NCBI GenBank assembly: GCA_016218965.1
Contig: JACRCP010000248.1
Span: 10,517 to 74,516 of the forward strand
Direction of reading: 5' to 3'
Length of the DNA stretch: 64,000 nt
Source of the DNA: Deltaproteobacteria bacterium
GTDB taxonomy: Bacteria; Myxococcota; SpSt-1050; JACRCP01
The notes under the pieces were generated by a model. It had not been told where the DNA came from. It saw only the letters and a program-made list of their open reading frames with translations, and did no database searches. Each line of letters starts with the position of its first letter. Positions within the stretch are counted from its first letter, which is position 1. Below, piece by piece: positions 1 through 64,000 of this stretch. A program made the position numbers and the translations under genes.

Positions 1-642
1 AATGTCGCCGTACAGAATCCCACGGTCCGAATCCTGTTCCCCCAGCAGGGCCAGGATTTCCATCCGGGCAACTCCCCCCGCGTGACGGTGAACGCCGTGA
101 AGGGTGAGGCGCCTATCGCCAAGGTCGGTTACACCGCCGACGGCCTTGCCGGCGTCATCGACGCTTCGGAGGAATTCACGGTCGACCCGCCGACATCTCC
201 GGCCCAACACGATTTTTTCCTTTCGATCCCGGCCGACGCGCCGGAGGGGGACGTCGAGATTATCGGAACGGCCGCAGACCAACAGGAAAAGCCCGGAACG
301 TCGCCGGCTGTCACCATCAACATCAAGGACAAAACGCCGCCGGCGGTCACCGTCCTCGCCCCAGTCGAGAACCAGTCGTTTGCCAAGGGCGCAACGATGA
401 CCGTGTCGGTCCGCGCCGTGGATGCGAGCAGCAACGTGGCAACGGTCACCATAAACGTCGCGGGGGTGTTCAGCGATTCCAAGGTCTTGAACGCGGGTTC
501 GAAGGACTGGACCGACTCATGGAACTTCACGGTGCCGGCGGGGGCCGCGTCTGGAGACGTGTACGTCTACGTCAGGGCGACGGACTCGGCGGCGGCGCCG
601 AACACCTCGTCGGCCGTCTCGGTGAAGGCAAAGGTGAACTGA
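1..642 (+). CDS. Partial CDS (5' end outside window): C-terminal part of a secreted Ig-like/Big-repeat surface protein
   Basis: Frame 1 is open from nt 1 to the stop at 642 (the track ORF starts at a GTG at 82). The translation is Thr/Val/Ala-rich with repeated 'TVxV...ATD' beta-sandwich-like segments. No domain search could be run. Confidence 0.45.
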   Translation, partial: NVAVQNPTVRILFPQQGQDFHPGNSPRVTVNAVKGEAPIAKVGYTADGLAGVIDASEEFTVDPPTSPAQHDFFLSIPADAPEGDVEIIGTAADQQEKPGTSPAVTINIKDKTPPAVTVLAPVENQSFAKGATMTVSVRAVDASSNVATVTINVAGVFSDSKVLNAGSKDWTDSWNFTVPAGAASGDVYVYVRATDSAAAPNTSSAVSVKAKVN

Positions 643-643
643 C

Positions 644-720
644 GGGCGATTAGCTCAGTTGGATAGAGCGTTGGCCTCCGGAGTCAAAGGTCGTGGGTTC
701 GAATCCCGCATCGCCCGCCA
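644..720 (+). tRNA. tRNA-Arg (anticodon CCG)
   Basis: A cloverleaf can be read directly: acceptor GGGCGAT/ATCGCCC, D-arm GCTCAGTTGGATAGAGC, anticodon loop CU-CCG-GA, T-arm GGTCGTGGGTTCGAATCCCGC, discriminator G plus encoded CCA. Confidence 0.9.
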
Positions 721-743
721 AAGTCTCAATCGAGGAGCGCGAC

Positions 744-1106
744 ATGCCAGAGCAGCAGGCCGGCAACGACGAAGGGGGCGCCGAGCGCAGAACGTCGCTC
801 CGGGTCCCCGCCGAGATATGGGTCGAGGAAACACGCGCCAGCGAGGTGTACTTCCAACGCACCGTCAATCTGAGCGAGGGGGGGCTGTTCTTCGAGCGCA
901 CCATCCCGCATCCCAAGGGCACGGTCGTCAACCTCAAGTTTTCGCTCCCCGATTCCGACAAGGTCATCCAGTGCAAGGGCGAGATCGTCAACCTCCCGAA
1001 GAACACCGAGGGGCTCGGGATGGGTATCAAGTTCGTCGACTTGAGCGACGAACACCGCCAGGACATCCTTTCGTTCATCCGGTCCGTCGTCAACGGGAGC
1101 AAGTGA
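744..1106 (+). CDS. PilZ-domain (c-di-GMP-binding) protein
   Basis: RxxxR motif (RRTSLR) followed by D/NxSxGG (NLSEGGLFF), typical of PilZ. The ATG at 744 was chosen because the track ORF (693) would overlap the tRNA. Confidence 0.75.
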   Translation: MPEQQAGNDEGGAERRTSLRVPAEIWVEETRASEVYFQRTVNLSEGGLFFERTIPHPKGTVVNLKFSLPDSDKVIQCKGEIVNLPKNTEGLGMGIKFVDLSDEHRQDILSFIRSVVNGSK

Positions 1107-1107
1107 C

Positions 1108-2622
1108 ATGAAACTGCGCCGCATCCTGCCGTGGTTCTGCTGTCTTGCCGTCGCCGCGGCCGCGGGCTGCCAGTGTGACGAGGACGAGCTGGCCGGCGTC
1201 TTCCCCGTGATGACCGTGGAGTGTTCGGGAGAGGCGTGCGACGGATACGATTTCGGCGAGGTCCCGGTCGGGGTGACGCGCGAAGCGACGCTCGAGCTCA
1301 CGAACACCGGCGACACCGACCTCCACATCTCGTCGATGGGCCTGCAAAACGGCAAGGTCTTCGCGATCGATCCCCTCGACTCGCTTTCGGGGTTTGCCGA
1401 AGGGAAGGTGACGGTCAACCCGACGAAATCGGTGCAGTTCAAGGTCACGTTCAAGCCGGTCACGCCGGCGCCCCCGGCGGATTCCGACGTCATCGCGTTC
1501 GACACGAACGACCCGAAGAAGAAAAGCTATGAGTTTTCGCTCAAGGGTACGGGGATCAAGGCCTCAATAACCGCCGATCCGGCCGCAATCGATTTCGGCA
1601 AGGTGGACGTCAAAACGCGCAAGGACGTTGCCGTGAGCGTGTCCAACACCGGGAGCGACGTGCTCAAGGTCACGTCGGTCGCGTACGTGGACGCAGCGGG
1701 CGGCGGGGACATCTTCATAGACGGGGGGCCGCCGGAAGGACAGGACCTCGAGCCCGGCGCGGCCATCGACTTCACGCTTTCTTACCTGCCGACCGACATA
1801 GGCGCCGACTCGGGGGAGATCCGGGTCGAAAACGACTCGAAGGACCTCCCGCACCTCACGATCGCGGTCAACGGCCTCGGGATCGCCCCGCTCCTGGTCG
1901 TGAGTCCGCTCACGCTCGATTTCGGATCGGTCGACAAGGGGTCGCAGCATGACCTTTCGACCACGCTCACGAACAACGGCAACAAGGACCTCGATGTCGC
2001 CGTGGTCGAGTTCAGGCAGGGGACCAGCGACTACTATTCGTTTGTGACACCCCTGCAGACGCCCGCGACGGTCGAACCGGCGAAAAGCGTGGACATCACG
2101 GTCAGGTACCACCCGCTCGAACGCAGCGACGACACGCTCAACAACAGCGTCAGGATTCACTGCAACGACCCGGCCCTTCCCGAGATGGACCCGGACGGGA
2201 ACTACGTGACCTACGTCGAGCTCAAGGGGCGCACGCACGCCCCCTCGATGGAGGCGACCGGTGGCACGAGTTTCCAGATTGGTTGCGGCATGCCTTTCGA
2301 CCCGCAGAACCCCGGCTGCAACCAGACCTGTATCGCGGACTGCTGCTGCATGGAGGCGACCCTTGACGTCGAGAACGTGGGGGACGACGTTCTCATTCTC
2401 GAATCGGTGACGATGATCGAAAATACCGGCAACGCCTTCACCCTGCTCTGGAACGAGCCGGTCCCGTACCAGATCGATCCGGGCGTGCTCGAACCGATCT
2501 GGGTCCGTTTCACCCCGCTCACGTTCGGCACTTTCAACGCGAAGGTCGAGGTCGTCAGCAACGACCCCATCACGCCGACGCGGCAGATCGGGATTGCCGG
2601 AAGCGCCGTGAAGCGCCAGTGA
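1108..2622 (+). CDS. Lipoprotein with repeated ASH/PapD-like (choice-of-anchor-D-type) beta-sandwich domains
   Basis: Signal peptide with lipobox (LAVAAAAGC). Four or more repeats of '...L.NTG...L.I.S....F......' beta-sandwich modules. Starts 2 nt after the PilZ stop. Confidence 0.7.
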   Translation: MKLRRILPWFCCLAVAAAAGCQCDEDELAGVFPVMTVECSGEACDGYDFGEVPVGVTREATLELTNTGDTDLHISSMGLQNGKVFAIDPLDSLSGFAEGKVTVNPTKSVQFKVTFKPVTPAPPADSDVIAFDTNDPKKKSYEFSLKGTGIKASITADPAAIDFGKVDVKTRKDVAVSVSNTGSDVLKVTSVAYVDAAGGGDIFIDGGPPEGQDLEPGAAIDFTLSYLPTDIGADSGEIRVENDSKDLPHLTIAVNGLGIAPLLVVSPLTLDFGSVDKGSQHDLSTTLTNNGNKDLDVAVVEFRQGTSDYYSFVTPLQTPATVEPAKSVDITVRYHPLERSDDTLNNSVRIHCNDPALPEMDPDGNYVTYVELKGRTHAPSMEATGGTSFQIGCGMPFDPQNPGCNQTCIADCCCMEATLDVENVGDDVLILESVTMIENTGNAFTLLWNEPVPYQIDPGVLEPIWVRFTPLTFGTFNAKVEVVSNDPITPTRQIGIAGSAVKRQ

Positions 2623-2640
2623 ACGCCGGACCTGATTCCT

Positions 2641-3147
2641 ATGCCACAGGACGAACACAAAAAACACGCCGGAGGGCGAAAGGCGCGGGTCCACGTCATC
2701 ACCGTTTCGGACACGCGCACGGCAGCCACCGATTCGAGCGGCGCCGCCGTGCGGGACGCCCTCGGGCGCGAAGGGCATCTCGTTGCGGGCCATGAGATTC
2801 TCAAGGACGAGCCCGAGGCGATCGCGCGGCGCGTGCGGGAGGTCAGCAAGTCGGGTTCTGCCGACGCAGTTCTGCTCAACGGCGGGACCGGGATCTCGCG
2901 CAGGGACTCGACCTTCGAAGCGGTCGATGCCCTGTTCGATCGGCGGATACCGGGTTTCGGCGAACTGTTTCGGTTCTTGAGCTATCGCGAAATCGGCTCG
3001 GCCGCAATGTTGAGCCGCGCCGCTGCAGGGCTTGTGGGGGAAACGCTGGTGTTCCTCGTCCCCGGGTCGACCGACGCGGTGAGGCTGGCGATGCGTTCGC
3101 TCATCATCCCCGAGCTCGCGCACGCCTTGTGGGAACTCAAAAGGTGA
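2641..3147 (+). CDS. moaB: Molybdenum cofactor biosynthesis protein MoaB/MogA family
   Basis: Motifs VITVSDTR, LLNGGTGISRRD and GFGELFR are characteristic of the MoaB/MogA fold. Confidence 0.85.
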   Translation: MPQDEHKKHAGGRKARVHVITVSDTRTAATDSSGAAVRDALGREGHLVAGHEILKDEPEAIARRVREVSKSGSADAVLLNGGTGISRRDSTFEAVDALFDRRIPGFGELFRFLSYREIGSAAMLSRAAAGLVGETLVFLVPGSTDAVRLAMRSLIIPELAHALWELKR

Positions 3148-4190
3148 ACGAACACGCGGGACACGAGGAACTCGCACGACGGGTCCGCGAGGCAAAGGTC
3201 CGGCTCGGCGGGAATTGCCTGATCCTCACGCACCACTACCAGCGTCCCGAGATCGTCGCGTTGGGTGACGCACGCGGAGATTCGCTGGGGCTTTCGCGCC
3301 TTGCGGCGTCAAGCGGGGCCCGGCACATAGTGTTCTGCGGTGTCCGGTTCATGGCCGAGAGCGCCGCGGTCCTCGCGCGCGGCGGCCAGACGGTCCATCA
3401 CCCCGACCCGTTTTCGGGGTGCCCCATGTCGGACATGGCCGACGTCGAGGATGTCGAACGCGCCGCCAGCGAGCTTGACGATGCGTGCGGGGCGGGCGCG
3501 TGGCTCCCGGTCACATACGTGAATTCGTCGGCCGAAGTGAAGGCATTGACCGGCCGTATGGGCGGGGCGTGCTGCACGTCGTCGAACGCCGAAAAGATCG
3601 TGCGTTGGGCGCTGGGCGGCGGGAAAAAGGTGCTCTTCCTTCCGGACGAAAACCTCGGCGCCAACACAGGCGCGCGGCTGGGCGTCGACCCGCGCGAGAT
3701 CGTCCGCTGGGACTACTCGCTGCCTTCCGGCGGGAACGACCCCGACGCGCTCCGTTCGGCGCGCGTCATCTTGTGGAAGGGTTACTGTCACGTCCACACC
3801 CTGTTCACCGCCGCACAGGTGGACGACGTCCGCGCGCGCTTCACCGGCGCGAGAGTCATCGTCCATCCCGAGTGTTCCCCGGAGGTCGTCACGAGGGCCG
3901 GGGAGAGCGGTTCGACCGAGTTCATGGTGCGGTACGTCGAGTCTGCGCCGCCGGGGTCCACCGTCGTGGTCGGCACCGAACTCAACTTCGTCCGCCGCCT
4001 TGCCGCCGAACACCCGGATCGGCGCGTGGTCGAGCTTGCGCGCTCGATGTGTCCCAACATGTTCAAGATCACACTGGCGAAGCTCCTTGCGACGCTCGAA
4101 GGCCTGCCGGACGCCAACCTCGTGACGGTGCCCGAAGACGTCCGCCGCGACGCCCGGGATGCGCTCGATCGAATGCTCGCCCTCTCTTGA
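3129..4190 (+). CDS. nadA: Quinolinate synthase A
   Basis: NadA signatures: LILTHHYQ, CPMSDM, VTYVNSSAEVKA, GACCTSSNA, VHPEC. The true start may be the GTG at 3144, which overlaps the moaB stop (GTGA). Confidence 0.9.
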   Translation: MGTQKVNEHAGHEELARRVREAKVRLGGNCLILTHHYQRPEIVALGDARGDSLGLSRLAASSGARHIVFCGVRFMAESAAVLARGGQTVHHPDPFSGCPMSDMADVEDVERAASELDDACGAGAWLPVTYVNSSAEVKALTGRMGGACCTSSNAEKIVRWALGGGKKVLFLPDENLGANTGARLGVDPREIVRWDYSLPSGGNDPDALRSARVILWKGYCHVHTLFTAAQVDDVRARFTGARVIVHPECSPEVVTRAGESGSTEFMVRYVESAPPGSTVVVGTELNFVRRLAAEHPDRRVVELARSMCPNMFKITLAKLLATLEGLPDANLVTVPEDVRRDARDALDRMLALS

Positions 4191-4210
4191 ACACTCGTAT
4201 TCGGAGTATC

Positions 4211-4350
4211 TGCCACAGAGTGCACAGAGGTAACCGAGAGAGAAATCTTCGGACTTTCGGGTTCCACAAAGCACGGGTTTTCTCTGTGTTCTCTGTGTTC
4301 AAAAGTTCCGTTGCGGCGTTTCCTCTTTGTGCTCTCTGTGTTCTCTGTGG
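4211..4350. repeat. Intergenic block of heptamer repeats: 2x CACAGAG (4214-4230), then 4x CTCTGTG (4282-4297, 4334-4349). Together they form a long imperfect inverted repeat plus an extra tandem copy.
   Basis: Read directly: 'gccacagagtgcacagag' ... 'ttctctgtgttctctgtgttc' ... 'ctctctgtgttctctgtgg'. Lies between the nadA stop and the EamA start. Confidence 0.6.
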
Positions 4351-4368
4351 TATGTCCCTACGCCGGGA

Positions 4369-5241
4369 ATGAAGCGGTTTTCCGAAAACGGCACGCTGCT
4401 TCTCGTCGTGTCGAGCGTTTTCTTCACGGCGATGGCGCTTCTTGCGCGGCGCGCGATGTGCGACCTCCCGCCGGCCGAGGTGACGTTTTTCAGGAGCGCC
4501 ATAGGCGCCGTCATCTGCGCCGCCTCTTTTGCGGCCGGCGCCGCCTCCCTCGAGTTGAAGAGGCCGCCGATGCTGGTCCTGCGCGCCCTTCTCGGCGGGA
4601 TCGCGATATTCCTGTATTTCAAGACGATGGGCGTGCTGGGCGCGGGCGAAGCCACGCTCCTAAACAACACGTTTGTGGTCTTCGTGGCGATCCTGTCGCC
4701 GTTGATTCTCAAAGAGCGGTTTTCGTGGCGGCTTGGGGCCGTCGTGGCCGTGGCCTTTTTTGGCGTTGCGCTCCTCATTCGGGCCGACATGTCCGGGGGG
4801 ATCGCCGGAAAACTCTTCGGGCTGGCCGGAGCGTTGTTCACCGCGCTTGCGGTGCTCACCATCCGGAACCTCCGGCGGGACCACGGCACTCTGACCGTCT
4901 TCTTTTTCTTTTCGTTGGGCGGGATGGCGACGCCGCTCTCGACGTTTGGTGACGGGTGGACGGTGCCCGGTGTCTGGACCGGCGCCATCCTCGTCCTGAT
5001 GGGGCTCTGCGCGGCGGCGGGGCAGCTCCTGTTCACACACTCGCTGAGATTCTCGCGGGCAATCGAAAGCAGCGTGTTCTCGCAGCTCACGGTCGTGTGG
5101 ACCTACGCGGCGGAGATCGCGCTGTGGGACGTCCGGTTGTCCGTGCTCACCGGTATCGGTGCCCTGACCGTCCTTGCGGCGTGCACGTATCTGGGCGCCG
5201 CGTTCGAGCGCGAAGGGCCGCCGCACGGACCGGTGGTCTGA
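4369..5241 (+). CDS. EamA/DMT-family (drug/metabolite transporter) membrane protein
   Basis: Ten predicted TM helices arranged as two EamA-like halves; start at MKRFSENG. Confidence 0.8.
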   Translation: MKRFSENGTLLLVVSSVFFTAMALLARRAMCDLPPAEVTFFRSAIGAVICAASFAAGAASLELKRPPMLVLRALLGGIAIFLYFKTMGVLGAGEATLLNNTFVVFVAILSPLILKERFSWRLGAVVAVAFFGVALLIRADMSGGIAGKLFGLAGALFTALAVLTIRNLRRDHGTLTVFFFFSLGGMATPLSTFGDGWTVPGVWTGAILVLMGLCAAAGQLLFTHSLRFSRAIESSVFSQLTVVWTYAAEIALWDVRLSVLTGIGALTVLAACTYLGAAFEREGPPHGPVV

Positions 5242-5259
5242 CGGCCGCGCGCGCCGGAT

Positions 5260-6078
5260 TCAACCCAGCGCGTACGCGACGAACACCGCGGCAAGGACAA
5301 TCGAGACCAGCCCCAGGATTGATGCGGCCGGGATGACCAACCGCTCCATCGAACGCTTGATGCCGGCCGTCACGGGAACTTCGCTTTTCGCGTCGGGAGG
5401 TTCCACTCCAACGACCAGCAAAACGGTATCGCCCGCGGTGATCTCGTCTCCGTTCGCGACGACCCGGTCACCCGAGAGCCGGACGCCGTTGACAAACGTC
5501 CCGTTGCGGCTTTTCGCGTCGCCGATGTGAAACGCGCCCGCGCGCCGGGTCACCTCGAAATGGCGCGAAGACGCCATACGGTCGGGGATCTTGAGCGCCA
5601 CACCCGCGGCGCGCCCCGCCGCAATCGAAGCGCCTTCCTCCGCGGGGAGGGCGGCAAATGCACCGGCCGCGGACCCGTTGAGGATGATCAGCGCCGGGCC
5701 GGTCCCTGCATCGCCGCCAATTTCGGCGGCATCGAGCATCCTGCGGAAGATGGTCCGCGTGCCCCCGGAAAACACGTCTTTCTCGGCCGTGATTCTGAGC
5801 CTTGCCGGGCCGACCGAAAGGACGTCGTCTCCGGAGATGCGCGCGAGGCGCCCGGGCGCAAGGCGGTTCCCGTTGAGAAACGTCCCGTTGGTCGATGACT
5901 TGTCGATCACGAAAAGGCAACCGGCCACGTTGAGAATCGAGCAGTGCCGGTCTGAAACCGACGGGGATTCCACCCGGACGGCGCAGTCCGGTCCGCGCCC
6001 GACATCCGCCGGGAAAGAACTGATCTCCTGTTGCCGTGTCTCCGCGCCGGGAGTGGATACCGATACCAATGCCTTCAT
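5260..6078 (-). CDS. Membrane-anchored protein with two FHA domains
   Basis: Two copies of FHA motifs (GR..C.....SVSDRHC; ST/SRNGTF.NG..L). C-terminal TM helix (IPAASILGLVSIVLAAVFVAYALG). Its ATG overlaps the stop of the upstream TPR gene (ATGA). Confidence 0.8.
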   Translation of the reverse strand: MKALVSVSTPGAETRQQEISSFPADVGRGPDCAVRVESPSVSDRHCSILNVAGCLFVIDKSSTNGTFLNGNRLAPGRLARISGDDVLSVGPARLRITAEKDVFSGGTRTIFRRMLDAAEIGGDAGTGPALIILNGSAAGAFAALPAEEGASIAAGRAAGVALKIPDRMASSRHFEVTRRAGAFHIGDAKSRNGTFVNGVRLSGDRVVANGDEITAGDTVLLVVGVEPPDAKSEVPVTAGIKRSMERLVIPAASILGLVSIVLAAVFVAYALG

Positions 6079-7139
6079 CGCTTGAATACCGCCTTCTTGA
6101 GGGCGTCGAACTTTTTCCGGGCCGCGGCGATCTCGGCCTCCTGGCCCACGGGTTTCGATGCCAGATAGGCTTCGTAGATGTCCCGGGCGAGTTCGATCTC
6201 CCCGGACACGGCCATGACGTCGCCCAGCCAGTAACACGCGAGGGCGAGGCCCATGTTGCACGCGCTCACGAAGCCCGTGCCGGCCGCCTTGAGATCCCCG
6301 CGTCCAAACCGGATCTTTGCCAGGTTGAAACCCGCTTCCGGGTGGTCCTTGGAAATCGCAAGCGCCGCCATGAACTCCTTTTCGGCTTCCTCCGTCTTCC
6401 CGATGTTCAGGAGCGCGGTCCCGAGGTTCGAACGCAGGTCGGCGTTTCGCGGCATGAGGTCGCGGGCGGTGCGAAGGTGTGTTGCGGCATCCTCGAACCG
6501 CTTGAGCAAGAGCAGCATGGACCCCAGGTCGAAATGCGCCTCGGCGTTTTTGGGGTCCTCTTCGATCACGCGCATCCACGAGTTTGTCGCGTCGGACACC
6601 CGGCCGAGCTGCTGGTACACGAGTCCGAGAGTGACGCGGACGTCGTGATTGCGCGGATCGATCTCGAGAACTCTGGTGAGCGTTTCTCGCGACTCCTCGA
6701 ACCTGCCGAGCGCCGCTTGCACCCCGCCCAGGTTTGCCCGGGCCGCCAGATAGTCGGGATCCACGGCGATGGCCGATTTGAACCGCGCCTCGGCCTTCTT
6801 GAACTCGCGCCGCAGAAGATAGCACCAGCCGAGGTTGTTCAGGGCCTCGGCGAAGTCGGCATTGAGATCGACCGCTTTGGAAAAGTAGGAGACCGCGGCG
6901 TTCATGTCGCCTTTTTTGAGCGCCACGATCCCCAGGTTGTTGTACGGCTCGGCGAACTTGGGGTTGAATTCGAGAGCCATCTCGAAGCGGCTCCGGGCAA
7001 GGTCGAGGCTGTTGTCCTTCAGGTACCCGACGCCGGTCGCATTGTGTTGGATGGCGCGGGCGTGGATCTGGCTTGCCGCGCACCCGGACCCGAGCACCAG
7101 TACGGCGAGCGCGATGACGGGGAACGAACGGTTCATCAT
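6075..7139 (-). CDS. TPR-repeat lipoprotein
   Basis: Signal peptide with lipobox (LVLGSGC). Seven or more 34-aa TPR-like repeats (A..YNNLG...KGD...A...F.KA..L.P.). Confidence 0.8.
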   Translation of the reverse strand: MMNRSFPVIALAVLVLGSGCAASQIHARAIQHNATGVGYLKDNSLDLARSRFEMALEFNPKFAEPYNNLGIVALKKGDMNAAVSYFSKAVDLNADFAEALNNLGWCYLLRREFKKAEARFKSAIAVDPDYLAARANLGGVQAALGRFEESRETLTRVLEIDPRNHDVRVTLGLVYQQLGRVSDATNSWMRVIEEDPKNAEAHFDLGSMLLLLKRFEDAATHLRTARDLMPRNADLRSNLGTALLNIGKTEEAEKEFMAALAISKDHPEAGFNLAKIRFGRGDLKAAGTGFVSACNMGLALACYWLGDVMAVSGEIELARDIYEAYLASKPVGQEAEIAAARKKFDALKKAVFKR

Positions 7140-7249
7140 GGGGCCTCCAAAAAAGAGTCGGGACCAGGAAATACAAGCCCCGTGCCACCCCGGTCGCCAA
7201 TGAAATCAAGTACTTGCCGGCGACCCCGGCCGGTTTCCGCCCGCGACCG

Positions 7250-7279
7250 CCTGATTGCGTGGTGCCTGATTGCGTGGTT
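7250..7279. promoter_or_regulatory. Tandem 15-nt direct repeat (CCTGATTGCGTGGTG / CCTGATTGCGTGGTT) in the divergent promoter region between the TPR-FHA operon and the hydrolase gene
   Basis: Seen directly in the sequence. Adjacent direct repeats are typical of binding sites for transcription factors that bind as multimers. Confidence 0.3.
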
Positions 7280-7351
7280 GGTGCGGGTTCCCGAAAGTGA
7301 TACACTGCGCGAGCTCGCGATTGAGGGCGGGGAAAATCGGGCGGCGGACCC

Positions 7352-8047
7352 TTGAGAACTCTTCTTCTTCCCGGACTTGACGGTACAGGGCGGCTGTTTG
7401 ACCCGCTTCTGGGCGTGCTACCGGACCGCGGCGCGGCCGTGGTGGTTTCATACCCTTTCGATGCCATTGACTACCCGGCGTGCATCGCCCGGGCCGAGGC
7501 GGCGCTTGGACCGGAGCCGGCGTTCGTGATCGCCGAATCGTTTTCGGGGCCGGTCGGCGTCGAACTTGCGCTGCGGTATCCCGACCGGGTCGTGGGTCTG
7601 GTCCTCGTCGCCTCGTTTCTCACAAACCCGATGCCACTGCTTGCGCTTCTGTTGCCTTGGAGATTGGCACTGTCATTCCGCGGCTCCCCGAGGTTCGCGG
7701 GTCGTCTTCTCGGCGAAGGCGCTTCTGCCGAACTCGTTTCGGAATTCTCTTCCACACTCGCGAGCGTACCTGCCAACACACTGACAGGTCGAATTGGCGC
7801 GATCTCCCGGCTTAAATCCCAGCCTGCGGAATCTCGCGGGTGTTCCGTTCTGTATCTTCGCGCATCGAAGGACCGGCTGGTTCCTGCGCGATGCGAACAC
7901 GAGGTCCGGACGGTCTTCCCGAAGGCAAAGACTGCGGTCTTGGACGGGACGCATTTCCTTCTTCAGACACGGCCGGCAGAGTGCGCCGGCGTGGTCGATG
8001 AATTCAGGCGAAGACAAGTTCGGGAACGCCGGGCGTCCGAACGGTGA
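7352..8047 (+). CDS. Alpha/beta-fold hydrolase
   Basis: GxSxG-type nucleophile elbow (ESFSG) and overall alpha/beta-hydrolase pattern. Confidence 0.65.
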   Translation: MRTLLLPGLDGTGRLFDPLLGVLPDRGAAVVVSYPFDAIDYPACIARAEAALGPEPAFVIAESFSGPVGVELALRYPDRVVGLVLVASFLTNPMPLLALLLPWRLALSFRGSPRFAGRLLGEGASAELVSEFSSTLASVPANTLTGRIGAISRLKSQPAESRGCSVLYLRASKDRLVPARCEHEVRTVFPKAKTAVLDGTHFLLQTRPAECAGVVDEFRRRQVRERRASER

Positions 8048-8049
8048 CT

Positions 8050-9843
8050 TCACGCCGAGACGGCGTCTTTCCCATTTTTGGCGGCGGCGCGTTCGCCCCG
8101 GAGCACTTTGGGGAGTCTGAAGATCGTGAACGCGACCATCGAGAGCGTTAGCACGGCAAGCACTATCGCCGCCGCGGTGAGAAGCGTGTTCCCGACCGAG
8201 TAGTATTTTTTCACAAGAAGCCAAAGCGACGCGCAGGTGGTGACAAGTATGAAGACCGCAGGGACGAGCGTGTAGATCGCCCGTTTGCCGTGCATGATGA
8301 GCCACGCCGAGACGACAAACAACGTGAGGGCGGCCAATAGTTGGTTGCTCGTCCCGAACAGCGGCCACAGGGCGTGGAAAGAGTTGGTGAAGGCGAGGAC
8401 CGCCATCAGGACCACCGAGAGCCCCGAGTTGAACCACGCGTGGCGCATGACGCCGGGCACGCGCTCGTCACTGCCGAAGGCGATTCGCCAGAGCTCCTCG
8501 AAAAGATACCGGTTGAGGCGCACCGCTGCGTCGAGCGTGGTGATTACGAAGCCCTCGACCAGCAAGATCCCGAAGACCGTGGCCAGCGCCTGCGGGATGT
8601 GGATTGTGCGGTCGAGCAGATGCCCGACGGCCAGTGAGAAAGCGAGAATCGGGTTCGACGGCAAGAGCTTCGCCTGCTCGGCTGTGGGCCACACCAGAGC
8701 CAGGTAGTCGTCAAAGGCGAGGCTCGACCCGAGGGCAAGCACGACGAGCAGGGCGAGCACCCCCTCGAGGAGCATCCCGTCGTAGCCGATCCGTTTGGCG
8801 TGCGCCTCGGTCGCAATCTGTTTTGCTGTCGTCCCGCCGGCGACCAGCGCATGGAAGCCCGAGATGGCCCCGCAGGCGACCGTGATGAAGAGCAGGGGCC
8901 AGATCATCCCGAGGCGTGCCGTTCCTTGCGCGATGTTCTCAGCGGGGATCTGCATCTTGGCGCCCTGCAGGCCGCCGATGATGACGCCGGCCGCAAGCAG
9001 GAAGAGTCCCGCGTAGAGGATCTGGACGTTGATGAAGTCGCGAGGCTGAAGGATGAACCAGACCGGAAGCACCGCCGCGAACATGACGTAGACCGAAAGG
9101 ACAACCATCCAGACCTTGGGGTCGAGGCTGATGGGGGCGTAGATGCCCGCCACGACCGAGCCGATGCAGATTGCCGCCGCGAGCATGTATGCCGCGACGG
9201 TGTTCATCTTCCGGCGGTAGATGAGATAGCCCAAAAGAGGGGAGAGCAGGGTGATGATGACGACCGAAGTCGAGGCGATGCCGCCAATCACGCCCAGGAC
9301 CCGGCCGTCGGCCGCCGTCACGACTTTCAGGAACGACTGCCCGGCCGAAAGCCCGAGCTTTTCGACCGGCCACATCGAGGTGAGCGACACCGCGGTCGCG
9401 GCGAGGAAGTTCGAGGTTACGAGCACCAGCATCACGATGGTGAACAGGATGAACATCACGAAACTCGTGCGCCCCAGCGTCGTGCGCGACACGTCGGCCA
9501 TCGAGCGGCCGCCCTCGCGGACGGACACGAAGATCGCCGTGAAGTCGTGAACGGCGCCAAAGAACACACACCCCAGCACGATCCAAAGCCAGACAGGGGT
9601 GTAGCCGTAAAGGATTGCGATGGTCGGCCCCAAAATGGGGCCCGCCCCCGCGATGGCCGAGAAGTGGTGCGCAAAGAGGACGTGGATCCGCGTGGGGACA
9701 AAGTCGCGGCCGTCGTTTTTGACGACAGCCGGGGTAGGCTGGGCCGGGTCGACGCCGAAGTTCCTGCCTATGACCCGTGCGTAGAACCGGCTCGCCAGCG
9801 CGAAAACCGCCACGCCCGCGACGAAGAGCACCAGGATGTTCAT
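8050..9843 (-). CDS. cstA: Carbon starvation protein A (peptide/pyruvate transporter family)
   Basis: 597-aa polytopic membrane protein with a CstA N-terminal signature (HHFSAIAGAGPILGP, GYTPVWLWIVLG). Confidence 0.85.
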   Translation of the reverse strand: MNILVLFVAGVAVFALASRFYARVIGRNFGVDPAQPTPAVVKNDGRDFVPTRIHVLFAHHFSAIAGAGPILGPTIAILYGYTPVWLWIVLGCVFFGAVHDFTAIFVSVREGGRSMADVSRTTLGRTSFVMFILFTIVMLVLVTSNFLAATAVSLTSMWPVEKLGLSAGQSFLKVVTAADGRVLGVIGGIASTSVVIITLLSPLLGYLIYRRKMNTVAAYMLAAAICIGSVVAGIYAPISLDPKVWMVVLSVYVMFAAVLPVWFILQPRDFINVQILYAGLFLLAAGVIIGGLQGAKMQIPAENIAQGTARLGMIWPLLFITVACGAISGFHALVAGGTTAKQIATEAHAKRIGYDGMLLEGVLALLVVLALGSSLAFDDYLALVWPTAEQAKLLPSNPILAFSLAVGHLLDRTIHIPQALATVFGILLVEGFVITTLDAAVRLNRYLFEELWRIAFGSDERVPGVMRHAWFNSGLSVVLMAVLAFTNSFHALWPLFGTSNQLLAALTLFVVSAWLIMHGKRAIYTLVPAVFILVTTCASLWLLVKKYYSVGNTLLTAAAIVLAVLTLSMVAFTIFRLPKVLRGERAAAKNGKDAVSA

Positions 9844-9930
9844 CCCGCCAATCCTTATGGGTGCCCCCCGACGAATGCGATTATTGTCCGGCCAGAAGCT
9901 GTGTCAAGCGTGGCCGCGGGTTTGCAGGAT

Positions 9931-11175
9931 TCAGTTCGGGACGCCGTCGCGCGGCGCGCCGTTCGGCCAGCCGAACAGAACGGGGTACGGGTCCCCCAAA
10001 AGAAACTCCTCAAGCGGCATTTCGTCGCCGCCGACGACAAGCGCCTTCGAGCCTTTGAACCTTTTGCAAAACGCTTGGATGCCTTTCCCGATTTTGGCGC
10101 GGCCGGATTTGACCTCGACGCCCACGATGGTCTCGCCTTTTTTCACCACAAAGTCGACTTCGTCGCCGCGCTCGCGCCAGTAGTGCAGCGCCGCACCGCG
10201 ATGCGAGAGGAGGTTGTAGAGGTGGGCGCCAACCGCGTTCTCGGCAAGACGCCCCCATCTCGCGCCATCCGCCTTGGCAACGTCAAACTCGCGGCCGACC
10301 GCAGCGTTCGTCAGGGCATTGTCGAGGATCAGGATCTTCGGGCTCGACGCCCTTTGGCGAACCACCGAACCGGAAAACCTCGACAGCGGAACGACCAAAC
10401 CCGCGGAGCCCAGGAGGTCAAGGTAGGACGCAACAGTGGTCGCGTTCCCGGCATCCTGAAGTTGGCCCACCATCTTTGCGAAGGCAAGAATCTCGGCGGG
10501 GTGTGCGCACGCGAGGTGGAAGACCTGCCGGAGCAGGGCAGGTTTTTCGATCGGGTTCATCAGGAGGATATCTCTGCCTAACACGGGTTCAATCAGAGCA
10601 TCGCGGACGTACTGCTGCCACCTGACCTCGTCACCCCCCGCGGCGAGAAGCAGTGCGATCGCGCCAGGGTATCCGCCAAAAAAAACGAAGTGCTCAAGGT
10701 CAACGCCAAATGCCTCGCGGCACTCCGCGAACGACCAGTGCCGAAAAGGAATCAACTCGAATCTTCCGGCAAGGCTTTCGTTAAGCCCTTTCTGGACCAG
10801 CAGCGACGAAGATCCCAGGATCACTGTCCTTAAGCGCGAATGCGAAAAAACATCTTCGTCGTGGAAACGTTTGACCGCCTCGCTCCACCGGGGGATTTTT
10901 TGAACTTCGTCAAACACAAGCAGCACCCCGCCGCCGCGCTCGCAGAGCTCACGCGCCTCGGCCCATCGGCCGGCAATCCACCCGGTTGACGGCGGTGCCA
11001 GAAGGTCGGCGGTGGCGTAGACCGATGGAATGCTCGTTTCGGAAAGGAACTGCCGAATCGCGGTGGTTTTCCCAACCTGCCGCGGCCCGATGATAACTTG
11101 GAGCAGGTTGGGACCACCCGAGAGCCTTTCCGATAAGCCGGAAAGGGGTCCATTTCGCTTGTAACCGTTAGCCAT
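9931..11175 (-). CDS. AAA-family ATPase with C-terminal DUF4143-like domain
   Basis: Walker A (GPRQVGKTT) and Walker B (VLLVFDEVQ). Followed by a restriction-endonuclease-like C-terminal region typical of the 'ATP-binding protein, DUF4143' family. Confidence 0.75.
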   Translation of the reverse strand: MANGYKRNGPLSGLSERLSGGPNLLQVIIGPRQVGKTTAIRQFLSETSIPSVYATADLLAPPSTGWIAGRWAEARELCERGGGVLLVFDEVQKIPRWSEAVKRFHDEDVFSHSRLRTVILGSSSLLVQKGLNESLAGRFELIPFRHWSFAECREAFGVDLEHFVFFGGYPGAIALLLAAGGDEVRWQQYVRDALIEPVLGRDILLMNPIEKPALLRQVFHLACAHPAEILAFAKMVGQLQDAGNATTVASYLDLLGSAGLVVPLSRFSGSVVRQRASSPKILILDNALTNAAVGREFDVAKADGARWGRLAENAVGAHLYNLLSHRGAALHYWRERGDEVDFVVKKGETIVGVEVKSGRAKIGKGIQAFCKRFKGSKALVVGGDEMPLEEFLLGDPYPVLFGWPNGAPRDGVPN

Positions 11176-11358
11176 ATCTTATTGATATCACAAATATATA
11201 TCAGCACGCAACAATTTATTCACTCGCTTGAACTATTTGTATTCGACTCCCCCGGACGGGCAAATCACGACGTCGTCTGGTGACCAACGCTTTGCACCTA
11301 ATAGACATGGAGAAAGCAGGAGTCGTCAAAGACGGCCACGTGGTGCCGGAGGCGGGCG

Positions 11359-11604
11359 ATGGCGGGACCGGCGGGTGGCCCGATTGAACAACCCGCAGTT
11401 GGACAACCGGCCGCCGACCCGCAATTGTTGGACCAAGGCGAGCTGGCGTCTTTGGAAGCCGGACAAGCCGCCAAAACCGTCGATGCCGAAATCCGAAAGG
11501 CCGAACGTCTTCTGGCGAGTTGCGAACCCGGCTCGGGCCAACACCGAAATCTCAGCCGCCGTGTAACCATGCTCAATAGACTCAAAGAGAAAATGCAAAA
11601 ATGA
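11359..11604 (+). CDS. Hypothetical small protein (81 aa), uncertain
   Basis: Only open frame in a 545-bp relatively AT-rich intergenic region. No recognisable motif. The C-terminus is basic and helical. Confidence 0.2.
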   Translation: MAGPAGGPIEQPAVGQPAADPQLLDQGELASLEAGQAAKTVDAEIRKAERLLASCEPGSGQHRNLSRRVTMLNRLKEKMQK

Positions 11605-11756
11605 CCGTGTTGTCGCACCCGTTGTGTGGTTCGTGATTGCCGACTCCACGACATTGGCGTTCGACATCCGGGCCGCACAAACCTGCCCAAAATCCCTTTC
11701 ATATGGTATATTTGTAAAAGTTGCCTGAACTTGAGACGGCATTCCCGGAGGTTGTC

Positions 11757-14700
11757 ATGTCGAGGAGTTTTTTGGCATTCGGTGCGGCGGTCGTTCTTCT
11801 CGCCGCTTGTCAGACCGGAGACCAGGACAAAGCAGAGGTGCCGCCTGCGTCGGACGGGGCGTTTGAGCTCCACCACACCGACGAAATCCCGGCGCTTCGG
11901 ACCGGCACGTCATGGACACGGGCACTGCCGGATGGCAAGCGCCTGGCGCACATCTCGACCGCGCCGATCCACTACACCGACGAAACCGGCACACTCCGCA
12001 AGATTGACGTAAACATCGTCCCCGTCGCCCGCCGCGACCTCCCCAACGCCGCCTTCGGCGTCGAGAAGAACCTTTTCAAGACCTACTTTCCCGCCCGGGC
12101 GGGGGAGGGGGTGACCGTCGAGCTTCCGGGCGGCCATCGGATCGAGATGTGGCGCGAAACGGCGGTCGCGGCGCTGGACGACGCGTACGCGCCCCTTCAC
12201 GCGCTCGTCCCTGAGGCGTCGCTCGGCGAACCTCGCGAACACGCTGTTTCGTACCGAGGGTCCTTCCGCAACATTGACGAGCGGTTCACCGCCGGACCAG
12301 TCCTCCTGAAACACGACGTCGAGATCAAATCCCGCGACGCGCTGCCGAGCGTACACCGCCTGGCCTACCTCGCCTTCTCCGAGGACGTCGTCTTGTCGCA
12401 CGGGCTGCGGCTCTCCTGCGACGGGCAGGTGATCGCAGAACCCACCGTCTGCCAAGGGGGGCTGGAGGTAATGGATGCCTCCGGGGGCTTCATCGCCGGG
12501 TTCAGGGCGCCTTGGTATCGCGACGCGGCATCGGCGGCCCCGTTGGGCCCTGCTGGTGCCGCCGGGCGGGCGGCCTATCTTGTGTCGCCCGGGAACGGCG
12601 TTTTTCGCCTGTCCGTCGTGGTGCCCTTCGGATGGCTCAACGACGAGGCGCGCGTTTTCCCCGTTGTCATCGACCCCACGGTTTCGCCCGAGGCGAATGC
12701 CGACACTTGGATATTTTCATCGTGTCCCGACACCAACGGTTCGCCGTATCAAGCGATGTACGCGGGCAGGGACGGAGGAGACTTGTTCGTCGACTGCAGT
12801 CCCGCGAGCAACCTCCGCGCCCTTGTGAAGGCCGATCTTTCGTCGGTCCCGATCGGCGCTACCGTGGACGCGGCGACGTTCAACGCGTACCTCGCCGATT
12901 CGTGGTACGACGGCACCACGACAAGCTACACGGTCAGCCGCCTGACTGGAGCCTGGAGCGAGGCGGTGACTTGGAACACGCAGCCGGGGATTGACTCGCC
13001 GGAGGCGACGGTTGGAATCCCATGGAGCTACGACATCTGGATTTCTTGGAGCATCCCCGTCATGGCGCAGTACTGGGCGAGCAACCCGACGGGGAGCCAC
13101 GGGCTCGCAATCCGGCACTGGAATGAAGGGTCTCAGACCTCGATGCGGCAGTTCTGGACGCGCGAGTACTCCGGCGGACATCCGTACTTTTCGGTCACCT
13201 ACACCCCCGACTCCACGGCCCCCGCCTTCCAGTCGACGACGGTCACCGGTGCCAGGTACCAGAACGGCAACGACTATTGGGTGCGGGGGGGCGAGCAGGT
13301 CAAGATAGCCGTCAGGCACTTCGACAACCAATCCGGCTTGAAGATCCAGCAGGTCGACCTTTACAACGGCTCGTGCAACTCGTGGATCGACCACTACTGG
13401 GATTCGCACAGCAACATCGTGAGCTACGTCCCCGGCGGGTGCAGCCACGTAACGTTCCCCGCGCCCACGGCCGAGGAGATCGAAAACGCCGGCGGCTACA
13501 CGACGACGAGGTTCACGGCACAGTTCACAGGGGGCGACTATGACTACCCCGTGCAGGGGAGGGCGTGGGACTACGCGACCAACGATTCGAACCTCGCAAA
13601 CGACGGCAAGTACGTCAAGACCGACGACACCGATCCTTCGATATCGAATCTGAGCCCCTCGGGCGGTTTTGTCTCGGGGGTCGTCACGGTGTCGGCCGAC
13701 GTCACCGACGCGCGGAGCGGCCTGAAATCGGTCGTTTTCTCGATTGGGGACGCCGCGTGCTCCGGGGGGTGGACCGACCTCGGGGCGCCGAGCCAGGCCG
13801 GGAACACCTTCTCGTCATCGTGGGACACCTCGGGAAGGCCCGAGGGGACGTATTGCATCAGGGCCGTCGGCACGGACAACGCGGATCGCACCGCCACCGC
13901 CACGACGACGGTTTCCGTCGACCGGACCGCGCCTTCCATCACCTCGCGCCAGCTCGACAAGGCGCAGGTGATCCCCAACGGCAGCGAACAACTCACCGTG
14001 ACCATTGCGGCCCAGGACTCGTCGAATCCAGTCTGGTGGATCAAAGGACGAATCAACTTCGACGGCTCGGCCGACCTTGCCGCCTGCCAGAACAACCCGC
14101 CCGACCCGCCTTGCCGCGGCTCGTTCGTGTGGAGTCCGGACCAGAGCTATCTTGTGGCAAGCGGTTATGTTTCCATCACCTCCTGTTCCGGCGGAGGCTA
14201 CGGCGCGCTAATAGACGCGTGGGGAGGGAGCACCTACCTGACACTGGCAAGCTGCACCGGCGGCGTCGCGGGAAACGCCGCCACGGCCGCCTGGACGATC
14301 TCACTCACACCCGCGTTCGGCGAACACACCGGCAACTGGATCTCTGCTGATGCCGCAGACATCTCCAACAACGTCGGCAGCTGGGGTCCGACCGCCCCGG
14401 CGGCGCCCATGTTCGACACGCTGGCCCCCACGCCGACGACGCCGCAGTTCAGCCCGGTCCCGCCTGCGTTTACCAAGGGCACGTCCATCAACCTCCAGTG
14501 GACGGCTTCGTCCGAGCCGGTCTACGGGATCAAGGAGTACGAGGCCGCGCGGACGAACACTCCGGCCGAGGCGCAGTCGTGCGGCGCGTCGCCTCCCGCG
14601 GGATACACGTCGAGCGGCGCGGTCGGAGGGACAAACCACATCTTCTCGGGCCTTGTGGACGGCCAGAAGTACTGCCACTGGGTCCGCGCCAAAAGCAACG

Positions 14701-17700
14701 CCGACAAGTACTCGGCGTGGTCAAACCCGGCGTCGTCCACGCAGGACAACACCAACCCGACCTGCGCGCTCGACGGCGTTACGGGCACCGCGGGCATCGT
14801 GTATTTCAATACGACGATCAAACGCGTCTACTACAACAACTCGACATCCGGCGGGAACATAGACGTTCTGGCGTCCGGTGCCGACGCGGCCTCGGGGATC
14901 GTGAGCATCAACTTCCCGACCATCGGCGGGTTTTCGGGGAGCGGGAACGACACGACGGCGCCCTACCGCTCGTCCGACGTCTCGGCCTACTCGTTCACGC
15001 CTGCCAGCACTTTCACGGGATCGGGTTTCGCCATTTGCACCGACGGCGTCAACAACCAGACGCCGGCCTCGTACTCGATCGAGCGCGACATCCTTGCGCC
15101 GGAAGGCGGCCTGATCTCATATCCCAACGGCACATCCGGGGCGGCGGCCGTCACGGTCCAGTGGGACGACGGGTCGGACTCGGGCTCCGGATTGGGCTCG
15201 GTTCAGCTCCGCCGCGCCGAGGCGGCCTACTCGGGCGGCTCTTGCGGTTCTTTCGGCCCGTTTGCCGACGTCGGGAACCAGACCGTCGGCGGGCTTTCAT
15301 GGATTGACACCGGCATCCAGGTGAACAAGTGCTACAAGTACGAGGCCCTTGTCGCCGACAATGTGGGAAACGCGGTCACGTACGACAATACCAACGTCTT
15401 TGTCCGCATCCCCGGCGCCCCGGCCGACCCCGCAAAGAGCACAATCTCGGCGGCGCCGCAGACGCTTCCGGCCGACGGCGCCGCAACGTCCACGATACTT
15501 GTGACCGCCATAGATACCAACAGCCAGAACATGGGCGCCGGACAGGCGGTCGCAATCGCAATCGAAGCGGGCACGGGGACGCTTCTGGGTACAGTCGAGG
15601 ATAAGGGGAACGGGACGTACACGCAACTTCTTCAGGCCGGCACGAAGCCCGGTTCCGCCACGTTGAGCGCGACAATCAACGGAGTGCTCCTGAACGGCCG
15701 GGCGACGGTCACGTACGTCGTCGGGCCGGTCGACAAAGACAAGACCGAGATCATCGCGGTGCCGGCATCGATCGTCGCCGACGGGTCGAGCACCTCGACG
15801 ATAGTAGTGACGCCGAAGGACGCGGGGGGCAACCTGATCGGGAAAGGCCAGACCGTCACGGTCACGCTCGCGAGCGGCACGGGAACGCTTTCCGGGGCGG
15901 TCGCGGACAAGCAGGACGGGACGTACGAGCAGACCGTCACGTCGCCCACCGCCGCCGGGAGCGGCGAGTTCGAGGCCGAGGTCAATTCCGTCAAGATCAC
16001 CAGTCGTGCGGCCGTCACGTACACCGCGGGAGGCGCGGCGAAACTGGCATTCGTCGTCCAACCGCCGGCCGCCGTGCAGGCGGGTGCCGTGATGGCGCCG
16101 TTTTCCGTGGCGGTCGCCGACGCCAACGGGAACGTCGTGACGGGGGACAACGCCACGCAGATCACGCTCTCGCTCGACGCGGGCACGGGCACGCCGCAGG
16201 GAACGCTTTTGCGGGCGGTGTCGGCCGGCGTCGCCTCGTTCGACGACGTGTCGCACCGCACGGCCGAAACGATCCGGTTCCGCGCCAGGAGCGCGCCGCC
16301 GCACGCCGAAGCGACGAGCAGCGACGTCGTCGTGAGCGCCGGTCCGGCGGACCACGTCGTGGCTACGGCGCTTGCCGGGTCGGTGCTCATCGGAACGCAG
16401 GCCGCCGTCGAAATCGCGGTGAAGGACCGGTTCGAGAACACCGCCGCCGGCGCGCGCGAGGTGACGGTCACCGTGGACCGGGCCGCTCAGATCGCCGCTA
16501 CGACGCTTGCGGGCGCCTCGGGGATCGGAACCGCCGCTGTGACGGGCACAACCGCCGCCGACGGCACGGCCCAGGTGAGCGTCACAGATGCGACACCCGA
16601 GGTAGTGACAGTGGCGCCCGACGGGGCGGGCCTGCCCGAGCAGTCGCAAAACGTCGCGGCAACGGTCCAGTTCGTCCGCGAGACCCCCGATCACATTGTG
16701 CTCTCGATCCCCGCGGGCGAGGTCAGGGCGGGCGTGAGCCGGGTGATAACCGCAAAGGTCAGGGACAAGAACGACCAGGACCTTTCGGCGCAGGTCATTG
16801 TGACCATCAGGGCCGAGAAGGGCGCGCAGTTCACCGCGACCACTCTTGCCGCCTCGTCGGGGATAGGCACTGCGGTCCTTTCGGGGACCATCCCGGCGTC
16901 GGGCGCGGCCGAGGCGACAATCACGGACACGGTGGCCGAGACCGTGAACGTTGTGCCGGAGGCCCAACTCGCCCAAACAATGCCGCACACTGGTGTCACG
17001 GTGACCTTCGTCCCGAACGTCCCGGCGGGGACCGTGACGCTATTGCCGAACCCCGCGAAGATCCGCGCCGACGGCGTGTCGGTCTCCACCGTCACCAGCG
17101 GCGAAATCAAGGACCAGTACGGCAATGTCGAACGCGACGGCACGCTCATCACGGTCGCTTCGTCTAAAGGGAACATAAACGCATCCGACGCCTCGGCGGC
17201 CAATGCCGGGATCCAGGTCGCGACGCTCGGCGGGGTTGTCACGTTCGATGTCAGGGCCGATGCGACGCCCGGTGTGGCCGATGTCACCGTCGCGTCCGTG
17301 GAGGGAAGCGCGGCGGGGGCGGCGACGCTCGAGTTCGCAGCAAACGGCGCGCCCACGGCAGACGCGGGCGCCGACGTAGAGGCGGTCGGCGGCGACGCCG
17401 TCACGCTTGACGGATCGGCGTCGAGCGATCCCGAGGGCGACGCGCTGACGTTTGTCTGGACGCAGACCGCCGGTGAGCCGGTGGCGCTGTCGGATGCCAC
17501 CGCCGAAAAACCGGGCTTTGACGCCCCGGACGTGTCGGACATGCAGGAGCTCGAGTTTGCGCTCGTGGTAAACGACGGGTTGGGCGCTTCCGCGCCCGAC
17601 ACGGTCAAGGTGACCGTGACGCCGGGCGCCGGCGCGGCCCCCAAGATCACGAGCACGCCGGCCCTCAAGGCGACGACCGGCGAGCCGTACCATTATGACG

Positions 17701-19163
17701 ACAACGACACCGCCGAGGCGTCGGGAAGAACGCCGATTGCATGGTCCAAGGTCGGCGGGCCTGCCGAGTTTTCCATTGACGCAACTTCGGGGCGTGTCAC
17801 GTGGACGCCGGTCGCTTTCGGACCGGCCGAGATTTCGATCAAAGCGGAGAATGCGTGGGGGAGCGACGTGCAGACGTTCACTGCCGACGTCACGAAAGGC
17901 GCGACCCCAGAGCCGCCCTCGGCCGTGCTGGCGGCGGATCCGGACCGCGGCGATGCGCCGCTTGACGTTTCTTTTTACGCGTCCGGGAGCACGGCCGGCG
18001 CGGGCGCCACCATTGTGCAGTATCGATGGGATTTCGGCGACGCGACCGGGGCTTCAGGCCAGGGCAAGACCGCCTCGCACACCTATCCCAGACCGGGTGT
18101 GTATCGGGCTGGCCTCACCGTCGTGGACGATTGGGGGCAATCCGGAAGCGCGTCGGCCGAGATCACGGTAATGGCGAAGGGCTTGCAGCCGCCGACGGTG
18201 AAGATTGTGGCCGACAAGACTGAGGGCGAGGCGCCGCTGCAGGTCTCCTTCTCGGCCGAGTGCACGGATGACGGCCGGATCGTGGACTATTTGTGGGATT
18301 TCGGCGACGGCTCGGCGGGGACGGTCGAGAAACCGGCGCACGTGTTCCAGTCGGGCGGGAGTTGGCCCGTGACTTTGCTCGTGCGGGACGACGACGGGCT
18401 GTCGGGATCGGACAAGAAGATCATCACCGTGACGGCAGGCGGGCTTAGGCCGCCCGCGGTAAAGATCAGCGCCTCGACTTCCAGCGGCGAGGCGCCTCTG
18501 GATGTCGAATTCACGGCGGTCGTGACCGAAGGTGACGGCGAGGTCACCTCCCGCCGCTGGACCGTCGACCGCGTGGATGCGGGGTCGGGCGAAACCCTTT
18601 CGCGCACGTTCGACCAACCGGGGCGGTACCTTGTTGCGCTCACCGTCTATGACTCGAACGAGCTCTCGGGGTCCGACGTGGTGACCACGAACGTCCTGAA
18701 AAACGGTCTCGTCCCGCCCGAGATAGTATCGAGCCCGGATCTCACGGCGCGGGCAGGGATCGAGTACCGGTACGCGGCGAGGGCCGTCGGCGACCCGCCC
18801 ATCGAGTGGTCGCTCGTCAAAGGGCCGGCGGAGATGGGCGTTGACAGTGCAACGGGCGAGATCACATGGACGCCGCCCGCGAACTCGCCGCCAAACGCGG
18901 ACGTGACCATCTCCGCGTCCAATGCTGCGGGCGAGGACAAGCAGGGCTGGACCATCATAGTAGGCGGCGCCGTCGGCGCCGCCGGCGCCGACGGCGGAAC
19001 GACGCCCGACGCCCCCGGGCTTGGCGACGAATCCGCCGGCGGGTGCAGTTGCGCGACGGCATCGGCTTCACCGGCCGACCTTGCGGCCATCGTTCTGTCC
19101 CTGGCTCTGATGATCGGCGTAGCGTTGCTGGCGCCGCGCGTGGGACGGGGCAGGAGAGCGTAG
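11757..19163 (+). CDS. Giant cell-surface lipoprotein adhesin (~2470 aa) with Big/invasin-type Ig, PKD and cadherin-like repeats and a MYXO-CTERM-like C-terminal sorting tail
   Basis: Lipobox (LLAAC). Many Big_1-like repeats (ADG..TSTI.VTA.D..G....G..V). Five PKD-like modules (DFGDG...H.Y...G.Y...L.V.D). C-terminus 'GCSCATASAS...IVLSLALMIGVALLA-PRVGRGRRA' (Gly-Cys, TM helix, Arg cluster). Confidence 0.85.
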   Translation: MSRSFLAFGAAVVLLAACQTGDQDKAEVPPASDGAFELHHTDEIPALRTGTSWTRALPDGKRLAHISTAPIHYTDETGTLRKIDVNIVPVARRDLPNAAFGVEKNLFKTYFPARAGEGVTVELPGGHRIEMWRETAVAALDDAYAPLHALVPEASLGEPREHAVSYRGSFRNIDERFTAGPVLLKHDVEIKSRDALPSVHRLAYLAFSEDVVLSHGLRLSCDGQVIAEPTVCQGGLEVMDASGGFIAGFRAPWYRDAASAAPLGPAGAAGRAAYLVSPGNGVFRLSVVVPFGWLNDEARVFPVVIDPTVSPEANADTWIFSSCPDTNGSPYQAMYAGRDGGDLFVDCSPASNLRALVKADLSSVPIGATVDAATFNAYLADSWYDGTTTSYTVSRLTGAWSEAVTWNTQPGIDSPEATVGIPWSYDIWISWSIPVMAQYWASNPTGSHGLAIRHWNEGSQTSMRQFWTREYSGGHPYFSVTYTPDSTAPAFQSTTVTGARYQNGNDYWVRGGEQVKIAVRHFDNQSGLKIQQVDLYNGSCNSWIDHYWDSHSNIVSYVPGGCSHVTFPAPTAEEIENAGGYTTTRFTAQFTGGDYDYPVQGRAWDYATNDSNLANDGKYVKTDDTDPSISNLSPSGGFVSGVVTVSADVTDARSGLKSVVFSIGDAACSGGWTDLGAPSQAGNTFSSSWDTSGRPEGTYCIRAVGTDNADRTATATTTVSVDRTAPSITSRQLDKAQVIPNGSEQLTVTIAAQDSSNPVWWIKGRINFDGSADLAACQNNPPDPPCRGSFVWSPDQSYLVASGYVSITSCSGGGYGALIDAWGGSTYLTLASCTGGVAGNAATAAWTISLTPAFGEHTGNWISADAADISNNVGSWGPTAPAAPMFDTLAPTPTTPQFSPVPPAFTKGTSINLQWTASSEPVYGIKEYEAARTNTPAEAQSCGASPPAGYTSSGAVGGTNHIFSGLVDGQKYCHWVRAKSNADKYSAWSNPASSTQDNTNPTCALDGVTGTAGIVYFNTTIKRVYYNNSTSGGNIDVLASGADAASGIVSINFPTIGGFSGSGNDTTAPYRSSDVSAYSFTPASTFTGSGFAICTDGVNNQTPASYSIERDILAPEGGLISYPNGTSGAAAVTVQWDDGSDSGSGLGSVQLRRAEAAYSGGSCGSFGPFADVGNQTVGGLSWIDTGIQVNKCYKYEALVADNVGNAVTYDNTNVFVRIPGAPADPAKSTISAAPQTLPADGAATSTILVTAIDTNSQNMGAGQAVAIAIEAGTGTLLGTVEDKGNGTYTQLLQAGTKPGSATLSATINGVLLNGRATVTYVVGPVDKDKTEIIAVPASIVADGSSTSTIVVTPKDAGGNLIGKGQTVTVTLASGTGTLSGAVADKQDGTYEQTVTSPTAAGSGEFEAEVNSVKITSRAAVTYTAGGAAKLAFVVQPPAAVQAGAVMAPFSVAVADANGNVVTGDNATQITLSLDAGTGTPQGTLLRAVSAGVASFDDVSHRTAETIRFRARSAPPHAEATSSDVVVSAGPADHVVATALAGSVLIGTQAAVEIAVKDRFENTAAGAREVTVTVDRAAQIAATTLAGASGIGTAAVTGTTAADGTAQVSVTDATPEVVTVAPDGAGLPEQSQNVAATVQFVRETPDHIVLSIPAGEVRAGVSRVITAKVRDKNDQDLSAQVIVTIRAEKGAQFTATTLAASSGIGTAVLSGTIPASGAAEATITDTVAETVNVVPEAQLAQTMPHTGVTVTFVPNVPAGTVTLLPNPAKIRADGVSVSTVTSGEIKDQYGNVERDGTLITVASSKGNINASDASAANAGIQVATLGGVVTFDVRADATPGVADVTVASVEGSAAGAATLEFAANGAPTADAGADVEAVGGDAVTLDGSASSDPEGDALTFVWTQTAGEPVALSDATAEKPGFDAPDVSDMQELEFALVVNDGLGASAPDTVKVTVTPGAGAAPKITSTPALKATTGEPYHYDDNDTAEASGRTPIAWSKVGGPAEFSIDATSGRVTWTPVAFGPAEISIKAENAWGSDVQTFTADVTKGATPEPPSAVLAADPDRGDAPLDVSFYASGSTAGAGATIVQYRWDFGDATGASGQGKTASHTYPRPGVYRAGLTVVDDWGQSGSASAEITVMAKGLQPPTVKIVADKTEGEAPLQVSFSAECTDDGRIVDYLWDFGDGSAGTVEKPAHVFQSGGSWPVTLLVRDDDGLSGSDKKIITVTAGGLRPPAVKISASTSSGEAPLDVEFTAVVTEGDGEVTSRRWTVDRVDAGSGETLSRTFDQPGRYLVALTVYDSNELSGSDVVTTNVLKNGLVPPEIVSSPDLTARAGIEYRYAARAVGDPPIEWSLVKGPAEMGVDSATGEITWTPPANSPPNADVTISASNAAGEDKQGWTIIVGGAVGAAGADGGTTPDAPGLGDESAGGCSCATASASPADLAAIVLSLALMIGVALLAPRVGRGRRA

Positions 19164-19193
19164 TTGCGCAACCCGGGGTTTCCTGTTAAGTGA

Positions 19194-20253
<1,060 letters not shown>

Positions 20254-20255
<2 letters not shown>

Positions 20256-20306
20256 AACAGGATTTGGGATTTAGAAATTAGAAATTTGGATTTGGAATTT
20301 TAGGAT
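20254..20306. repeat. AT-rich 'AAAACAGG-ATTTGGGATTTAG-AAATTAGAAATTTGGATTTGGAATTTTAGGAT' element between mreB and mreC (copy 1 of 2; see 60581-60625)
   Basis: Stands out in a ~68% GC background. A 13-mer ATTTGGGATTTAG and the flanking AAAACAG are shared with the inverted copy at 60581-60625. Confidence 0.6.
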
Positions 20307-20337
20307 CTGGGACATGCGAAACTGACGGCGGGCTTTC

Positions 20338-21186
20338 ATGGAACAACGGCCCCCAACGTGGAAGCTCACCGCCGTCCTCGCGGTACTGGTCGTCCTCCCG
20401 GTGTTCCTGATTGTCTTTTCCGTCAAGACCGAGGGCGAGACGTCGGTGCTCTCGCGCGCCGCATCGGCGTTGATCGGGCCGTTCCACAGGGCCATCACGT
20501 CCGGGATGGACGGGATCTCGCGGGCGTGGCGGGGATACGTGTGGCTCGCCGGGGCGGCGCAGCAGAACCTCGCCATGCACAGGGAGATCGACGAGATAAG
20601 GGCCGGAGATGCCCAAAGGACCGAGCTCGGTCTCGAAAACCGGCGGCTGCTCGACCTGCTCGAGTACCGCAAGGCGAACGCCGGCCACCAGATGAAGCTC
20701 GCGCGCGTGATTGCCGGCGGGGTCTCCGCCCAGGCCGACATGATCACCGTCGACAGGGGGACGGCGGACGGCGTGCAGAAAGGCATGGCGGTCGTGTCGG
20801 TCGACGGCCTCGTGGGGCGCGTGTTTCGCGCGTTCCGCGGCCATGCGGAGGTGCTGCTGGTCACGGACCGGAACAGCGCCATCGCGGGGACCGTGCAGTC
20901 CTCGCGCGCGAGGGGGATCGTGAAGGGAAGGGGGCTTGCCAAGGGCGCCACTTGCGACCTCGAATACATTCCGCGCTCCGAAACCGTGAACGAAGGGGAC
21001 CTCGTGGTCACGACTGGGCTGGGCGACTTCTTCCCCAAAGGCGTTGTGATCGGGAAGGTCGTGGGCGTGGACCGCGCCGCCAACTACCTGTTCCAGAGGG
21101 CCGTTGTCGAGCCCGCGGTCAAGTTCCTGAGCGTCGAGGAGGTGCTCGTCGTGGTGAAAACCGCGGCGGCGGAGGCGGATAGATGA
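20338..21186 (+). CDS. mreC: Rod shape-determining protein MreC
   Basis: N-terminal TM helix, coiled-coil region, then the MreC beta-domain (G.VVG.V.......A.V.L.TD). Confidence 0.9.
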   Translation: MEQRPPTWKLTAVLAVLVVLPVFLIVFSVKTEGETSVLSRAASALIGPFHRAITSGMDGISRAWRGYVWLAGAAQQNLAMHREIDEIRAGDAQRTELGLENRRLLDLLEYRKANAGHQMKLARVIAGGVSAQADMITVDRGTADGVQKGMAVVSVDGLVGRVFRAFRGHAEVLLVTDRNSAIAGTVQSSRARGIVKGRGLAKGATCDLEYIPRSETVNEGDLVVTTGLGDFFPKGVVIGKVVGVDRAANYLFQRAVVEPAVKFLSVEEVLVVVKTAAAEADR

Positions 21187-21704
21187 ACTTCGTGTTCAGG
21201 GCGATCCCGCCGGCTCTCGTGGCGGCGCTTGCCGCCGCGCTCGTCCCGCCTCTTGGGCGTGAGTTCGCGCCCGGATTCCGGTTTGACGTATTCCTCCCCA
21301 TCGTCGCATTCGTCGCCACCGGGGAACGGCTTTTTTTTTGCATCCCCGCCGCGTGGTTTTTGGGCGCGGCGGCGGACGCGCTCGCCGGGACGCCTGCGGG
21401 CACCAGCGTGTTCGGGTATCAGGTGATTGTGGTGGGAATGCACGCGGCATCCCGCTGGCTGAGCTTTCGCTCGCCGACCGGCTTCGGGTCGCTCGTCCTG
21501 CTGCTGGCCCTGTTGAATTCGTCGGTCCAGTATCTCGTTCTGACCATCGTCGGGCACAAGGCGGTCCTCGAGTGGGGAGTAACGACGGCCGACGCCCTTA
21601 GAACCGGCCTCTGGGGGGTGGCGGTCTACTTCCTGCTGGGCGGGGCCGAGCGACTTGCCGGCAGGCTCGTCGGCCGGGCCCGCGATGGAAAGGGGGCCTC
21701 GTGA
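21183..21704 (+). CDS. mreD: Rod shape-determining protein MreD
   Basis: Small polytopic membrane protein. ATGA overlap with mreC and GTGA overlap with pbp2; position in the mre operon. Confidence 0.8.
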   Translation: MNFVFRAIPPALVAALAAALVPPLGREFAPGFRFDVFLPIVAFVATGERLFFCIPAAWFLGAAADALAGTPAGTSVFGYQVIVVGMHAASRWLSFRSPTGFGSLVLLLALLNSSVQYLVLTIVGHKAVLEWGVTTADALRTGLWGVAVYFLLGGAERLAGRLVGRARDGKGAS

Positions 21705-23746
21705 CCCGGCGGCGTTTCGGACAAGGTCCCCGCGAGGCCGGCGAGCAAATCGTCTCGCAGGAGGAACGGATAACCGTCTATCGGTGGAACTACGTGTGGC
21801 TGTGGGCGGTCCTTCTGCTGGTGTTTTTGGCCCTGTGCTACCGGTTTTATCAGCTTCAGATCACGCGCGGCGACTCGTACAACGAAAAATCCGAGAAAAA
21901 CTTCATACAGATCCGGCGCGTGCACGCCGTCCGGGGGATCATCTTCGACAGGAAGATGCGCCCGCTTGTCGAGAACCGCGCTTCGTTCAACCTCCATCTC
22001 ACGCCCGCGTTTTCGAAGAACCCGCGCCAGACGCTCAAACTCATCGATCGCGTGATCGGCCTGAACTACGAGACGTTCAGGCGGGCCGAGCAGGCGATCA
22101 AAAAGGCGAAAGGGCTTGCCCGTTTCCAGGCCATTCCGCTTGCGGACGACCTCGACGCCGAACGCCTTGCGCTTTTCGAGTTTCACAAGACCGACCTCGA
22201 CGGGGTGGAAGTGGTGGTCGAGCCTCACCGGCACTACAAGTATGGCACGACGGCTTCGCATCTACTTGGCTACATGGGCGAGATCGACGCCGAGACGCTC
22301 GATAACATGAAGGCGCAGGGCAGGTCGTACCGGCAGGGCGATTTCGTGGGCAAAAAGGGGGTGGAATCGGCGTACGAGGAGGACTTGAAGGGTGTCGACG
22401 GCAGCGAGCCCGTGCTTGTCGACGCAAAAGGACGGCGGGTGGACGAGAAGGATTTCAAGGGGATACTGCCCGATGGCCCCCGCAAGGACGCACGGCCCGG
22501 GAACAACGTGGTCCTCTCGCTGGATCTGGATCTGCAGATGGCGGCCGAGGCGGCCTTCGAGGGGAACGAGGGAGGGGTGATCGCCATCGACCCAGGCACG
22601 GGCGCGGTCCTCGCCATGGTGAGCCGGCCCGCGTTCGATCCGAACCGCCTAACCGGGCGCGTTTCGCGTGACGAGTGGTGGACGCTCCTGATGGACCCCT
22701 TAAAACCCCTCGTCAACAAGGTCACGCAGGACCATAACCACCCGGGCTCGACGTACAAGCTCGTGACCGCGCTGGCGGCGCTCGAAGAGAAGGCCGTGCG
22801 CCCCGAAACCCTGAACCCGTGCCCGGGTTACTACCGGCTGGGCAAATGGCCGTTTCGGTGCTGGAAGGAAAAGGGCCACGGGGGGATGAACCTGCACAGG
22901 GCCATCGTGCAATCGTGCGACGTGTACTTTTACCGCATGGGCGACAAGCTGGGAATCGAAAGGCTGGCCGACTGGGCGCACATCCTGGGGTTCGGCGAGA
23001 AGACGGGGATTGACATCAGGGACGAGGTTCCCGGGGTGGTGCCCAACCGGGCGTTTTACGACCGGCCGCATTTCGGGGGGTACCACAAGGGCTACGCCGT
23101 GAACAGCGCCATCGGCCAGGGCGACGTGAACGTGACGCCGCTCCAGCTTGCGCTCGCGTATGCCGCCGTCGCCAACGGCGGAAGGCTCATGAAACCGACG
23201 ACCCTCCTGCGGGTGGAGTCCCCGGAGCGGAACACGCTTCGGGAGCCGGTTCCCGAGGTCAGAAGGGAACTCCCCGCGTCGCCTGAGAATCTCGAGGCGG
23301 TCAAGTCAGGGCTCGTCAGTGTCGTGAACGAGCCGGGAGGAACGGCGTATTCCAAAAGGCTTCCCGAGCTTTCGCAGATCAAGATCGGCGGCAAGACCGG
23401 CACCGCCCAGGTCGTTGCGATCGGTGCAAAGAGGGTCAGGGCCGAACAGATGGATTTCTTCCGGCGGGACCATGCGTGGTTCGTTGCGTTCGCCCCGGCC
23501 GAGGACCCCGAGATTGCCGTGGCGGTCATCAACAAACACGGCGGCCACGGAGCGACCGGCGCGGCGCCAATCGCCATGCAGGTCATCAAGGCGTACTTCG
23601 AGAAGGTCAAGGGCATGAAGCTCGAAAAGCCGCCACGAATCGTGACCCGCCGCCCGGCCCCCGTCGAGGAGCTAGAGGACACCATGCCCACGCCGCTCCC
23701 CGCCGTCGAAGAACCCGCGCCCGCCGAACCCGTGACCACACAGTAG
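21701..23746 (+). CDS. mrdA: Penicillin-binding protein 2 (peptidoglycan D,D-transpeptidase)
   Basis: N-terminal TM helix; SxxK (STYK), SxN (SCD) and KTGTA motifs. Confidence 0.9.
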   Translation: MTRRRFGQGPREAGEQIVSQEERITVYRWNYVWLWAVLLLVFLALCYRFYQLQITRGDSYNEKSEKNFIQIRRVHAVRGIIFDRKMRPLVENRASFNLHLTPAFSKNPRQTLKLIDRVIGLNYETFRRAEQAIKKAKGLARFQAIPLADDLDAERLALFEFHKTDLDGVEVVVEPHRHYKYGTTASHLLGYMGEIDAETLDNMKAQGRSYRQGDFVGKKGVESAYEEDLKGVDGSEPVLVDAKGRRVDEKDFKGILPDGPRKDARPGNNVVLSLDLDLQMAAEAAFEGNEGGVIAIDPGTGAVLAMVSRPAFDPNRLTGRVSRDEWWTLLMDPLKPLVNKVTQDHNHPGSTYKLVTALAALEEKAVRPETLNPCPGYYRLGKWPFRCWKEKGHGGMNLHRAIVQSCDVYFYRMGDKLGIERLADWAHILGFGEKTGIDIRDEVPGVVPNRAFYDRPHFGGYHKGYAVNSAIGQGDVNVTPLQLALAYAAVANGGRLMKPTTLLRVESPERNTLREPVPEVRRELPASPENLEAVKSGLVSVVNEPGGTAYSKRLPELSQIKIGGKTGTAQVVAIGAKRVRAEQMDFFRRDHAWFVAFAPAEDPEIAVAVINKHGGHGATGAAPIAMQVIKAYFEKVKGMKLEKPPRIVTRRPAPVEELEDTMPTPLPAVEEPAPAEPVTTQ

Positions 23747-23754
23747 GAGAACGG

Positions 23755-24852
23755 ATGTCGCAGGGCAGGGCGATAGCGAATTTCAACTGGGCGCTCCTGG
23801 GCGTGATGCTGGCGCTCTTTGGCGCCGGGATTGTCAACCTGTACTCCGCCACGGTAGCGCGCGAGAGCACGTCCCAGTACTACCTGAACCAGCTCTACTG
23901 GTTCGGCATCGGCCTTGCCGGGGTCATTGCGGTCCAGTTTTTCGACTACCGGCACGCCGACCGCTTCGCATATGTATTCTACGCGGTGTGCCTTCTGGGC
24001 CTCGTGCTCGTCGCGGTCAAGGGCAAGACCGTTTTCGGCGGCCGCCGATGGCTGAGCCTTGGACCCGTTTCGCTCCAGCCGTCCGAGTTCATGAAGCTCG
24101 GCCTCATCGTGGCCCTGGCGCACTTTTTCAACGCCCGCCAGGACGAGGGCCCATACGGGTTCAAGCAGCTCTGGGTGCCGCTGCTCCTGGCGGCGGTCCC
24201 GGCCGCGCTCATCATCAGACAGCCGGACCTGGGGACGGCGACCATTCTGCTCCTCGTCGCGTTTTCGATGCTCCTGTTCGCGAGAATGAAACTCTCGACG
24301 CTTTTGTTGAGCGTCGTCATCGGCGTCTCGACGATGCTGGTGTCCTGGCAGTACATCCTCAAGAACTACCAGAAGAGGCGCGTCCTCGCGTTCATGGACC
24401 CCGGCGCGGACCTCCTGGGGTCGGGGTACCACGCCAACCAGTCCATGATTGCCGTCGGGTCCGGAAAAGGTCTCGGAAAAGGGTTCATGGCGAGCACACA
24501 GTCGCAGTTCAGCTTCCTGCCCGAACAACACACCGATTTCATCTTCTCGGTGTTCTCCGAGGAATGGGGATACGCGGGCGTCCTGGCGATCATGTTCATG
24601 TTCCTGTTGCTGCTGTTTCTGGTCCTGGAGTGTTCGCGGACGGCCAGGGAGAAATTCGGCGTCTTCGTCCCGGCAGGGGTGTTCTTCATGATCTTCTGGC
24701 ACCTGGTGATCAACGTGGGGATGGTATCGGGGCTCATGCCGGTGGTCGGAGTGACCCTGCCGTTTTTTTCGTCCGGCGGCTCCTCGCTCATCGCGGTCAT
24801 GCTCGGAATAGGGCTGGCGCTCAACATCAACATGCGGAGGCATGGGTACTGA
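23755..24852 (+). CDS. rodA: Rod shape-determining protein RodA (SEDS-family peptidoglycan glycosyltransferase)
   Basis: FtsW/RodA/SpoVE family membrane protein. The ATG at 23755 is preceded by GGAGAACGG. The longer track ORF from 23476 is a spurious upstream extension that overlaps pbp2. Confidence 0.9.
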   Translation: MSQGRAIANFNWALLGVMLALFGAGIVNLYSATVARESTSQYYLNQLYWFGIGLAGVIAVQFFDYRHADRFAYVFYAVCLLGLVLVAVKGKTVFGGRRWLSLGPVSLQPSEFMKLGLIVALAHFFNARQDEGPYGFKQLWVPLLLAAVPAALIIRQPDLGTATILLLVAFSMLLFARMKLSTLLLSVVIGVSTMLVSWQYILKNYQKRRVLAFMDPGADLLGSGYHANQSMIAVGSGKGLGKGFMASTQSQFSFLPEQHTDFIFSVFSEEWGYAGVLAIMFMFLLLLFLVLECSRTAREKFGVFVPAGVFFMIFWHLVINVGMVSGLMPVVGVTLPFFSSGGSSLIAVMLGIGLALNINMRRHGY

Positions 24853-24921
24853 TCCGGCCCGCGGCCGCTTCCCCTGGGATTAGTTAACATAATATCCCTT
24901 ATGAGGCCTAACTGGTGTAAG

Positions 24922-24956
24922 GCTGGCGCAGGCGGATTCGTTCCGCCGAAGCCAGC
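24922..24956. terminator. GC-rich hairpin (GCTGGCGCAGGCGGA-ttcgt-TCCGCCGAAGCCAGC) between convergent rodA and the giant minus-strand gene; putative bidirectional terminator
   Basis: A perfect 15-bp stem with a 5-nt loop is visible. No U-tract follows it, so it is rho-independent-like but atypical. Confidence 0.35.
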
Positions 24957-24985
24957 GGGGGGAAAATCCGCGTAGCGGCCCCCCG

Positions 24986-27900
24986 TCAATATTGTCCCGT
25001 GAGCCGCACGAAGAACCCCGAGGCGTCGTGGTTGAGGCTCTCGTAGAGGTTGTCCGAGAAGCTCGAGAAGTTGTAGCCCACTCCAAAACGGATGTTCTTG
25101 GCGGGGATGATCGCAACCTCGGCAAGATACCCGTCCTTCTTTTCGAGATCGAGAAGGACGAGCACGCGGTACTCGGCGCCGAGGTCGATTCTCTCCTTCC
25201 AGAGGTGGAAGTTGAGCCGGTTGATCCAAAGGACCATGTTCACTGCCGTCCACGGCTGGGCGTACGACTGCGAAACGGCGTGCTTGAGCGCGAGCTTTTC
25301 GACGATCTGGAGCCTGAATGGCGTTTCGACGATCGGGATGAGCGAAAAGATGTCCGAGTAGATCTCCTGGGCGGCATCATCAGCCGTGACGTCGAAGTTC
25401 CGGAACTCGTACAGGCGCGAGTACTTGAAGATGAGGTTTATCCAGTCGAAGTTCACGGGCCTAAGCGCAAACCCGAAGCTCGCCTCCATGAAAGCGGCCT
25501 CGCGGCGTTCGTAGCGCTGGTTCTGCGTGTCCGAAACGGAAAGCTTTGCCAAAAACGACAGATCGCGCGTGAACCGCCACGTCGATCCCAGGGTCGCGAG
25601 GTACTGGAACCGGTCCTGGCCGTTCCAATGCTCGTCGGCGTTGTCGAACCGGAGCTCGAGCCTGGTGCCGATCTTGAAGAACTCGTAGCGCAAAAACTCG
25701 AGCCCCACCGCAAAGACATCGCGGGCCGCGTCGCCTTCCATCATCCCCAGTGGGTAGTTCAGGCCGTAGTACGGGACCAGGGCGCCCGCCGAAAGCGCCG
25801 ACTCGTCGCTCTTGAGACCCGCCTGCCGGCCCTGAAGCGGCGACCTCGAATCGCCGGCAAACGCCGCCTGGTTTGGCCGCCCGTATGCCGTGTACGGCGA
25901 CGAGCTCAAGGGAATCGCCCCAAGCGCCGTGTCGGTGCTCGAGATGTACGCCGCGCCGCCCAGCACCTGCGTGTGCTCGAAGTCGAGGTTGAAATACGTC
26001 CCCTTGGCGATGGGCCAGCGGTTGTTTAGGCCGAATACCGACCGGTTCATGGCGTTGCTCGAGACCGAATCGACCTGGTACTCACCGTAGGTTCTCGTCC
26101 CCGGGATGCCCTGGTCCTCGGCGCCCAGCACGCTCGACGTGACGAACTGCCCGTTCCACGACCCCAGTTTCTCGTTGACGTATGCGCTTCCCGTCCCCGA
26201 ATCCGAGAGCGGGACCTTGAGGCCAAGCTGTGTCGCGTTGTCACCGGACCAACGGGCCGTCTCGGACGCCCCCACGACCAGCCCTTCGCGAATCGTGTAC
26301 CTCGCGCCGACCGTCGAGAACATCCTGTCTGCAAACGAATCGTAGAGCTTCGGGTCGCCGCCCATCACGCCCTGCTGCGCGCCGAAAAGCTCCCACCGGC
26401 GGCTGAGCGCATAAGACAGCCCCGCCCCCGCGATGTCGGTGTGGACCTCCTCGGGGGCGACTATGTTGTCCCGGAAATAGATGTAGTTGTCCTCGGCGAG
26501 GACCTTCCACGGTCCCAACTTCTTCTGCCACGACCCGTAGGCCGAGTACTTGTCAAAACTCATCTCGCGCGCGCCGGCGGATTCCGTGAGCGGTTGGGGC
26601 GGGATGCTAACGCTTAAGGCATCGCCCTTGAAACGCAGCTCCATGTCGCCCGGGAGCGTCTTTGACGAGTCGAAACCGTATTTGAGCATCCCCTGTTGAA
26701 GGACGCTCGTCCCCGCCGAGAATCCCGGGTCCATGTCCTGGGCGTACGCCTTGAGCGCGAGCCGCCGCCCGTCCTTCCCGAGGGCCTCGCCCACGTCGCC
26801 CTGCGCCTCGAACATCCAGGCGCTTCCGCCGATCCCGTTCTGCGGGAGGATCCCCCCGCCCGAGGAGATGAAACTCAATCCCCCGTCGTCCGAAAAATAC
26901 ACCGTCGAATCGAAGGACCTCGACTGCGCAAACTCGGCCTTTAGGGCGGCGGTCTTCCCCACGCTCAAGACGGCGTCGGCGCCCCAGATGGAGTACGCCT
27001 CGCGTCCCTTGGCCTCTTCTTTCACATACCCTCCGCCCAGCCGTAGCATCTTGAAGACCGTTTCTTCGACGCGGGCGCCGTACGCCCTGTTGCCCCCGGC
27101 GAGGATCGCGCTGTAGTCGTAGTCGACCTCGAGAAAGACCGGGTGTCCCGCAAGCTGCCGCCCGGGACCCAGAAGCGGCGAGAACGAGTCGGCCGTGGCG
27201 GAGACAGGCTGTTTGAGGATGATCCGGCCCTCGCCGTAGCCCATCGAATAGTCGATGTCGCGGGCAAGCGTCCGGCGGAGGACATCGAGCCCCGAGTCCT
27301 TGTCGCGGACAACGAGGTCCACGCGGTCGCTCCCCTCGATGACGGCGCCGTTTCGCAGATACAGCACCGACCCGCCGGTGGGCCGAAGCACCAGGCGGTC
27401 GTGCGCTATCTCGTCGTAGTCCTGCGACACGAACCCCTTGACGCGGTTTCCCAGGTTCCCGTCGAACGCGGCCCGGTTGAGATCCGCGTCCACGCCGTAG
27501 AACGCGCGGTTGTACCTCAGGAGCTCGACGCCCCGAAGGTCCGAGACGAAGTTGCCGACCAGAAGCCTTGAGTCGTCCGCCTTGACGAGAAGATACAGTT
27601 TGTCTCTGGCGTTGACGTCCTGCACCTCCGACGCGGAGTCGCCGTAGACGGGGTAGTAGCGCTCGGGGTTGTACGCCTCCTTGAAGTACTCGTGCGCGAG
27701 CTCGCGTTGCTTGGCCGTGTCGAAATGGAGCGTGTATTCGATGTTCTCGAACGTCGCCCGCCTGTGCGCCATCCCCTTCACGTAGAGGACGCCTCGACCA
27801 TGAAAGAGCATCCCCGGCCAGTTCACGCCGTTCCAAACCCGAAGTGACGAGGCGGTCGAGACTCCGTCGAGGTCAAGCCCTCCCATACCGGCGATCCCCT

Positions 27901-30900
27901 CGCCGAGCGCCAGCACAAAGACACGCTCCGGGTCGTACTCGATGGTGTACGAGACGCGGCTCCGGTGTCCCGCCGGGTCCTCGGCGGTGACCTCCACGAG
28001 GTTTTTGCCGGGGGCAAGTTTGACGGTCGCGTAAAATGAGCCGTCCTCGCGCACCGGGACTGCCTGGGAGCCCACGATCACCGTGTTCCCGGGCGTCGTG
28101 CCGCCGCGGAAGGTCAAAAACTCATGGCGCGCGACGTAACCGGGCGGCGGGAGTTCGACCCACGTGGCAAGCGAGCGGTCCTCGGAAGGCTGCGGGCTGT
28201 AGGCTGGAGGCTGGAGTCCGGCATCAGGAGTGGGGAGTCCGGCATTGAAGGATGAATCGGGCAACGCGCCGCCGTCGCGAGTCGTGAGTCGTTGGTCGTG
28301 AGTCGGCGTGCCGGCGTCGTCGGTCGTGAGTCGAGAGCCGTACTCCGCCCAGTCGGTCTCGTGCGGCGCGGCGCCCGCGTCGGGGCCGGGTTCCGTCCGG
28401 CCGGGCACCTTTTCGGACGTCCGGTCAACGCGCGCCGCGGCGAACTTTTTCAGCCGGCAGTCGACGCCGAAATTGACCTTGGCCGGGAGTCCCGGCGTGA
28501 AGTTCAGACCCTTGACCACTTCGCCGGTCGGAAGCGACCCGGGCGGCAGCGTGGCCACGTCCAGCTTGACCAGATGATAGCCGGCCGGGATTCCCTTGAA
28601 GTGGTACTTGCCGGTTTCGTCCACGTCCGAGTACCAGCCCGTGTCCATGAACACGCGCGCCCCGCCCAGACCGTCTTCGCCGGGGTCCTGCGCGCCGTTT
28701 CCGTTGGAGTCGCAGAAGACCTTCCCGATGAGCAGCCCCTGGTCGAATATCGGGTCCTCGACCACTCGGACGGGCGCCGAGGCGTCAACGTCCACCGCGC
28801 GCCCTTCGATGTAGAGCCGCGCCCGGTTGTTGAGCACCCCGGTTTTCGCCTCGAGCCCGACCACGGCCTCGTAGCGCAGGCGGACGGTCTCGGAAGCGCC
28901 AATGGAAATCGCACCGAAAGAGATCTCGGCCGCCCCCGCCGCATCGACCGTCGTATCGGCCTTCTCTTTCCCGTTCACGGCGCGGTAGAGCCTGGCGCTG
29001 TTCTGGATGAATCTTAGGCCCGAAGGAAGGTAGTCGTGGATGCTCACTCCGCCCGTTCGGGCCGCGCCGCTTGGCCTGAAGGCCTTTGACGACAGGTTCT
29101 GCACTGTCACGGTGTACGTGAGGATGTCGCCCCGCGCGGCCTCCGGCTTGCTCACGTTTTTCTCAATCCTGAAGGCGCTCTCCGCCCGGTCGAGCGGGAT
29201 CCGGTTGTTTTTCAGCACAAACTCGTCCTTCCCCGAATCGACCCGCAGGTAGTACGGTGCGCCGCGGGAGCGCTCGGAGAAGTCGGTGCTGACGTAGCCG
29301 TCGGCCGCCGCCTTGGCGTAGCCTGCGATGGGAGGGTACGTGCCGGATGGGAATATCATCGACGGCGACGGCCCGGACACCTCGATCCGGTAGGCGCCCC
29401 CCGCCGGGAGCTCCGCCGCGTACATTCCGGTCCAGTCGGTCTTCTGCACGCGGAGTTCCTTGGGGACCTTCTGCGACGGAAGTGAGAGCCCCGATGCCCC
29501 GTCGGGGTAGTACACGACGGTGGCGTTCTCAATGGGCTCGCCGCTCCGGGCGTCATAGATGACGCCGGCGGGAACGATCGCCATGTCCGAGCGGTGGACG
29601 TCGCCCTCCTTGAGATCAATCCCTGCAATCCCGGCGAACGGGACGCCGTTTTGCGAATACACCGTGAGGCGGTAACGCCCGGGGGCGAGGTTGGCGACTT
29701 CGAACGACCCGGCGGCGTCGACGAGCACGCGCGCCGTACGTTTGCCGGGCGACGCGGGACCCGCGGGCCTGGGCGCGGCGCTGCGGCTTGACCCGGTTTC
29801 CTGGTCGACCGCCACCGTGTAACCCCGAAGCGGAATGTCTTTTCCCTCGCTGAATTGCGTCTCTTTCGTGTCGCGTTTTTGGAACACGCGGCCCTTGACC
29901 ATCGCGGTCCCCTCGGTCCCGCCGACGATGAGCGAGACCGTGTTGGTCGTCTGTTTGAACTTGGGCGAGTAGACCACGGCGGCGTTTTTGACCTGGTCGC
30001 CCCGGACTGCGTCCTTGTCCGCCGTGACGAGGAAACTCAGTTTGACGGCATCGGCGGGCGACGCCGCCCGGGGGATCGTGAGTTTCGTGACGACCAGCTT
30101 CCCGCGCGTGTACCGGCCCGACGGCGCGGGCAGGAAACTCAACACTGCGTCCTGTGGAACGGTGTAGTTCTTGGGGTCGTTTTTAAACGTCGTGTGGGCA
30201 GGGATGTCGTCTTCGAGGGTGACCGCCTCGAGGTCGCCCGACCCCTGGTTCAAGAGCGTCAGCGTGTAGAGGACCTGGTCGCCCGGCATCAGGCTCCCGC
30301 CGTTCAGATCGGCTGCGTCCTTGGCGGCGCTCAAGAATATCTGTTCTCCGCCGCAGGTGGGGACCACCGTTTCCTGCGCGCCGTTTCCTGCGTCGCCGTC
30401 CGCGTCGCTCAATACCGACACCCCGCCCCCGTATGTCAGCGTTGCCTGGTTTGCAAACCCGCCGCATTCCCCGACTGTGACGTCGAACGCGAAGCGGACC
30501 CTGCCGCCCGGCCCAAGGTCCGAAAGCAACAGCCGGACGCTTCCGCGCACGCCGTCCGCGGCGTCAAACCGGCCCTGGTCGCCGTCCGCCGCATCGGTGA
30601 GCGCGACCATCGCGCCGCCGTCGCGCTGGACCATCATGGACCCCGGCACGTACGAAACCCTGTCGGACAACGGGTCGCGGAGCGCGACGTCGCCGGCGGC
30701 GGCGGCGCCCGCGTTCTCGAACGAGAGGACGAACTCGACCACGTCGCCCTTGTCGGCGACACCGTTGGCGTTGGCGTCGGTTTTCAAAAACCACGTCTTG
30801 GCGAGCGCGGGAATGAACGGCACGTCCCCGACCGGCACGACGGTTTCGTTGGTCCAGACCGGCTGGCCCCCGTCCCGGTCGATCCGCGCCTTGTTCTTGA

Positions 30901-33900
30901 CGACCTGTGCGCCGGGGAGGACCGTGACCTCGAACGTCACCACGGCAAGCTCGTCGTCCGACCCCCTGCCGTCCCACGGCACTATCCTGCCCTCGTCGGC
31001 CCCGGGCATTGCGCCAAAAGACGCCGACGTCACCTTGAGGCCGGCCTCCAGAGGGAACTTCCCGCCCCGCGAATCGGCGATTGGTCTCCCGTTGAGCGTC
31101 GTCGATCCCGCCACGTACCGGGAGGTCTGCGGGTCGATCAGATCGGTCAGAGTCGTCCCGGTGGCATCCGTCCTTCCGACGTTTTTGACCGTGATCGAAT
31201 ACCGTATCCTGTCGCCGGACCTAAGCGGGCTCCTCGACGGCGCTGCGGCCTTGGCGGATGCCGACAGGTCCGGCGACGCGGCCGATCGGACGACGAGCGT
31301 TGTCGCGTCGGACTTGGCCGGCGTCCGCGGGTCGTCCGTCACGTCCTTCACGCCTTCCGACGACTCGACGGCTGCCTGGTTCGAGATCTTCGTCCCCGGG
31401 GCCGCGGAGGCCGCGACCGAACAGGCAAACGACAATGCCGTCTTCCCGCCCGAAGGGATGAGCTTGAGCGCCGGTGTCTGCGCCGGCCCCCAGGAAATCC
31501 TGGCGCCGTCGAACGCCCCGCCGCTTGCCGGGATGACCCCGGCAAGGTTCGTCGAATCGACGAGGTCCGTCACGGTGACGTCGTGCGCATCGATCGTCCC
31601 GGTGTTTTTCACCTCGATCTTGAATACGATCTGGTCGCCCGGCGATACCTCCTGGTCCGCGGGGATTGCGGCGCCGGTCGCGGTGTACGGCAGTTTGGTG
31701 CTCGACGAAAACACGGGCTTGTTGAGCACCGTGACGACCGTCGGCTGGTAGCCGTTCTTTGGGTCGCCGTCGGCATCCGAGTAGGCATCGACGAAGTTCG
31801 ACCCTTTTGCGACGGCCTGGTTCGCAATCTCGGTCCCGTCCGGTATTCCCGTCTTGAGCCGTGCATTGAACCTGTACGTGTACGTATTCGGAGGGGAAAG
31901 TCCGAGGGGCGGCAATGTCCACGAAAGGACGTGCCCCGCCGGGTCGTAGGTCCCTCCGTCAAGGGGCGTTGCCGCGTCGAGGAACCCCGCAATCGACGAG
32001 ATGTCATCGCGCAGCGTCCCGCCCTCGGCAATCGCGTCGCCGATGTTGGTGAGCGTGATTGTGTAGGATACCGTGCCGCCCGGCGGCGCCTGGGGGCGGT
32101 CGGCCTGTTTCGTCGCGTAGACAAAGGCGGTCGAGGCCACCTTGAACACCGTCGGGTCCGCAGCGGCCGGCGTCGCGGGGTCGTCGCTTGAAAACGGTGC
32201 GCCAAGGTTCGAGGCGGAGAGCACCGCCTGGTTAGAGACAACCGTCCCGTCCTTCAGGGGTTTTTTGACCTTTGCGCCAAACGTGTACGCGAACGCCCCC
32301 ACGCCGCCGTCGGCGCCCGCCGCAGGCAGGAAGCTCACCGTCCGCGTGGCAGGGTCGTAGGTCCCCGCCGAGACCTGCACGTCCTCGAGGTTCGAATCGA
32401 CCACGTCGGAGAGCTTCGCGCCGCAGAGCTTGACCTGGTCCTTTGGCGTGAACGCGACGGAGTATTCGACCCTGTCGCCGGGCCGGACCGGCGTCAACGC
32501 AAAAGACGCCCGTTTTTCAAAAGTGCCCCCCGCGCCCGCGCCGGAAACCGGCAGGACGATTTTCGGCGTGTTGAAGCCGTTCGGAACCTCCGCGGCCGAG
32601 ATGTGCGCCAGGTTCTCGACCTGGCCCGAGACGCACTGCCTCACAAGCGCCGCAAACGAGACCTTGGCCGCGTTCTGCGCGCCGACGCCGAGCGACGGGA
32701 TGGAGTAGCGCACCTTTTTGCCGTCGAACGTCCCGCCCGGGTATGTTTGGACCGTCAGCCTCGATGTGTCCACCGTGTCCTCGATGACCACCCCGGTCGC
32801 CTCGGCGTTGCCCGTGTTGACCGCCGTGATCTCGAATGTGACCGTATCGCCGGGTTTGAGCGACGCCGCGGGGGACCCTCCGACCGATGCGGTCTTCCTG
32901 CTCAGGATGAAATCCGGCGCCGACTCGACGGTCACTATCGTCGGGTCGGCCGGCGTAACGGTGTCGGGGTCGTCTGAGTTGGCGGGGTACTGGTTCTCGG
33001 CGCAGACGATGGACGCCTGGTTGCGAATCGTCGTGCCGTTCTTGATGGGCGTCCTGACGTCGGCCTCGAAACTCACGGTCCAAAACGCGCCAATCCCAAT
33101 CGACGGCACGGTCCACGTGATGACGCCGCCGGCGATCTGCCCCCCGTCCCGGACCGTGATGTTGACGAGGTTCTGCGTGTCCACGGCGTCGGTTATCGTG
33201 ACGTTTGTCGCCGCCACCGTCCCCGTGTTGGTGGCGGTCACCAGCCAGATCACCTTCGACCCGGCCTGGAACTTGTGCGTCCTGTTCGCAAACGACCCGT
33301 CCGGCGTGGCCACCTTGGTCGAGGCCGTGAACCCCGGCTGCTCTACTACCGCGAGGCGCACGGTGTTCGTCTTGAGGCTCGCCCCCCCGCCCGTGACGGT
33401 CGCGAAGTTCTCTACGAAAGACCCCGGTCTTGTCGGCGGCAGGACGCGGGCCGTGAACGTGAGGGCCACGGACCGCCCGAAATCCAGGCGCGGGACCGTC
33501 CAGTTGACGGCCCGGGTGATCGTATTGTAGGTCCCGGCCTGAACTGAAACGTCCGAGAGGCCGCGGTCCACGGTGTCGACGACCAGGAGGTCGTTTAGCC
33601 CGCCGGGGCTGGCGTTCACGACGGTCACCGTGAACGTGAGCAGATCGCCCGCCTTGACCACGCCGCCGGTGTCGCCCTGGACCGCCTTGGCGCTCCCGGA
33701 GAAATCGTAGGGGAACGTGACCGCAAGCGTGACCGGGTCGTCGGCCGCCGAAGTGGCCGGGTCGTCCGTCGGCACGCCCGTTATGACCTCTTTGGAATAG
33801 ACGAACGCCTGGTTGAAGATCTTCAGGCCGGAGTCAAGCGGCGTCTTTGCCCGCGCGGTAAACGCGACGGCCTTTTGCGCGGCCGGCGCCATGTCACCCA

Positions 33901-36427
33901 GGTTCCAGCGGATCGTCCGACCGGCCCTGTCGAACGTCCCGCCGTCTTCGGGAACCACGTTTTCGAACCTGGAGTCGACCTGGTCGAGCACGTACGCCGC
34001 CTCGGCCACCCTGTTGCCGGAATTGGCGACCGTCACGACGAATCGAACCGCCTCTCCCGGGGCGATGGTCCTGCGCCGGTCGTCCGCGCCGAAGATGGCG
34101 GCCTTTTTTGATGTCGAGAAATCGGGCGCGACGGTCACGAACAGTTCGGCGCTCACGGTCTTGGATACCGAGCTGTCGGCGGGTGTGGTTATCACCGCTG
34201 TGTTCTTGATTTCGGTAGTGCCGGAGGGGAGTTGATTGACGATTCTCACCCTGTACTTGATCTCGGCGACCGCCCCGTGGCCGGCCAGGTCGAAGCCGTC
34301 GACAGTGAGCACGCCGCTCGTGAAATCCCATCGCGCACCCGGGGGGAGCGGACCGACGTCGAAGGTGTACTCGACGTACGGCGAAAAACGGTCGGTGACG
34401 ACGACGGGGACCGTGCGGTTTCCGGTGTTTCTTAGCGTGATGGAGTACTCGAGCGTGTCCCCGGGCGCGGGCGGGTTTGACGTCTTGTCGACAACCGCCT
34501 TGCTCGATGCCGAGAAATCCGGGGCGTATGTGAGCGTCACGACGGTCGGGTCAGCGCCCCCGGGCTTCGCGGGGTCGTCGGTGAGCATAGGCGACGCGAG
34601 CGCGGGGCCGGTGAGTGTCCCCTGGTTGCTCACCTGATAGCCGTGGATTTGCGTCCTCGAGCGCCACTGGTCGGCCGTGTCGATCTTGACGAGGAAGGTG
34701 AACGTCACGCTGAAGCGTTTCGGGACCGATATCCCCTCGATTGACACCTTGGATGCCGTGGACCGATCGGTCGAGCCGCCGGGCGGGTTGACCTTTGTGA
34801 CGGTGGTGTGCGCGGGCGCGTTGTCTTCGAATTTGAGCTCGTTGACGTCGTAGTCCGACTCGTTCTTCAGCGTGATCTCGTACTGGAGCGTGTCGCCCGG
34901 CTCGACAAAACCGCCGTTTAAGTCGGCGACCGTCTTCGTGATTGATTTTACCTCCGGGGCGCGGACGGTGGTCTTGACGGTATTGGTGTTGACCGGCTGG
35001 GTTTCATCCGACGAGATCCGGGCGCCGTTGGTGATCTCGGTGCCGCTTCGCCTGCCGGTCTTGATTCGGACCTGGAACTTGACCTTTTTTGCCGCCGTCC
35101 CGACCGCCAGATCGCCGATGTTGAGCCCCGACCCCACCGAGAGCGGGCACTGCCCTCCCCTTCCGTCGGCGGCCGGCACGTCGTCTACCGTCGTGCTCCC
35201 CGGGATGTAGTCGGTCCCGGCCGGGATGGTGTCGAAGACCTTCACGTTGTGGGCCAGAAGCGACCCCTCGTTCTTGACCCAGATCGTGTACGTGAGCGTC
35301 TCGCCGCCCCCGGCCACGACCTTGTCCACGTCCTTGACCGTCCCCGACCCGTGAAAGTCCGGGGCGTAGGTGTCGAGTGCGAGGACCATGTAACCAAGGA
35401 ATATGCTTTCGCCGCCCCCGGTGAGTGACAGCGGATCGCCGACATTGCCGTCACCGGAGCCGACTTGAATCGACGCGTTCGTCTGGCCGGACTGAAGGAT
35501 GTTCAACCCGCCGACTCCGACATTGAACGTGTCGATGTCCACTCCGACGCCGTCCACGGATTCGCCCTCGATCGTGCTGTTGAAAACGTTGTTCGGAGGA
35601 TTGGCGGTGTCGGTGAGTTTCACGCTGTTCAACGAGAGGAAATCATTGCACGTCTCGCAGTAGAGGGGATGATCTTTCGGAAGCTGTTTCTGGAAAGGTT
35701 CGCCCAACTGATCGTCCCCTTCGAGCCCGAAATACGCAAACTCCGCATAGGCGGGGTTTCCGACTGTGAATCCTCCTATGCTCATTGGCGACGAGATGCC
35801 GGTGCGGTCGTCTTCGTCCACGTGATAGAACCCGTCGTAGATCACAACGTCGCGGTACTTCCTCTGGCTCTCCGCACTCCAGACAACGACGAGCGACCAC
35901 CCGGCGTAACGGGCCTGGCACCAGACGTCCGTGTCGCACGAGGCCGAGATCCTCGCGTCAACGTTTCCCACCGTGTACAGACCCGACAACGTGGGAAGCC
36001 CCGTCAGCAGGTCAGTGACGCGTTTCCTGCAGTAGAAGAAGGAGCCTTTGTCCCCGGTGTCGACTTGGTAGCAGGTGTCCGCGACCAACGAGGCGTGTGT
36101 AGGCGAATTCGGCGGTGTGAAGTCGGCGGTCGGGCTCGAGTAGATGTTTTTCGACCCGGACCAGAACAGCCAGGCCTCAACGAGTTTGCCGTCGGCCGGG
36201 ATCGAGGTTATCGGGGCCGTTTTTTCCGGAAGCAGGACGCAGTTGAAACGCCCGGATTCGATCGGGCACCACTGGGTGAGAGTCGCCCCGGTCTTGGCCA
36301 CCGAGCCGAGGAGCCGGTTGACGGTATAGAGTGGGGCCGGCGGGTAGCCGTCGACCGTCGCGCGCGCCTCGGGGGAGGCGGCCAGCGCCAAGAGGAGGAA
36401 CAGGCATGAAACGAGGCGTCTTTTCAC
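24986..36427 (-). CDS. Giant secreted protein (~3810 aa): N-terminal unique domain, ~20 DUF11/CARDB-like 'conserved repeat' modules, SdrD-B/CnaB-like and Big domains, and a C-terminal ~900-aa region with beta-barrel character
   Basis: Signal peptide (LLLALAASPEARA). Repeated '...PDFS.SK......G..L.Y.I...N.G...A..V...D.L' modules. 'FCDSNGNGAQDPGE' is SdrD-B-like. The C-terminus has alternating hydrophobic strands and ends '...GFFVRLTGQY' (terminal aromatic). Confidence 0.8.
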   Translation of the reverse strand: MKRRLVSCLFLLLALAASPEARATVDGYPPAPLYTVNRLLGSVAKTGATLTQWCPIESGRFNCVLLPEKTAPITSIPADGKLVEAWLFWSGSKNIYSSPTADFTPPNSPTHASLVADTCYQVDTGDKGSFFYCRKRVTDLLTGLPTLSGLYTVGNVDARISASCDTDVWCQARYAGWSLVVVWSAESQRKYRDVVIYDGFYHVDEDDRTGISSPMSIGGFTVGNPAYAEFAYFGLEGDDQLGEPFQKQLPKDHPLYCETCNDFLSLNSVKLTDTANPPNNVFNSTIEGESVDGVGVDIDTFNVGVGGLNILQSGQTNASIQVGSGDGNVGDPLSLTGGGESIFLGYMVLALDTYAPDFHGSGTVKDVDKVVAGGGETLTYTIWVKNEGSLLAHNVKVFDTIPAGTDYIPGSTTVDDVPAADGRGGQCPLSVGSGLNIGDLAVGTAAKKVKFQVRIKTGRRSGTEITNGARISSDETQPVNTNTVKTTVRAPEVKSITKTVADLNGGFVEPGDTLQYEITLKNESDYDVNELKFEDNAPAHTTVTKVNPPGGSTDRSTASKVSIEGISVPKRFSVTFTFLVKIDTADQWRSRTQIHGYQVSNQGTLTGPALASPMLTDDPAKPGGADPTVVTLTYAPDFSASSKAVVDKTSNPPAPGDTLEYSITLRNTGNRTVPVVVTDRFSPYVEYTFDVGPLPPGARWDFTSGVLTVDGFDLAGHGAVAEIKYRVRIVNQLPSGTTEIKNTAVITTPADSSVSKTVSAELFVTVAPDFSTSKKAAIFGADDRRRTIAPGEAVRFVVTVANSGNRVAEAAYVLDQVDSRFENVVPEDGGTFDRAGRTIRWNLGDMAPAAQKAVAFTARAKTPLDSGLKIFNQAFVYSKEVITGVPTDDPATSAADDPVTLAVTFPYDFSGSAKAVQGDTGGVVKAGDLLTFTVTVVNASPGGLNDLLVVDTVDRGLSDVSVQAGTYNTITRAVNWTVPRLDFGRSVALTFTARVLPPTRPGSFVENFATVTGGGASLKTNTVRLAVVEQPGFTASTKVATPDGSFANRTHKFQAGSKVIWLVTATNTGTVAATNVTITDAVDTQNLVNITVRDGGQIAGGVITWTVPSIGIGAFWTVSFEADVRTPIKNGTTIRNQASIVCAENQYPANSDDPDTVTPADPTIVTVESAPDFILSRKTASVGGSPAASLKPGDTVTFEITAVNTGNAEATGVVIEDTVDTSRLTVQTYPGGTFDGKKVRYSIPSLGVGAQNAAKVSFAALVRQCVSGQVENLAHISAAEVPNGFNTPKIVLPVSGAGAGGTFEKRASFALTPVRPGDRVEYSVAFTPKDQVKLCGAKLSDVVDSNLEDVQVSAGTYDPATRTVSFLPAAGADGGVGAFAYTFGAKVKKPLKDGTVVSNQAVLSASNLGAPFSSDDPATPAAADPTVFKVASTAFVYATKQADRPQAPPGGTVSYTITLTNIGDAIAEGGTLRDDISSIAGFLDAATPLDGGTYDPAGHVLSWTLPPLGLSPPNTYTYRFNARLKTGIPDGTEIANQAVAKGSNFVDAYSDADGDPKNGYQPTVVTVLNKPVFSSSTKLPYTATGAAIPADQEVSPGDQIVFKIEVKNTGTIDAHDVTVTDLVDSTNLAGVIPASGGAFDGARISWGPAQTPALKLIPSGGKTALSFACSVAASAAPGTKISNQAAVESSEGVKDVTDDPRTPAKSDATTLVVRSAASPDLSASAKAAAPSRSPLRSGDRIRYSITVKNVGRTDATGTTLTDLIDPQTSRYVAGSTTLNGRPIADSRGGKFPLEAGLKVTSASFGAMPGADEGRIVPWDGRGSDDELAVVTFEVTVLPGAQVVKNKARIDRDGGQPVWTNETVVPVGDVPFIPALAKTWFLKTDANANGVADKGDVVEFVLSFENAGAAAAGDVALRDPLSDRVSYVPGSMMVQRDGGAMVALTDAADGDQGRFDAADGVRGSVRLLLSDLGPGGRVRFAFDVTVGECGGFANQATLTYGGGVSVLSDADGDAGNGAQETVVPTCGGEQIFLSAAKDAADLNGGSLMPGDQVLYTLTLLNQGSGDLEAVTLEDDIPAHTTFKNDPKNYTVPQDAVLSFLPAPSGRYTRGKLVVTKLTIPRAASPADAVKLSFLVTADKDAVRGDQVKNAAVVYSPKFKQTTNTVSLIVGGTEGTAMVKGRVFQKRDTKETQFSEGKDIPLRGYTVAVDQETGSSRSAAPRPAGPASPGKRTARVLVDAAGSFEVANLAPGRYRLTVYSQNGVPFAGIAGIDLKEGDVHRSDMAIVPAGVIYDARSGEPIENATVVYYPDGASGLSLPSQKVPKELRVQKTDWTGMYAAELPAGGAYRIEVSGPSPSMIFPSGTYPPIAGYAKAAADGYVSTDFSERSRGAPYYLRVDSGKDEFVLKNNRIPLDRAESAFRIEKNVSKPEAARGDILTYTVTVQNLSSKAFRPSGAARTGGVSIHDYLPSGLRFIQNSARLYRAVNGKEKADTTVDAAGAAEISFGAISIGASETVRLRYEAVVGLEAKTGVLNNRARLYIEGRAVDVDASAPVRVVEDPIFDQGLLIGKVFCDSNGNGAQDPGEDGLGGARVFMDTGWYSDVDETGKYHFKGIPAGYHLVKLDVATLPPGSLPTGEVVKGLNFTPGLPAKVNFGVDCRLKKFAAARVDRTSEKVPGRTEPGPDAGAAPHETDWAEYGSRLTTDDAGTPTHDQRLTTRDGGALPDSSFNAGLPTPDAGLQPPAYSPQPSEDRSLATWVELPPPGYVARHEFLTFRGGTTPGNTVIVGSQAVPVREDGSFYATVKLAPGKNLVEVTAEDPAGHRSRVSYTIEYDPERVFVLALGEGIAGMGGLDLDGVSTASSLRVWNGVNWPGMLFHGRGVLYVKGMAHRRATFENIEYTLHFDTAKQRELAHEYFKEAYNPERYYPVYGDSASEVQDVNARDKLYLLVKADDSRLLVGNFVSDLRGVELLRYNRAFYGVDADLNRAAFDGNLGNRVKGFVSQDYDEIAHDRLVLRPTGGSVLYLRNGAVIEGSDRVDLVVRDKDSGLDVLRRTLARDIDYSMGYGEGRIILKQPVSATADSFSPLLGPGRQLAGHPVFLEVDYDYSAILAGGNRAYGARVEETVFKMLRLGGGYVKEEAKGREAYSIWGADAVLSVGKTAALKAEFAQSRSFDSTVYFSDDGGLSFISSGGGILPQNGIGGSAWMFEAQGDVGEALGKDGRRLALKAYAQDMDPGFSAGTSVLQQGMLKYGFDSSKTLPGDMELRFKGDALSVSIPPQPLTESAGAREMSFDKYSAYGSWQKKLGPWKVLAEDNYIYFRDNIVAPEEVHTDIAGAGLSYALSRRWELFGAQQGVMGGDPKLYDSFADRMFSTVGARYTIREGLVVGASETARWSGDNATQLGLKVPLSDSGTGSAYVNEKLGSWNGQFVTSSVLGAEDQGIPGTRTYGEYQVDSVSSNAMNRSVFGLNNRWPIAKGTYFNLDFEHTQVLGGAAYISSTDTALGAIPLSSSPYTAYGRPNQAAFAGDSRSPLQGRQAGLKSDESALSAGALVPYYGLNYPLGMMEGDAARDVFAVGLEFLRYEFFKIGTRLELRFDNADEHWNGQDRFQYLATLGSTWRFTRDLSFLAKLSVSDTQNQRYERREAAFMEASFGFALRPVNFDWINLIFKYSRLYEFRNFDVTADDAAQEIYSDIFSLIPIVETPFRLQIVEKLALKHAVSQSYAQPWTAVNMVLWINRLNFHLWKERIDLGAEYRVLVLLDLEKKDGYLAEVAIIPAKNIRFGVGYNFSSFSDNLYESLNHDASGFFVRLTGQY
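28186..28345. repeat. ~160 nt in 7-nt register inside the giant ORF: (GGCTNNA)x4, spacer, then (GAGTCGT)x7 (revcomp TCACGAC); copy 1 of a composite element also present at 52941-53012
   Basis: Read directly: 'ggctgta ggctgga ggctgga gtccggc atcagga ... gagtcgt gagtcgt tggtcgt gagtcgg ... cggtcgt gagtcga'. On the minus strand it encodes a low-complexity linker (..THDQRLTTRDGGALPDSSFNAGLPTPDAGLQPP..). Confidence 0.55.
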
Positions 36428-36488
36428 CCGGCAACACGTCCCCGCATATTATTTCACAAAACCCCCAACCGTTGTATTATACACCATC

Positions 36489-37283
36489 ATGGTAGGCCAT
36501 CTCAGGTATTACTACAGACAGCGCCATCTGCTCAAGGTGTTCGTGGTAAACGACCTCCGGAGCCGGTTCTCGGGCTCCGCCATGGGCATCTACTGGTCGG
36601 TCTTAAATCCCCTCCTGCTCATCCTGATCTACACGTTCGTCTTCTCCGAGATCCTGAAGGTCGAGTTCCACAAGGACACGGGCAACGTGAACTTTGCACT
36701 GTATCTTGTGTGCGGACTCCTCCCGTGGCTCGCGGTGCAGGACTCGATCCAGCGCTCCACGCCCTCGATTGTCGACAACGCGAACCTCATCAAGAAACCT
36801 GGGTTCCCGGCGAGCCTCCTCCCGATTCACATCGTTATCTCGAACCTTGTCACCGAGGCGATCGGGCTGGTCGCCCTCATTGTGCTCGTCGGGGTCACCG
36901 GCGAGGGCGTGGGGCTCAAGACCCTTGCCCTGCCCGTGATATTCATTCCGCAGATCCTTCTCACGTTCGGGGCCTGCTGGGCGCTCGCGAGTCTCCAGGT
37001 GCTCTTCCGGGACATCGCGCCGCTTTTGAGCTCGTTTATGATGCTCTGGATGTTCCTGACGCCCATATTCTACCCAAGCGCAATCTTCCCGCGGCACCTC
37101 GGTTTCCTGATGGTCGTCAACCCCATGGCGCACCTCGTGGACATCTACCGCGAGCTCATCATGAAGGACGCATGGCCCGCGGCCGGGTCGGTGGTCACGC
37201 TGTTTGTGCTTTCGGCAGCCGTGTTCCTGGCCGGCTACGCCATCTACGTCCGCCTGCAACCCAAGTTTTCGGACCTCGTCTGA
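36489..37283 (+). CDS. wzm: ABC-2 type polysaccharide/O-antigen export permease (Wzm/TagG/KpsM family)
   Basis: 264 aa with 6 TM helices and an ABC-2 signature; ATGA-coupled to the downstream ATPase. Confidence 0.85.
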   Translation: MVGHLRYYYRQRHLLKVFVVNDLRSRFSGSAMGIYWSVLNPLLLILIYTFVFSEILKVEFHKDTGNVNFALYLVCGLLPWLAVQDSIQRSTPSIVDNANLIKKPGFPASLLPIHIVISNLVTEAIGLVALIVLVGVTGEGVGLKTLALPVIFIPQILLTFGACWALASLQVLFRDIAPLLSSFMMLWMFLTPIFYPSAIFPRHLGFLMVVNPMAHLVDIYRELIMKDAWPAAGSVVTLFVLSAAVFLAGYAIYVRLQPKFSDLV

Positions 37284-38473
37284 TGAACGCGGTCGAAGCC
37301 AAGAGTCTCTCGAAAGTCTACCGGCTGTACCCCAATCCGCGGCAGCTCCTGGTGGAGTACCTGACGTTTCGGCGGCGCCGGACCCATGCGGAGTTTTGGG
37401 CGCTCAAGGACATCACGTTTTCGGTCCCGCGCGGAGGGGTGTTCGGGTTAATCGGCGACAACGGCGCGGGCAAGAGCACCCTTCTCCGCGTCCTCGCCGG
37501 CGCCACCCAGCCGACCTCCGGGACACTCGTCGTCGAGAGCCCTTCGGCCTCGCTCATCGACCTCGGCACGGGGTTCAAACCCGATTTCACGGGGCGTGAC
37601 AACGTGCGCCTGAATTGCGCGCTCCTCGGCTTCAACGCGCGTCAGACCGAGGAGGCACTCCAGGACATTGTGGCGTTTTCGGAACTCGGGAAGTTCATCG
37701 ACTATCCCCTTCAGACGTACTCATCGGGGATGATCATGCGCCTGGGGTTCGCCGTTGCGGCAAGCGTCCCTTCGCGCGTGATCTTCATAGACGAGGTCAT
37801 CGCGGTCGGCGACAACTACTTCCAGCACAAGTGCATCGACCGCCTCTCGGCGCTCCAGCGCGACGGCCGCACAATCGTGTTCGCCACCCACAACCTTCAC
37901 GCCGTCAAGACCATGTGCCACCAGGTGATGTGGCTCAAAAGCGGCGTGTGCGAGGCGCTGGGCCCCGCCGAGGATGTCGTGGCGCGCTATAGCGACTACA
38001 CGCGCGCGCGGGACGGATGCGCCGCCGAAGAGCAGCACGCGGTGACCCACCAGTCCAGGCATGTTTCGGTCCTCGGGGTGCGCGTGGTGGGGGCGGACGG
38101 GCGCGAGGCGGCGGAGTTCGAGACGGGACAGCGCGTCGCCGTCGAGGTGGATTTCCGCGCCGACGCCCCGGTTGTCGACCCCGCGTTCGGCGTTGCGATC
38201 CACCGGAACGACGGCGTCTACTGCTTCGGACCGAACACGGCGTGGGACAAGGTGCTCTACGGTGAGTACTGCGGCGACTACCGGCTCTCGATCACGTACC
38301 CCGCGCTCCCCCTGCTGGCCGGGAGCTACCTGGTGTCGGTGGGCATCTTCGACCGGGAACACGTCGTCCCGTACGTGTACCACGACCGGATGTACGGTTT
38401 CGCCGTTCGAACCTCCCGTCCGGAATACGGCATGGTTCTGATCGAGCACGAGTGGGGGATCCGAAAACTGTGA
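37283..38473 (+). CDS. wzt: ABC transporter ATP-binding protein (Wzt/TagH family) with C-terminal substrate-binding beta-sandwich extension
   Basis: Walker A (GDNGAGKST), signature (YSSGM) and Walker B (IFIDEV), plus a ~150-aa C-terminal domain typical of Wzt proteins that recognise a terminally modified glycan. The track ORF from 36710 is a spurious extension. Confidence 0.85.
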   Translation: MNAVEAKSLSKVYRLYPNPRQLLVEYLTFRRRRTHAEFWALKDITFSVPRGGVFGLIGDNGAGKSTLLRVLAGATQPTSGTLVVESPSASLIDLGTGFKPDFTGRDNVRLNCALLGFNARQTEEALQDIVAFSELGKFIDYPLQTYSSGMIMRLGFAVAASVPSRVIFIDEVIAVGDNYFQHKCIDRLSALQRDGRTIVFATHNLHAVKTMCHQVMWLKSGVCEALGPAEDVVARYSDYTRARDGCAAEEQHAVTHQSRHVSVLGVRVVGADGREAAEFETGQRVAVEVDFRADAPVVDPAFGVAIHRNDGVYCFGPNTAWDKVLYGEYCGDYRLSITYPALPLLAGSYLVSVGIFDREHVVPYVYHDRMYGFAVRTSRPEYGMVLIEHEWGIRKL

Positions 38474-39396
38474 CGACGCGCCGAATCGGAATAGACCTCA
38501 CCGCAGTCTGCAATCTGCGCTGCACGATGTGCGCCCTCGACCGGTTTCACCCGTCGCGGGGGGTCCTCGATTTTTCGCTCCTTGGCGAAATCGCGGCCGG
38601 CCTGTCTTTTTTCGACGAGGTTCACGTAGGGTGGTGCGGCGAGCCGCTCATGCACCCCCGATTCGCCGAGGCGGCGGCGCTTCTCAAACGCGCCGGTCCG
38701 CGGCTGGTGGTGACGACCAACGGCACGCTCCTCGACCCGGGCACCGCGGACGCGCTGGTCGACGCCCGCCTCGATGTCTTGAACGTTTCGATCGACGGCT
38801 CCACGCCCGAGCGTTACTCGCGAATCCGCCGGGGCGGCGACCTGCGGGCGGTGCTTTCGAACGTGCGGACGTACCTTGCGCGGCGGAAGCCCGGGCAGTG
38901 CGTGAACATGATCTCGACGGTCCATGCGGAAAACGTCGACGACATGGAAGACCTCGCGCGCCTCGCCCGCGACACGGGGTTCGACGCGATGGCGTTTAAT
39001 TTCGCCGTCCCGCACTTTTCGGAGATCGTGTCCTCGGACAGCGGGACGTTCGACGCGGCCCGCGCCGTCGGGCGGGCGCGCGAAGCCGCGGGGGCTTTTG
39101 CAGATCGGGTAGTCGCCCCGTCGTTTTCGGCCTCTCGGGGATGCGCGTATCTCACGCCCGCGATCACCCCCGAAGGGGACCTGGTACCGTGCGCCATGAT
39201 GCTGTTCGAGCGCGACACGTTCTATCGGGGGCGGGCGGTGCGCGTCGCGCGGCGTTCGTTCGGAAACGTCGGCGCCGTCCCGCTCTTGCGAATCATCGAG
39301 TCGCCGGACTATCTGGCGTTTGTCGGGACTGCGCGCGCGTCCAGCGCGGATTCGTGCGGACCGTGCGCGCTCAACGCGGGCTGTTTCTGCCCGTGA
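38452..39396 (+). CDS. Radical SAM enzyme with C-terminal SPASM-type Cys cluster (rSAM #1)
   Basis: CxxxCxxC (CNLRCTMC) near the N-terminus and a C-terminal CGPCALNAGCFC cluster. The start is ATG 38452 or GTG 38470, both overlapping the wzt stop. Confidence 0.8.
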   Translation: MGDPKTVTTRRIGIDLTAVCNLRCTMCALDRFHPSRGVLDFSLLGEIAAGLSFFDEVHVGWCGEPLMHPRFAEAAALLKRAGPRLVVTTNGTLLDPGTADALVDARLDVLNVSIDGSTPERYSRIRRGGDLRAVLSNVRTYLARRKPGQCVNMISTVHAENVDDMEDLARLARDTGFDAMAFNFAVPHFSEIVSSDSGTFDAARAVGRAREAAGAFADRVVAPSFSASRGCAYLTPAITPEGDLVPCAMMLFERDTFYRGRAVRVARRSFGNVGAVPLLRIIESPDYLAFVGTARASSADSCGPCALNAGCFCP

Positions 39397-39410
39397 GAAG
39401 GGAGAGCGAA

Positions 39411-40319
39411 ATGCTCAAGACCAATGAGGTGCGGCTCGTCATCCAGTCGGTCATCGGCGAAGTGACCTCGCCGCGGGTGCGCACGCCCCCGTACCGCGTG
39501 AGCACCGAAGGCGTTCCGGTGGTGCTCCCGGGGACCGGAGGGATAACGTTCAACGTGCGCGTGGGGGACCCGGCGTTCGGGTGGGCCGCCGACCACGTCG
39601 AACCCGGGGTCTCGGCCCGGAACCGCGAAAGCAAGGAGGGGTACGGCCCGGAGAACGAGGGGTTCAACTGCCTGTCCTGCGTGGGGAACGAGGCGGTCGT
39701 TGTGACCGGCGGGGCCAAGGGCGAAAAGGGGCGTGTCACCGGGAAGCACGGCGGGATCGAGCACGTCCTGATTGATTTCGGCTGGAAAGTCCTTGACAGG
39801 ATGGTCGTGGGCGACAAGATCCAGGTGCGCGCGCACGGCCAGGGGCTCAAGATCCTGGACCAACCCGCGGTCACCGTGATGAACCTCGACCCCGGTCTCC
39901 TGCACCTGATGGGGTGCCGGGTTGACGCAAGGCGGAACCTGCACGTGCCGGTCGTATGCCGCGTCCCGCCGGTGTTGATGGGGTCCGGCGTCGGCTCGAC
40001 TTCGGCGTACAGCGGCGACTACGACATCACGACGGCCGACAAGGCCCTGATCTCGCACCTTGGCATAGACAAGCTGCGGTTCGGCGACATCGTGGCGATA
40101 GACGACCATGACAGCAGCTACGGCCGGGCGTTCAGGCGCGGGGCCGTCACCATCGGCGCCGTGATCCACTCCGACTGCGTCCTCGCCGGGCACGGTCCCG
40201 GCGTAACTGCCCTGATGACGTCGAAAGAGGGGAAGATCGTGCCCGAACTGCACCCCGCGGCCAACATCGCGAGGTACCTGGGGCTGCGAAAGGACGTGTT
40301 CGGGAGGAAACCGCGCTGA
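39411..40319 (+). CDS. Conserved hypothetical protein (possibly DUF4438-like), ~300 aa
   Basis: Strong RBS (GAAGGGAGAG) 6 nt upstream of the ATG. Gly-rich and soluble, with no recognisable catalytic motif; the family assignment is from memory only. Confidence 0.65.
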   Translation: MLKTNEVRLVIQSVIGEVTSPRVRTPPYRVSTEGVPVVLPGTGGITFNVRVGDPAFGWAADHVEPGVSARNRESKEGYGPENEGFNCLSCVGNEAVVVTGGAKGEKGRVTGKHGGIEHVLIDFGWKVLDRMVVGDKIQVRAHGQGLKILDQPAVTVMNLDPGLLHLMGCRVDARRNLHVPVVCRVPPVLMGSGVGSTSAYSGDYDITTADKALISHLGIDKLRFGDIVAIDDHDSSYGRAFRRGAVTIGAVIHSDCVLAGHGPGVTALMTSKEGKIVPELHPAANIARYLGLRKDVFGRKPR

Positions 40320-40438
40320 ACCTGACCACCGACTACGTCGAGCGGCGCCGACGGCTCGAGCGCGCCCATTTCGAGGTCCTGCGCAAGTGCACGGACGGGT
40401 CGCTCCATTCGGGATTTCTCCCTCTGGTCCATTTCGTC

Positions 40439-41266
40439 GTGCACCAGGTCTTCAGATCGCGCCGGCTCATGCGGGCCGGCGTCCGGAACCTCCTGAACAT
40501 CCGCACCCGAAGGGTTTCGCTTGCGCCCCCGGGACTTCCACGGGCGTTTGACGGGTTTTCCATCCTGCTCCTCTCGGACATGCACCTCGGGTCGATCCCC
40601 GAGCTCGGGCCGGCTGTCGTCCGGGTGATAGAGGGTCTTCGCGCCGACGTCTGCGTGTTCGCCGGCGACTTCCGCCTTTATGCGCACCAGAGCGGCCCGA
40701 CGTTCGAAACGGACCTGCGCCGGATCGTCGATGCGGTCCGCGCACCGGCGGGCCTGTACGGCGTCCTCGGGAACCACGACACGATTGACGACGCGCGCCT
40801 TGCAGATTGCCTGGGAATCAGAATGCTCGTCAACGAGGCCGTGTCGATCCGGCGGGACGGCGCGACCATCCGTCTCGCCGGGGTCGACGACCCCCACACG
40901 TACCGGCTTGACGACCTTGACCGCGCTCTCGCCGGCGCCCCGAAGGGGGCTTTCACGGTCCTTGCCGCACACACATCCGAGATCGCCGCCGACGCGGCGC
41001 ACAAGGGCGTCGGCCTTTACCTGTGCGGTCACACGCACGGGGGGCAGATCTGTCTTCCCGGGGGCGTGCCCCTGCTGGTCTCGACCCGGTCGCCGCGGGC
41101 GTACGCCTGCGGCGAATGGGACCTGCGCGGAATGAAAGGCTATACGAGCGCCGGGGTCGGGGCGTCCATCGTTCCGGCCCGGTTCAACTGCCCCGGGGAG
41201 GTTGTCACAATCGAAATGAGGGCTAAAAGCAGTCGGACTCGCCCAGCTCGTACCAGTTGCCCTTGA
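40439..41266 (+). CDS. Calcineurin-like metallophosphoesterase
   Basis: Motifs D.H (SDMHLG), GD (FAGDF), GNHD (LGNHD), and GH.H (CGHTHGG). The N-terminus may extend upstream, since the frame is open back to 40319. Confidence 0.75.
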   Translation: MHQVFRSRRLMRAGVRNLLNIRTRRVSLAPPGLPRAFDGFSILLLSDMHLGSIPELGPAVVRVIEGLRADVCVFAGDFRLYAHQSGPTFETDLRRIVDAVRAPAGLYGVLGNHDTIDDARLADCLGIRMLVNEAVSIRRDGATIRLAGVDDPHTYRLDDLDRALAGAPKGAFTVLAAHTSEIAADAAHKGVGLYLCGHTHGGQICLPGGVPLLVSTRSPRAYACGEWDLRGMKGYTSAGVGASIVPARFNCPGEVVTIEMRAKSSRTRPARTSCP

Positions 41267-41405
41267 GCGGCGGCTCGGCCTTCGGGGCCTTCGGGGCCTT
41301 CCCGGCGGCTTTTGCCTTGTGGGCATCTTCCTCTGAGAGCTGGTATTTCTTGAGGACGTCGGGCGGAATCTTGTAGAGCTTCCCCTCGATGACCGTGTAT
41401 TTTTC
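41223..41405 (-). CDS. Candidate independently translated small peptide (61 aa), in-frame with rSAM #2: MEKYTVIEGKLYKIPPDVLKKYQLSEEDAHKAKAAGKAPKAPKAEPPLKGNWYELGESDCF
   Basis: Has its own Shine-Dalgarno: AGGAGGG is 9 nt upstream of the ATG on the minus strand. It lies beyond the end of the SPASM domain. It contains K/A/P repeats and a single Cys at the C-terminus. Confidence 0.3.
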   Translation of the reverse strand, partial: EKYTVIEGKLYKIPPDVLKKYQLSEEDAHKAKAAGKAPKAPKAEPPLKGNWYELGESDCF

Positions 41406-42341
41406 CATTCGTCCGTTCCCTCCTGCGTTCGCCGTACGCACTATATCATATGCCCGCGCAAAGGCCAATTTCAGACGGCACTGCGGCCCTTGTCTCTTTG
41501 ACCCCAACTTGGGGACGCATCGCGTACAATCCCGGAGAGCCGGGCAACGGCTGCACGCCGCCGAATCGACGATCAGGCGCGCGGCATTCGAAACCGGGCT
41601 TCGGTGGCAGGGGAGCACCGTCCCGTCGGGTTCGATGGTCATGGTATCCACGCCCGGATTGCAGGCCGCCGCCCTCCCCTCGCGCGCGCGTTCGAAATCG
41701 GACACGCGCGGGAGGACGCCGGTTTTTACCCCTCTTTCGTATTCCGCGGCCAATGCGCACAGCGAGCCGTCGAGGCGTTGAATCGGGCGGGGACCCCATC
41801 GGATGTTTGCCGCGGGGGCGATTCCCAGTTGCGTAACGCCGATCCCCGCGAGGTACAGCGCGTCGTCCCGGACGTGTCCCGCGGAGGCGGGCGTCACGGT
41901 CATCCGGACTGCCGTCGGCACGCCCGCCTTTGACAGCAACTCGAAGGCCCGAACGACCCTTGCATGCGTCGGAGACCCGCCGGCCGCCCTCCTGTGCCGG
42001 TCGTGCGTTTCGGTCTTGCCGTCGAGCGCAAGGGACACGGAGATGCCGTTTCGCGAAAGGAACCCGGCGGTCCCGGCATCGAGCAAGGTCCCGTTGGTGT
42101 TGAGCGTGAAAGCGCATTCCGGGTGCGCCAAAACCGCGGCGCGCAGCAGTTCGAAACGGAGCAGCGGCTCCCCGCCGAAGAAGACGACATCCCTCTTCCC
42201 GCGCGGGACGCGTTCGACAAGCGTGTCGAAAGAACGGATCATCGCCCGCCGGTCGGTTCTCCGCACGCGCCCGCCGCGGCCTGCGTAGCAATACCCGCAA
42301 CGGAGATTGCACGCGCCCGTGAGCTTGAGAACGATTCTCAT
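41223..42341 (-). CDS. Radical SAM/SPASM enzyme (rSAM #2) carrying an in-frame 61-aa C-terminal extension
   Basis: CxxxCxxC (CNLRCGYC) and a SPASM cluster (CSRCPALRDCTRC...C). The ATG overlaps the stop of the upstream GT2 gene (ATGA). The ORF reads through 'GGNGR' into the peptide-like tail with no stop. Confidence 0.75.
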   Translation of the reverse strand: MRIVLKLTGACNLRCGYCYAGRGGRVRRTDRRAMIRSFDTLVERVPRGKRDVVFFGGEPLLRFELLRAAVLAHPECAFTLNTNGTLLDAGTAGFLSRNGISVSLALDGKTETHDRHRRAAGGSPTHARVVRAFELLSKAGVPTAVRMTVTPASAGHVRDDALYLAGIGVTQLGIAPAANIRWGPRPIQRLDGSLCALAAEYERGVKTGVLPRVSDFERAREGRAAACNPGVDTMTIEPDGTVLPCHRSPVSNAARLIVDSAACSRCPALRDCTRCVPKLGSKRQGPQCRLKLAFARAYDIVRTANAGGNGRMEKYTVIEGKLYKIPPDVLKKYQLSEEDAHKAKAAGKAPKAPKAEPPLKGNWYELGESDCF

Positions 42342-43111
42342 CTCCCGCCACCGACCGCCCACCGCCCGCCGCCAAGCCGTGCGAGCCTGCCCGATCTCAC
42401 CCACTTCTCGAGAAACCGTTCCTTTCCCTTAATTCGTATCTCGAGGTCGTCGGGGCGGAGCCCAAAGCTCGCGGACTCCTCATGGATGAAGACGGCCGAG
42501 GGCTCGTACACGCTCGACCAACCGGCCTCGACGAAACGCAGGCCCATGTCGCAGTCATCGTACATTCCGAACCCGAAGCCCTCGTCAAGGCCCCCCAGTT
42601 CCCGAAAAGGCGCCGTCCGCAGAAGGATCGCCGCGTACGTGATCATGTCAAGCTCCCGGGGCTCCAGGACCTCCGGGGCGTGGCGGGTGAAGTATCGGTA
42701 CCTGTGGACGGGAATCCCTTCGCTCCCGATCTCGATCCCCGCGTGCGCCACCGTAATGCCGTCCGGAAACAGGAGCAGCGCGCCGACCGCTGCCGCCCGG
42801 GCGCGCTCGTCGAGCGCTCGGGACATAGCGGTGTCCCATCCGCCGAAGGGCACGACGTCGGAATTGAGAAGGAAGAAACGGTCAGATTGGACCAGCGACG
42901 CACCGCGGTTTGCCGCCGCGGGGAACCCGAGGTTTCGCTCGTGCACAACCGCGCGAACCCCATGCCTTCGTGAGCAGCCCCGGACAAGCTCGCGCGTCGC
43001 CGCATCCGGGGACGCATCGTCGACCAGGATCACATCGTGTCCGCGGAGATGCCCGAGCAGGCGTGCGAGGCCGGGGGCGTTGCCGTACACGGGGATGACT
43101 ACTTCAGCCAC
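42338..43111 (-). CDS. Family 2 glycosyltransferase
   Basis: GT-A fold motifs: VILVDDAS, DxD-like (NSDVV) and a C-terminal acceptor region. Overlaps both flanking rSAM genes. Confidence 0.85.
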   Translation of the reverse strand: MAEVVIPVYGNAPGLARLLGHLRGHDVILVDDASPDAATRELVRGCSRRHGVRAVVHERNLGFPAAANRGASLVQSDRFFLLNSDVVPFGGWDTAMSRALDERARAAAVGALLLFPDGITVAHAGIEIGSEGIPVHRYRYFTRHAPEVLEPRELDMITYAAILLRTAPFRELGGLDEGFGFGMYDDCDMGLRFVEAGWSSVYEPSAVFIHEESASFGLRPDDLEIRIKGKERFLEKWVRSGRLARLGGGRWAVGGGR

Positions 43112-44022
43112 GGGGCGTGCTCCGGCGCAAGGTACGAAAGCGCGTAGGGTCCGTCAATGAAACACTCCGGTTTGAAGCACTCGGACTTGAGAGCGTCAAG
43201 GACGAGGCCGTCCCATCGCGCGGGGACTTCCCCGATCGGAAGCGCGAGTTCGTGCGAGTGGCAGAGCCTGAATTTCCCGTCGGGGTCCACGACGCCGGTC
43301 AGTCCCTTGCACGCGCAGGGCCTGTGTGCGCCCGTCCTCAAAAACCGCCCGATGGCCGCGGTGAAATCAAGGTTCCCTTTTGCGCGATCGGGAAGCCTGT
43401 TGAGCACGGTATCGAGATTGGCCACCTGCGCCGGCGTCCAGGAGACATCGGACTCCCCTCGAAAATACGAACCCCGGACAGCCGGCCGGAGCGCAACCTC
43501 GCAGTCATAGTACTCCGCGACCGCGGCGACATCCAGAAGCGCCTCCGCCCCGCCCGGCGCCACCGTGACCGACAGCCTCGGGCGCTTCCGGAAGTGGTCC
43601 CTGACAAAGAGGATCCCCCGGAGAACCTCGTCGTAGCTCCCCGTTTGCCCGTGGCGCGCGTCGTGGACGGGGGCAAAGCCGTCGAGCGAAAGGCAGACCA
43701 GAAGGTCGGGGTCGGCGCCGGCAAGCCTTTCGAGAACAGGCCGGGCCTGCCACGCGTTGGTGACGACCGCGCGCTCGTGCGCGCGCGGGAAACGCCCCCT
43801 CGCCCACGCGATCGCCTCGGCGAGCCTGGGAAAGAGCGTCGGCTCACCCCCGAACCAGTTCAGGTACTCGAGGCCGTCGAAGAACGGGTGCCCGAGGGCC
43901 TGTTTGATTCGGTCAAGGTCAAGGAATTCGGGGGGTGAAGGCGCCTGCTTCCAGATCGAACAGATGGTGCACCTGAGGTTGCACCGCCATGTCACCGCGA
44001 TACTAAGGAGCTTGAGCGCCAT
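43099..44022 (-). CDS. Radical SAM enzyme with C-terminal Cys-rich (SPASM/twitch-like) region (rSAM #3)
   Basis: CxxxCxxC (CNLRCTIC) and C-terminal cysteines (RPCACKG...RLCHSH...ECFKPEC). The start was chosen at MALKLL; the track ORF extends to 44052. Confidence 0.7.
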   Translation of the reverse strand: MALKLLSIAVTWRCNLRCTICSIWKQAPSPPEFLDLDRIKQALGHPFFDGLEYLNWFGGEPTLFPRLAEAIAWARGRFPRAHERAVVTNAWQARPVLERLAGADPDLLVCLSLDGFAPVHDARHGQTGSYDEVLRGILFVRDHFRKRPRLSVTVAPGGAEALLDVAAVAEYYDCEVALRPAVRGSYFRGESDVSWTPAQVANLDTVLNRLPDRAKGNLDFTAAIGRFLRTGAHRPCACKGLTGVVDPDGKFRLCHSHELALPIGEVPARWDGLVLDALKSECFKPECFIDGPYALSYLAPEHAPWLK

Positions 44023-44176
44023 CGACGCGGATTTTAGGGCGGTCCGCGTCATTTGGCAACGCTTCGGTCCGCGCCAACGGTCCGTTTCGACCAGCGAGTT
44101 CGCAGATCCTTCTCATTTGACACCACGGGTGCCTGTCTATAAGATCGGTTCCGACAGACGGCCAAGAAGGGCACCG

Positions 44177-44866
44177 ATGCTGAACAGCCTTGACGAAATC
44201 CGCGATCGCATTGTCCGGTCGTACGACCCGGAACGGATAATCCTTTTCGGGTCGTGGGCGCGGGGCGAGGCAGACGAAACTAGTGATGTCGATTTGCTGG
44301 TCATCAAGGACACCGCGGCCAGGCCGCTCGATCGCCGCTGCACCGTGGAAAAAATCCTTCTTGATAGAGACGTGCCGCTGGACCTTCTCGTCTACACGCC
44401 GGCAGAGGTCCGCTACCTGTATTCCATCGGGAGTCCGTTTATCGAAGACGTCATGGAAACCGGGAGGGTCCTGTACATGCGGAAGGCGACGGAAAGCTGG
44501 GTCGGGGACAGCGAAGAAGAGTTGAGAACCGCACAAGTGCTGATCGAACACGACAGATTCAGGGGCGTCTGTTACCACAGCCAGCAGTGCGTCGAGAAAG
44601 GACTCAAGGCGGCGATCATCGAGAAAGGCAGCCGTCCCGAAAAGACCCATGACGTTCTTGAGCTTCTGAAGGAGGCCCGCAACCTGGGGTTCGAGATCCC
44701 CCTTGAGATGGATGACGCGGTCTTCCTGAACAGCATCTACAAGGGAAGATACCCGACCGAAGAGGGCCTTCTCCCGCACGGCGACCCGTCGCGCGACGAC
44801 GCCGAGCGCGCGTTGCGCGCGGCGGACTCGTTTTTTTCAGCCCTGCGCTCGTCTTTCGGTTGTTAG
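44177..44866 (+). CDS. Fused nucleotidyltransferase (Pol-beta-like MNT) plus HEPN-domain protein
   Basis: N-terminal GS...D.D NTase motif (FGSWARGEADETSDVDLLV). The C-terminal helical domain has an Rx4-6H-like element (RPEKTHD). The architecture resembles fused MntA-HepT or kanamycin-nucleotidyltransferase-type proteins. Confidence 0.7.
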   Translation: MLNSLDEIRDRIVRSYDPERIILFGSWARGEADETSDVDLLVIKDTAARPLDRRCTVEKILLDRDVPLDLLVYTPAEVRYLYSIGSPFIEDVMETGRVLYMRKATESWVGDSEEELRTAQVLIEHDRFRGVCYHSQQCVEKGLKAAIIEKGSRPEKTHDVLELLKEARNLGFEIPLEMDDAVFLNSIYKGRYPTEEGLLPHGDPSRDDAERALRAADSFFSALRSSFGC

Positions 44867-44999
44867 TTTTTTTGGGGCACGCGCGTTTTTGGCACGCCCG
44901 TTTTTGCGCCTTTACAGCGCCTTTTTGTTACATATAATGTGGGCGACGGAATGTTGAAGGACAATCCCACCAGTACACCCACCATGGAGCCCAGAGGTC

Positions 45000-46727
45000 A
45001 TGGCTGACAGCAGGGCCGACCTGGCCCGCATCGATCTGGCCGCATCGATCGATCAGAAGGACTTCACCGCGCTTCCGCTCCAGCGGAGGCTCGAGCTGCT
45101 CCCGTACCTGCCGCCGTCAAGAAGGCGCAACTACGTCCTGGCCTGCGAGGACTCGAAGGCCCTCGTTGAGGCCATGCAACCGCAGGACCTTTTCCTTACG
45201 ATCAAGGAGATCGGGCTCCACGACGCCGCCGAGATCGTGGGGCTTGCGAGCCCCGAGCAGTTCCAGAACTGCCTGGACCTCGACTGCTGGAACAGGGACG
45301 TGATCGACGCGGAGACCTCGTGGCAGTGGCTGACGGTCCTGTCGGAGGCGGGCCTGGACGTGCTCATGGGCAAGGTCGGCGCCCTCGACTTCGAGGTCGG
45401 GATCGCGCTCTTCGCGGAGCACGTCAAGGTGTACGTTGCGAAGGAGGATTTCGATCCGGACGAGGGCGTCCCGCCCGGGAGTTTCACGGCGGACGGTGTT
45501 TACCACCTCGTGATCGACGCGTCCCCGGACCGGGTCGAACTCATCGAGAAGATGGTGACAGACCTGTTCCACCGCGACTCGGATCTGTACCTCCGGCTGC
45601 TCAGCGCGGTCCGGGACGGGATGAACGCTCCTGTGCAGGAGGAGGCCCTCAGGTGGAGGACCGCGCGCCTTGCCGACCTCGGGTTCCCCGACTACGTCGA
45701 GTCGCTCAAGGTCTACTCGCGGCCCGACAAGAAAAAGGAGCGGCGCGACCTCCGCTCCGCGGTCCCCAAGGGCGACGTTCCCCCTTCGTTTGCCATCATC
45801 CGGCACGACGGCCTGTCGGTGGTCCCTCTCGACGCCGCGGCAAGGGTCGACTCCGACGACGCGGCGGCCGTGGCCGCGGGGGCCGCATACCTTGTGAACT
45901 GGCTCGCGGTCGCCGATCGGGTGGACCCCGGCGATGTGACGCAGGTTCGCGAGCTGATGGAAAAGGCGCGCGGGTACGTGTCGATCGGGCTGCACGAGAT
46001 TGGGGGTGATCCGGCCAGGACACTCGCTTCGACGCCGATGCTCGACATCTTCAGAACGGGATTTGCCAGGGCAAAGGACCTTGCCGACAGGGCAAAAAGG
46101 ATCGTCGCCGAGCACCCCCTCATCGCGGGAGACAAAAAGGCCCTCCGCCTCGACGAGGTGAGCCGCGAGACCGTAGCGGCCCTGCTCCAGCCCAGGCCCC
46201 TCCTCTACCTCGGCGCGGTCAAGGACGGTGCGGCGGGCATGGGGCATTTTTCGTCCGCGCATGACGTCGCCGCCATCTCCGGTCTTCTCGACAAGGTCGA
46301 CGCCTCGGCCGAGGTATTCGGGACGGTGCTCAAGATATTCAAGAAGGACCTCCTGGCCCTCGATCTCAAGGGGCTCAACGTCCCGATCCGCGACGATCTC
46401 ACCGTGAGCCGGGTGTTCAACACCGCGGTGGCGCAGAAGGCGCTGAAAGACGCCTTCGTCCTTGAGCCCGTCGCAGCCGGTGACCTCGCAAAACTCCACG
46501 GCCTTCTCTTCGTGCGGTCCGGAGACGGATGGGACATCGCGCCGTCGGCGGCTGAGACCGTCAAAGACATCATGGAAGTGGTCGAACGGAAGCGCCCCGA
46601 CCTCCGCCGGCCCGCCATGCAGTTCATGAACGCCTGCCTCGAGGACCTGCGCGACAGTCTCGCCCACGTGGACTTCTCGAAAGAGGTCAAACCCGACTTC
46701 ATCGGGTCGCTCATCATCAGGAAATGA
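45000..46727 (+). CDS. Hypothetical protein (575 aa, alpha-helical, no recognised motif; possibly a Myxococcota-restricted DUF)
   Basis: Long open frame with coding-like GC3 bias, ATGA-coupled to the downstream DUF72 gene. Confidence 0.65.
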   Translation: MADSRADLARIDLAASIDQKDFTALPLQRRLELLPYLPPSRRRNYVLACEDSKALVEAMQPQDLFLTIKEIGLHDAAEIVGLASPEQFQNCLDLDCWNRDVIDAETSWQWLTVLSEAGLDVLMGKVGALDFEVGIALFAEHVKVYVAKEDFDPDEGVPPGSFTADGVYHLVIDASPDRVELIEKMVTDLFHRDSDLYLRLLSAVRDGMNAPVQEEALRWRTARLADLGFPDYVESLKVYSRPDKKKERRDLRSAVPKGDVPPSFAIIRHDGLSVVPLDAAARVDSDDAAAVAAGAAYLVNWLAVADRVDPGDVTQVRELMEKARGYVSIGLHEIGGDPARTLASTPMLDIFRTGFARAKDLADRAKRIVAEHPLIAGDKKALRLDEVSRETVAALLQPRPLLYLGAVKDGAAGMGHFSSAHDVAAISGLLDKVDASAEVFGTVLKIFKKDLLALDLKGLNVPIRDDLTVSRVFNTAVAQKALKDAFVLEPVAAGDLAKLHGLLFVRSGDGWDIAPSAAETVKDIMEVVERKRPDLRRPAMQFMNACLEDLRDSLAHVDFSKEVKPDFIGSLIIRK

Positions 46728-47533
46728 CAGTCATGCCCTGCCGCGTGTACATCGGCACGTCGGGCTATTCGTACGCCGATTGGCGGGGGGTGTTCTACCC
46801 GCCTTCGCTCGCCCAATCATCATTTTTGGAATTTTACTCCCGCCGGTTTCCCTGCGTCGAGTTGAACTACACCTACTACCGGATGCCCGACGCCGAAACG
46901 CTTTCGCGGATGGAGCAGAAGACCCCCGCGGGCTTCATCTTCACAATCAAGGCCCACCGCGAGATGACGCACGAGATTGACGACGTCAAGGCCGTGGAGA
47001 TCTGCAACCTGTACCTGAATGCCCTGGAACCGCTTGCTCGTGCGGGGAAACTCGGCTGCGTTCTCTTGCAGTTCCCGACGTCGTTTCACTACACCGACGC
47101 GAACCGCCGGCGCCTTGCAAAGCTCCTGGATATGCTCTCTTCATTGCCGCTGGCGGTGGAGTTTCGCGGGGGGGACTGGCTTCGTGACAGGGTCTACACG
47201 GGCCTGACGAAAAAGAACGCCGCGTTCGTCTGTGTGGACGAGCCGGCCCTTCCCGGGCTCATCCCCCCGCTGGAAGTCGTGACCGCGGATATCGGCTACG
47301 TCCGTTTCCACGGCCGGAACGGCGAAAACTGGTGGAGCGGCGACTCGGCGTCCCGCTACGACTACCGCTACACCGCGGCCGAGCTTGGCGAGTGGGCCCC
47401 GCGCCTGAAAAAAATCGCCTCGGAGACCGAAAAGGCCTTTGTCTTCATGAACAACCACTGGCAGGGCAAGGCCGCCGAAGCCGCCGTGATGCTCAAGGAG
47501 ATCCTCGAAAACGAGGGCCTCGAAACGGCATGA
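46724..47533 (+). CDS. DUF72 (UPF0759/TM1631-like) family protein
   Basis: N-terminal 'YIGTSGYSYADW' and the 'RFHGRN' region typical of DUF72. Confidence 0.8.
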   Translation: MTVMPCRVYIGTSGYSYADWRGVFYPPSLAQSSFLEFYSRRFPCVELNYTYYRMPDAETLSRMEQKTPAGFIFTIKAHREMTHEIDDVKAVEICNLYLNALEPLARAGKLGCVLLQFPTSFHYTDANRRRLAKLLDMLSSLPLAVEFRGGDWLRDRVYTGLTKKNAAFVCVDEPALPGLIPPLEVVTADIGYVRFHGRNGENWWSGDSASRYDYRYTAAELGEWAPRLKKIASETEKAFVFMNNHWQGKAAEAAVMLKEILENEGLETA

Positions 47534-47621
47534 GGTCCGCTGTTGGCGTGAGGTCCGCTTGCGCCCGGGGGCCGGGGCGTGTAGGCTGGCGCGGCCGTCG
47601 AGGGAGTCCTGGAGGGACCGA

Positions 47622-48620
47622 ATGTTTGCGAGCGCGTATCAGCTGGGCGCCGAGTTCTCCGCGCGGGCGAGGCACTTCGGGCAGCCGCTGTTCGTGCTCG
47701 CGCACCAGGACGACGAGCTCAACTACGCGGGCCTGATCTCGCGGCTGGGACCCAAGACCCGCTTCGTCTGGGTCACCAACGGCGACGGCCTCTACCAGGA
47801 ATCGAACCTCGGTCCCGGAAAATACGGCGACCTCCGGATGGCAGAGGCCGTCCGTTCGGTCGCTGCGGCCCGAATCCCCGAACAGAACACTCGGTTCCTC
47901 AAGTTCTCGGAGGTCGAGATCTACCGGCACCTGGCGGAGATCTATGGCGAGGCTGGAGGCATCCACCTTCGCCATCCAACTTCGCCAAGGCTTCGTCGGG
48001 CAAGAGGCTACGGCGGACAAGGGAGGCTGGGGGCGGGAGGTATCGGAGAGCCGCATCGCGTGTTCTTCGACCGGATCCGCGTGGCTGTTCGCAATGCCCT
48101 CTTCGAGATCGATCCCGACGTCGTTTTCACTCTCGCCTGGCAGGGGGGCCAGCCCGAGCACGACCTCACGCACCTCTTCACGATGCTTGCCATCCACGAT
48201 TTCAGGCGCGAACGCGGCGGCAAGGTCGAGTTCTTCCACCTGCCGGAGTACGAGTACACGATACTGCTCGCGATGCGGTTCCACCCGTTTTACCGCGGTG
48301 TGAGATACCGGATACGCCTGACCGACGATGAGATGGCGGTCAAGCAGAAGATGATTGACGCGTACGCGTCGCAGGCTCGCCTGTTCGGTGAGTTCCGCAA
48401 GGTCTTCACATACATCGGCCGTGTCGGGCGGTTCGTCGGCGGGCCGAAGAGCGCCGAAGAATACCTGTCGACCGAGGAATTCGGTCCCGTCCCCGCGGAT
48501 CTCGACTACACGGCAAAACCGCACTCCCTGGACTACTTCACATACATGTTCGACCATTTCGAAGGCACGCCGGTCACGTTTTCCCGGTCCATCCGCCCGA
48601 TCGTGGGGACTTTCATATGA
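47622..48620 (+). CDS. PIG-L/LmbE-family N-acetylglucosaminyl deacetylase-like protein carrying an in-frame ~28-aa Gly/Arg-rich insertion
   Basis: 'FVLAHQDDE' matches the PIG-L (L/V)xxAHPDDE zinc motif. Residues encoded by 47958-48045 (GGIHLRHPTSPRLRRARGYGGQGRLGAGG) correspond to a DNA repeat that recurs downstream. Confidence 0.7.
   Translation: MFASAYQLGAEFSARARHFGQPLFVLAHQDDELNYAGLISRLGPKTRFVWVTNGDGLYQESNLGPGKYGDLRMAEAVRSVAAARIPEQNTRFLKFSEVEIYRHLAEIYGEAGGIHLRHPTSPRLRRARGYGGQGRLGAGGIGEPHRVFFDRIRVAVRNALFEIDPDVVFTLAWQGGQPEHDLTHLFTMLAIHDFRRERGGKVEFFHLPEYEYTILLAMRFHPFYRGVRYRIRLTDDEMAVKQKMIDAYASQARLFGEFRKVFTYIGRVGRFVGGPKSAEEYLSTEEFGPVPADLDYTAKPHSLDYFTYMFDHFEGTPVTFSRSIRPIVGTFI
47958..48045. repeat. 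Copy A of a ~90-nt repeat (AGGCATCCRCCTYCGCCATCCAACTTCGCCAMGGYTTCGYCGRGCAAGAGGCTACGGCGGACRAGKGAGGC...), in-frame inside the PIG-L CDS
   Basis: About 89% identical over ~71 nt to copy B at 48624-48728. Both end in a (GGAGGCN)-type heptamer tract. Confidence 0.7.
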
Positions 48621-48623
48621 CAG

Positions 48624-48728
48624 GCATCCGCCTCCGCCATCCAACTTCGCCACGGTTTCGCCGAGCAAGAGGCTACGGCGGACGAGTGAGGCGCGAGGCA
48701 TGAGGCAGCAGGCGAAAGGCGGGAGGCG
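48624..48728. repeat. Copy B of the ~90-nt repeat, intergenic; its 3' heptamer tract (gaggcgc gaggcat gaggcag caggcga aaggcgg gaggcgg) provides the ATG and first codons of the downstream Omp85-like gene
   Basis: Direct comparison with copy A. The tandem 7-nt register is visible. Confidence 0.7.
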
Positions 48729-50319
48729 GACAGTCACGACATTCATTGTTGCGTGGTGCCTTGCGGCTTCGGTTGCCGGGGCGGCGGAAAAGGCGCGCGA
48801 GCCGGCAGTACTGTTCCACGGCAACGTCGTGTTTCTCGAACCCGTCCTCTTGGGCCAGATGGGGATTGACGGCGCGGCCGTCCCGTCCGCCAGGGAGATG
48901 GCCGCGGGGATCGAAAGGCTTTACGCGTTCTACCGGAAGAGCGGGTACGTGCTTGTCGACATGCACTACCGCAAGAGAGGGCCCACCTGGCACGTCTTCA
49001 TCGACGAGGGGAAGCTCGATCGCATCATCATCATCGGCACGGGTTCGATTCGAACCGTTCTCATAAGGCAGAGCATCCACCTGCCGTACAAGGTCTTCAA
49101 CAAGGCACAGATCGAGAAGGACATTGAAGCCATCAAGAAAAAACACGGGATCCCCCGCATCGACTACAAGGTGGTCGAGCTCGAAGAGGTCGCCCACGAG
49201 GGCTTCCAGATCCCCGAATGGCTCACCGCCACGGGCCATGACATACTGCCCCCGGCGCTCTCGTTCGAGCCGCGCGCCCGCTACGACCTGCGCATCCACG
49301 TACGCAGCAGCGAGTGGGGCACGGGGTTCGGCTGGGGTCTCGACTACACCTCGCTGGGGATCTCCGCCCACGCCGACTACAGCGGCGAGTCGGCACTGTT
49401 TGAAAAGGACCGCCAGCGCCTGCTGGTGGCCGCCGGCGGCGACCGCCGGAGCCGGATTGACGACGGGAACGACTACCTTACGTTCGCACAGGGGACCGTC
49501 GAGGTCGAGTATTTCCTCCCGCCCATTGCAAAGACCCGCATCCGGCCGCAGTTGGTTTCGCGCAGCGACATCGCCAACTGGCAGCGCAAGGACCTCCCGC
49601 TGGAGCTCTATTGGTTTTTCAAGGAAGAGCTCTCGGCAAACGCGCAGTTCGAGCCTTTCACGAGTTTCACGCTCTCGCTCGGCGCCGGGAGCCAGTTCAA
49701 CAACCTTTTCGGCTTGGAGACTGTCGAAAGCAGACCGATGGAGGCGCCGGTGGCCGAAGGCCCCTTCCAGCGCTGGTTCGTCGCGGGGACCGTGGAATAC
49801 CAGTTTGACGAACTGATGCTGCGCAAGGACCAGCGGCACTCAGTCTTCGGAAAGGCCAGCCACTACTTCGGCGGGAGCCGCAACACTACGGGCGCCTTTG
49901 AGATCGAGTACCAGAAGGTCTTTCTGTTCGGGTACGACGACCTGACGCTAAAAACCGCAGGCCTCTACATGTGGGGCGATCCGGTCTTCCACGAGGAATA
50001 CCGGTTGACGTGGGGGCCGTTCTCGTCGAGCTTCGACAACATGTTCTACGTCCGGAGAGCCGCGTACCAGGCGGCGGACTACGGCATGTCTTTGTACCAC
50101 GAGGTCGTGACGCTCCACGTATTCTGCGACCTGGCGGCGTTCGGCAGGATTTCGAGAAAGGACAACTCCGAGGAGTTGGCCGGCGCCCTCTCGGCCGGCC
50201 CCGGCCTGTCGCTTCTTCTGTACGACACCTTCATGTTCAGGCTCCACTACGCCTACGGCCGCGCCACCACCGGCGACTCCGGCTGGGAACTAGGGATGAG
50301 CTTCAGGAAGGTGTTTTGA
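48700..50319 (+). CDS. Omp85/BamA-superfamily outer-membrane protein with one N-terminal POTRA-like domain
   Basis: Signal peptide. POTRA-like segment (IERLYAFYRKSGYVLVDMHYRKRGPTWHVFIDEGKLDRIIIIGTGS). Long region with beta-strand periodicity and a C-terminal '...MSFRKVF' aromatic terminus. Confidence 0.7.
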   Translation: MRQQAKGGRRTVTTFIVAWCLAASVAGAAEKAREPAVLFHGNVVFLEPVLLGQMGIDGAAVPSAREMAAGIERLYAFYRKSGYVLVDMHYRKRGPTWHVFIDEGKLDRIIIIGTGSIRTVLIRQSIHLPYKVFNKAQIEKDIEAIKKKHGIPRIDYKVVELEEVAHEGFQIPEWLTATGHDILPPALSFEPRARYDLRIHVRSSEWGTGFGWGLDYTSLGISAHADYSGESALFEKDRQRLLVAAGGDRRSRIDDGNDYLTFAQGTVEVEYFLPPIAKTRIRPQLVSRSDIANWQRKDLPLELYWFFKEELSANAQFEPFTSFTLSLGAGSQFNNLFGLETVESRPMEAPVAEGPFQRWFVAGTVEYQFDELMLRKDQRHSVFGKASHYFGGSRNTTGAFEIEYQKVFLFGYDDLTLKTAGLYMWGDPVFHEEYRLTWGPFSSSFDNMFYVRRAAYQAADYGMSLYHEVVTLHVFCDLAAFGRISRKDNSEELAGALSAGPGLSLLLYDTFMFRLHYAYGRATTGDSGWELGMSFRKVF

Positions 50320-50414
50320 AGAAGGCAGGAGGCAGGAGGCGGAAGGTCGGGTGAATCGCGGGCCGATTGGTGGTATGATATCGGCCGTACCGGGACTCCT
50401 ACGGAGGGCGAGCC

Positions 50415-52940
50415 ATGCGAAAAGGAATCACCGCGTGCGCCTGGGCGGGGTTTGTCGTGGCCGCGATTTTTGTGGCGTCGGCGTGCAACAACGCCGCGGA
50501 CAGTTCGGGCTGCAGCCAGGATCGGGACTGCGAAGGCGGAAAGGTCTGCATTCAGGGCGTCTGCCGCGCGCCGGGCCTCGGGCCGTTCCGGGACGGGGGA
50601 GGAGCGCGGGACGAAGGCACGGAGGACGAAGGGACGACGGACGACGGGCCCGCCGGAGACGCGGGAGACACGGTAGGACCTGACGCCGCGCTGGCGCCCG
50701 AGGCCGGTTCCGATGGGTCGGATCCGTCCGATTCGTCCTATCCGTCCGATGCGTCCGACGCCTCGCCGGACGGACCCGGTGACGGGTCGGAAACCGGCGA
50801 CACAGGCTCGCCGGATGCCGGCTCCGACGCCGGGGGAATCCCCCCCAAGACCTGCGGGCGGCCGGACCCGTATCCCCAGCCCGACATGACGCCCGAGGAC
50901 CCGGCGTTCGTCATTCCGCCGGAGTTCTGCCAAAGCGGCGTGTTCTTGCGTTTTGATTCGCAGAACGGCTACGCCCTGACCCCGTTCCCCAACAATTTCT
51001 ACACCGAGTACGATGCCGACACGTCCACGTGCATGCGGCTTGCTTTCGAGGGGCGCATCGGCCCAAACGAGGGGACGTTCACGACGTACCCCGAGACAAG
51101 GGCCCAGCTCGAGGCGCTTGAAGGTTTTTCGACGAGCTCGCGCATAAGCTTCATCGCGAGCGATCAACTGGAAAACAGCTATCTTGTGCCGGGATCGCTC
51201 AAGTACTTCGACCCCGAAAAGAGCGACCTGCCCGACGCCGCAATGATCATCATCAACGCCGACCCGGGTTCCCCCGAATACGGCAGGCTCCACAAGTACC
51301 TCGTCCAGGAAACTTGGGACCCCGACAGGGAAGGCGTCGCCGGCGAACACCTGCTTCTACTGCACCCGCTCGAGCCCCTTCTTTCCAAGACTAGATACGC
51401 CGCAATCGCCACCACCAGGGTGCCTACGAAATCCGGGGGGTGCCTCGGCCCGGACCGGCGGATGGCGATGCTTCTTCTGGGAAAGGCAAAGGGAGTCGGC
51501 ATCAACCGGTTGCAGCCGGACGTGGACCCGCTGTTTGACCTGCTTGCGCAGAAGAACATTCCGATTGCGAAAAAGGACGTGGCGGCGCTCACAATCTTCA
51601 ACACGATGGACGTTCGCCGCGACACGCTCTACATCTTTGACAAGGTCCGCCGCGAGACGGCGGCAAACCCACCGGACTACGTGCCCGGAAGCCTCACCTG
51701 GAGCTACCCACAAAAGACCGGGATCGGCGTCCAGATCAACGGCAAAATACAGGTGCCGACGTACCGCAATCCCGAGACGGGGCTTCTGGCGCTCGACGGC
51801 TCCGGCAACCCGGTGCAGAACACGACAACGGAGATCGAGTTCGCGGTCCGTTACCCAAAGGACGTACCGCCGCCGTACCGGATGTTCGTCTATCACCACG
51901 GCCTGGCCGGCAAGTGGGGCGAGTTTGGCGGGGTTTCGGAGCGCCTTGCGCAGGAGAGCATCCTTGCGGGCAAGGAGGGGTGGGCGACCGCGGCCATATC
52001 GACCATCCACCACGGCGAGCGCTGCACGACCGAGCCGAGGTGCAAGCCCGCCGACTGCAAGTCATGCGGCGAGGGGACGACGGCCGATGCCATGGCAATA
52101 TTCCATTTCTTCGCCATAGACGGGAAGAACTTCAACATGGAGTTCGCCCGCGAGAACTTCAGGCAGGACTATATTGACTGGCTCTACTTCATCCGATTCC
52201 TGACGAGGCCGCAGGGCCTGGACTTTTTGCCCGAAGGCGCGCCCGACGGCGTGCCCGAGGTCAAGGTCGAGCACGTGGGCTATACCGGCCTGTCGCTGGG
52301 AGGGTGCATGGGCGGGGGGATCGTGCCGCTGGTTTCCGAGATCGAAGTCGGGCAGATCAACGTCGGCGGCGGGGGCCTAACCGACATCCTGCTCAACTCC
52401 ACGATCTTCGGGTCATTCATCCTGCTCCTCAAACCCCAGGGGAGTTCGAGCTTCGACATCGACTATTTCTTCCCCATCATCCAGACCATCTTCGACCCTG
52501 CGGACCCCGTCAACTACGCGATCGGCATGTTCCATGAACCGTTTGCGGAAATCGGTGCGAAGGCAAAACCGGTGATCTTCGAGATGGTCGAGGGCGACCT
52601 GTTCGTGCCCAACTACACCAACGAGATGCTGGGTCGCGCCGCCCGCACCGTGCAAGTCGGGAAGCAGTACCACGACGTGCCCGGCATGGAGGCCGGGCCT
52701 CCCATCCCGGTTTCGGCCAACCTTCCCAGCGGCCTCACCACGGGGTACTTCCAGTTCAAGGAGTCGTGCACCGAGGACGGGTCGAAGAACTTTTTGAACT
52801 TCAACCACGGCGACATGCTCAACTCGCCCAACGGCGCAGTACAGTGGCGCCATTGGTTCAGGACGTTCTACGACACAGGGACGGCCGAGATTCTCGACCC
52901 GTACGAGCAGCCGCCGTTCGCGGGGAAGTGCCGGCAGTGA
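50415..52940 (+). CDS. Secreted lipoprotein alpha/beta-hydrolase (lipase/esterase-like), paralogue 1
   Basis: Lipobox (FVASAC), a long D/G/S/E-rich low-complexity linker, and a GYTGLSLGG nucleophile elbow with Asp and His candidates downstream. Confidence 0.75.
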   Translation: MRKGITACAWAGFVVAAIFVASACNNAADSSGCSQDRDCEGGKVCIQGVCRAPGLGPFRDGGGARDEGTEDEGTTDDGPAGDAGDTVGPDAALAPEAGSDGSDPSDSSYPSDASDASPDGPGDGSETGDTGSPDAGSDAGGIPPKTCGRPDPYPQPDMTPEDPAFVIPPEFCQSGVFLRFDSQNGYALTPFPNNFYTEYDADTSTCMRLAFEGRIGPNEGTFTTYPETRAQLEALEGFSTSSRISFIASDQLENSYLVPGSLKYFDPEKSDLPDAAMIIINADPGSPEYGRLHKYLVQETWDPDREGVAGEHLLLLHPLEPLLSKTRYAAIATTRVPTKSGGCLGPDRRMAMLLLGKAKGVGINRLQPDVDPLFDLLAQKNIPIAKKDVAALTIFNTMDVRRDTLYIFDKVRRETAANPPDYVPGSLTWSYPQKTGIGVQINGKIQVPTYRNPETGLLALDGSGNPVQNTTTEIEFAVRYPKDVPPPYRMFVYHHGLAGKWGEFGGVSERLAQESILAGKEGWATAAISTIHHGERCTTEPRCKPADCKSCGEGTTADAMAIFHFFAIDGKNFNMEFARENFRQDYIDWLYFIRFLTRPQGLDFLPEGAPDGVPEVKVEHVGYTGLSLGGCMGGGIVPLVSEIEVGQINVGGGGLTDILLNSTIFGSFILLLKPQGSSSFDIDYFFPIIQTIFDPADPVNYAIGMFHEPFAEIGAKAKPVIFEMVEGDLFVPNYTNEMLGRAARTVQVGKQYHDVPGMEAGPPIPVSANLPSGLTTGYFQFKESCTEDGSKNFLNFNHGDMLNSPNGAVQWRHWFRTFYDTGTAEILDPYEQPPFAGKCRQ

Positions 52941-53012
52941 CGCACGACTGACGACTCACGACTGACGACCTACGACTCTGAAGGACTGTCTCGCGCCTCC
53001 CGCCTCATGCCT
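52941..53012. repeat. Copy 2 of the composite heptamer element: (TSACGAC)x5 followed by (revcomp of GGAGGCN)x4, located between the convergent hydrolase paralogues
   Basis: 'gcacgac tgacgac tcacgac tgacgac ctacgac' ... 'ctcgcgcctcccgcctcatgcctcctgcc'. Its reverse complement has the same architecture as 28186-28345. Confidence 0.55.
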
Positions 53013-53025
53013 CCTGCCTTGTGAC

Positions 53026-55137
53026 CTACTCCGGGTCGCAAGGGCCGTCGCACGTCTGCGTAACTTCGCCGGTCGAAAGGAAGCTCCTCACCTGTTCTAG
53101 GACATTTGGCTGCCAGCACATGTCGCTGTGGACGTTGTTCTCGGCCGTGGGCATGGTGTTGTCGTCGGGGGGCATGTACTTCGCCGTCTGCTCCTTGAGG
53201 TGGTACTGCACGATCGCGGAGCCGCTGAAGGGCGACGCGATCTGTGGAAGCCCGAAGATGACCGAATCGCCGGGGGTCATCGCCGACAGGCCAATCGCGC
53301 GGGCGAGCATTTCGGTCGTGAGGTTGGGAACCTGGCAATCGCCGATCGACTCTTGAATTACGACCGCCCTCCCCTGCGGCGCGTCGGGGAGCCGGGACTT
53401 GAACATCAGTTTCGTCAGGTTCACCGGGTCCGAGTGGTCAAAACGCATCTGCATGAAGAAGATCCCGAGCTGGCGGATCAACGGGTCGGGGTATTCGGTG
53501 TCGAAGAAAGGCTTGATGGCCGCCCAGACGCGTGATCGAGGCAGCATGCTCGACCAAGCGCAGCCGGGCACGGCGAGGACACCGCGCTGCACCCTGTTCG
53601 AGATCGAGATGAACGACGAGCCCTGAATCCCGCCCAGGCTCACGCCGTAGTAGTAGACGCGCGACGGGTCGAGCAGGTCATGGCCGTCCGGCTTCATCTC
53701 GGGGTCGAACTGGAGGCTCCTGAAGGCCAGCTCGGTCATCACAAGGTTGTTGATGAGCGACTGCTGGAGGCGGTCGGTGACGACGCCGATCTGGCTGGTG
53801 TCGGGGATGACCTGATCGATGATGATCTGAAGGTCCACGTGCGACAGCCCTATCCAGTCGGTCGCAATCACGACTGCGCCCGCCTCCTGCGCCATCGGCT
53901 GGACGACGTCGCGTCCGATGCCGCCCTTGAGATAGTCGCGCCCCTCGCCGAAAATCCCGTGTCCGAATACGGTCAGCGGCACAGGCCCGGTTGCGGTCGA
54001 GACACTCTTGGGGACGATCATCGTGTACGGAAAGCTCTGTGATTGTGCCTGAAGCACGGGCCGGTGGTCCGCGTCGAATTCAAACGTGTTTTCGCTCGTG
54101 ATGAACGTCGGGACAGTGAAGTCCCCCCAGACCAGCTTCGAAACGTTTTCGTTCGGGTCCGTCTCGACGCCTTCGACGGTGTACGAGACGCCGTCTTTGA
54201 CGATCTCGAACGCCTTCTCCCGCATCGAGAGCACCGGGCCCAGCATCCACTCGTCGCTCGCGACCGTGAAATCCCACGCCATGAGAAGGTTGTCTCTTGC
54301 ATACCCGTTGGCCGAAAGGAACTCGAACAAAAGGTCGAAGCGCGGCCGGGCGTTCTCGATGATGTCATTTGTCGTTAGCACGCCGTCGCGAAGGGCCGCG
54401 AACGCCGGCGGAGACCTGTAGGAGTTCCCGTCGGCCTTCTTGAGACCATTTGCGAACGCGATCGCGTGTCTGTCCCCGGCCCCCATCGGTTCGAGCGGCC
54501 GGACAATGAGGGCGTATCGCTTCTGGTAGTCGTCGGAACGGTTGGCGTCCATCTCGGACATGAACATGACCCGCCTGCCGGTGTTCAGGTTGAAAAGGGC
54601 AATCGGGGCGTCGGGGGCGAGCGACCGCTCGACCTCGCGCTGGCCGACGAGCTGGGCGGGGTCGGCGTCGGCGGTGAAATGGACGAGTATCGGCGAAACC
54701 GGCGAAACGCCGTCGCCGAGGTTGACCGACGCGATGTCGTACGTGGTTTCGCCGTCGGCGTTCGGGAGGACGTCGCCCGGGTAGTTCAAGCGGACACCGG
54801 TAGGACTCGTCGCGTCGGCCTTCTCGAAAAACGAGCTCGGCACCGGGAATACGCACTCGTTGCTGGTCGCAAACGGGTTGCAGCCGGGCTTGAGGTCGAG
54901 CGTCACCCGCTCGGCAAGCCCCGCATCGGCGCCGGTGTCGTCTGCGGCCGCGGCGTCGGAGGCCGCGCCGCCACGGTCTTCCGTCGTCGATCCCCCGTCA
55001 GCGGGAGCTCCCGCGTCTTCCGTCTCCACCTCGCGCGCGGCGCCGCAGGCAAACGAAACCATGCCAGACAGGAGTACAAAGAGGGTGGCACGGACAAACT
55101 CGTTTGTCCGTGTGGGACTACGGTGGTTCGAGGTCAT
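53026..55137 (-). CDS. Secreted lipoprotein alpha/beta-hydrolase, paralogue 2
   Basis: Start at MTSNHRS...SFAC (lipobox), a D/G/A-rich linker, a GVSLGG nucleophile elbow, and the same domain order as 50415-52940. Confidence 0.75.
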   Translation of the reverse strand: MTSNHRSPTRTNEFVRATLFVLLSGMVSFACGAAREVETEDAGAPADGGSTTEDRGGAASDAAAADDTGADAGLAERVTLDLKPGCNPFATSNECVFPVPSSFFEKADATSPTGVRLNYPGDVLPNADGETTYDIASVNLGDGVSPVSPILVHFTADADPAQLVGQREVERSLAPDAPIALFNLNTGRRVMFMSEMDANRSDDYQKRYALIVRPLEPMGAGDRHAIAFANGLKKADGNSYRSPPAFAALRDGVLTTNDIIENARPRFDLLFEFLSANGYARDNLLMAWDFTVASDEWMLGPVLSMREKAFEIVKDGVSYTVEGVETDPNENVSKLVWGDFTVPTFITSENTFEFDADHRPVLQAQSQSFPYTMIVPKSVSTATGPVPLTVFGHGIFGEGRDYLKGGIGRDVVQPMAQEAGAVVIATDWIGLSHVDLQIIIDQVIPDTSQIGVVTDRLQQSLINNLVMTELAFRSLQFDPEMKPDGHDLLDPSRVYYYGVSLGGIQGSSFISISNRVQRGVLAVPGCAWSSMLPRSRVWAAIKPFFDTEYPDPLIRQLGIFFMQMRFDHSDPVNLTKLMFKSRLPDAPQGRAVVIQESIGDCQVPNLTTEMLARAIGLSAMTPGDSVIFGLPQIASPFSGSAIVQYHLKEQTAKYMPPDDNTMPTAENNVHSDMCWQPNVLEQVRSFLSTGEVTQTCDGPCDPE

Positions 55138-55160
55138 CAGTCCTCCTGGATTGACCGCAC

Positions 55161-56783
55161 TCACTCTCCCCACTTCGCGGGGTCGGCGACGACGGAGCAG
55201 TCAACCGGAACGGCGCCTGTGGGGTTCTTGAGCGGCGACCAGCAGTATTCGAAGATGAACGCGACCTCCTCGGCCTCGATCCGATCATCCAGCCGGTACG
55301 TGTACTCGCCGTCGGGGACCGAGGCGTCCCAGAGGTCCCACTTGTCCCACGCGCCCATGGCGTCGGCCGCCTGCCCCCAGTACTGCTGGATGAGACGCGC
55401 CTCTTGGGACGTGAGCGGGAGGCCCACCGACGCGCCATTCAGGGCCGCGAGCGCGAGGTCCGAGAGCCAGTTCTCTTTTTCAGTCGGGAGCTTCGAGTCG
55501 GGCTTGGCAAGGTCGCGGTCGAGCCGCTCGGCAAGACCCTTGAGAAGCTTTTCGGCCGTGACGTCCTGGCGACGCGTGAGCGCGTGCAGGATGGCCGCCT
55601 GATGGAAGGCGCGGATGATCGCCGCGTTGTAGTAGTGCTGACCGATCGCGGCCTCCTCGTACGCGCCGCCGTAGCCGCTTTCGCAGTTGTTTTTCAGGCG
55701 CTCGCCGTAACCCATGAGCGCCGAGGTGATCTTGGCGTTGCACTCGGCGTTCGGGTCGATCCATTCGAAATCGACAAACGACGCGAGGTCCTCGGTCGGA
55801 ACGTACGGGACGCCGTCGGCGCCCTTCGTCCTGATCTCGTAGCCGAAGTCGACGATGTCTTTGGCGAACCCCCGCAGGTATTCGTCGTTTATCGCCGCAG
55901 CGTCGCGCACGAACGCATCCGGTCCGTCGGCGACGGCATACGGGAGCCAGCCGGCGGTCCGGTAGATGTGGCAGACGTCGTCCTTGCTGCGCATGTTTTT
56001 GACCCAGATATTTCCCCAGTACGGGTTGTTGGGCACGTTGATGGTGTGCGTGTTCCAGTCCTCGGTGGGGTGAAGCCATTCGGTGTAGTCCACGGCCTTC
56101 CGTTTTGTCCCCTCGACGACGTACTCGTGGTTCTGCGTCATCACGGCCCGCGCCATGATGTACTTGTCGGGGTCGTCCGGCGAGAACATCATCCCCATCA
56201 TCGTCCCGACCTGACCCTTGCTGTATTGCTCGACGACCTTGCCGGCCGATGCGTCGCCGGTCAGAAGATACGCGGCGATGGCCTGCGCGAGCACCTTTGA
56301 GGTCGGGATCATGATGTTGTCCGGGCCGCCGTCCGGGCGGTGGTAAAACGTCACGAGGTCCCCGGTCTTCCGGGCCGACACCCCGGTCCACCAGACCATG
56401 AAGTCGTACTGGCTATGGCTGAGATCCTCGCCGTGGCTGGTCCGGAGGACCCACGCAAAGAAGTCGACCTTCTTGAAAAACCCGGTGATTTTTTTGGTGA
56501 ACGCGGCAATCTCGTCGGTGGTGAGAGGGTCACCGACGTCGGGGCGCGTGAATTCGAACGGCAGTGCCTTCGGGAGGCCACCGGTGTCCGGCGTCCCGGC
56601 GTCCGCCGTGCCCCCCGAATCCGGCGCGCCCGCGTCCACCGCGCTTCCGGTGTCCTCGACCGCCGCGGCGTCAGTGCCCGCCCCCGAATCCGCGGCCTCG
56701 CCGCCCCCCGATCCGCAGGCGCACAAGGACAAGACGGCCCCTGCGAAAACAACGGCGAGAATCTTCGCGCAGTTCGACTTCAT
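55161..56783 (-). CDS. Secreted lipoprotein, hypothetical (540 aa)
   Basis: Lipobox (LSLCAC), a D/G/T/A-rich linker, a Trp/Tyr-rich globular region, and the RBS GGAGGAGG. Confidence 0.7.
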   Translation of the reverse strand: MKSNCAKILAVVFAGAVLSLCACGSGGGEAADSGAGTDAAAVEDTGSAVDAGAPDSGGTADAGTPDTGGLPKALPFEFTRPDVGDPLTTDEIAAFTKKITGFFKKVDFFAWVLRTSHGEDLSHSQYDFMVWWTGVSARKTGDLVTFYHRPDGGPDNIMIPTSKVLAQAIAAYLLTGDASAGKVVEQYSKGQVGTMMGMMFSPDDPDKYIMARAVMTQNHEYVVEGTKRKAVDYTEWLHPTEDWNTHTINVPNNPYWGNIWVKNMRSKDDVCHIYRTAGWLPYAVADGPDAFVRDAAAINDEYLRGFAKDIVDFGYEIRTKGADGVPYVPTEDLASFVDFEWIDPNAECNAKITSALMGYGERLKNNCESGYGGAYEEAAIGQHYYNAAIIRAFHQAAILHALTRRQDVTAEKLLKGLAERLDRDLAKPDSKLPTEKENWLSDLALAALNGASVGLPLTSQEARLIQQYWGQAADAMGAWDKWDLWDASVPDGEYTYRLDDRIEAEEVAFIFEYCWSPLKNPTGAVPVDCSVVADPAKWGE

Positions 56784-56819
56784 CGGTTCCTCCTCCGGTC
56801 CGTGTTCGACGACCGCAAG

Positions 56820-56848
56820 AGTATCAGCCGGGCGGACCGGATGTCAAA
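56820..56848 (-). promoter_or_regulatory. Sigma70-like promoter candidate (TTGACA-17nt-GATACT) about 40 nt upstream of the 55161-56783 gene
   Basis: The minus strand reads 'ccTTTGACAtccggtccgcccggctGATACTcttg' with a perfect -35 and a 4/6 -10. Confidence 0.35.
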
Positions 56849-57026
56849 GGCGTGCCGGCGCCTGGCACTCCGTGTTTCCGAGGGTGTCGGCGATGTCCGT
56901 GGCACGGTTTCCCCACTATGGTGGTGTCCGGCAGGTCACACGGTCGGACTCCGCCCTTCGACTTCAGGGCTGCGGCCGACCCTACGTCGACCCTGCATCG
57001 GACCAATCAACCCCGCATCGCGGCTG

Positions 57027-57728
57027 TCACTCTTCGTAGTAGACGCAGACGTTGAAACCCAGCCCCGTGTCAACGCAGTCCGCGGTTTGGTAGCAATCGG
57101 CATAGGACTGGCACACCTGGTAACAAAACGTCCCGCCCGCATCGAGACATTGCGCGCCGGCGACGCACGAATTCGACGCCGAACAGCCCTCTCCGACGAC
57201 CTTGGCGCCAGGGGTCTGGCACTGTGGTTCCTCGCCTTCGCCGATGTAATAACAGTAGCCGCCGTTGCACGCCTCGCCCACGGAATAGCAGGTTTTTGGC
57301 GCGGGGACGCATTCGCGGTCTATCTCTTCGAGAACTCCACTCACGTATTCATCGTCTTCACAGGTGAACCATTGGAGCTTCCGGTAGGCCTCTTCCCTCT
57401 CATCTCCCAAACATGTCCCGGCGTCCGCGTCCATATCCGGATTGATCTCAAGGGTCCCGTCGAAGCCCGAAGCCTGTCCCCCGTCCGAGGCTTCGCCGCA
57501 CGACGGATCTCTCAAACGCGAAACCGAGTACTCGCACACCGGGCATTCCATGTTCTCACACGCGGGCTTTATGCACGCGTTGACGCGGATTTGGTACTCG
57601 GCGCACGGGTCGCAGTGCGGGCCCGGACCCGAGTCGGGCTCATTGGTCATGCCGAGGTGGCGGCAGGCGGCGGCACCCGCCGCCGCCGAGACGAGAAACA
57701 ACAACGCGATGGTGATTGGCGTTCGCAT
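57027..57728 (-). CDS. Cys-rich secreted lipoprotein (~26 Cys in 233 aa), paralogue A
   Basis: Signal peptide with lipobox (GAAAC). The 'CDPCxEYQxRxxxC...' arrangement is shared with 58909-59601. Confidence 0.7.
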   Translation of the reverse strand: MRTPITIALLFLVSAAAGAAACRHLGMTNEPDSGPGPHCDPCAEYQIRVNACIKPACENMECPVCEYSVSRLRDPSCGEASDGGQASGFDGTLEINPDMDADAGTCLGDEREEAYRKLQWFTCEDDEYVSGVLEEIDRECVPAPKTCYSVGEACNGGYCYYIGEGEEPQCQTPGAKVVGEGCSASNSCVAGAQCLDAGGTFCYQVCQSYADCYQTADCVDTGLGFNVCVYYEE

Positions 57729-57742
57729 GACCGTCCCTCCGC

Positions 57743-58885
57743 CTACCAGGCGTACTTCAGCGACGCACGGGCGTTGAGCATTCCCGCCTCGCCTGAAATG
57801 AAGTTCGGACCGCGAAGGAAGAACCCCGGGTCCACCATGAAGTCCATCGTGAGCCGGTCGAACTTCAGGCCCGCGCCCAGATAGGTCGTCATCGAAGAAT
57901 AGCCGGTGCGCCGCGAGACTTCCTCGGTCACGTCTTCGAAGGCGTCAACCCAGCGCTTGACCGCGCCCAGCCGAAGGTCCAGCCAGTCGGTGACCATCCC
58001 TTCGAGCCCGACGCGCAGGTACGGGAGCACCAGTTGCGAAAGGCTCATCTCGACGGTCTTTCCGGTCCAGGGGTCGTATTCCTGGTCGTCCGAATGGTAG
58101 TTGAAACCCGCGTCAAAGAGGAGAAGGACCGCATCGACCGGGGAGATCGCGACGCCCAATCCGGCATCGTACTCGATGCGCGTCGCCTCCTTTCGGGCCT
58201 TCTCCGGCTGCCTCTCCGCCTCCGCGCCGTAACGGAACCCGGCGTGGGGTATCAGATCAACCTCGTCGGTAACCGACGCCCGATACCTGCCGCGAAGGTT
58301 GAGCGCCCAGTTCGTGTTCGGCTTGTACACGTCGCCGCCTTTTTCGTCTTTCACGGTCCACGAGTCGGTCAAGACTCCCAGCGCCAGGTCGAGGCGTTCG
58401 TCCCACGAGAGGCCCAGGGCGATGTTGAACGCCGTGTCATCGCGCTCTGACTTGTCGGTCGGGTCGCCGTAGACCTTGTAGTAGTCCCGGAAAAACGCAA
58501 ACGAGATCCCGGCGTCGAAGCTCTCGCCGAAGCTGCGGCCGTAAAAGAGATTCACGCGGTTGTCGATCCCGTCGGCGTCCACGGGCGGCCTGAATATCTC
58601 GCCCGCGACGGGCGCCGGCGAACGGTCGAGGTACAACCCCACGACGCCCCAAGTCTTGCCCATGTCGTGCTGCGCGCCGAGCCTGTAGAGGGCGTTCGAC
58701 CCGACCTCGCCGAAGACCATGCCCCCGTACCCGGGGATCACGGACGGATACAGCAGGATATTGGCCTCGTCCTTGACGATCTCGTTTGACTCGCCAAGCG
58801 TGAGGACCCTCGTCTCGGTGGCCCACGCAACGGTCGTCGCGGACAGGACCGCCGCCACAGTGATTGCTTTGGCCAAACGTCGCAT
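57743..58885 (-). CDS. Outer-membrane beta-barrel protein (~380 aa)
   Basis: Signal peptide (AAVLSATTVAWA), amphipathic beta-strand periodicity, C-terminal '...ASLKYAW'. The start was chosen at MRRLAKAI, preceded by GGAGGGAGG. Confidence 0.7.
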   Translation of the reverse strand: MRRLAKAITVAAVLSATTVAWATETRVLTLGESNEIVKDEANILLYPSVIPGYGGMVFGEVGSNALYRLGAQHDMGKTWGVVGLYLDRSPAPVAGEIFRPPVDADGIDNRVNLFYGRSFGESFDAGISFAFFRDYYKVYGDPTDKSERDDTAFNIALGLSWDERLDLALGVLTDSWTVKDEKGGDVYKPNTNWALNLRGRYRASVTDEVDLIPHAGFRYGAEAERQPEKARKEATRIEYDAGLGVAISPVDAVLLLFDAGFNYHSDDQEYDPWTGKTVEMSLSQLVLPYLRVGLEGMVTDWLDLRLGAVKRWVDAFEDVTEEVSRRTGYSSMTTYLGAGLKFDRLTMDFMVDPGFFLRGPNFISGEAGMLNARASLKYAW

Positions 58886-58908
58886 GCGATCGCCTCCCTC
58901 CCCCCTTA

Positions 58909-59601
58909 TCAATCCCACCATTCGTCCGGCACACACACCGAAAACCCGCCCTTGTACGGCAGGCATCTCCCGCCTTCGGTGCACACGCTCGTGTCCTTGC
59001 AGACCTTCAGACAGTACATAGTCTTGTCGCGCTTGGCACACACAGCCCCGGGGATGCACTCGTTTGCGGCCGAGCAGATCTCGCCCAGCGGTTTGAGACC
59101 GGGCGGAAAACAATCGCAACTCCCTTTCTCGTAGTCGAAGTAGAGATAGCCCGATTCGCAGATGGACCCGGCGTTGGGGCAGTCGGCGGAACCGTCCGCA
59201 CCCTCCTCCCCGCAGTACTCCTCGATCGTGTCTGCCAAAGGGGCATCCTCCTGACAGTCGAACGACGCGATCTTCTCGATGTAGTCCTCCCAGACGCCTA
59301 TGGGGCAGGATTCAGGGGGCGTAATTGAGATGCCGCCACCGTCGCATTCAGGTTTTTGGAACCCGGCGATATTCTGGAGATAATCGCGACATACGTCGCA
59401 GTCCAGGCCCGAACAGGCGTCTTCGAGGCACTCATATATGCGAAGCTGGTATTCGGTGCAGGGGTCACAACGGATCCCGGCGTCGGTTTCGCGGCCCGCG
59501 TCGGCGTCGTCCGCAAGGCCGAGGTGCCGGCAGCCCAAGAAGCCGAAAGCAAGAGCCGGGACCGCAACGGCGAAAAACAGCACGCCCATCCGCTGCTTCA
59601 T
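58909..59601 (-). CDS. Cys-rich secreted lipoprotein, paralogue B
   Basis: Start at MKQRMGVLFF; lipobox (FLGC); a CDPCTEYQLRIYEC... N-terminus homologous to paralogue A. Confidence 0.7.
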   Translation of the reverse strand: MKQRMGVLFFAVAVPALAFGFLGCRHLGLADDADAGRETDAGIRCDPCTEYQLRIYECLEDACSGLDCDVCRDYLQNIAGFQKPECDGGGISITPPESCPIGVWEDYIEKIASFDCQEDAPLADTIEEYCGEEGADGSADCPNAGSICESGYLYFDYEKGSCDCFPPGLKPLGEICSAANECIPGAVCAKRDKTMYCLKVCKDTSVCTEGGRCLPYKGGFSVCVPDEWWD

Positions 59602-59816
59602 CACCCTCCCTCCAACGCCAAGGACCCCGGCACACCCATTGCTGCACTTTGGAACTTGTCTTGCCGGACCTTTTCTACGTCCGACGGCGCGGGCGGTCAA
59701 GCGAAATCCGCTTGTGTCACCACTTCGGGTTTGGAGGACTTTCCCCACATGTTTCCGTTGCCCGCGACCTTTTCCCTTGATATAGTCCGCCCGGCACCAA
59801 GACGCGGAGGCGGGGC

Positions 59817-60575
59817 ATGGCGGAAACACGGCTCACGGTCCTCATCACGGGCGCGACATCTGGGTTCGGCGAGGCAACGGCGCGGCGGTTCGCGCGCGAG
59901 GGACACAGGATTGTCATCACCGGGCGGCGCGAGGACCGGCTGGAGATCCTCGCGGGCGAGCTCAAGACGCCGGTGCTGCCGCTTTGTTTTGACGTGCGCG
60001 ACAAGAACGAGGCCGATCGCCTGCTCTCCGGGATCCCCGGGGATTTCGCGGAGATCGACGTGCTGGTCAACAACGCGGGCCTGGCGTTGGGGATCGAAAA
60101 GGCCCACGAAGCGAGCTTCGACGACTGGGAGACCATGATCGACACCAACTGCAAGGGTCTCGCGTACGTCACCAGGAAGGTACTGCCCGGGATGGTGGCG
60201 CGCGGGCGCGGGCACATCGTCAACATCGGTTCCATCGCCGCGACGTACGCATATCCGGGCGGGAACGTCTACGGCGCAACCAAGGCGTTCGTGCGGCAGT
60301 TCTCGCGAAACCTCCGCGCCGAGCTTGCGGGCACGCCCGTGCGGGTGACTGTCATCGAACCGGGACTGGCCGAAACCGAGTTCTCGGTCGTGCGTTTCCA
60401 CGGCGACGCCGAACGGGCAAAAAAGGTCTACGAAGGGACTTCGCCGCTTTCGGGAGAAGACGTCGCCGACGCGATTCACTGGGCGGTGACCCGGCCGCCG
60501 CACGTGAACGTGGATGCCATAGAGCTCATGCCGGTGTGCCAGGCATCCGCCGGCTTGTCCATCCACCGAAAATGA
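59817..60575 (+). CDS. Short-chain dehydrogenase/reductase (NADP-dependent, YdfG-like)
   Basis: TGATSGFG Rossmann motif, NNAG, and the catalytic Y-x3-K (YGATK). Confidence 0.85.
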   Translation: MAETRLTVLITGATSGFGEATARRFAREGHRIVITGRREDRLEILAGELKTPVLPLCFDVRDKNEADRLLSGIPGDFAEIDVLVNNAGLALGIEKAHEASFDDWETMIDTNCKGLAYVTRKVLPGMVARGRGHIVNIGSIAATYAYPGGNVYGATKAFVRQFSRNLRAELAGTPVRVTVIEPGLAETEFSVVRFHGDAERAKKVYEGTSPLSGEDVADAIHWAVTRPPHVNVDAIELMPVCQASAGLSIHRK

Positions 60576-60580
60576 CCGCT

Positions 60581-60625
60581 CCGAAAATCCTAAATCTCAA
60601 ATCCTAAATCCCAAATGTCTGTTTT
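60581..60625. repeat. Inverted copy of the AT-rich ATTTGGGATTTAG element (copy 2), overlapping the annotated ATG of the downstream gene
   Basis: The reverse complement 'aaaacagacatttgggatttaggatttgagatttaggatttt' aligns with 20254-20306. Confidence 0.6.
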
Positions 60626-61904
60626 GGTTCCCTCCCGCCTCCCCGCCGTTTCCGCGGACCGCATGCTGGTCTCGTGGCAGGACCTCGGCATCATCGACAT
60701 GATGATCCAGTTCGAGATTTCCTTCGACGCGAAGTTGGACGCCGACCGCCTCGCCCGCGCTTTCGACCTCTCGCTGGACGCCGAGCCCGTGGCCGGTTGC
60801 CGGTTCGTGCGCGACGGCCGCTGTTTCTGGGAGCGCGTCGCCGAAGGGCGTTCCGGGGCGTTCGTGGTCTCGACCGACGCCGCCGCGTGCGACCGCTTTC
60901 TCGTGGAACCGCTCAACCTGTCCTCGGGCCCGCAGGTCAGAGCGTTGCTGGCGCAACGGTCCGGGGGCGACAGGCTGGTCCTAAAGGTCAGCCACGCCCT
61001 CGCCGACGCGGGCGGGACGAAGCACTACGCGCGCACCCTGTCGTCCATCTACCGCGCGCTCGACACCGATCCGCGGCACGCGCCCGAACCGAACGTGGCG
61101 GGATCGCGATCCGTCGGCCAGATCTTCCGCGCCCTGCCGTGGCGCGCACACCCCCGCGTCCTTGTCAATCTCTGGCGCGAGATACGGGGACTCAATCTAC
61201 CGCCCGTGACGCACGCCATCGCCCTCCCCGCTTGCGAGCGCGGACCCCTGGGGTTTGCCGTTCGGCACCTTCCGGTTGACCGCGTATCGGCCCTTTCCGC
61301 GTACGGGCGCGCGCACAGCGCGACGCTCAACGACCTCTTGATGTCGGCCTTCGTCCGGGCGCAGATTGATCTCGGGAGGTGGGACGGGGAATCGCAGGTG
61401 CGTCTCCAGACGACGGTCGACCTCCGGCGCTACCTCCCGGGCCGGCGGGCGGGAGGGGTCTGCAACTTGAGCGCGTTTGACTACGCTTTTCTTGGGACCG
61501 AACCGGGGGCGGACTTCGACGCGACGCTTGGGCGCGTGACCGCAATCACGAGCCGCCGCAAGGCCGACTGGACGGGGCTTACGCTGATAAGCACCGTGCC
61601 GGTTCTCTGGAGCATGGGCTATCCGAGGATCAAGAGGTTTTTCGCGTGGCTCTTCAAGCGTTCCGCCGAAACCCGCAACCAGCCGAATGCGCTCACCAAC
61701 ATGGGCCCAATTGCCCCCGAAGACTTGGACTTCGGCGTCCGTCCGGTCTCGGCGTGGCTCCTGACGCCGCCCATCCATCCTCCGATGTTCGGGATGGGCC
61801 TCACGGGTTACTCGGGAACTCTGACGCTCTCGGTCGGTGTCCCGGTCGCCGCGCTCCCGGAGGTGGAAACGTTCATGGACGCGATGCTCAAGGAGCTTCC
61901 GTGA
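60615..61904 (+). CDS. HxxxDG-motif acyltransferase (condensation-domain / WS-DGAT / PapA5-like)
   Basis: 'VSHALADAGG' matches the HHxxxDG catalytic motif of this superfamily; ~430 aa is the typical size. The start may instead be the Met at 60663, because 60615 lies within the AT-rich repeat. Confidence 0.65.
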   Translation: MSVLVPSRLPAVSADRMLVSWQDLGIIDMMIQFEISFDAKLDADRLARAFDLSLDAEPVAGCRFVRDGRCFWERVAEGRSGAFVVSTDAAACDRFLVEPLNLSSGPQVRALLAQRSGGDRLVLKVSHALADAGGTKHYARTLSSIYRALDTDPRHAPEPNVAGSRSVGQIFRALPWRAHPRVLVNLWREIRGLNLPPVTHAIALPACERGPLGFAVRHLPVDRVSALSAYGRAHSATLNDLLMSAFVRAQIDLGRWDGESQVRLQTTVDLRRYLPGRRAGGVCNLSAFDYAFLGTEPGADFDATLGRVTAITSRRKADWTGLTLISTVPVLWSMGYPRIKRFFAWLFKRSAETRNQPNALTNMGPIAPEDLDFGVRPVSAWLLTPPIHPPMFGMGLTGYSGTLTLSVGVPVAALPEVETFMDAMLKELP

Positions 61905-61939
61905 TTTCTTTGGAGTGCGGTAGCTTGCACACTCCAAAT

Positions 61940-63232
61940 CTAGTACGACGGCGGGGGCGAGTGGAGCTTCACGGTCGGGAGAAACGCGTCCATCTTGATA
62001 AGGATCATGCGTTCGGCGACGGGGCTTTTTGAGACCATCGACGGTGTGATCTCGGCCGGTTCGTCGCTCGGGCACGCGCAGCCCTCGGGCGGTGCCGCAG
62101 GGACCGCCGCCAGCGCCGCCGGGGACGAATCGGGCGGAAAACGGCGCGGAGGGACCACCAGCGGCGGCGGCACCGGGCAGTTGACGCACGGGCCTTTAAT
62201 GGGTACGTTGAGCGCGCGACCGACACGCAGGGCCGTCGACTTCATCCCGTTTTCCTTTTTGATGGCCTGGACCGTGCTGTGGTATTTGCGCGCGATCTGC
62301 CCAAGGGTGTCTCCCTTGCGGACGTGGTGGACCACGAAGTTCCGGTCGTCCTGCCCCTTGCCCAGATGCGGCTGGATCCGCCGCCCGAGCTCCTGCGCGC
62401 GGGCGTTGTAGAACCGGACGTGGAAGTGGTCGCGGTGCCGCCGGACCCCCTTGACGATCGAGTCCTCCCCGGCGTTGAAGACCCGGTTGAGCCAGGCCCT
62501 GTCTTCACCGATCGAACATGCGAAGTCGTAGATTTTTTTTGCGCCCTTCCTGTTGATGAGAATCGCCTCGACGTCGGCGAGCGTGATGAATGCCTTCACC
62601 AGCGCCCAGTTGCGCGGGAGGTCCATCGACTCGAGGCGAATCCCCGCCCTGGCCTCTTCCCCGCCCGTGTAGAAGCCCAGGTCCACGTCGCGGCCGGACT
62701 GGTGAGTCTTGTGAGGCCTGATGTACCCGCCGTCCCGGCGGCTCATGTGGTTAATCCGCATGGGGTGCGTGCCCGGAAACTTTTCGGCGACCGCGTTGAC
62801 TGCGGCGACTATGAAGTCCACGGTTTCGCGCGTCCCCCAAGCCTTGGCGGGCTCGACCACAATCCAGTTCTTCCCGTCGGGGAACTGGACGCCGTTCAGG
62901 AGCCTCCCGGTTCTGGCGACGCCAACCGACATCGAGCCCAGCGATGCCGGTTCTTCCTTCCACCTCCGCAACAGCTCGGCGTCCGTGATGTCCTTGGTGT
63001 AGCGAACCTCGTCGGATGCCGCCGGCTGTTCCCGGGTCTCGGCATCCTCGTCTTCGAACTCCTCGTCGAGGTCGCCGGGGCTGCCGTTGCTCTCGTCCTT
63101 GGCATCCTCGACGGCGTGCCCCGCCTTGGCCTCGGTGGACGGCTCGCGCGACTCCGCCGCCAACGCCGTCGCGGCGACAGCGAGGCACGCAAACGGTACG
63201 CCCACCCAGGAAATGGCCTTTCCTGCCGTCAT
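61940..63232 (-). CDS. MepA-like penicillin-insensitive murein endopeptidase (peptidase M74-like) with a LysM domain
   Basis: Signal peptide; 'H.SGRDVDL' and 'HRDHFHVRF' metal-binding motifs; LysM-like segment (HHVRKGDTLGQIARKYHSTVQAIKKENGM...LRVGRALNVP). Confidence 0.65.
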   Translation of the reverse strand: MTAGKAISWVGVPFACLAVAATALAAESREPSTEAKAGHAVEDAKDESNGSPGDLDEEFEDEDAETREQPAASDEVRYTKDITDAELLRRWKEEPASLGSMSVGVARTGRLLNGVQFPDGKNWIVVEPAKAWGTRETVDFIVAAVNAVAEKFPGTHPMRINHMSRRDGGYIRPHKTHQSGRDVDLGFYTGGEEARAGIRLESMDLPRNWALVKAFITLADVEAILINRKGAKKIYDFACSIGEDRAWLNRVFNAGEDSIVKGVRRHRDHFHVRFYNARAQELGRRIQPHLGKGQDDRNFVVHHVRKGDTLGQIARKYHSTVQAIKKENGMKSTALRVGRALNVPIKGPCVNCPVPPPLVVPPRRFPPDSSPAALAAVPAAPPEGCACPSDEPAEITPSMVSKSPVAERMILIKMDAFLPTVKLHSPPPSY

Positions 63233-63351
63233 GAAGCCCCTCAAGGTGTCACTCAACACGCCCTGTTTATATTGATAACCGAATTCCGCCCCGACGGAAA
63301 GATTTTTGTCGCGACCCCGACACCGGTCGGGCTGCGGCCGACCCTACATTG

Positions 63352-64000
63352 TTATCGGCACTCCTGCCCCACGGGGTCGCACACGCCGGCGCAACACTTG
63401 CCCAACGCGGCGATGAGGCAGTCGTTTTCCGTGGCGCAGCAGACCTCTTGGACGTCAACGCAGAAATTGAGTTTGGTACAGCATGTCTGGCCCGATTTGC
63501 ACTTCGGAGGGATGTCGTTGCAGATCGTCCTGCAGTGATTCTGATAGCACGTGCTCTTCCATGTGTTGGAAGTCCCGCCGTCGACGGTCGTGCCGACGGC
63601 CGGGCAATCGGCGTCCCCGCAGCAATCACCGACAAAACACTTGCCCTCGCAGCAGCGCTCGTTGTTCTCGCACCCGCCGCACTTGACCTGTCTGTCCTGC
63701 CCGCAGTTGTCGCGGACCGTGTGCTCGCCGCAGGCAAGCCCCTCTGCCTCGCAGATCTCGGCCTCGGACTTGGGCGTGCAGCAATCGTCTTCGGCGCACA
63801 CCTGCCCGGACTGGCAGGCCTCCTTGACATCTTCGCGGTATCCGCACGAGTCGAACCAGTAGACGTTCCCCTGGTCGCAGCGCGATTCGGCGTGCGGGAC
63901 CGGCTTGCACACGTACTCGAACGCCCCGATGTCCGCGTAAGGCGGGAGGCCCTTCCCCTTGTCGGGGGTGTTGAGGTCGTCGTTGCGCGGCGTCCCTTCG
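63352..64000 (-). CDS. Partial CDS (5' end outside window): Cys-rich secreted protein (more than 40 Cys)
   Basis: The frame is open to the window edge. Cys spacings recur (CCxxKxxQxCC, CxGxC). Confidence 0.5.
   Translation of the reverse strand, partial: EGTPRNDDLNTPDKGKGLPPYADIGAFEYVCKPVPHAESRCDQGNVYWFDSCGYREDVKEACQSGQVCAEDDCCTPKSEAEICEAEGLACGEHTVRDNCGQDRQVKCGGCENNERCCEGKCFVGDCCGDADCPAVGTTVDGGTSNTWKSTCYQNHCRTICNDIPPKCKSGQTCCTKLNFCVDVQEVCCATENDCLIAALGKCCAGVCDPVGQECR

Follow-up and report, generated by a model that had tools for sequence, protein, structure and literature searches.

A radical-SAM/SPASM enzyme with a putative peptide substrate at its C-terminus and a possible nested gene for the same peptide

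New peptide chemistry now comes mainly from radical-SAM/SPASM maturases, and genome mining for their products takes it for granted that the precursor has a small gene to itself and, in most cases, that a recognition domain is present. In the 64,000-nt stretch of DNA analysed here (the window), from an uncultured deltaproteobacterium, a radical-SAM gene, rSAM #2, runs past its SPASM region without a stop into a 61-residue tail that has a Shine-Dalgarno (SD) sequence and an ATG of its own. Is this tail an error, a part of the enzyme, or a peptide on which the enzyme acts? By a small measure we lean towards an enzyme-substrate fusion, namely a radical-SAM/SPASM peptide-modifying enzyme with its own C-terminal substrate, together with a nested gene for the peptide. 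The tail-bearing family breaks both mining assumptions, so that tools looking for a short ORF beside an rSAM gene would miss it. The features of the locus are as follows.

43099..44052, minus strand: rSAM #3, which opens the operon (PF04055, E 1.4e-14)
42338..43111, minus strand: GT2 glycosyltransferase, directly upstream in the same operon (PF00535, E 5.8e-15)
41223..42404, minus strand: rSAM #2, longest ORF, 393 aa
41409..42341, minus strand: enzyme part of rSAM #2, radical-SAM core and seven-Cys SPASM domain, with M22 as the probable start
42288..42311, minus strand: CxxxCxxC motif (C32, C36, C39; CNLRCGYC), which binds the SAM-cleaving [4Fe-4S] cluster
41478..41663, minus strand: SPASM-type auxiliary-cluster region, C248-x12-G261-x4-C266 ... 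C284-x2-C287-x5-C293-x2-C296 ... C309
41440..41474, minus strand: sigma-70-like promoter element within the coding sequence, TTGGCC-17-TGaTATAGT overlapping CTGAAA-18-TATGAT
41418..41424, minus strand: SD sequence AGGAGGG, 9 nt 5' of the tail ATG, in the codons GCA GGA GGG
41406..41408, minus strand: internal in-frame ATG, Met333 of the 393-aa ORF and codon 1 of the 61-aa peptide
41304..41399, minus strand: leader-like module, residues 336-367, beta-hairpin YTVIEGKLYKI and then helices PDVLKKY.. and EEDAHKAKA
41277..41303, minus strand: variable low-complexity linker GKAPKAPKA with a 9-nt tandem repeat inside
41226..41276, minus strand: core EPPLKGNWYELGESDCF, with the near-invariant WYE[LI]GESDC[FY] always at the extreme C-terminus
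41223..41225, minus strand: TAG stop, common to the fusion protein and the nested peptide

An in-frame tail throughout a small enzyme clade

The preliminary description of this locus had the tail fused in frame to rSAM #2, and the ORF at 41223..42404 (minus strand) is indeed uninterrupted: the Cys-rich SPASM region leads through the linker GGNGR into MEKYTVIEGKLYKIPPDVLKKYQLSEEDAHKAKAAGKAPKAPKAEPPLKGNWYELGESDCF* in one open frame. Its end coordinate for the tail, 41405, is 3 nt short; the tail occupies 41226..41408 and its stop 41223..41225. The longest ORF opens at GTG 42404, and the true start is probably M22 (ATG 42341..42339), whose ATG overlaps the stop of the upstream GT2 gene as ATGA. 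Protein P0002 begins at the Met equivalent to M22. The 393-aa GTG-start protein is absent from the protein collection by exact look-up, probably because the annotated start differs. Further upstream, the stop of rSAM #3 overlaps the GT2 start by 13 nt. No family in Pfam or NCBIfam matches the tail, the junction is without a match in Rfam, and the NCBI annotation of the metagenome-assembled genome contains no separate peptide gene, as judged by accession count.

The tail is present in frame in every member of a small rSAM/SPASM clade, whose roughly 10 lineages come from independent assemblies and range over 27-69% in enzyme identity and 40-66% in GC content. Among the fused sequences, drawn from JGI, ENA, Logan and NCBI, are eight independent contigs, seven of them uninterrupted and one (L003) in frame apart from an N-run, and three further predicted proteins are also fused. 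No close member of the clade without the tail was found; profile scores are at least 348 bits within it and 219 bits for the next proteins, whose C-termini are unrelated. The tail was said to be absent from typical SPASM enzymes, which agrees with its presence in only six of 280 rSAM homologues in our first search. A HMMER search of 1.84 billion representative proteins found it in 10 clusters, or 11 including the lineage of the window. Scans of genome and metagenome contigs with the core motif returned, apart from known loci, only the chance matches of an FtsX-type permease (L008) and an SRPBCC protein (L011).

Could two genes have been merged by a sequencing or assembly error, or by a very recent loss of a stop codon? 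The junction has an intergenic-like appearance, being AT-richer and carrying a promoter-like element and an SD sequence, and the other two frames contain stops in TATGATATAG just 5' of the SD sequence. Against this stand the identical in-frame fusion in assemblies from four sources across the whole range of identity and GC content, and the junction itself, which encodes a conserved and confidently modelled helix (H307-326). Two apparent stand-alone calls proved to be artefacts: P0121 (L001) lies at a contig edge and is still in frame, and in P0122 (L003) the N-run shifted the frame of the gene caller, the true frame being fused. We therefore consider such a merger next to impossible. Two of the explanations offered earlier fall with it, the artefact because the same fusion recurs in the eight contigs and three predicted proteins, and the recent fusion because every member is fused, down to 27-39% enzyme identity.

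An ancient loss or gain of a stop is, on the other hand, the likely route, because lineage L013 keeps the enzyme and the peptide in one frame split by a stop. An in-frame TAG, 14 codons ahead of the peptide's ATG, separates this peptide (P0130) from the rSAM gene on its 5' side; a GGAGG precedes that ATG by 9 nt, and the core is intact. P0130 lies between two rSAM #2 paralogues that are 30-31% identical to the window enzyme, and is a stand-alone homologue beside rSAM genes of the kind that the preliminary description had proposed to look for. The intact paralogue in L013 keeps the hairpin-helix module only. The fused and split forms might accordingly be interconverted by a single stop codon gained or lost in the linker.

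Architecture of the tail and its internal start

The tail consists of a beta-hairpin/helix module, a variable linker and a C-terminal core. In the core, WYE[LI]GESDC[FY] is invariant except for the Leu/Ile position and the last residue, and in the aligned tail-bearing proteins all columns from E377 to C392 are invariant apart from residue 380 (L/F/I). The core is retained in the free peptides P0124, P0125, P0127 and P0130 and in P0128, and the hairpin-helix module conserves the motif G-x-[LIV]-[YF]-x-[ILV]-[PS]-x3-L-x-[KR]-[YF]. A wider C-terminal module, L..P..L...Y in the consensus of 84 sequences and seemingly common to distant rSAM enzymes too, turned out to be an ordinary SPASM C-terminus and not the hairpin-helix module. 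The tail had been described as a Lys/Ala/Pro repeat. The repeat is real, a perfect 9-nt tandem repeat of 2.8 copies at 41277-41301 in the DNA for KAPKAPKA, and it is restricted to the lineage-specific linker, which varies in sequence and length among the homologues, rather than extending over the whole tail.

With a dN/dS of 0.05-0.19 at a dS of about 0.6-0.7, the tail is, from sequence comparison, under strong purifying selection, and its GC3 of 0.7-1.0 indicates that it is coding in the rSAM #2 frame. The core is nearly unchanged even where the enzymes are just 27-39% identical, which points to a conserved cellular role and not to an antibiotic. AlphaFold2 models of the fused protein place strands at residues 336-339 and 342-345 and helices at 348-354 and 358-367 with pLDDT of 60-78, and models of the peptide alone contain the same hairpin and helix elements. 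The core and the linker are predicted to be disordered (pLDDT <50, against >90 for the enzyme core), and AlphaFold2 did not dock the core into the active site. The tail has the generic layout of a RiPP precursor: it is short, divided into leader and core, and genetically linked to a predicted maturase.

The SD sequence AGGAGGG lies exactly 9 nt ahead of the tail ATG, at 41424..41418, as had been noticed. Its duplex energy of -10.8 kcal/mol ranks 10th among the 386 codon positions of the gene, and among the 187 other in-frame ATGs inside 19 large ORFs of the window, only one has an SD sequence as strong. It is written in rare Gly codons, GGA making up 0.11 of Gly codons. The tail Met is invariant among seven close homologues, and across the lineages a start codon coincides with the first residue of the tail, mostly ATG, with GTG in L015 and a position one codon off in L014. 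The codons that spell the SD sequence are GCA GGA GGG (AGG) in the window, ACG GGA GGT (TGG) in L001, GCG AGG AGG AGC (ARRS) in L003 and GCA GGA GGT (AGG) in L006; L015 has AGG GAG followed by its GTG start, and L004/L010 have the SD-like AAAGGAA. The motif is thus kept despite different encoding residues and a two-codon shift between lineages. The p-values of the SD rank range from 0.008 to 0.21 and combine to p = 3.3e-4 by Fisher's method over five independent lineages, the weak cases being L014 (p=0.21) and L004/L010 (p=0.11). Purine-rich or Gly-Gly linkers often resemble SD sequences, an observation that we counted against a nested gene.

Further signals surround this start. The -10 hexamer of the promoter-like element ends 31 nt 5' of the tail ATG; the promoter scan gave three matches in 1.8 kb where 0.2 were expected, and the background on this strand is 0.11 per kb. 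The element has counterparts at an equal distance in L001 and L003, and was not found in the loci of relatives outside the high-GC clade. Codon typicality is in the 1st percentile over codons 311-322. The 50-nt window of mRNA centred on the tail ATG is the fourth least structured of 378 in the gene, and the L003 start is the fourth least structured of 148, a signal not seen in L006, L014 and L015. A nested in-frame gene should have a conserved start and a ribosome-binding site, and both are found, the latter weakly in L014 and L004/L010. The locus might therefore serve as a test case for dual coding, in which a single frame appears to encode a conserved helix and to contain, besides, a promoter-like element and a second start with its ribosome-binding site.

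These conserved start signals suggest that the peptide is also made free. The SD sequence and ATG, the promoter-like element and the unstructured, rare-codon mRNA might together let ribosomes start at the tail, in which case, inferring from conservation, one locus would yield both the enzyme-peptide fusion and the free peptide. Of the explanations offered earlier, the evidence favours a precursor made both free and fused, through the conserved bipartite tail, the retained SD sequence and start, and the separate peptide of L013. The preliminary description had also held that a tail carried uniformly by the orthologues with no internal ribosome-binding site would speak against it; the tail is indeed uniformly conserved, and the internal site is kept with it.

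Alternatively, the tail could be an integral part of the enzyme that works only in cis, as a tethered substrate, pseudo-substrate or auto-regulator, and is never translated alone, the SD-like sequence and the Met then arising incidentally from a Gly/Arg-rich linker and from a hydrophobic position. That all clade members are fused, that the SD sequence is weak in L014 and L004/L010, that the unstructured mRNA is missing in three lineages and that the NCBI annotation, by accession count, has no separate peptide gene would all fit. So would the replacement of Met by Val in P0126; this is a conservative hydrophobic substitution, so the resulting GTG start may be coincidental. By-products of this kind do not readily account for an SD sequence that persists in rare codons while the encoding residues differ and shift by two codons, with the combined p of 3.3e-4 and the single equal among 187 internal ATGs. 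Moreover, the L013 peptide is viable as a separately translated product, and free-standing homologues exist. We consider a tail confined to cis unlikely.

Enzyme class and closest known systems

As to the enzyme itself, PF04055 matches residues 27-172 (E 8e-20, 72 bits against a cutoff of 29.5), which makes rSAM #2 a member of the radical SAM superfamily, and C32, C36 and C39 are nearly invariant in the 84-sequence alignment. When compared with the SPASM motif for two auxiliary clusters, Cx9-15Gx4C ... Cx2Cx5Cx3C ... C, it has all seven Cys residues, with a last spacing of x2 instead of x3. They are invariant in seven tail-bearing proteins and nearly invariant in the 84 homologues. The SPASM family PF13186 gave no match for rSAM #2 at E <= 0.01, and rSAM #1 does match it. 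As the conserved SPASM Cys residues number seven, one auxiliary-cluster site may be open.

PapB, QhpD and the SCIFF maturase are enzymes known to form thioethers. They are among the best NCBIfam matches of rSAM #2, which are PapB (135 bits), QhpD, a nif11-peptide maturase, CcpM and SCIFF maturases; Foldseek returned anSME (4k39) at the top and CteB (5wgg), with E of about 1e-16 to 1e-15. The scores are far under all curated family cutoffs, so the chemistry can be discussed by analogy only, and by that analogy a thioether or aromatic cross-link on the tail is plausible. CteB (PDB 5WGG, 5WHY), which also combines an rSAM core with SPASM, is the best sequence match among solved structures (E 4.9e-18). 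The alignment begins at CteB residue 99, which means that the N-terminal recognition element (RRE) is missing in rSAM #2. The SCIFF maturase family TIGR03974 scores 78.9 bits against a cutoff of 425, and the SCIFF substrate is encoded by a separate gene and has six Cys (six-Cys-in-45), whereas the tail is fused and has one.

The best curated match is PapB (NF047865, 135.3 bits against a cutoff of 340), whose family forms thioethers from Cys to the beta or gamma carbon of Asp or Glu. Its substrate PapA (freyrasin) is not fused to it and carries six CxxxD motifs, with Cys ahead of Asp, whereas in the fused tail a lone Cys comes after the acidic residues. In known thioether peptides the Cys is usually N-terminal to the acceptor residue, and the position of Cys392, C-terminal to Asp391, Glu389 and Glu386, was counted against the thioether analogy. 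The core contains a lone Cys together with Asp and Glu residues, and its C-terminus is free. PapB attaches Cys at the position alpha to a carboxylate, for example of Asp or Glu, does not need the leader, and accepts the C-terminal residue of a peptide, as shown for D- or beta-amino-acid termini (PMC12373016, PMC12715619). QhpD (TIGR03906) is the second-best curated match at 85.7 bits against a cutoff of 453. It forms Cys-to-Asp/Glu thioethers in a small protein that is kept in a protein complex and not exported. Unlike the fused tail, that protein, QhpC, forms a subunit of its own, which bears several cross-links and a quinone cofactor, and no qhpA or qhpC neighbours occur at the rSAM #2 locus.

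In CteB, a substrate Cys binds the open site on the first auxiliary cluster. In PapB and Tte1186 the substrate Cys, probed as SeCys, directly contacts the auxiliary-cluster iron (PMC10177961). This bears on the proposal that the tail is no substrate at all, in which Cys392 would be the eighth ligand of an auxiliary cluster, or the acidic-aromatic tail a short linear motif that recruits a partner protein in the manner of the SSB C-terminal tail, and the free 60-aa proteins would be adaptors or regulators. As in linear motifs, the core is invariant, predicted to be disordered and always at the extreme C-terminus, and the conserved SPASM Cys number only seven. No rSAM lies near the peptide gene in three free-peptide lineages, which share a neighbour of about 236 aa (the L016 and L002 genes being unrelated to each other), and a RiPP-type protease or exporter is not conserved. 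Yet the peptide is tied, by fusion or adjacency, to the rSAM #2 clade alone in 11 of 14 lineages, and the nearest relatives of the enzyme all modify peptides or proteins at Cys. Since a substrate Cys on the auxiliary cluster is the catalytic mode of CteB, PapB and Tte1186 (PMC10177961), cluster ligation and substrate status do not exclude each other. We regard the absence of any substrate role as distinctly unlikely.

A further alternative retains a substrate that is both fused and free and changes only the chemistry: a formylglycine at Cys392 as by anSME, an aromatic cyclophane from Trp384 or Tyr385, or oxidative decarboxylation and cross-linking of the C-terminal Tyr/Phe as by MftC, with a conserved, cofactor-like product. 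The enzyme anSME acts on Cys or Ser of a protein substrate; it is the top Foldseek match, and JGI names the homologues AslB. However, TIGR03942 scores only 64.3 bits against a cutoff of 349, the target motif C/S-x-P/A-x-R is absent from the tail, and the anSME clusters are fully ligated by Cys, as opposed to seven conserved SPASM Cys in rSAM #2. The cyclophane maturases YhhB, AmcB, FxsB and GrrM also score, lower than the thioether families. The systems of mycofactocin (MftA/MftC/MftF) and PQQ (PqqA/PqqE) likewise pair an rSAM-SPASM enzyme with a short precursor that has a conserved C-terminal core and an aromatic end, and the adjoining GT2 has MftF as its best NCBIfam match (81 bits, cutoff 280). 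Nevertheless, the 25 best families listed for rSAM #2 include neither MftC nor PqqE, no MftB- or PqqD-like RRE protein is present, the core ends in DC[FY] with neither a GVY nor an E-x3-Y motif, the terminal residue alternates between Phe and Tyr, and GT2 is absent from the other loci of the tail-bearing family. Taken together, another chemistry on the same substrate is a tentative possibility to which we give some weight.

We know of no nested start for a free peptide described in borosins or plant BURP-domain cyclases, two known kinds of enzyme-precursor fusion. In OphMA-type borosins and in BURP cyclases the core likewise forms the C-terminus of its own modifying enzyme, although the enzyme classes, an N-methyltransferase and a copper-dependent cyclase, are entirely unlike rSAM #2. 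Fused and split versions of one and the same system are both found in nature (10.1101/2021.12.24.474128, PMC7878506, PMC10107690). The tail-bearing family would be their radical-SAM counterpart, in which fusion makes the enzyme its own substrate. No fusion of an rSAM enzyme to a precursor was found in the curated families or in the literature searched, which included few papers from subscription journals and therefore gives a weak negative.

Neighbouring genes and a possible product

The peptide and the rSAM #2 clade occur together in 11 of 14 lineages, and no other rSAM clade is associated with it. For the free peptides P0124, P0125 and P0127, the DNA available contains no rSAM; in L002 none lies within 1.5 kb upstream or 8 kb downstream of the peptide. 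The gene is flanked by DUF6178-DUF72 and mreD-pbp2-rodA in the window, L004, L006 and L010. These genes are missing in L013, L014 and L015, so this context looks like inherited synteny and not a set of partners; DUF6178 is mentioned in no paper of the literature searched. GT2, rSAM #3, rSAM #1, DUF4438 and a metallophosphoesterase were rejected as partners, as they were not found with distant members of the family, and the unrelated 236-aa genes of L016 and L002 do not amount to a conserved partner. No conserved protease or exporter of RiPP type was seen alongside the gene in the loci examined.

Under the enzyme-substrate fusion, the 61-residue tail would be a RiPP-type precursor made of a hairpin-helix recognition module, a floppy linker and a core ending in WYE[LI]GESDC[FY]-COOH, and we infer that the covalent tether could replace the N-terminal RRE with which CteB holds its substrate. 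By analogy with the characterised enzymes, the thiolate of Cys392 might bind the open iron site of the auxiliary cluster, while the 5'-deoxyadenosyl radical might take a hydrogen from the carbon beside a carboxylate, the candidate acceptors being Asp391, Glu389 and Glu386 as well as the C-terminal residue. This might close a thioether ring, as with PapB, QhpD and CteB.

A bolder claim, doubtful at present, is that this is the first rSAM system whose precursor is encoded both as the C-terminus of the maturase and by a nested gene under a promoter and ribosome-binding site of its own, where the tether and pairing between hairpin-helix modules replace the recognition domain and the product is a cofactor or signal. 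If this were true, the product would be a conserved intracellular cofactor or signal derived from ...GESDC[FY]-COOH, following a logic like that of PQQ and mycofactocin, and not a variable antibiotic. The gene of about 1.1 kb, encoding enzyme plus substrate, might also be a tool for enzymology and peptide cyclisation. The stretch of the tail in which the candidate thioether change would fall is ...GNWYELGESDCF.

A conserved fusion with a bipartite tail

No stop codon separates the enzyme from the tail in rSAM #2, the radical-SAM/SPASM enzyme gene on the minus strand: its frame leads from the radical-SAM domain across a C-terminal half rich in Cys, on past the linker ...TANAGGNGR and into the 61-residue tail MEKYTVIEGKLYKIPPDVLKKYQLSEEDAHKAKAAGKAPKAPKAEPPLKGNWYELGESDCF*, as the preliminary description had claimed. 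Both other frames have stops within TATGATATAG, just upstream of the tail junction, and GC3, which is 0.7–1.0 in the tail, goes down to 0.55 at the junction. The Shine-Dalgarno (SD) motif and ATG described at the tail start are also present, but the end assigned to the peptide, 41405, is three bases short because the ATG occupies 41408..41406.

Features of the rSAM #2 gene
41223..42404, minus strand: rSAM #2 ORF, 393 residues counted from the first GTG
41424..41418, minus strand: SD motif AGGAGGG, with nine bases between it and the tail ATG
41408..41406, minus strand: tail ATG (Met333), read from the sequence

The true start of rSAM #2 is probably Met22, whose ATG shares the sequence ATGA with the stop codon (TGA) of the family 2 glycosyltransferase gene (GT2) upstream. 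GT2 itself begins within the end of the radical-SAM gene rSAM #3, so the operon order is rSAM #3–GT2–rSAM #2::tail. The NCBI annotation of this MAG (HY897 tags) holds no separate peptide gene, judged by the accession count from MBI5527801 to MBI5527810. On the opposite strand, a convergent YaeI-like metallophosphoesterase ORF (40439-41266, plus) covers the final 44 nt of the tail (41223-41266), which are codons of the invariant core; the overlap is also present in L001, the locus of the closest relative.

A fusion of this kind could be a sequencing or frame artefact, or could have arisen recently by loss of a stop codon. All six close relatives found by homology search (36–69% identity) carry the tail in frame, and in their alignment the first Met of the tail never varies, nor does the C-terminal EPP-x-KGNWYELGESDC, after which comes F or Y. 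The DNA of eight fused loci, taken from assemblies of four sources (JGI, ENA, Logan and NCBI) with GC contents of 40–66%, has an uninterrupted frame in seven cases and is in frame except for an N-run in the eighth, L003. The recurrence of the same fusion in separate assemblies argues against an artefact. A recent stop-codon loss fares no better, as every close relative found bears the tail. No tail-less close relative was detected with a profile built from all tail-bearing enzymes, whose scores are 348 bits or higher before a drop to 219 bits; the proteins below this drop have different C-termini. When 1.84 billion representative proteins were scanned exhaustively with a profile, only 10 true tail clusters emerged, or 11 including the window lineage. 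The fused proteins are P0003, P0005, P0006, P0126 and P0128, besides P0001, P0002 and P0004. Between the three high-GC relatives (the window, L001 and L003), the tail has a dN/dS of 0.05–0.19 at a dS of about 0.6–0.7. The tail is almost certainly a conserved functional part of an rSAM::tail family. Such uniform conservation is half of what the preliminary description named as evidence against its reading; the other half, lack of an internal ribosome-binding site, was not observed, as the internal SD is kept too. P0001, the closest relative (L001 1-180), also has a 59-residue in-frame insert, ALSEVGEARCSRTGQRKG...LTRVP, at residues ~245-303, between the SPASM residues Cys296 and Cys309.

The AlphaFold2 model of the fused protein, based on an 84-sequence alignment (mean pLDDT 82, pTM 0.78), has an enzyme core with pLDDT above 90, whereas residues 336-367 are predicted as a beta-hairpin and two short helices (pLDDT 60–78), and pLDDT is under 50 at the junction (330-335) and again in the invariant core (374-393). 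The peptide alone is modelled likewise, as hairpin-helix-helix followed by coil. Being invariant, predicted as disordered and always protein-terminal, the core has the look of a substrate or linear motif and is atypical of a folded domain. From one lineage to another, the linker joining the module to the core differs in both length and sequence, so the Lys/Ala/Pro repeat by which the tail had been labelled, although real in the window as KAPKAPKA (where the DNA is a perfect 9-nt tandem repeat), is an incidental linker feature of this lineage.

Conserved internal start signals and a split relative

At the codon aligned with the tail's first residue, or next to it, a start codon with an upstream SD-like motif is kept, while the residues encoding the motif vary by lineage.

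Start signals at the tail junction (locus; DNA; encoded residues)
Window; GCA GGA GGG AAC GGA CGA ATG; AGGNGR-M
L001; ACG GGA GGT CGC GAG GCA ATG; TGGREA-M
L003; GCG AGG AGG AGC TCG ATG; ARRSS-M
L006; GCA GGA GGT GGT TCA ATG; AGGGS-M
L004 / L010; GAA AGG AAC AAC/AAA AGC ATG; ERN(N/K)S-M
L015; CGA AGG GAG CAG ACG GTG; RREQT-V, GTG at the aligned codon
L014; GCG GAG CAC GCC ATG; AEHA-M, weak SD, Met one codon off

When the anti-SD duplex energy was ranked against every codon position in the same gene, p ranged over 0.008–0.21, and Fisher's combined p for five independent lineages is 3.3e-4. Across 19 large ORFs of the window, an SD of this strength precedes only one of the 187 remaining internal in-frame ATGs. 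Upstream of the tail ATG, with its end 31 nt away, lies a sigma-70-like element, TTGGCC-17-TGaTATAGT (three matches in 1.8 kb against 0.2 expected), which recurs at equal distance in L001 and L003 (background 0.11 per kb). Its codons are rare within their synonymous sets (TTG 0.06, GCA 0.09, TAT 0.16, GAT 0.17, ATA 0.10), and codons 311-322 score in the first percentile for codon typicality, yet encode a conserved, confidently modelled helix. The 50-nt stretch centred on the tail ATG is the fourth least structured of 378 such stretches in the gene (fourth of 148 in L003). These promoter, rare-codon and mRNA-structure signals are partly redundant in information, and the promoter-like and unstructured-mRNA signals were not found outside the high-GC clade. 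On balance, we favour independent translation of the tail as a free peptide.

Five free peptides of 59–64 residues were found (P0123, P0124, P0125, P0127 and P0130). The 59-residue P0130 of locus L013 has its own GGAGG nine bases upstream and an intact core. Translation of L013 1742-3013 as one continuous frame gives a 285-residue rSAM ending at a TGA, then 62 codons that include a SPASM-like stretch rich in Cys, a TAG, 14 codons and the P0130 ATG. However the TGA is to be interpreted, P0130 translation must begin at its own start because of the TAG; together with the intact core, this makes enzyme and peptide separable units. One stop codon in the linker is the difference between the fused and split states. 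An intact 424-residue rSAM paralogue (copy b) lies directly downstream, overlapping the P0130 end, and terminates in ...FVTLRRANGGLFRLPISALKRFEIKGG, the hairpin-helix module without linker and core; both copies are 30–31% identical to the window enzyme. L013 1742-4275 thus appears to be a tandem rSAM::tail pair in complementary degeneration, with two in-frame stops in the enzyme part and an intact peptide in copy a, and an intact enzyme plus module but no core in copy b.

The search for stand-alone homologues beside rSAM genes therefore succeeded for P0130; P0124, P0125 and P0127, which share the core but are extended at the N-terminus, have no rSAM within the locus DNA examined. A conserved gene of ~236 residues, belonging to no Pfam family, follows P0125 (L002 1816-2526) and P0127 (L012 450-722), with 59% identity over 82 residues and the N-terminus M[LF][IV]DLHFRF. 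Two other candidates for free genes were rejected as artefacts, P0121 of a contig edge and P0122 of sitting behind an N-run. The strings RWYELGE(SD) at L008 4881-5021 and L011 3041-3124 are chance occurrences in an FtsX-type ABC permease and an SRPBCC-family protein, respectively, so motif-only searches yield false positives.

Enzyme class and a possible mechanism

Rather than a member of any curated family tested, rSAM #2 is an enzyme of the Cys-modifying SPASM group lacking a recognition domain. Pfam matched the radical-SAM domain only. The top NCBIfam model was the PapB ranthipeptide maturase (135 bits vs a cutoff of 340), followed by QhpD, nif11-peptide, CcpM and SCIFF maturases and, lower, cyclophane formers and anSME; no family reached its curated cutoff, and membership in the PapB, SCIFF, QhpD, anSME and mycofactocin families was not found. 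The tail matches no Pfam or NCBIfam model. The leading fold matches are anSME, CteB, ChlB, SkfB and SuiB. In CteB, the best solved structure by sequence, the alignment begins at residue 99, which pairs with query residue 24, so rSAM #2 has nothing equivalent to CteB's N-terminal recognition domain.

Tethering might substitute for the absent recognition domain, and the tail is, in our estimation, rather likely to be the substrate of the enzyme. A free peptide is probably made in addition to the fusion, and could be recruited via pairing of hairpin modules, as proposed because L013 copy b keeps only the hairpin-helix module. Seven SPASM-pattern Cys residues are invariant in the tail-bearing proteins; by analogy with CteB, a substrate thiolate could then bind one iron left open in the first auxiliary cluster. 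In PapB and Tte1186, SeCys at the cross-linking Cys position directly contacts the auxiliary cluster (PMC10177961); PapB joins Cys to a carbon that is alpha to a carboxylate, accepts the C-terminal residue of a peptide and can dispense with the leader (PMC12373016, PMC12715619). By analogy, Cys392 could bind the auxiliary cluster, hydrogen could be abstracted beside the carboxylate of Asp391, Glu389, Glu386 or the terminal residue, and closure of a thioether ring would complete the reaction. The proposed likeness to ranthipeptide/SCIFF-type maturases is one of action on a C-terminal core, and the thioether chemistry itself is a tentative suggestion that we consider somewhat doubtful. Borosins and BURP cyclases likewise have a core fused to its own enzyme, with split versions too (10.1101/2021.12.24.474128, PMC7878506, PMC10107690). 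No radical-SAM enzyme with a fused precursor was found in the literature searched, whose coverage is incomplete. On a bolder and less likely reading, the rSAM::tail genes would be a self-tethered, nested-gene system that makes a conserved cofactor or signal from the peptide.

Genomic neighbourhood

The window, L004, L006 and L010 share mreC/D-pbp2-rodA (20326-24849) and DUF6178-DUF72 (45000-47533), which directly flank the rSAM::tail gene in the latter three. Inserted around it in the window are a 3813-residue protein, Wzm/Wzt ABC exporter genes, rSAM #1, DUF4438, the metallophosphoesterase, GT2, rSAM #3 and an NTase/HEPN gene. L013, L014 and L015 share none of these neighbours. Among the loci compared, the family has no conserved partner gene, protease or exporter, consistent with a self-contained unit whose role is intracellular.

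DUF6178 followed by DUF72 stands beside rSAM::tail in several relatives at 41–58% identity (window 45000-47533, plus; L004 5297-7855); DUF6178 occurs in no paper of the literature searched. The radical-SAM gene rSAM #1 (38452-39396, plus) has a Pfam SPASM match, and its closest family is TIGR04317, the tungsten-cofactor oxidoreductase rSAM maturase (133 bits vs a cutoff of 380). It is missing from the otherwise colinear L001, where DUF4438 directly follows Wzt, and therefore looks like an insertion specific to the window genome. The nucleotidyltransferase and HEPN ORF (43757-44866, plus), between the rSAM operon and DUF6178, is missing from the syntenic L004 and L010; such domains are typical of toxin-antitoxin or defence modules. 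Two giant ORFs are present, at 24986-36427 (minus, 3813 residues) and 11721-19163 (plus, 2480 residues); the former, between rodA and the Wzm/Wzt genes, contains many repeated 'DPxT...' Ig-like/DUF11-type units, as judged by eye from the translation. In L016, an alkaline-phosphatase-superfamily gene (3-713; Phosphodiest/Sulfatase matches) overlaps the rSAM::tail start by 4 nt, and the upstream gene on the P0002 contig likewise overlaps by 4 nt.

Follow-up and report, generated by a model that had tools for sequence, protein, structure and literature searches.

A candidate mobile unit of about 31 nt, nested in a 61-nt composite, inside and just downstream of a PIG-L deacetylase gene of a Deltaproteobacteria bacterium

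As a rule, small interspersed repeats are restricted to one species or genus, and to our knowledge the Rickettsia palindromic elements (RPEs) are the only ones well known for colonizing coding sequences. The GC clusters of yeast mitochondrial DNA are 30-50 bp long, GC-rich, partly palindromic and mobile, and occur in-frame in var1. The STRR of cyanobacteria are short tandemly repeated heptamers located mostly between genes. As PMC10969869 summarizes the work of Ogata et al. (2000), RPEs are elements of ~150 bp found in Rickettsia only, with one conserved peptide per family. REPs are extragenic and species-specific, occur in hundreds of copies and form a stable hairpin whose stem has GTAG at its foot (PMC3116915, PMC3337134). 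MITEs have terminal inverted repeats and a fixed-length target duplication, and usually a parent IS (PMC10969869, PMC5896051).

The window analyzed here is a 64-kb (64,000-nt) stretch of DNA from a Deltaproteobacteria bacterium. An earlier note on its sequence had described a ~90-nt repeat inside a PIG-L gene and again ~580 nt downstream. The repeat was confirmed by a repeat search of the whole window, which returned a direct-repeat family of 84 nt and 85% identity (47957-48040 and 48622-48705) with a gap of 581 nt separating copy A from copy B, and BLASTN aligned a 71-nt core of the two copies at 88.7% identity (E ~3e-17). The copies are 665 nt apart, in the same orientation and in one operon. 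No third copy was detected by BLASTN or the repeat search within the window, where the conserved blocks CCATCCAACTTCGCCA and GCAAGAGGCTACGGCGGAC are also confined to copies A and B. The sub-repeat CTTCGCCA, which had been called purine-rich, is actually pyrimidine-rich; it is doubled in copy A, as had been noted, but not in copy B, where CTTCGCCA is preceded by CTCCGCCA.

Each copy consists of a 61-nt core followed by a (NNNAGGC)n heptamer tract (Table 1). The core can be parsed into two ~31-nt units, one of them lying within the loop of the other, judging from the family consensus of the unit, ATCCGCCTTCGCCAAGGCTACGGCGGACAAG. Identity to this consensus is 97% for the outer and 84% for the inner unit of copy A, and 93% for the outer unit of copy B. 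The same nested layout (13+13+2+16+1+16) was found again at one metagenomic locus, L049. The ends of the inserted segment, ATCC...GACAA, are common to site A, site B and the nested junction, and both insertions are at the boundary between (NNNAGGC) heptamers. As had been noted, a heptamer tract ends each copy, with six units at copy B (48688-48729 by TRF) and three at copy A; the extra heptamer material of copy B is present, at a size of ~21 nt rather than ~18 nt. A regex scan counted four (NNNAGGC)n tracts in the window compared with 0.64 in shuffles. The tract at the end of the downstream gene is longer in the window than at the relative's locus, and the GGCATGAGGC unit of the copy B tract recurs at 53005-53014 on the minus strand. 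These tracts and the other period-7 tracts of the window resemble STRR in being heptamer repeats that are mostly intergenic, although sequence and host differ.

Table 1. Positions of the two copies, their tracts and the neighboring genes in the window
Feature	Position	Strand	Remarks
PIG-L/LmbE-family deacetylase CDS, host of copy A	47622..48620	+	332 aa; Pfam PF02585 2e-11; identical Logan gene call
Heptamers x2 directly 5' of core A	47947..47960	+	GCGAGGC TGGAGGC; homologous heptamers in core-less relative
Copy A core	47961..48021	+	61 nt; 60-nt net gain (20 codons) vs nearest relative, from alignment to the empty sites of L002-L004
Copy A core parts	47961-47973; 47974-48004; 48005-48021	+	left outer arm; inner unit; right outer arm
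Heptamers x3 directly 3' of core A	48021..48041	+	GGGAGGC TGGGGGC GGGAGGT
Mini-ORF, 28 codons	48617..48703	+	MTGIRLRHPTSPRFRRARGYGGRVRREA*; from ancestral overlapping ATG (ATGA 48617-20); TGA overlaps new ATG (ATGA 48700-03)
Copy B core	48626..48686	+	61 nt, at the PIG-L/next-gene junction; 88.5% identical to core A (61 nt each)
Copy B heptamer tract	48686..48727	+	GTGAGGC GCGAGGC ATGAGGC AGCAGGC GAAAGGC GGGAGGC; TRF period 7, 6 copies
Downstream gene	48700..50319	+	539 aa; signal-peptide protein, weak POTRA match; first ~10 codons in heptamer tract
Related (NNNAGGC)n tract	50320..50347	+	just 3' of the downstream gene's stop; outside the repeat pair
Related (NNNAGGC)n tract	52995..53022	-	has GGCATGAGGC unit; adjoins (ACGACTG)n 52944-52977; outside the repeat pair

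Copy A is in-frame in the PIG-L gene, where its core translates as GIHLRHPTSPRLRRARGYGGQ. Foldseek matched the gene product to 33 solved LmbE/PIG-L deacetylases at E<=1e-3, and all invariant residues of the PIG-L family are retained in the 332-aa product. The earlier note had suggested that a 28-aa Gly/Arg-rich segment was a lineage-specific insertion in a loop. The orthologue alignment agreed with the first part, since the segment is missing from 17 orthologues and the nearest one has only eight of its residues. The second part was borne out by the AlphaFold model (pTM 0.87), in which pLDDT falls below 50 only at residues 116-137, between two helices; the insert is thus predicted to be a disordered surface loop of the protein.

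Copy B fills a 79-nt spacer ahead of the next gene, which opens at ATG 48700 also in the Logan gene call. The downstream protein aligns with its orthologues after MR and has four extra residues at the N-terminus. Of the label 'Omp85-like' given to it before, a weak match to Pfam POTRA (2e-4, 22.5 bits) is what stood, and the protein had no NCBIfam match and no PDB sequence match. A mini-ORF runs through copy B from the ancestral ATG, and the element is read in the same frame in the mini-ORF as in PIG-L. A Shine-Dalgarno-like GAGG (48688-48691) in the heptamer tract is at -12 to -9 of ATG 48700. It had been proposed that copy B donates the start codon of the next gene. This is one possible reading, but the ancestral ATGA is kept at 48617-20 and a second ATGA is present at 48700-03, so the heptamer tract may have supplied the new start, or else the ancestral overlap may have undergone a short duplication. 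Neither copy A nor copy B coincides with a promoter- or terminator-like site.

The nearest relative, with ~85% nucleotide identity to the window, is represented by three contigs (L002-L004). In these, 60 nt are missing at site A, and at site B the PIG-L stop and the next-gene start overlap as ATGA, with no remnant of the element. Two outgroup contigs (L133 and L132) have spacers of 5 and 15 nt at site B, and their proteins lack the PIG-L segment; more distant orthologues lack both insertions. The view that the intergenic copy B is a derived insertion was thereby upheld. Site A shows an exact gain of 60 nt between intact heptamers, and an ATGA stands at each end of site B, at a distance of 83 nt. 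From this presence and absence between lineages only, we infer mobility. Copies A and B are probably insertions of a very small non-autonomous mobile or selfish element, a 60-61-nt composite of nested ~31-nt units.

The ~31-nt unit belongs to a wider family. A metagenome scan with a gapped unit pattern returned at least 120 loci. Among the matches listed, 103/122 have the exact 22-mer in unrelated flanks; conservation at the 21 searched bases is partly built in by the design of the scan, and the conserved sequence extends beyond them to a unit of ~36 nt. The hosts include Myxococcota, Patescibacteria and one Lentisphaerae MAG, and probably Nitrospirota, and 11 viral contigs of IMG/VR carry the unit. 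It is nearly unchanged across genomes of 29% to 75% GC. The family is not peculiar to Myxococcota; it spans several phyla. Plasmid sequences (7.3 Gb) and those of cultured phages (2.3 Gb) yielded marginal partial matches only. The exact 19-mer had six matches, about the number expected by chance, in a set with one genome per species that does not include the source MAG, and only one of them (L006) is related.

At least 15 of the 122 listed copies are in-frame in genuine genes, including those for MnmA, MiaA, transketolase and kinases, and Pfam domains surround the unit in nine ORFs. All three frames and both orientations are used, giving AFAKATAD, LRQGYGGQ or PSPRLRRT from one strand and VRRSLGEG or LSAVALAK from the other in different genes. 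In MnmA, an insert of ~25 aa was found relative both to solved structures and to close Patescibacteria relatives, and the unit is also present in MiaA. TpiA (L020/L087) was not counted as a proven insertion, because its net length is unchanged compared with solved structures. The unit stands at orthologous positions in diverged contig pairs from different studies (L018/L026, L020/L087, L016/L067 and L061/L102). One locus (L100) resembles the window in having one copy in a CDS and another just outside, 525 nt away, and inverted pairs of the unit occur at this locus and at L130.

The doubled 61-nt form was not found elsewhere when six-frame peptides of both copies were searched against 5.8 billion proteins, a short-peptide query of low power whose sole match was the PIG-L protein itself. 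An exhaustive phmmer search of the copy-A peptide against 1.84 billion representatives, likewise with the low power of a short peptide, gave 0 matches, and the exact 19-mer did not reveal the doubled form either in the set with one genome per species. No Rfam 15 family was detected over copies A and B, the region or 25 family loci; a sub-threshold match to Acido-Lenti-1 at one locus (L012) was rejected as a different sequence with an unrelated hairpin. In the published literature, searched for the motif strings, in-frame palindromic elements, Myxococcota MITE/REP and RPE-citing papers, no description of the unit was found, and it is apparently undescribed so far.

The hairpin of the element is thermodynamically weak. 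Only the internal 6-nt arms TCCGCC/GGCGGA of the unit are complementary, the stem is 6-8 bp and often mismatched, and a mismatched central pair in the 6-bp stem occurs in 30% of the family copies. In DNA folds the cores had z values of -0.3 to -0.7, and the generic unit had z -0.95 and -2.0. RNA folding had been put forward as a check: with the tails included, plus-strand folds beat shuffles (z -2.0 and -2.7), and those of the minus strand did not; the RNA fold of copy B encloses the SD and the ATG. Some copies place the unit at the tip of long hairpins, with a flexible-register z=3.4 driven by few copies. A general covariation of the flanks extending the hairpin was considered and withdrawn, the fixed-register signal being weak (z<=3).

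Flanking direct repeats were found around 18.8% of the family copies compared with 4.2% of same-locus controls (p=1.3e-7), with lengths of 8-18 nt and a variable distance. Our first view, a total absence of target duplication, was dropped, because this family-wide excess makes it unsafe. Period-7 tracts around the unit are in slight excess only across the family and are not a general companion. When 2202 ORFs from 131 unit loci (701 kb) were clustered all-against-all, no recurrent transposase-like family was obtained; the clusters (histidine kinases, ABC-F, Ser/Thr kinases, KAS) were all generic. No associated IS and no RAYT-like neighbor gene were found in these 131 loci either.

The family can be compared with the described systems on these grounds. 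It resembles RPEs, as these are presented in PMC10969869, in consisting of short repeats of non-coding origin that lie between genes and in-frame in unrelated working genes as a tolerated surface segment, and in that neither element encodes a transposase. In-frame tolerated insertions were found in the PIG-L loop, the MnmA insert and the nine Pfam ORFs, and the RPE-like behavior that had been suggested was accordingly seen in a dispersed family that is repeatedly in-frame in unrelated genes. By the same description RPEs are set apart in size and host: the element is ~31 nt here (60-61 nt when nested) and is found in several phyla and in viral contigs (PMC10969869). That source also gives each RPE family one conserved peptide, whereas the present family is read in all frames and both orientations (PMC10969869). 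We thus observed neither a ~150-bp Rickettsia-restricted element nor a peptide in a fixed frame.

The unit is similar to REPs in being short and GC-rich with an imperfect dyad, in having GTAG on its minus strand and no obvious fixed target duplication, and in the inverted pairs of some family members. However, its GTAG is in the loop, its stem is short and often mismatched, and many copies are intragenic, including one of the two in the window. The window pair is direct and not inverted, which differs from a REPIN. With MITEs such as Correia/NEMIS, ERIC and Coxiella QMITE1/2 the element shares a non-autonomous nature and the ability to form in-frame fusions and to provide neighbors with expression signals (PMC10969869, PMC5896051), but every described MITE is several-fold larger than the unit. 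Its two ends, ATCC... and ...GACAAG, do not match as inverted repeats. The earlier comparison with Correia-like MITEs was not sustained: we saw neither terminal inverted repeats nor a target duplication of fixed length, and no related IS in the loci examined. A GC-rich unit standing out in AT-rich DNA, as in a Patescibacteria mnmA of 29% GC (L089), recalls the yeast GC clusters, although those are organellar, belong to another host domain and are unrelated in sequence.

The direction of change at site A leaves room for another history, since a core gained by the window lineage and a core lost by the relative are equally parsimonious. Core A may be ancestral, an ~81-nt unit (core, tail and an 11-nt duplication) having inserted once and the relative having later lost the 60-nt core, a possible account that we nevertheless regard as doubtful. 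The heptamers of core A carry a flanking direct repeat, GCTGGAGGCAT (47952-62) and GCGGGAGGTAT (48033-43), 81 nt apart, and the relative keeps GCGGGAGGCTT GAGGCCGAAG GCGGGAGGGCT, that is, the flanking direct repeats and the tail without the core. The PIG-L lengths (305 aa in the outgroups, +27 in the window and +7 in the relative) fit this history exactly, and the family copies show an excess of flanking direct repeats. However, a 21-nt tandem duplication of three heptamers followed by insertion of the core gives the same lengths, heptamer tracts in this lineage expand by themselves, and site B of the relative has no remnant.

It is rather unlikely that one copy, together with a few flanking bases, reached the other site, ~665 nt away, through replication slippage, template switching or ectopic repair between heptamer tracts, in which case the pair would be uninformative on mobility. 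Such local copying would fit a pair that is close, direct and limited to two copies in 64 kb, the similar arrangement at L100, the AGGC to the left and GAGGC heptamers to the right of both copies, and the derived features CCAAC and GCAAGAGG, shared by A and B and missing from the consensus. A and B are mutually closest relatives, and the 64 kb contain just these two copies, so that one step or more could have been local copying. But the cores diverge by 11.5%, about as far as the window and the relative do across the flanking genes, and any slip was therefore not recent; the ends ATCC...GACAA are identical at A, B and the nested junction, and the flanks share just 4-5 nt beyond the heptamer consensus. 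In any case the doubled core must have come from elsewhere, as members of the unit family are scattered over many genomes.

A selected function, either a cis RNA structure for PIG-L/next-gene coupling or stability at copy B or a useful Arg/Gly-rich loop or peptide at copy A and in the mini-ORF, seems improbable. The plus-strand folds described above would suit it, as would the shared frame of A and B, in which 4/7 core differences are synonymous (by our own count, not significant). Against it, the family occurs in three frames, on both strands and inside and outside genes, which leaves neither one peptide nor one RNA orientation conserved; Rfam gave no match, promoter or terminator signals were not seen, and a close relative manages without either copy. 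An assembly or sequencing artefact is scarcely credible, for although the source is a metagenome-assembled genome and the Logan contig may stem from the data set behind that MAG, the Logan assembly has exactly the same sequence through both copies, no reading frame is broken, the copies carry mutations, and the unit is at orthologous positions in diverged contigs from different studies.

Under the preferred explanation, insertion of a small non-autonomous element, trans-acting machinery would copy the unit into new sites. The hints are that the unit may prefer hairpin loops and repeat tracts, and that short direct repeats of variable length would often accompany insertion. Only copies that leave genes intact would survive. 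Copy A would have survived because its 20 codons (60 nt) extend a predicted disordered surface loop of PIG-L. Copy B would have survived because stop/start coupling stays, the ancestral ATGA ending PIG-L and opening the mini-ORF, whose stop overlaps the new ATG; the GAGG of the heptamer tract would precede this ATG at good spacing. The mini-ORF may thus have a role in the coupling. A bolder reading, possible but somewhat less likely than not, would make the ~31-nt unit an undescribed ultra-small mobile module of several phyla and their viruses that enters hairpin loops and repeat tracts, including the loop of its own copies (giving the nested 61-nt form), and routinely lands in-frame in coding sequences. 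Its machinery would not be a classical TIR transposase, and possibly uses a single-strand or template-switch/repair route with flanking duplications of variable length.

The unit keeps a near-identical sequence across several phyla and viral contigs, and is in-frame in housekeeping genes (mnmA, miaA, transketolase and kinases). Since close relatives differ in having these sites filled or empty, the window amounts to a clean natural experiment. At site B the insertion splits overlapping genes yet would keep their stop/start coupling through a relay mini-ORF. Should the unit prove mobile, few known mobile DNA units would be as small, and it would be a source of protein loop and linker insertions across uncultured bacteria; numerous odd Arg/Gly/Ala-rich segments and spurious 'hypothetical proteins' of metagenomes would also be explained by it.

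A single direct-repeat family was detected in the region, with copies of 84 nt at 47957-48040 inside the PIG-L gene (copy A) and at 48622-48705 before the next gene (copy B), which are 85% identical. In a BLASTN comparison, the core that they share spans 71 nt and is 88.7% identical (E about 3e-17); repeat finding and BLASTN thus bore out the pair described in the earlier note. CTTCGCCA, called purine-rich there, is pyrimidine-rich, and its doubling was found in copy A and not in copy B. No further copies were detected in the 64-kb window by BLASTN, the two fully conserved blocks did not recur in it even with 3 mismatches, and a fuzzy search of the window with the family consensus matched copies A and B only. 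We consider it probable that the repeat is a very small non-autonomous element, inserted twice here and surviving where genes stay intact; its putative mobility is read from presence and absence only.

A 61-nt core in each copy has the layout ATCCRCCTYCGCC ATCCAACTTCGCC A(A/C) GGYTTCGYCGRGCAAG A GGCTACGGCGGACRAG. When spliced, the outer arms match a 31-nt consensus, ATCCGCCTTCGCCAAGGCTACGGCGGACAAG, at 97% identity in copy A and 93% in copy B; for the inner 31 nt, the corresponding values are 84% and 74%. Since both parts match the consensus, the core looks like one unit nested in the loop of a second unit. The same 13+13+2+16+1+16 layout was observed in L049, an unrelated metagenome contig.

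The PIG-L protein of the window has 332 aa, and its homologues mostly have 302-314 aa (among the 120 listed). In a 19-sequence alignment, 17 orthologues had gaps opposite the 28 residues of GIHLRHPTSPRLRRARGYGGQGRLGAGG and the nearest one, P0002 (80% identity), had only 8 residues there, which upheld the earlier proposal that this segment is an insertion. All invariant residues of the family were kept in the window protein. The AlphaFold model was confident (pTM 0.87), with pLDDT below 50 solely at residues 116-137, the loop between helices 97-111 and 143-163. Because low pLDDT was confined to this loop and the invariant residues were kept, the insert is predicted to be a tolerated surface loop. 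The three contigs carrying P0002 (L002-L004, the nearest relative) lack exactly 60 nt at this site, and a tandem duplication of 21 nt (AGGLRPK/AGGLGES), missing from outgroups, is retained in the relative's gene. Polarity is less certain here than at the site of copy B. The lengths of 305, 312 and 332 aa fit equally well a tract that came first with the core added later, and a whole unit that came first with the core lost in the relative; an ancestral core at the PIG-L site, later lost, is a possibility we hold with rather low confidence, for this site alone.

At the site of copy B, the PIG-L stop and the next start overlap as ATGA with zero spacer in L002-L004, and the spacers of more distant loci are 5 nt (L133) and 15 nt (L132); hence, the 79-nt spacer of the window is derived. 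The ancestral ATGA (48617-20) still terminates PIG-L, and its ATG has become the start of a mini-ORF of 28 codons, MTGIRLRHPTSPRFRRARGYGGRVRREA, in which the element is translated in the frame used within PIG-L. This mini-ORF terminates in a TGA (48701-03) that overlaps the new ATG (48700), and a GAGG derived from the heptamer tract lies at -12 to -9 of that ATG. GGCATGAGGC was found again in a tract at 53005-53014 on the minus strand, and this recurrence favours the heptamer tract as the likely supplier of the new ATG; alternatively, this ATG may stem from the ancestral ATGA by a short duplication. Termination-reinitiation might be relayed via the mini-ORF, a process that would also melt the structure in which the SD and ATG are enclosed. 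Neither copy coincided with promoter or terminator signals. For the 'Omp85-like' label given earlier to the downstream gene, a weak POTRA match was the only support found. Further downstream, 50415-52940 (+) encodes an 841-aa protein without a Pfam match, whose similarity to NCBIfam VolA/Pla-1 family phospholipases is weak and far below threshold (33.9 bits vs a cutoff of 383.9). Synteny with L002 breaks directly upstream of the operon: the relative has a cas4-cas1-cas2 adaptation module directly upstream of the DUF6178-DUF72-PIG-L genes (L002 1-1799 vs window about 42000-45000), where the window has glycosyltransferase, radical-SAM and NTP_transf_2/HEPN genes.

In both copies, the core sits at a junction of (NNNAGGC) heptamers. 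The window contains more such tracts than shuffled sequence does (4 vs 0.64). The tract at 50320 is longer than at the relative's locus, so tract growth does not depend on the core. We regard local copying from one of the two heptamer tracts to the other, which is compatible with the preferred reading of an inserted element, as unlikely. The cores differ by 11.5%, and since this resembles the 12-18% divergence of flanking genes between the window and L002, the copies are not a fresh duplication. A composite of (NNNAGGC)x4-5, a spacer and (GTCGTNN)x5-8 was also observed at 28184-28333 (+), inside the ORF 24986-36427 (-) for a 3813-aa DUF11-repeat surface protein; there it falls within the linker that separates SdrD_B-like from Glucodextran_B-like domains (about aa 2698-2747). 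It is a second type of small repeat residing in a coding sequence. The same two-tract composite occurs in opposite orientation at 52939-53022, first (ACGACTG)n (52944-52977) and then (CTCCCGC)n (52990-53019); it is intergenic, just past the 841-aa gene, and contains GGCATGAGGC as in the tail of copy B.

Insertion sites, genes containing a unit in frame, and hosts
Feature	Position	Description	Evidence
PIG-L/LmbE deacetylase gene	47622-48620	copy A in-frame inside	Pfam PF02585; Foldseek matches to 33 solved family members
Next gene	ATG at 48700	copy B occupies spacer before it	
Heptamers at copy A		two before core, three after	
Heptamers at copy B		six after core, extending into first ten codons of next gene	
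Unit in transketolase	N/Pyr linker		Pfam
Unit in Amidohydro_2			Pfam
Unit in E2 acyltransferase	linker		Pfam
Unit in two PMT_2 glycosyltransferases			Pfam
Unit in RlmI-like methyltransferase			Pfam
Unit in type III pantothenate kinase			Pfam
Unit in protein kinase	activation segment		Pfam
Unit in FabF	N-terminal extension		Pfam
Host		window's Myxococcota / 'Deltaproteobacteria' MAG	
Host	L006	Lentisphaerae MAG; variant copies	
Host	L089	Patescibacteria/Kuenenbacteria; 29% GC	
Host		lineage with MiaA closest to Nitrospirota MAG	

A single metagenome scan with the pattern CTTCGCCA-N(0-30)-GGCTACGGCGGAC gave at least 120 loci, with hosts judged by record titles or nearest named relatives. The exact 22-mer CTTCGCCAAGGCTACGGCGGAC was present in 103 of the 122 matches listed, with completely unrelated flanks. 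Conservation within the scan pattern is by construction; the consensus outside the searched bases, C[T/A]TCCGC...A[A/G]G[T/C]CG, is not. The 22-mer was also found in 11 IMG/VR contigs; practically none was present in plasmids and phages of cultured organisms. In three IMG/VR contigs (L136, L138, L142), the opening codons of a small AT-rich viral ORF (MKKLFPPSPRLRRTWLSV...) contain the GC-rich unit, which places the unit in frame on putative phage DNA as well. No Rfam family matched the repeat, and neither the motif nor such an element was described in the literature searched. A sub-threshold Acido-Lenti-1 match at L012 870-914 (-) (30.7 bits, gathering score 37, E 0.002) was rejected as unrelated to the unit. 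The minus strand of L012 (100-520) also holds several other GC-rich repeat variants, e.g. TCCGCCGTCGCCCTx2 GC GGGCTATGGCGGACAGGx2 and CCCTTCGACAAGGCTCAGGGCAAG, and related short units sharing the doubled layout may thus form a wider superfamily. In L130, a very repeat-rich locus with many heptamer-type tracts, 102-nt inverted repeats containing the unit (1924-2025 and 3018-3119, 98% complementary) bracket about 1 kb with a HicB-like antitoxin ORF.

Among the matches listed, 62 open frames, many of them spurious, run across a unit and extend for at least 60 codons to either side of it, and at least 15 of 122 copies are intragenic, orthologous duplicates counted. In nine tested ORFs, Pfam domains either flank the unit on both sides or span it. 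MnmA encoded by L089 (29% GC) is longer by about 25 residues, precisely where the unit lies, than solved MnmA structures and also than close relatives of 363-365 aa; in MiaA the unit lies in a hypervariable linker. TpiA, which carries the unit without net length change, was not counted as an insertion. The FabF-type ketoacyl synthase of the orthologous contigs L102 and L061 has an N-terminal extension (MSPPTPKAPPFAKATAD...) with the unit before the first Pfam domain residue, and may be another case of the element reshaping a gene 5' end. In L100, two 79-nt inverted unit-bearing copies lie 525 nt apart (2460-2538 and 3064-3142), one in-frame in an Amidohydro_2 gene and the other directly downstream of its stop, which parallels the window except for the inversion. 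Translations of the unit are AFAKATAD, LRQGYGGQ or PSPRLRRT from one strand and VRRSLGEG or LSAVALAK from the opposite one, and therefore selection is not on one peptide.

A possible unit stem, TCCGCC/GGCGGA, has 6 bp, or 8 bp with a bulge, making the hairpin a modest one; its central pair is mismatched in 30% of family copies among the matches listed. DNA folds of the 62-nt cores were no better than shuffles (z -0.3 to -0.7), and RNA folds reached z of -2.0 and -2.7 only on the plus strand with the heptamer tails included. A selected RNA or peptide function is quite improbable in our judgement. Past the unit, the flanks showed weak complementarity at fixed register; allowing the register to flex gave a modest signal (z=3.4). 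In a few cases, a long pre-existing hairpin carries a copy at its tip (L104, 11 bp; L081, 9 bp), which, together with the unit-in-unit nesting, fits insertion into loops. Flanking direct repeats of at least 8 nt accompany 18.8% of copies vs 4.2% of same-locus controls (p=1.3e-7). They vary in length (8-18 nt) and distance, often as [DR][core][10-40 nt][DR], an arrangement that the repeat around copy A (GCTGGAGGCAT / GCGGGAGGTAT, 81 nt apart) fits, and may be either target duplications of variable length or short tandem duplications that the unit prefers. No transposase-like family recurred near the unit at unit-bearing loci. An independently assembled Logan contig was identical to the window over 41232-49182, with the same gene boundaries, and an artefact is hardly credible.

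Rickettsia palindromic elements form in-frame, tolerated insertions in unrelated genes (PMC10969869). The earlier comparison with them holds in this respect, whereas the element departs from them in its size, its host range and the absence of a fixed reading frame. The accompanying likeness to Correia-like MITEs is not supported: terminal inverted repeats are lacking, and neither a fixed duplication nor a parent IS was seen at the unit-bearing loci. Similarity to REP/REPIN sequences is loose (GC-rich, weak dyad symmetry, GTAG in the loop), and many copies are intragenic and no RAYT was found at the unit-bearing loci. The element is best described as a short interspersed repeat invading genes, unusual in its 31-nt unit, its nesting and the conservation of its sequence across phyla.

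Follow-up and report, generated by a model that had tools for sequence, protein, structure and literature searches.

The 64,000-nucleotide stretch of a Deltaproteobacteria bacterium analysed here (the window) contains a gene for an Omp85-like barrel immediately followed by a gene for a lipoprotein hydrolase, which raises the question of whether the two encode a dedicated secretion system. Type Vd secretion systems (PlpD, FplA) are similar in that an Omp85-type barrel with a POTRA domain is found near a lipolytic enzyme, and the original suggestion was that the window may hold a split, two-gene version. However, a type Vd system is a single polypeptide with a patatin-like domain carrying a Ser-Asp dyad (PMC11116518, PMC5724010), whereas the window has two genes whose adjacency is not conserved, and its hydrolase has an alpha/beta fold, a Ser-Asp-His triad and a lipobox. 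In this study, the region was found to be most consistent with a mosaic of separately transcribed envelope gene units rather than a dedicated Omp85-lipase secretion system, a reading to which we assign a probability of roughly 0.75.

The genes that had been described were all located, and the starts and stops chosen are exactly those of the deposited NCBI proteins (HY897_15900 to 15930, each named 'hypothetical protein'). The plus strand carries the gene for the Omp85-like protein (48700-50319; 539 aa), a divergent member of its superfamily, and that for hydrolase-1 (50415-52940), an 841-aa lipoprotein with the lipobox VASAC and the motif GLSLGG. Upstream of these lies a gene for a PIG-L family deacetylase (47622-48620, plus strand; Pfam PF02585, E=2.5e-11), the name and boundaries of which agree with NCBI. 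The minus strand carries the genes for hydrolase-2 (53026-55137; a 703-aa lipoprotein with the lipobox SFAC and the motif GVSLGG), a 540-aa lipoprotein (55161-56783; lipobox LSLCAC), the Cys-rich lipoprotein CysA (57027-57728; 233 aa), a 380-aa beta-barrel outer-membrane protein (OMP; 57743-58885) and the Cys-rich lipoprotein CysB (58909-59601; 230 aa). That these are exported envelope proteins is supported by signal peptides in all seven and lipoboxes in five, visible in the translations.

Among members of the Omp85 superfamily, the Omp85-like protein is short. Although a single POTRA domain had been described, and only the first is detected by a Pfam scan (PF07244), the high-confidence AF2 model (pLDDT 92.3, pTM 0.85) contains two POTRA-like domains (residues ~35-103 and ~105-201), both with a beta-alpha-alpha-beta-beta order, followed by a predicted 16-strand C-terminal barrel (208-537). 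A Foldseek search with this model matched BamA, FhaC, TamA, CdiB and Toc75 at E ~1e-13 to 1e-11, with a probability of 1.00 for the first four; identities to the solved members were 10-13% and TM-scores ~0.45, with no subfamily favoured. The barrel matched neither PF01103 nor PF03865 nor any NCBIfam model. The combination of structure prediction and HMM searches suggested as a check thus places the protein in the Omp85 superfamily, and it is not BamA. Further features in common with the superfamily are a long L6 loop between strands 11 and 12 with the family consensus (L/V)RGxF, an FxDxAxFG motif on a later strand and an aromatic final residue. The protein differs in the number of its POTRA-like domains (two, compared with five in BamA, three in TamA and one in PlpD), in having no TamB or TpsA neighbour and in its L6 loop (427-452), where the motif has degenerated to FSSSF from the family consensus LRGVF and the conserved Arg is lost according to L6 column counts. 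This Arg is needed in BamA and FhaC. The H1 plug helix of FhaC is also missing, no N-terminal plug helix being present after the signal peptide in the AF2 model.

These features bear on the possibility that the barrel is a dedicated translocator for the downstream hydrolase, and perhaps also for its paralogue, which we consider very unlikely. Two POTRA domains and 16 strands correspond to the architecture of a TpsB transporter, and the two genes share a strand and are only 95 nt apart, with no terminator predicted between them, such that read-through transcription is possible. However, the loss of the L6 Arg and the absence of the plug helix argue against translocation, and Pfam and profile scans found no patatin, TPS or similar domain. 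Furthermore, the candidate cargo proteins are lipoproteins, which are served by the Lol route.

As had been proposed, the two hydrolases, both lipid-anchored serine enzymes, are paralogues, albeit distant ones: an alignment of 665 columns shows 24% identity (E=1e-21). Had the catalytic triad been missing, a lipolytic role would have been in doubt; it is retained in hydrolase-1 as Ser627 (in GLSLGG), Asp728 and His798, together with an HG oxyanion motif (HG495-496), and the HG and GxSxG motifs, along with the catalytic Asp and His, are invariant in a seven-sequence alignment. A comparison can be made with the VolA/Pla-1 lipoprotein phospholipases (TIGR03502; Vibrio cholerae VolA, PMC3656444), which are likewise lipoproteins of ~700-850 aa with a C-terminal alpha/beta-hydrolase domain. 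The NCBIfam model TIGR03502 matches hydrolase-1 locally at the nucleophile region (E=9.8e-9), far under the curated cut-off: the two window hydrolases score 34 and 15 bits compared with 384 bits. The Lipase_bact_N domain (PF12262) typical of VolA/Pla-1 is not found in hydrolase-1 or hydrolase-2 themselves, whereas the distant family members P0161 and P0162 carry this domain and PAF-AH. Judged from sequence, the hydrolases are remotely related to VolA/Pla-1 via intermediate sequences. From these data we infer their activity and location: they are most likely outer-membrane-anchored (lyso)phospholipases or esterases. In both, the lipobox is followed by a long linker of acidic, low-complexity sequence.

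The pairing was then compared with that in relatives, above all in a sister genome with ~84% nucleotide identity to the window. One sister contig (L133) is collinear with window positions 62088-50403 and contains the intact block from hydrolase-1 to CysB, together with the flanking SDR, acyltransferase-like and LysM-peptidase genes. A second (L002) is collinear with positions 44107-50330 and carries the genes for DUF6178, DUF72, PIG-L and the Omp85-like protein and, after the last of these, a MiaB-like radical-SAM gene. The hydrolase paralogues thus stay together and apart from Omp85. Because the two blocks lie on separate sister contigs with different neighbours, the 72-nt junction between them in the window (50331-50402) is a rearrangement breakpoint, located beside a heptamer array.

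Elsewhere, inspection of 40 genomic loci with a member of the Omp85 family revealed no hydrolase of this kind nearby, and the reciprocal search of 80 metagenomic loci with a member of the hydrolase family revealed no Omp85 neighbour. The closest homologue of hydrolase-1 (47% identity) lies between OPT transporter and Abhydrolase genes with no Omp85 gene beside it, and the 123 metagenomic relatives of hydrolase-2 have variable neighbours. In the closest relatives, PIG-L is conserved ahead of the Omp85-like gene, the order being retained in L002-L004 and L005. In relatives other than the sister genome, the next gene downstream encodes a PRK kinase (L005), an MFS transporter (L006) or a convergent LysM-M23 peptidase (L135, L136). 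With the adjacency missing in the sister genome and in all of these loci, the split type Vd proposal was not upheld. As the pairing derives from local rearrangement rather than from a two-gene secretion system, the region is an ordinary, though poorly annotated, envelope gene set.

Two observations count against the mosaic reading and in favour of a link between the barrel and hydrolases, including the translocator idea. In L005, the Omp85-like protein is 52% identical and hydrolase-2 is 74% identical to those in the window, and their genes are close together and convergent with the PRK kinase gene between them; the regional linkage of Omp85 and hydrolase-2 in two of three lineages might not be accidental. 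In addition, a different hydrolase, PGAP1/Lipase_2-like with an alpha/beta fold, follows the Omp85-like gene in 7 of ~35 loci, all in one Myxococcota sub-clade. However, these PGAP1-like hydrolases lack a signal peptide and lipobox (one has neither such element, and another has N-terminal hydrophobic, transmembrane-like segments) and so cannot be outer-membrane cargo, which argues against a translocator.

Such loose, recurrent nearness could instead mean that the genes share a pathway but not a strict operon, the Omp85-like family providing a lineage-specific factor that serves lipoproteins or the homeostasis of outer-membrane lipids, for example in lipoprotein surface exposure or lipid handling. 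PlpD offers a precedent for an Omp85 scaffold in a lipid-related role instead of translocation (PMC11116518). This explanation, which we regard as unlikely, would account for the lipoprotein hydrolases near the Omp85-like gene in the window and L005, for the PGAP1/Lipase_2-like hydrolases downstream, for the lipid A acyltransferase, fatty-acid hydroxylase and BAAT thioesterase genes among the neighbours elsewhere, and for the retention of the family across Myxococcota, including Myxococcus, Archangium and Hyalangium MAGs; it comprises 461 representative clusters, mostly from this phylum. However, the family has no constant genomic partner, its neighbourhoods being highly variable with no shared theme, and two independent hydrolase adjacencies in ~15 neighbourhood types are near chance, with a rough p of ~0.08 if 1.5% of genes are assumed to encode alpha/beta hydrolases.

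The repeats at the junctions are consistent with rearrangement of the region. The heptamer GAGGCNN forms arrays at 48688-48729, 50322-50347 and, in minus orientation, 52988-53020, with 12 matches compared with 0.43 expected. The spacer between the convergent hydrolase genes (52944-53020) contains ~5 copies of ACGACTN (52944-52977), of which there are 8 matches in the window compared with 0 expected, followed by ~4 reverse-complement copies of GAGGCNN; the heptamer repeats noticed here are thus far above chance, and the corresponding sister-genome spacer has inverted ACGACTN arrays. What was noticed at the Omp85 start belongs to an 84-nt repeat element, present in two plus-strand copies that are 85% identical. 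The first (47957-48040) lies in frame within the PIG-L gene. The second (48622-48705) ends in GAGGCNN heptamers and comes between PIG-L and the Omp85-like gene, to which it gives its present ATG (48700) and an SD-like GAGG; in L002 the element is missing and the Omp85-like ATG overlaps the PIG-L stop. The junction region before hydrolase-1 (50322-50402) comprises a GAGGCNN array and the breakpoint, and contains a -10-like element, TGGTATGAT, at 50371-50379. In L133, TGGTATCAT was read by eye 35 nt before the hydrolase-1 ATG, as in the window. This equal distance in both genomes suggests that hydrolase-1 probably has its own promoter, which is a further point against a split type Vd or two-partner system.

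The repeats, the hydrolase paralogues and the hypothetical products with few database relatives could also be taken as signs of a horizontally acquired accessory island for lipolysis. The GC content of 0.62-0.65 does not differ from that of the rest of the window, however, and the skew is the same as in the flanks; no integrase, transposase or tRNA gene is present in the region's ORF list or Pfam scans. Moreover, the sister genome retains the whole block between the same flanking genes, and similar heptamer arrays occur inside a giant adhesin ORF elsewhere in the window. An island is thus highly improbable; of the rearranged accessory region originally envisaged, the rearrangement beside repeats is supported.

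In the mosaic reading, the region would comprise three or four envelope units at the least, each transcribed on its own, with export by the general pathways, i.e. Sec followed by Lol for the lipoproteins or BAM for the barrels. The uniform GC content and the housekeeping genes mreB, PBP2 and cstA elsewhere in the window favour this reading. The first unit would consist of PIG-L and then the Omp85-like gene, perhaps with DUF6178 and DUF72 at its upstream end, and the second of hydrolase-1 with its probable promoter; the adjacency of Omp85 and hydrolase-1 arose through rearrangement at the heptamer-bearing spacer. A third would comprise the 540-aa lipoprotein and hydrolase-2. The predicted sigma70-like promoter is indeed present as a candidate on the minus strand (56847-56820; TTGACA-16-GATACT). 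It matches at 10 of 12 positions, better than any other site within 13.3 kb, and precedes the ATG of the 540-aa lipoprotein by 36 nt. This gene lies 23 nt upstream of hydrolase-2, with which it is probably co-transcribed, and the two are also neighbours in L133. Searches of Pfam, NCBIfam and the PDB gave no match to the 540-aa lipoprotein.

The fourth unit would be CysB, the OMP and CysA, with gaps of 23 nt (CysB-OMP) and 14 nt (OMP-CysA) rather than the 21 and 12 nt given previously. As a distant PopA-family member, the OMP matches NF053618 over almost its full length (residues 8-351 against profile positions 6-343 of 366; E=2.2e-16) with 60 bits compared with a cut-off of 150; the Pfam OMP_b-brl match is weak. 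It thus resembles the porin-like, lipid-trapping PopA superfamily (Bdellovibrio Bd0427), as portrayed in the PopA sections of PMC12228718, in length and profile alignment. It differs in having no direct sequence match to solved PopA chains and in its flanking Cys-rich lipoproteins, none being mentioned in those sections. CysA and CysB are themselves paralogous (32% identity, E=3e-31) and share 20 invariant Cys residues in addition to the lipid-anchor Cys. The products of the unit are probably a porin-like barrel and two lipoproteins, rich in disulfides, that act as its partners.

All genes named in the original prediction are present, as called from an ORF list and a GC3-based gene map, and their boundaries are identical to those of the deposited MAG proteins HY897_15900 to 15930; the MAG is annotated as 'Deltaproteobacteria bacterium', and every one of these proteins is named 'hypothetical protein'. 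On the plus strand, a PIG-L deacetylase gene (47622–48620) is followed by the gene for an Omp85-like protein (48700–50319, 539 aa) and by that for a lipoprotein alpha/beta hydrolase, hydrolase-1 (50415–52940, 841 aa). The minus strand encodes the paralogous hydrolase-2 (53026–55137, 703 aa), a 540-aa lipoprotein (55161–56783), the Cys-rich lipoprotein CysA (57027–57728), a 380-aa beta-barrel outer-membrane protein (OMP; 57743–58885) and a second Cys-rich lipoprotein, CysB (58909–59601). In the translations, a signal peptide is found at the N-terminus of all seven island proteins, and lipoboxes (VASAC, SFAC, LCAC, AAAC and FLGC) were read directly in five of them. The sigma70-like promoter expected on the minus strand corresponds to a promoter-like site, TTGACA-16-GATACT at 56847–56820, the best match within 13 kb in a promoter scan. 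The short gaps within the Cys-rich/OMP trio were also found; their exact lengths, given earlier as 12 and 21 nt, are corrected to 14 and 23 nt.

The adjacency of the Omp85-like and hydrolase-1 genes had been read as a possible split, two-gene version of a type Vd (PlpD-like) system. In the relative with 87% identity to the Omp85-like protein, the genes run DUF6178, DUF72, PIG-L and Omp85; the start of Omp85 overlaps the PIG-L stop here, and a MiaB-like radical-SAM gene comes next. A cluster mate of the 540-aa lipoprotein (at least 90% identity) comes from the same JGI samples as this relative. In L005, the locus of a relative at 52% identity, PIG-L, Omp85 and a PRK kinase gene are followed by a hydrolase-2 orthologue in convergent orientation, a relative at 51% identity has an MFS transporter downstream, and members at 32–36% identity have a convergent LysM-M23 peptidase. 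PIG-L as a universal partner of the family was also rejected, being missing upstream of the Omp85-like gene in five related loci (L006, L011, L012, L135 and L136) and in the Myxococcota loci.

In the sister genome, a close relative with ~84% nucleotide identity, the two blocks lie on separate contigs. Contig L133, on which the cluster mate of the 540-aa lipoprotein is encoded, is collinear with window positions 62088–50403 at 73–85% nucleotide identity and carries the genes for a LysM peptidase, an acyltransferase-like 429-aa protein, an SDR, CysB, the OMP, CysA, the 540-aa lipoprotein, hydrolase-2 and hydrolase-1. Hydrolase-1 stays with hydrolase-2, the 540-aa lipoprotein and the trio on this one contig. 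This collinearity ends 12 nt ahead of the hydrolase-1 ATG, beyond which a divergent 715-aa secreted protein, not Omp85, is encoded. Collinearity of the window with L002, the sister contig of the Omp85 block, ends at 50330 and that with L133 at 50403, and therefore the 72 nt at 50331–50402 represent a rearrangement junction, which directly follows a GAGGCNN heptamer array (50322–50347). A -10-like element, TGGTATGAT/TGGTATCAT, lies exactly 35 nt 5' of the hydrolase-1 ATG in the window and the sister contig alike (found by eye, not scan-scored); in the sister contig the Omp85 gene is not upstream of hydrolase-1. Furthermore, within flanks of up to 6 kb, none of 40 genome loci of the Omp85 family has a hydrolase-1/2-type gene, and in 80 metagenome loci of hydrolase-2 relatives (25–57% identity, flanks up to 10 kb) there was no Omp85-like gene, PopA-like OMP, 540-aa lipoprotein or Cys-rich lipoprotein. 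The closest hydrolase-1 homologue (47%) has an OPT transporter gene on one side and an Abhydrolase gene on the other. The close relatives, the sister genome, the reciprocal scans and the -10-like element all speak against a dedicated Omp85–lipase system, and the split type Vd and two-partner readings were rejected: neither the sister genome nor any further locus in the comparison has the pairing. The Omp85/lipase adjacency here is a rearrangement artefact.

The position of the Omp85 block is taken on L133 by the 715-aa protein (11886–14033), the C-terminus of which consists of an acidic low-complexity tail and ...GGCSCTSAGVR, which we take to be reminiscent of a MYXO-CTERM-type sorting signal.

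The repeats noticed earlier, both the heptamer arrays and the copy at the Omp85 start, were confirmed and greatly exceed what shuffled sequence would give. Two copies of an 84-nt repeat (47957–48040 and 48622–48705), 85% identical, terminate in GAGGCNN heptamers, and both are missing from L002. The first copy lies in frame within the PIG-L ORF, to which it adds ~20 aa. The second splits PIG-L from the Omp85-like gene, so that the ancestral overlapping ATG no longer lies in frame, and provides the ATG now used by the Omp85-like gene together with an SD-like GAGG. In appearance the repeat resembles a small insertion element of the MITE type.

The region had also been described as a recently rearranged accessory region. 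Its rearranged state is borne out by the junction at 50331–50402; acquisition as a horizontally transferred island was rejected on composition and on the conserved flanks in the sister genome. GC content is uniform across the window, and mreB, PBP2 and cstA are found there too, as are two giant adhesin-like ORFs; the DNA is therefore chromosomal rather than a mobile island. The giant ORFs, one of 2481 aa with PKD, Invasin_D3 and Big_1 domains (11718–19163) and one of 3820 aa with DUF11, CARDB and SdrD_B repeats (24986–36448, minus strand), adjoin mreB (19194–20255) and a PBP2-type transpeptidase gene (21602–23746). On the 5' side of DUF6178, the sister genome has cas4-cas1-cas2 (L002 14–2560), whereas the window has a HEPN/nucleotidyltransferase gene (43637–44866), with just 112 nt (44107–44218) common to both upstream of DUF6178; this difference is another local rearrangement.

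The Omp85-like protein itself shows a marginal POTRA match in Pfam (22.5 bits) and no NCBIfam match. PF07244 (POTRA) was matched in all four close homologues (best E=2e-6), and a profile of the family matches BamA POTRA domains (E=3e-8). A word-indexed search gave just four relatives; an exhaustive HMMER profile search with the family reached 461 representative clusters (185 at E<=1e-30), almost every one of which is 500–560 aa in length and matches end to end. AlphaFold2 gave a pLDDT of 31.5 with a four-sequence alignment and of 92.3 (pTM 0.85) with a 96-member family alignment. The latter model predicts a signal helix, two beta-alpha-alpha-beta-beta units (~35–103 and 105–201) and a C-terminal barrel of 16 strands (residues 208–537). 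Foldseek against the PDB returned BamA, FhaC, TamA, CdiB and Toc75, all with a probability of 1.00 (E ~1e-13 to 1e-11, and ~1e-13 to 1e-12 for the first four; identity 10–13%, TM-scores ~0.45), and favoured no subfamily. At the sequence level, the PDB gave no useful match to this protein, to either hydrolase, to the 540-aa lipoprotein or to the OMP. The barrel models PF01103 and PF03865 were unmatched in the four close homologues at E<=10 and in ten distant members at E<=0.01, and the 14 members tested all lack matches to Pfam barrel families and to full NCBIfam models. Taking the fold and family data together with the unmatched barrel models, the protein is therefore a genuine, divergent, unannotated clade of the Omp85 superfamily, not BamA, TamA or PlpD. 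The POTRA-bearing, Omp85-like character predicted for it stands; the single POTRA does not, the model having two POTRA-like units.

A genome scan that used the alignment of a Myxococcota sub-clade as query assigned the family mainly to MAGs of Myxococcota, among them Myxococcaceae, Archangium, Hyalangium and Myxococcus sp., and a scan of genome contigs with the close-clade alignment found no locus. The L6 loop of the Omp85 superfamily has a conserved (V/I)RG(Y/F) motif. In this family L6 links strands 11 and 12 and has L-R-G-V-F as its consensus at 441–445 (Arg in 77 of 96 members), compared with F-S-S-S-F in the window protein, in which Arg462 and Arg467, kept in 77–83 of the 96, are also replaced. 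All three arginines are lost in its sub-clade, which suggests that the mechanics of the barrel loop may be altered there.

Known Omp85 systems differ from this protein in several respects. A multi-POTRA BamA orthologue was rejected: the protein is of 539 aa with two POTRA-like domains rather than five, and TIGR03303 is unmatched in it (three of ten distant members show marginal matches in the POTRA region, at 15–22 bits against a cut-off of 297). Furthermore, BamA has an skp/lpxD-type neighbourhood, whereas this gene is adjoined by those for PIG-L and a hydrolase. TamA, with three POTRAs and an adjacent TamB, was likewise rejected; a TamB-like (DUF490/AsmA-like) neighbour is absent from the window and ~45 related loci. 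The two POTRAs and 16-strand barrel of type Vb TpsB proteins are both present in the model; however, it has no helix between the signal peptide and POTRA-1 that would correspond to the TpsB N-terminal plug helix. Pfam POTRA_2 (ShlB-type) reached E=0.026 in only one of the four homologues. Two-partner secretion was rejected since the neighbour is a lipoprotein and not a TPS-type cargo, no neighbouring protein having a TPS or haemagglutination-activity domain in Pfam. In type Vd systems the passenger, POTRA and barrel form one polypeptide, whereas here they are encoded by separate genes in a pairing that is not conserved; the type Vd passenger is patatin-like with a Ser-Asp dyad, in contrast to the HG, GxSxG, D and H pattern of the alpha/beta type in the window hydrolases.

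That these hydrolases are not patatin-like and carry lipoboxes, as predicted, was confirmed: neither matches patatin Pfam models even at E<=5, and lipoboxes were read in both, as in all six full-length family members of the hydrolase alignment. They are paralogous, as proposed (24% identity, E=1e-21), and in the seven-sequence alignment the HG pair (495–496), Ser627 in GxSxG, Asp728 and His798 (hydrolase-1 numbering) are invariant, so that the catalytic triad is in place. The NCBIfam VolA/Pla-1 family (TIGR03502) is matched below threshold (E=9.8e-9 and 6e-3; scores of 33.9 and 14.7 bits, the cut-off being 383.9); membership of this subfamily was rejected, and the hydrolases are remote relatives. 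They resemble VolA/Pla-1 in combining a lipoprotein signal peptide with a catalytic serine hydrolase domain. In V. cholerae, VolA is a lysophospholipase and a surface lipoprotein (PMC3656444). The hydrolase profile search reaches members with PF12262 (Lipase_bact_N) and PAF-acetylhydrolase-like segments. The invariant residues and the link to VolA/Pla-1 through PF12262-bearing members point to the lipolytic nature that had been proposed, and we infer that both are lipid-anchored lipolytic enzymes, activity and location being predicted from sequence.

A looser functional link between the Omp85-like family and hydrolases is unlikely. Hydrolase-2 is once more close to the Omp85 block in L005, but the two are convergent. 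In the Myxococcota sub-clade, a PGAP1/Lipase_2-like alpha/beta hydrolase (~275 aa) is encoded directly 3' of the Omp85-like gene in seven loci (L012, L013, L015, L017, L023, L031 and L042). These hydrolases lack a signal peptide and lipobox: in one there is none at all, and in one the N-terminus carries hydrophobic segments of a transmembrane-like kind. They are incapable of acting as outer-membrane cargo. By a rough estimate, finding hydrolase adjacency twice independently in ~15 neighbourhood types is near chance (p ~0.08). It is also improbable that the family of ~460 clusters is an unrecognised functional class of Omp85 with lipoproteins or outer-membrane lipids as its targets, as in the surface display of lipid-anchored hydrolases; if it were, such a function would have left its mark in the closeness to lipolytic genes seen in the window, in L005 and in the PGAP1-like sub-clade. 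Within the sub-clade, the full order of a Peptidase_S8 gene (~850 aa), Omp85-like and hydrolase genes occurs in L013, L031 and L042, the downstream hydrolase only in L012, L015, L017 and L023, and an upstream S8 gene with a downstream BioY gene in L014.

The predicted Cys-rich lipoprotein pair around a beta-barrel OMP was upheld by lipoboxes, by 20 cysteines invariant across CysA, CysB and their sister-genome orthologues, and by a match of the OMP to the NCBIfam PopA profile NF053618 (E=2.2e-16, 60.3 bits, cut-off 150) that is aligned over nearly the full length. CysA and CysB are paralogous (32% identity, E=3e-31). The score lies under the cut-off, and the OMP is a distant relative of the PopA porin-like superfamily. 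PopA itself is a Bdellovibrio porin-like pentamer enclosing a lipid patch, and the superfamily is defined by 16 strands, a plug and a loop-8-mediated radial oligomer with a lipid chamber (PMC12228718). The tight spacing and the order kept in the sister genome suggest that the OMP shares one operon with the two disulfide-rich lipoproteins. Searches by tblastn with the 540-aa lipoprotein, CysA, CysB and OMP against more than 130 loci found relatives in the sister contigs only.

Had the split type Vd reading held, it would have indicated that PlpD-like autotransporters arose in a modular way; the evidence is against it, so the main value of the analysis is corrective. Of modest interest are a sizeable Omp85 family across Myxococcota that is overlooked by current domain models, a sparsely sampled, VolA-like lipoprotein hydrolase family, the PopA-like OMP flanked by two disulfide-rich lipoprotein paralogues, and short heptamer-bearing repeats that enter genes in frame, one of them providing a start codon.

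Heptamer arrays also occur inside the 3820-aa DUF11-repeat ORF, with ~4 copies of AGGCTGG and then ~5 of GTCGTGA at 28187–28341; they leave the reading frame intact and encode a low-complexity stretch, ...SRLTTDDAGTPTHDQRLTTRD... Coding sequence seems to tolerate such elements when they lie in frame. In the convergent spacer between hydrolase-1 and hydrolase-2 on L133 (9040–9280), inverted ACGACTN arrays lie at both ends with ~130 nt between them, and the spacer could form a long hairpin or a bidirectional terminator, or be a MITE. The corresponding spacer in the window is shorter and has ACGACTN paired with reverse-complement GAGGCNN arrays.
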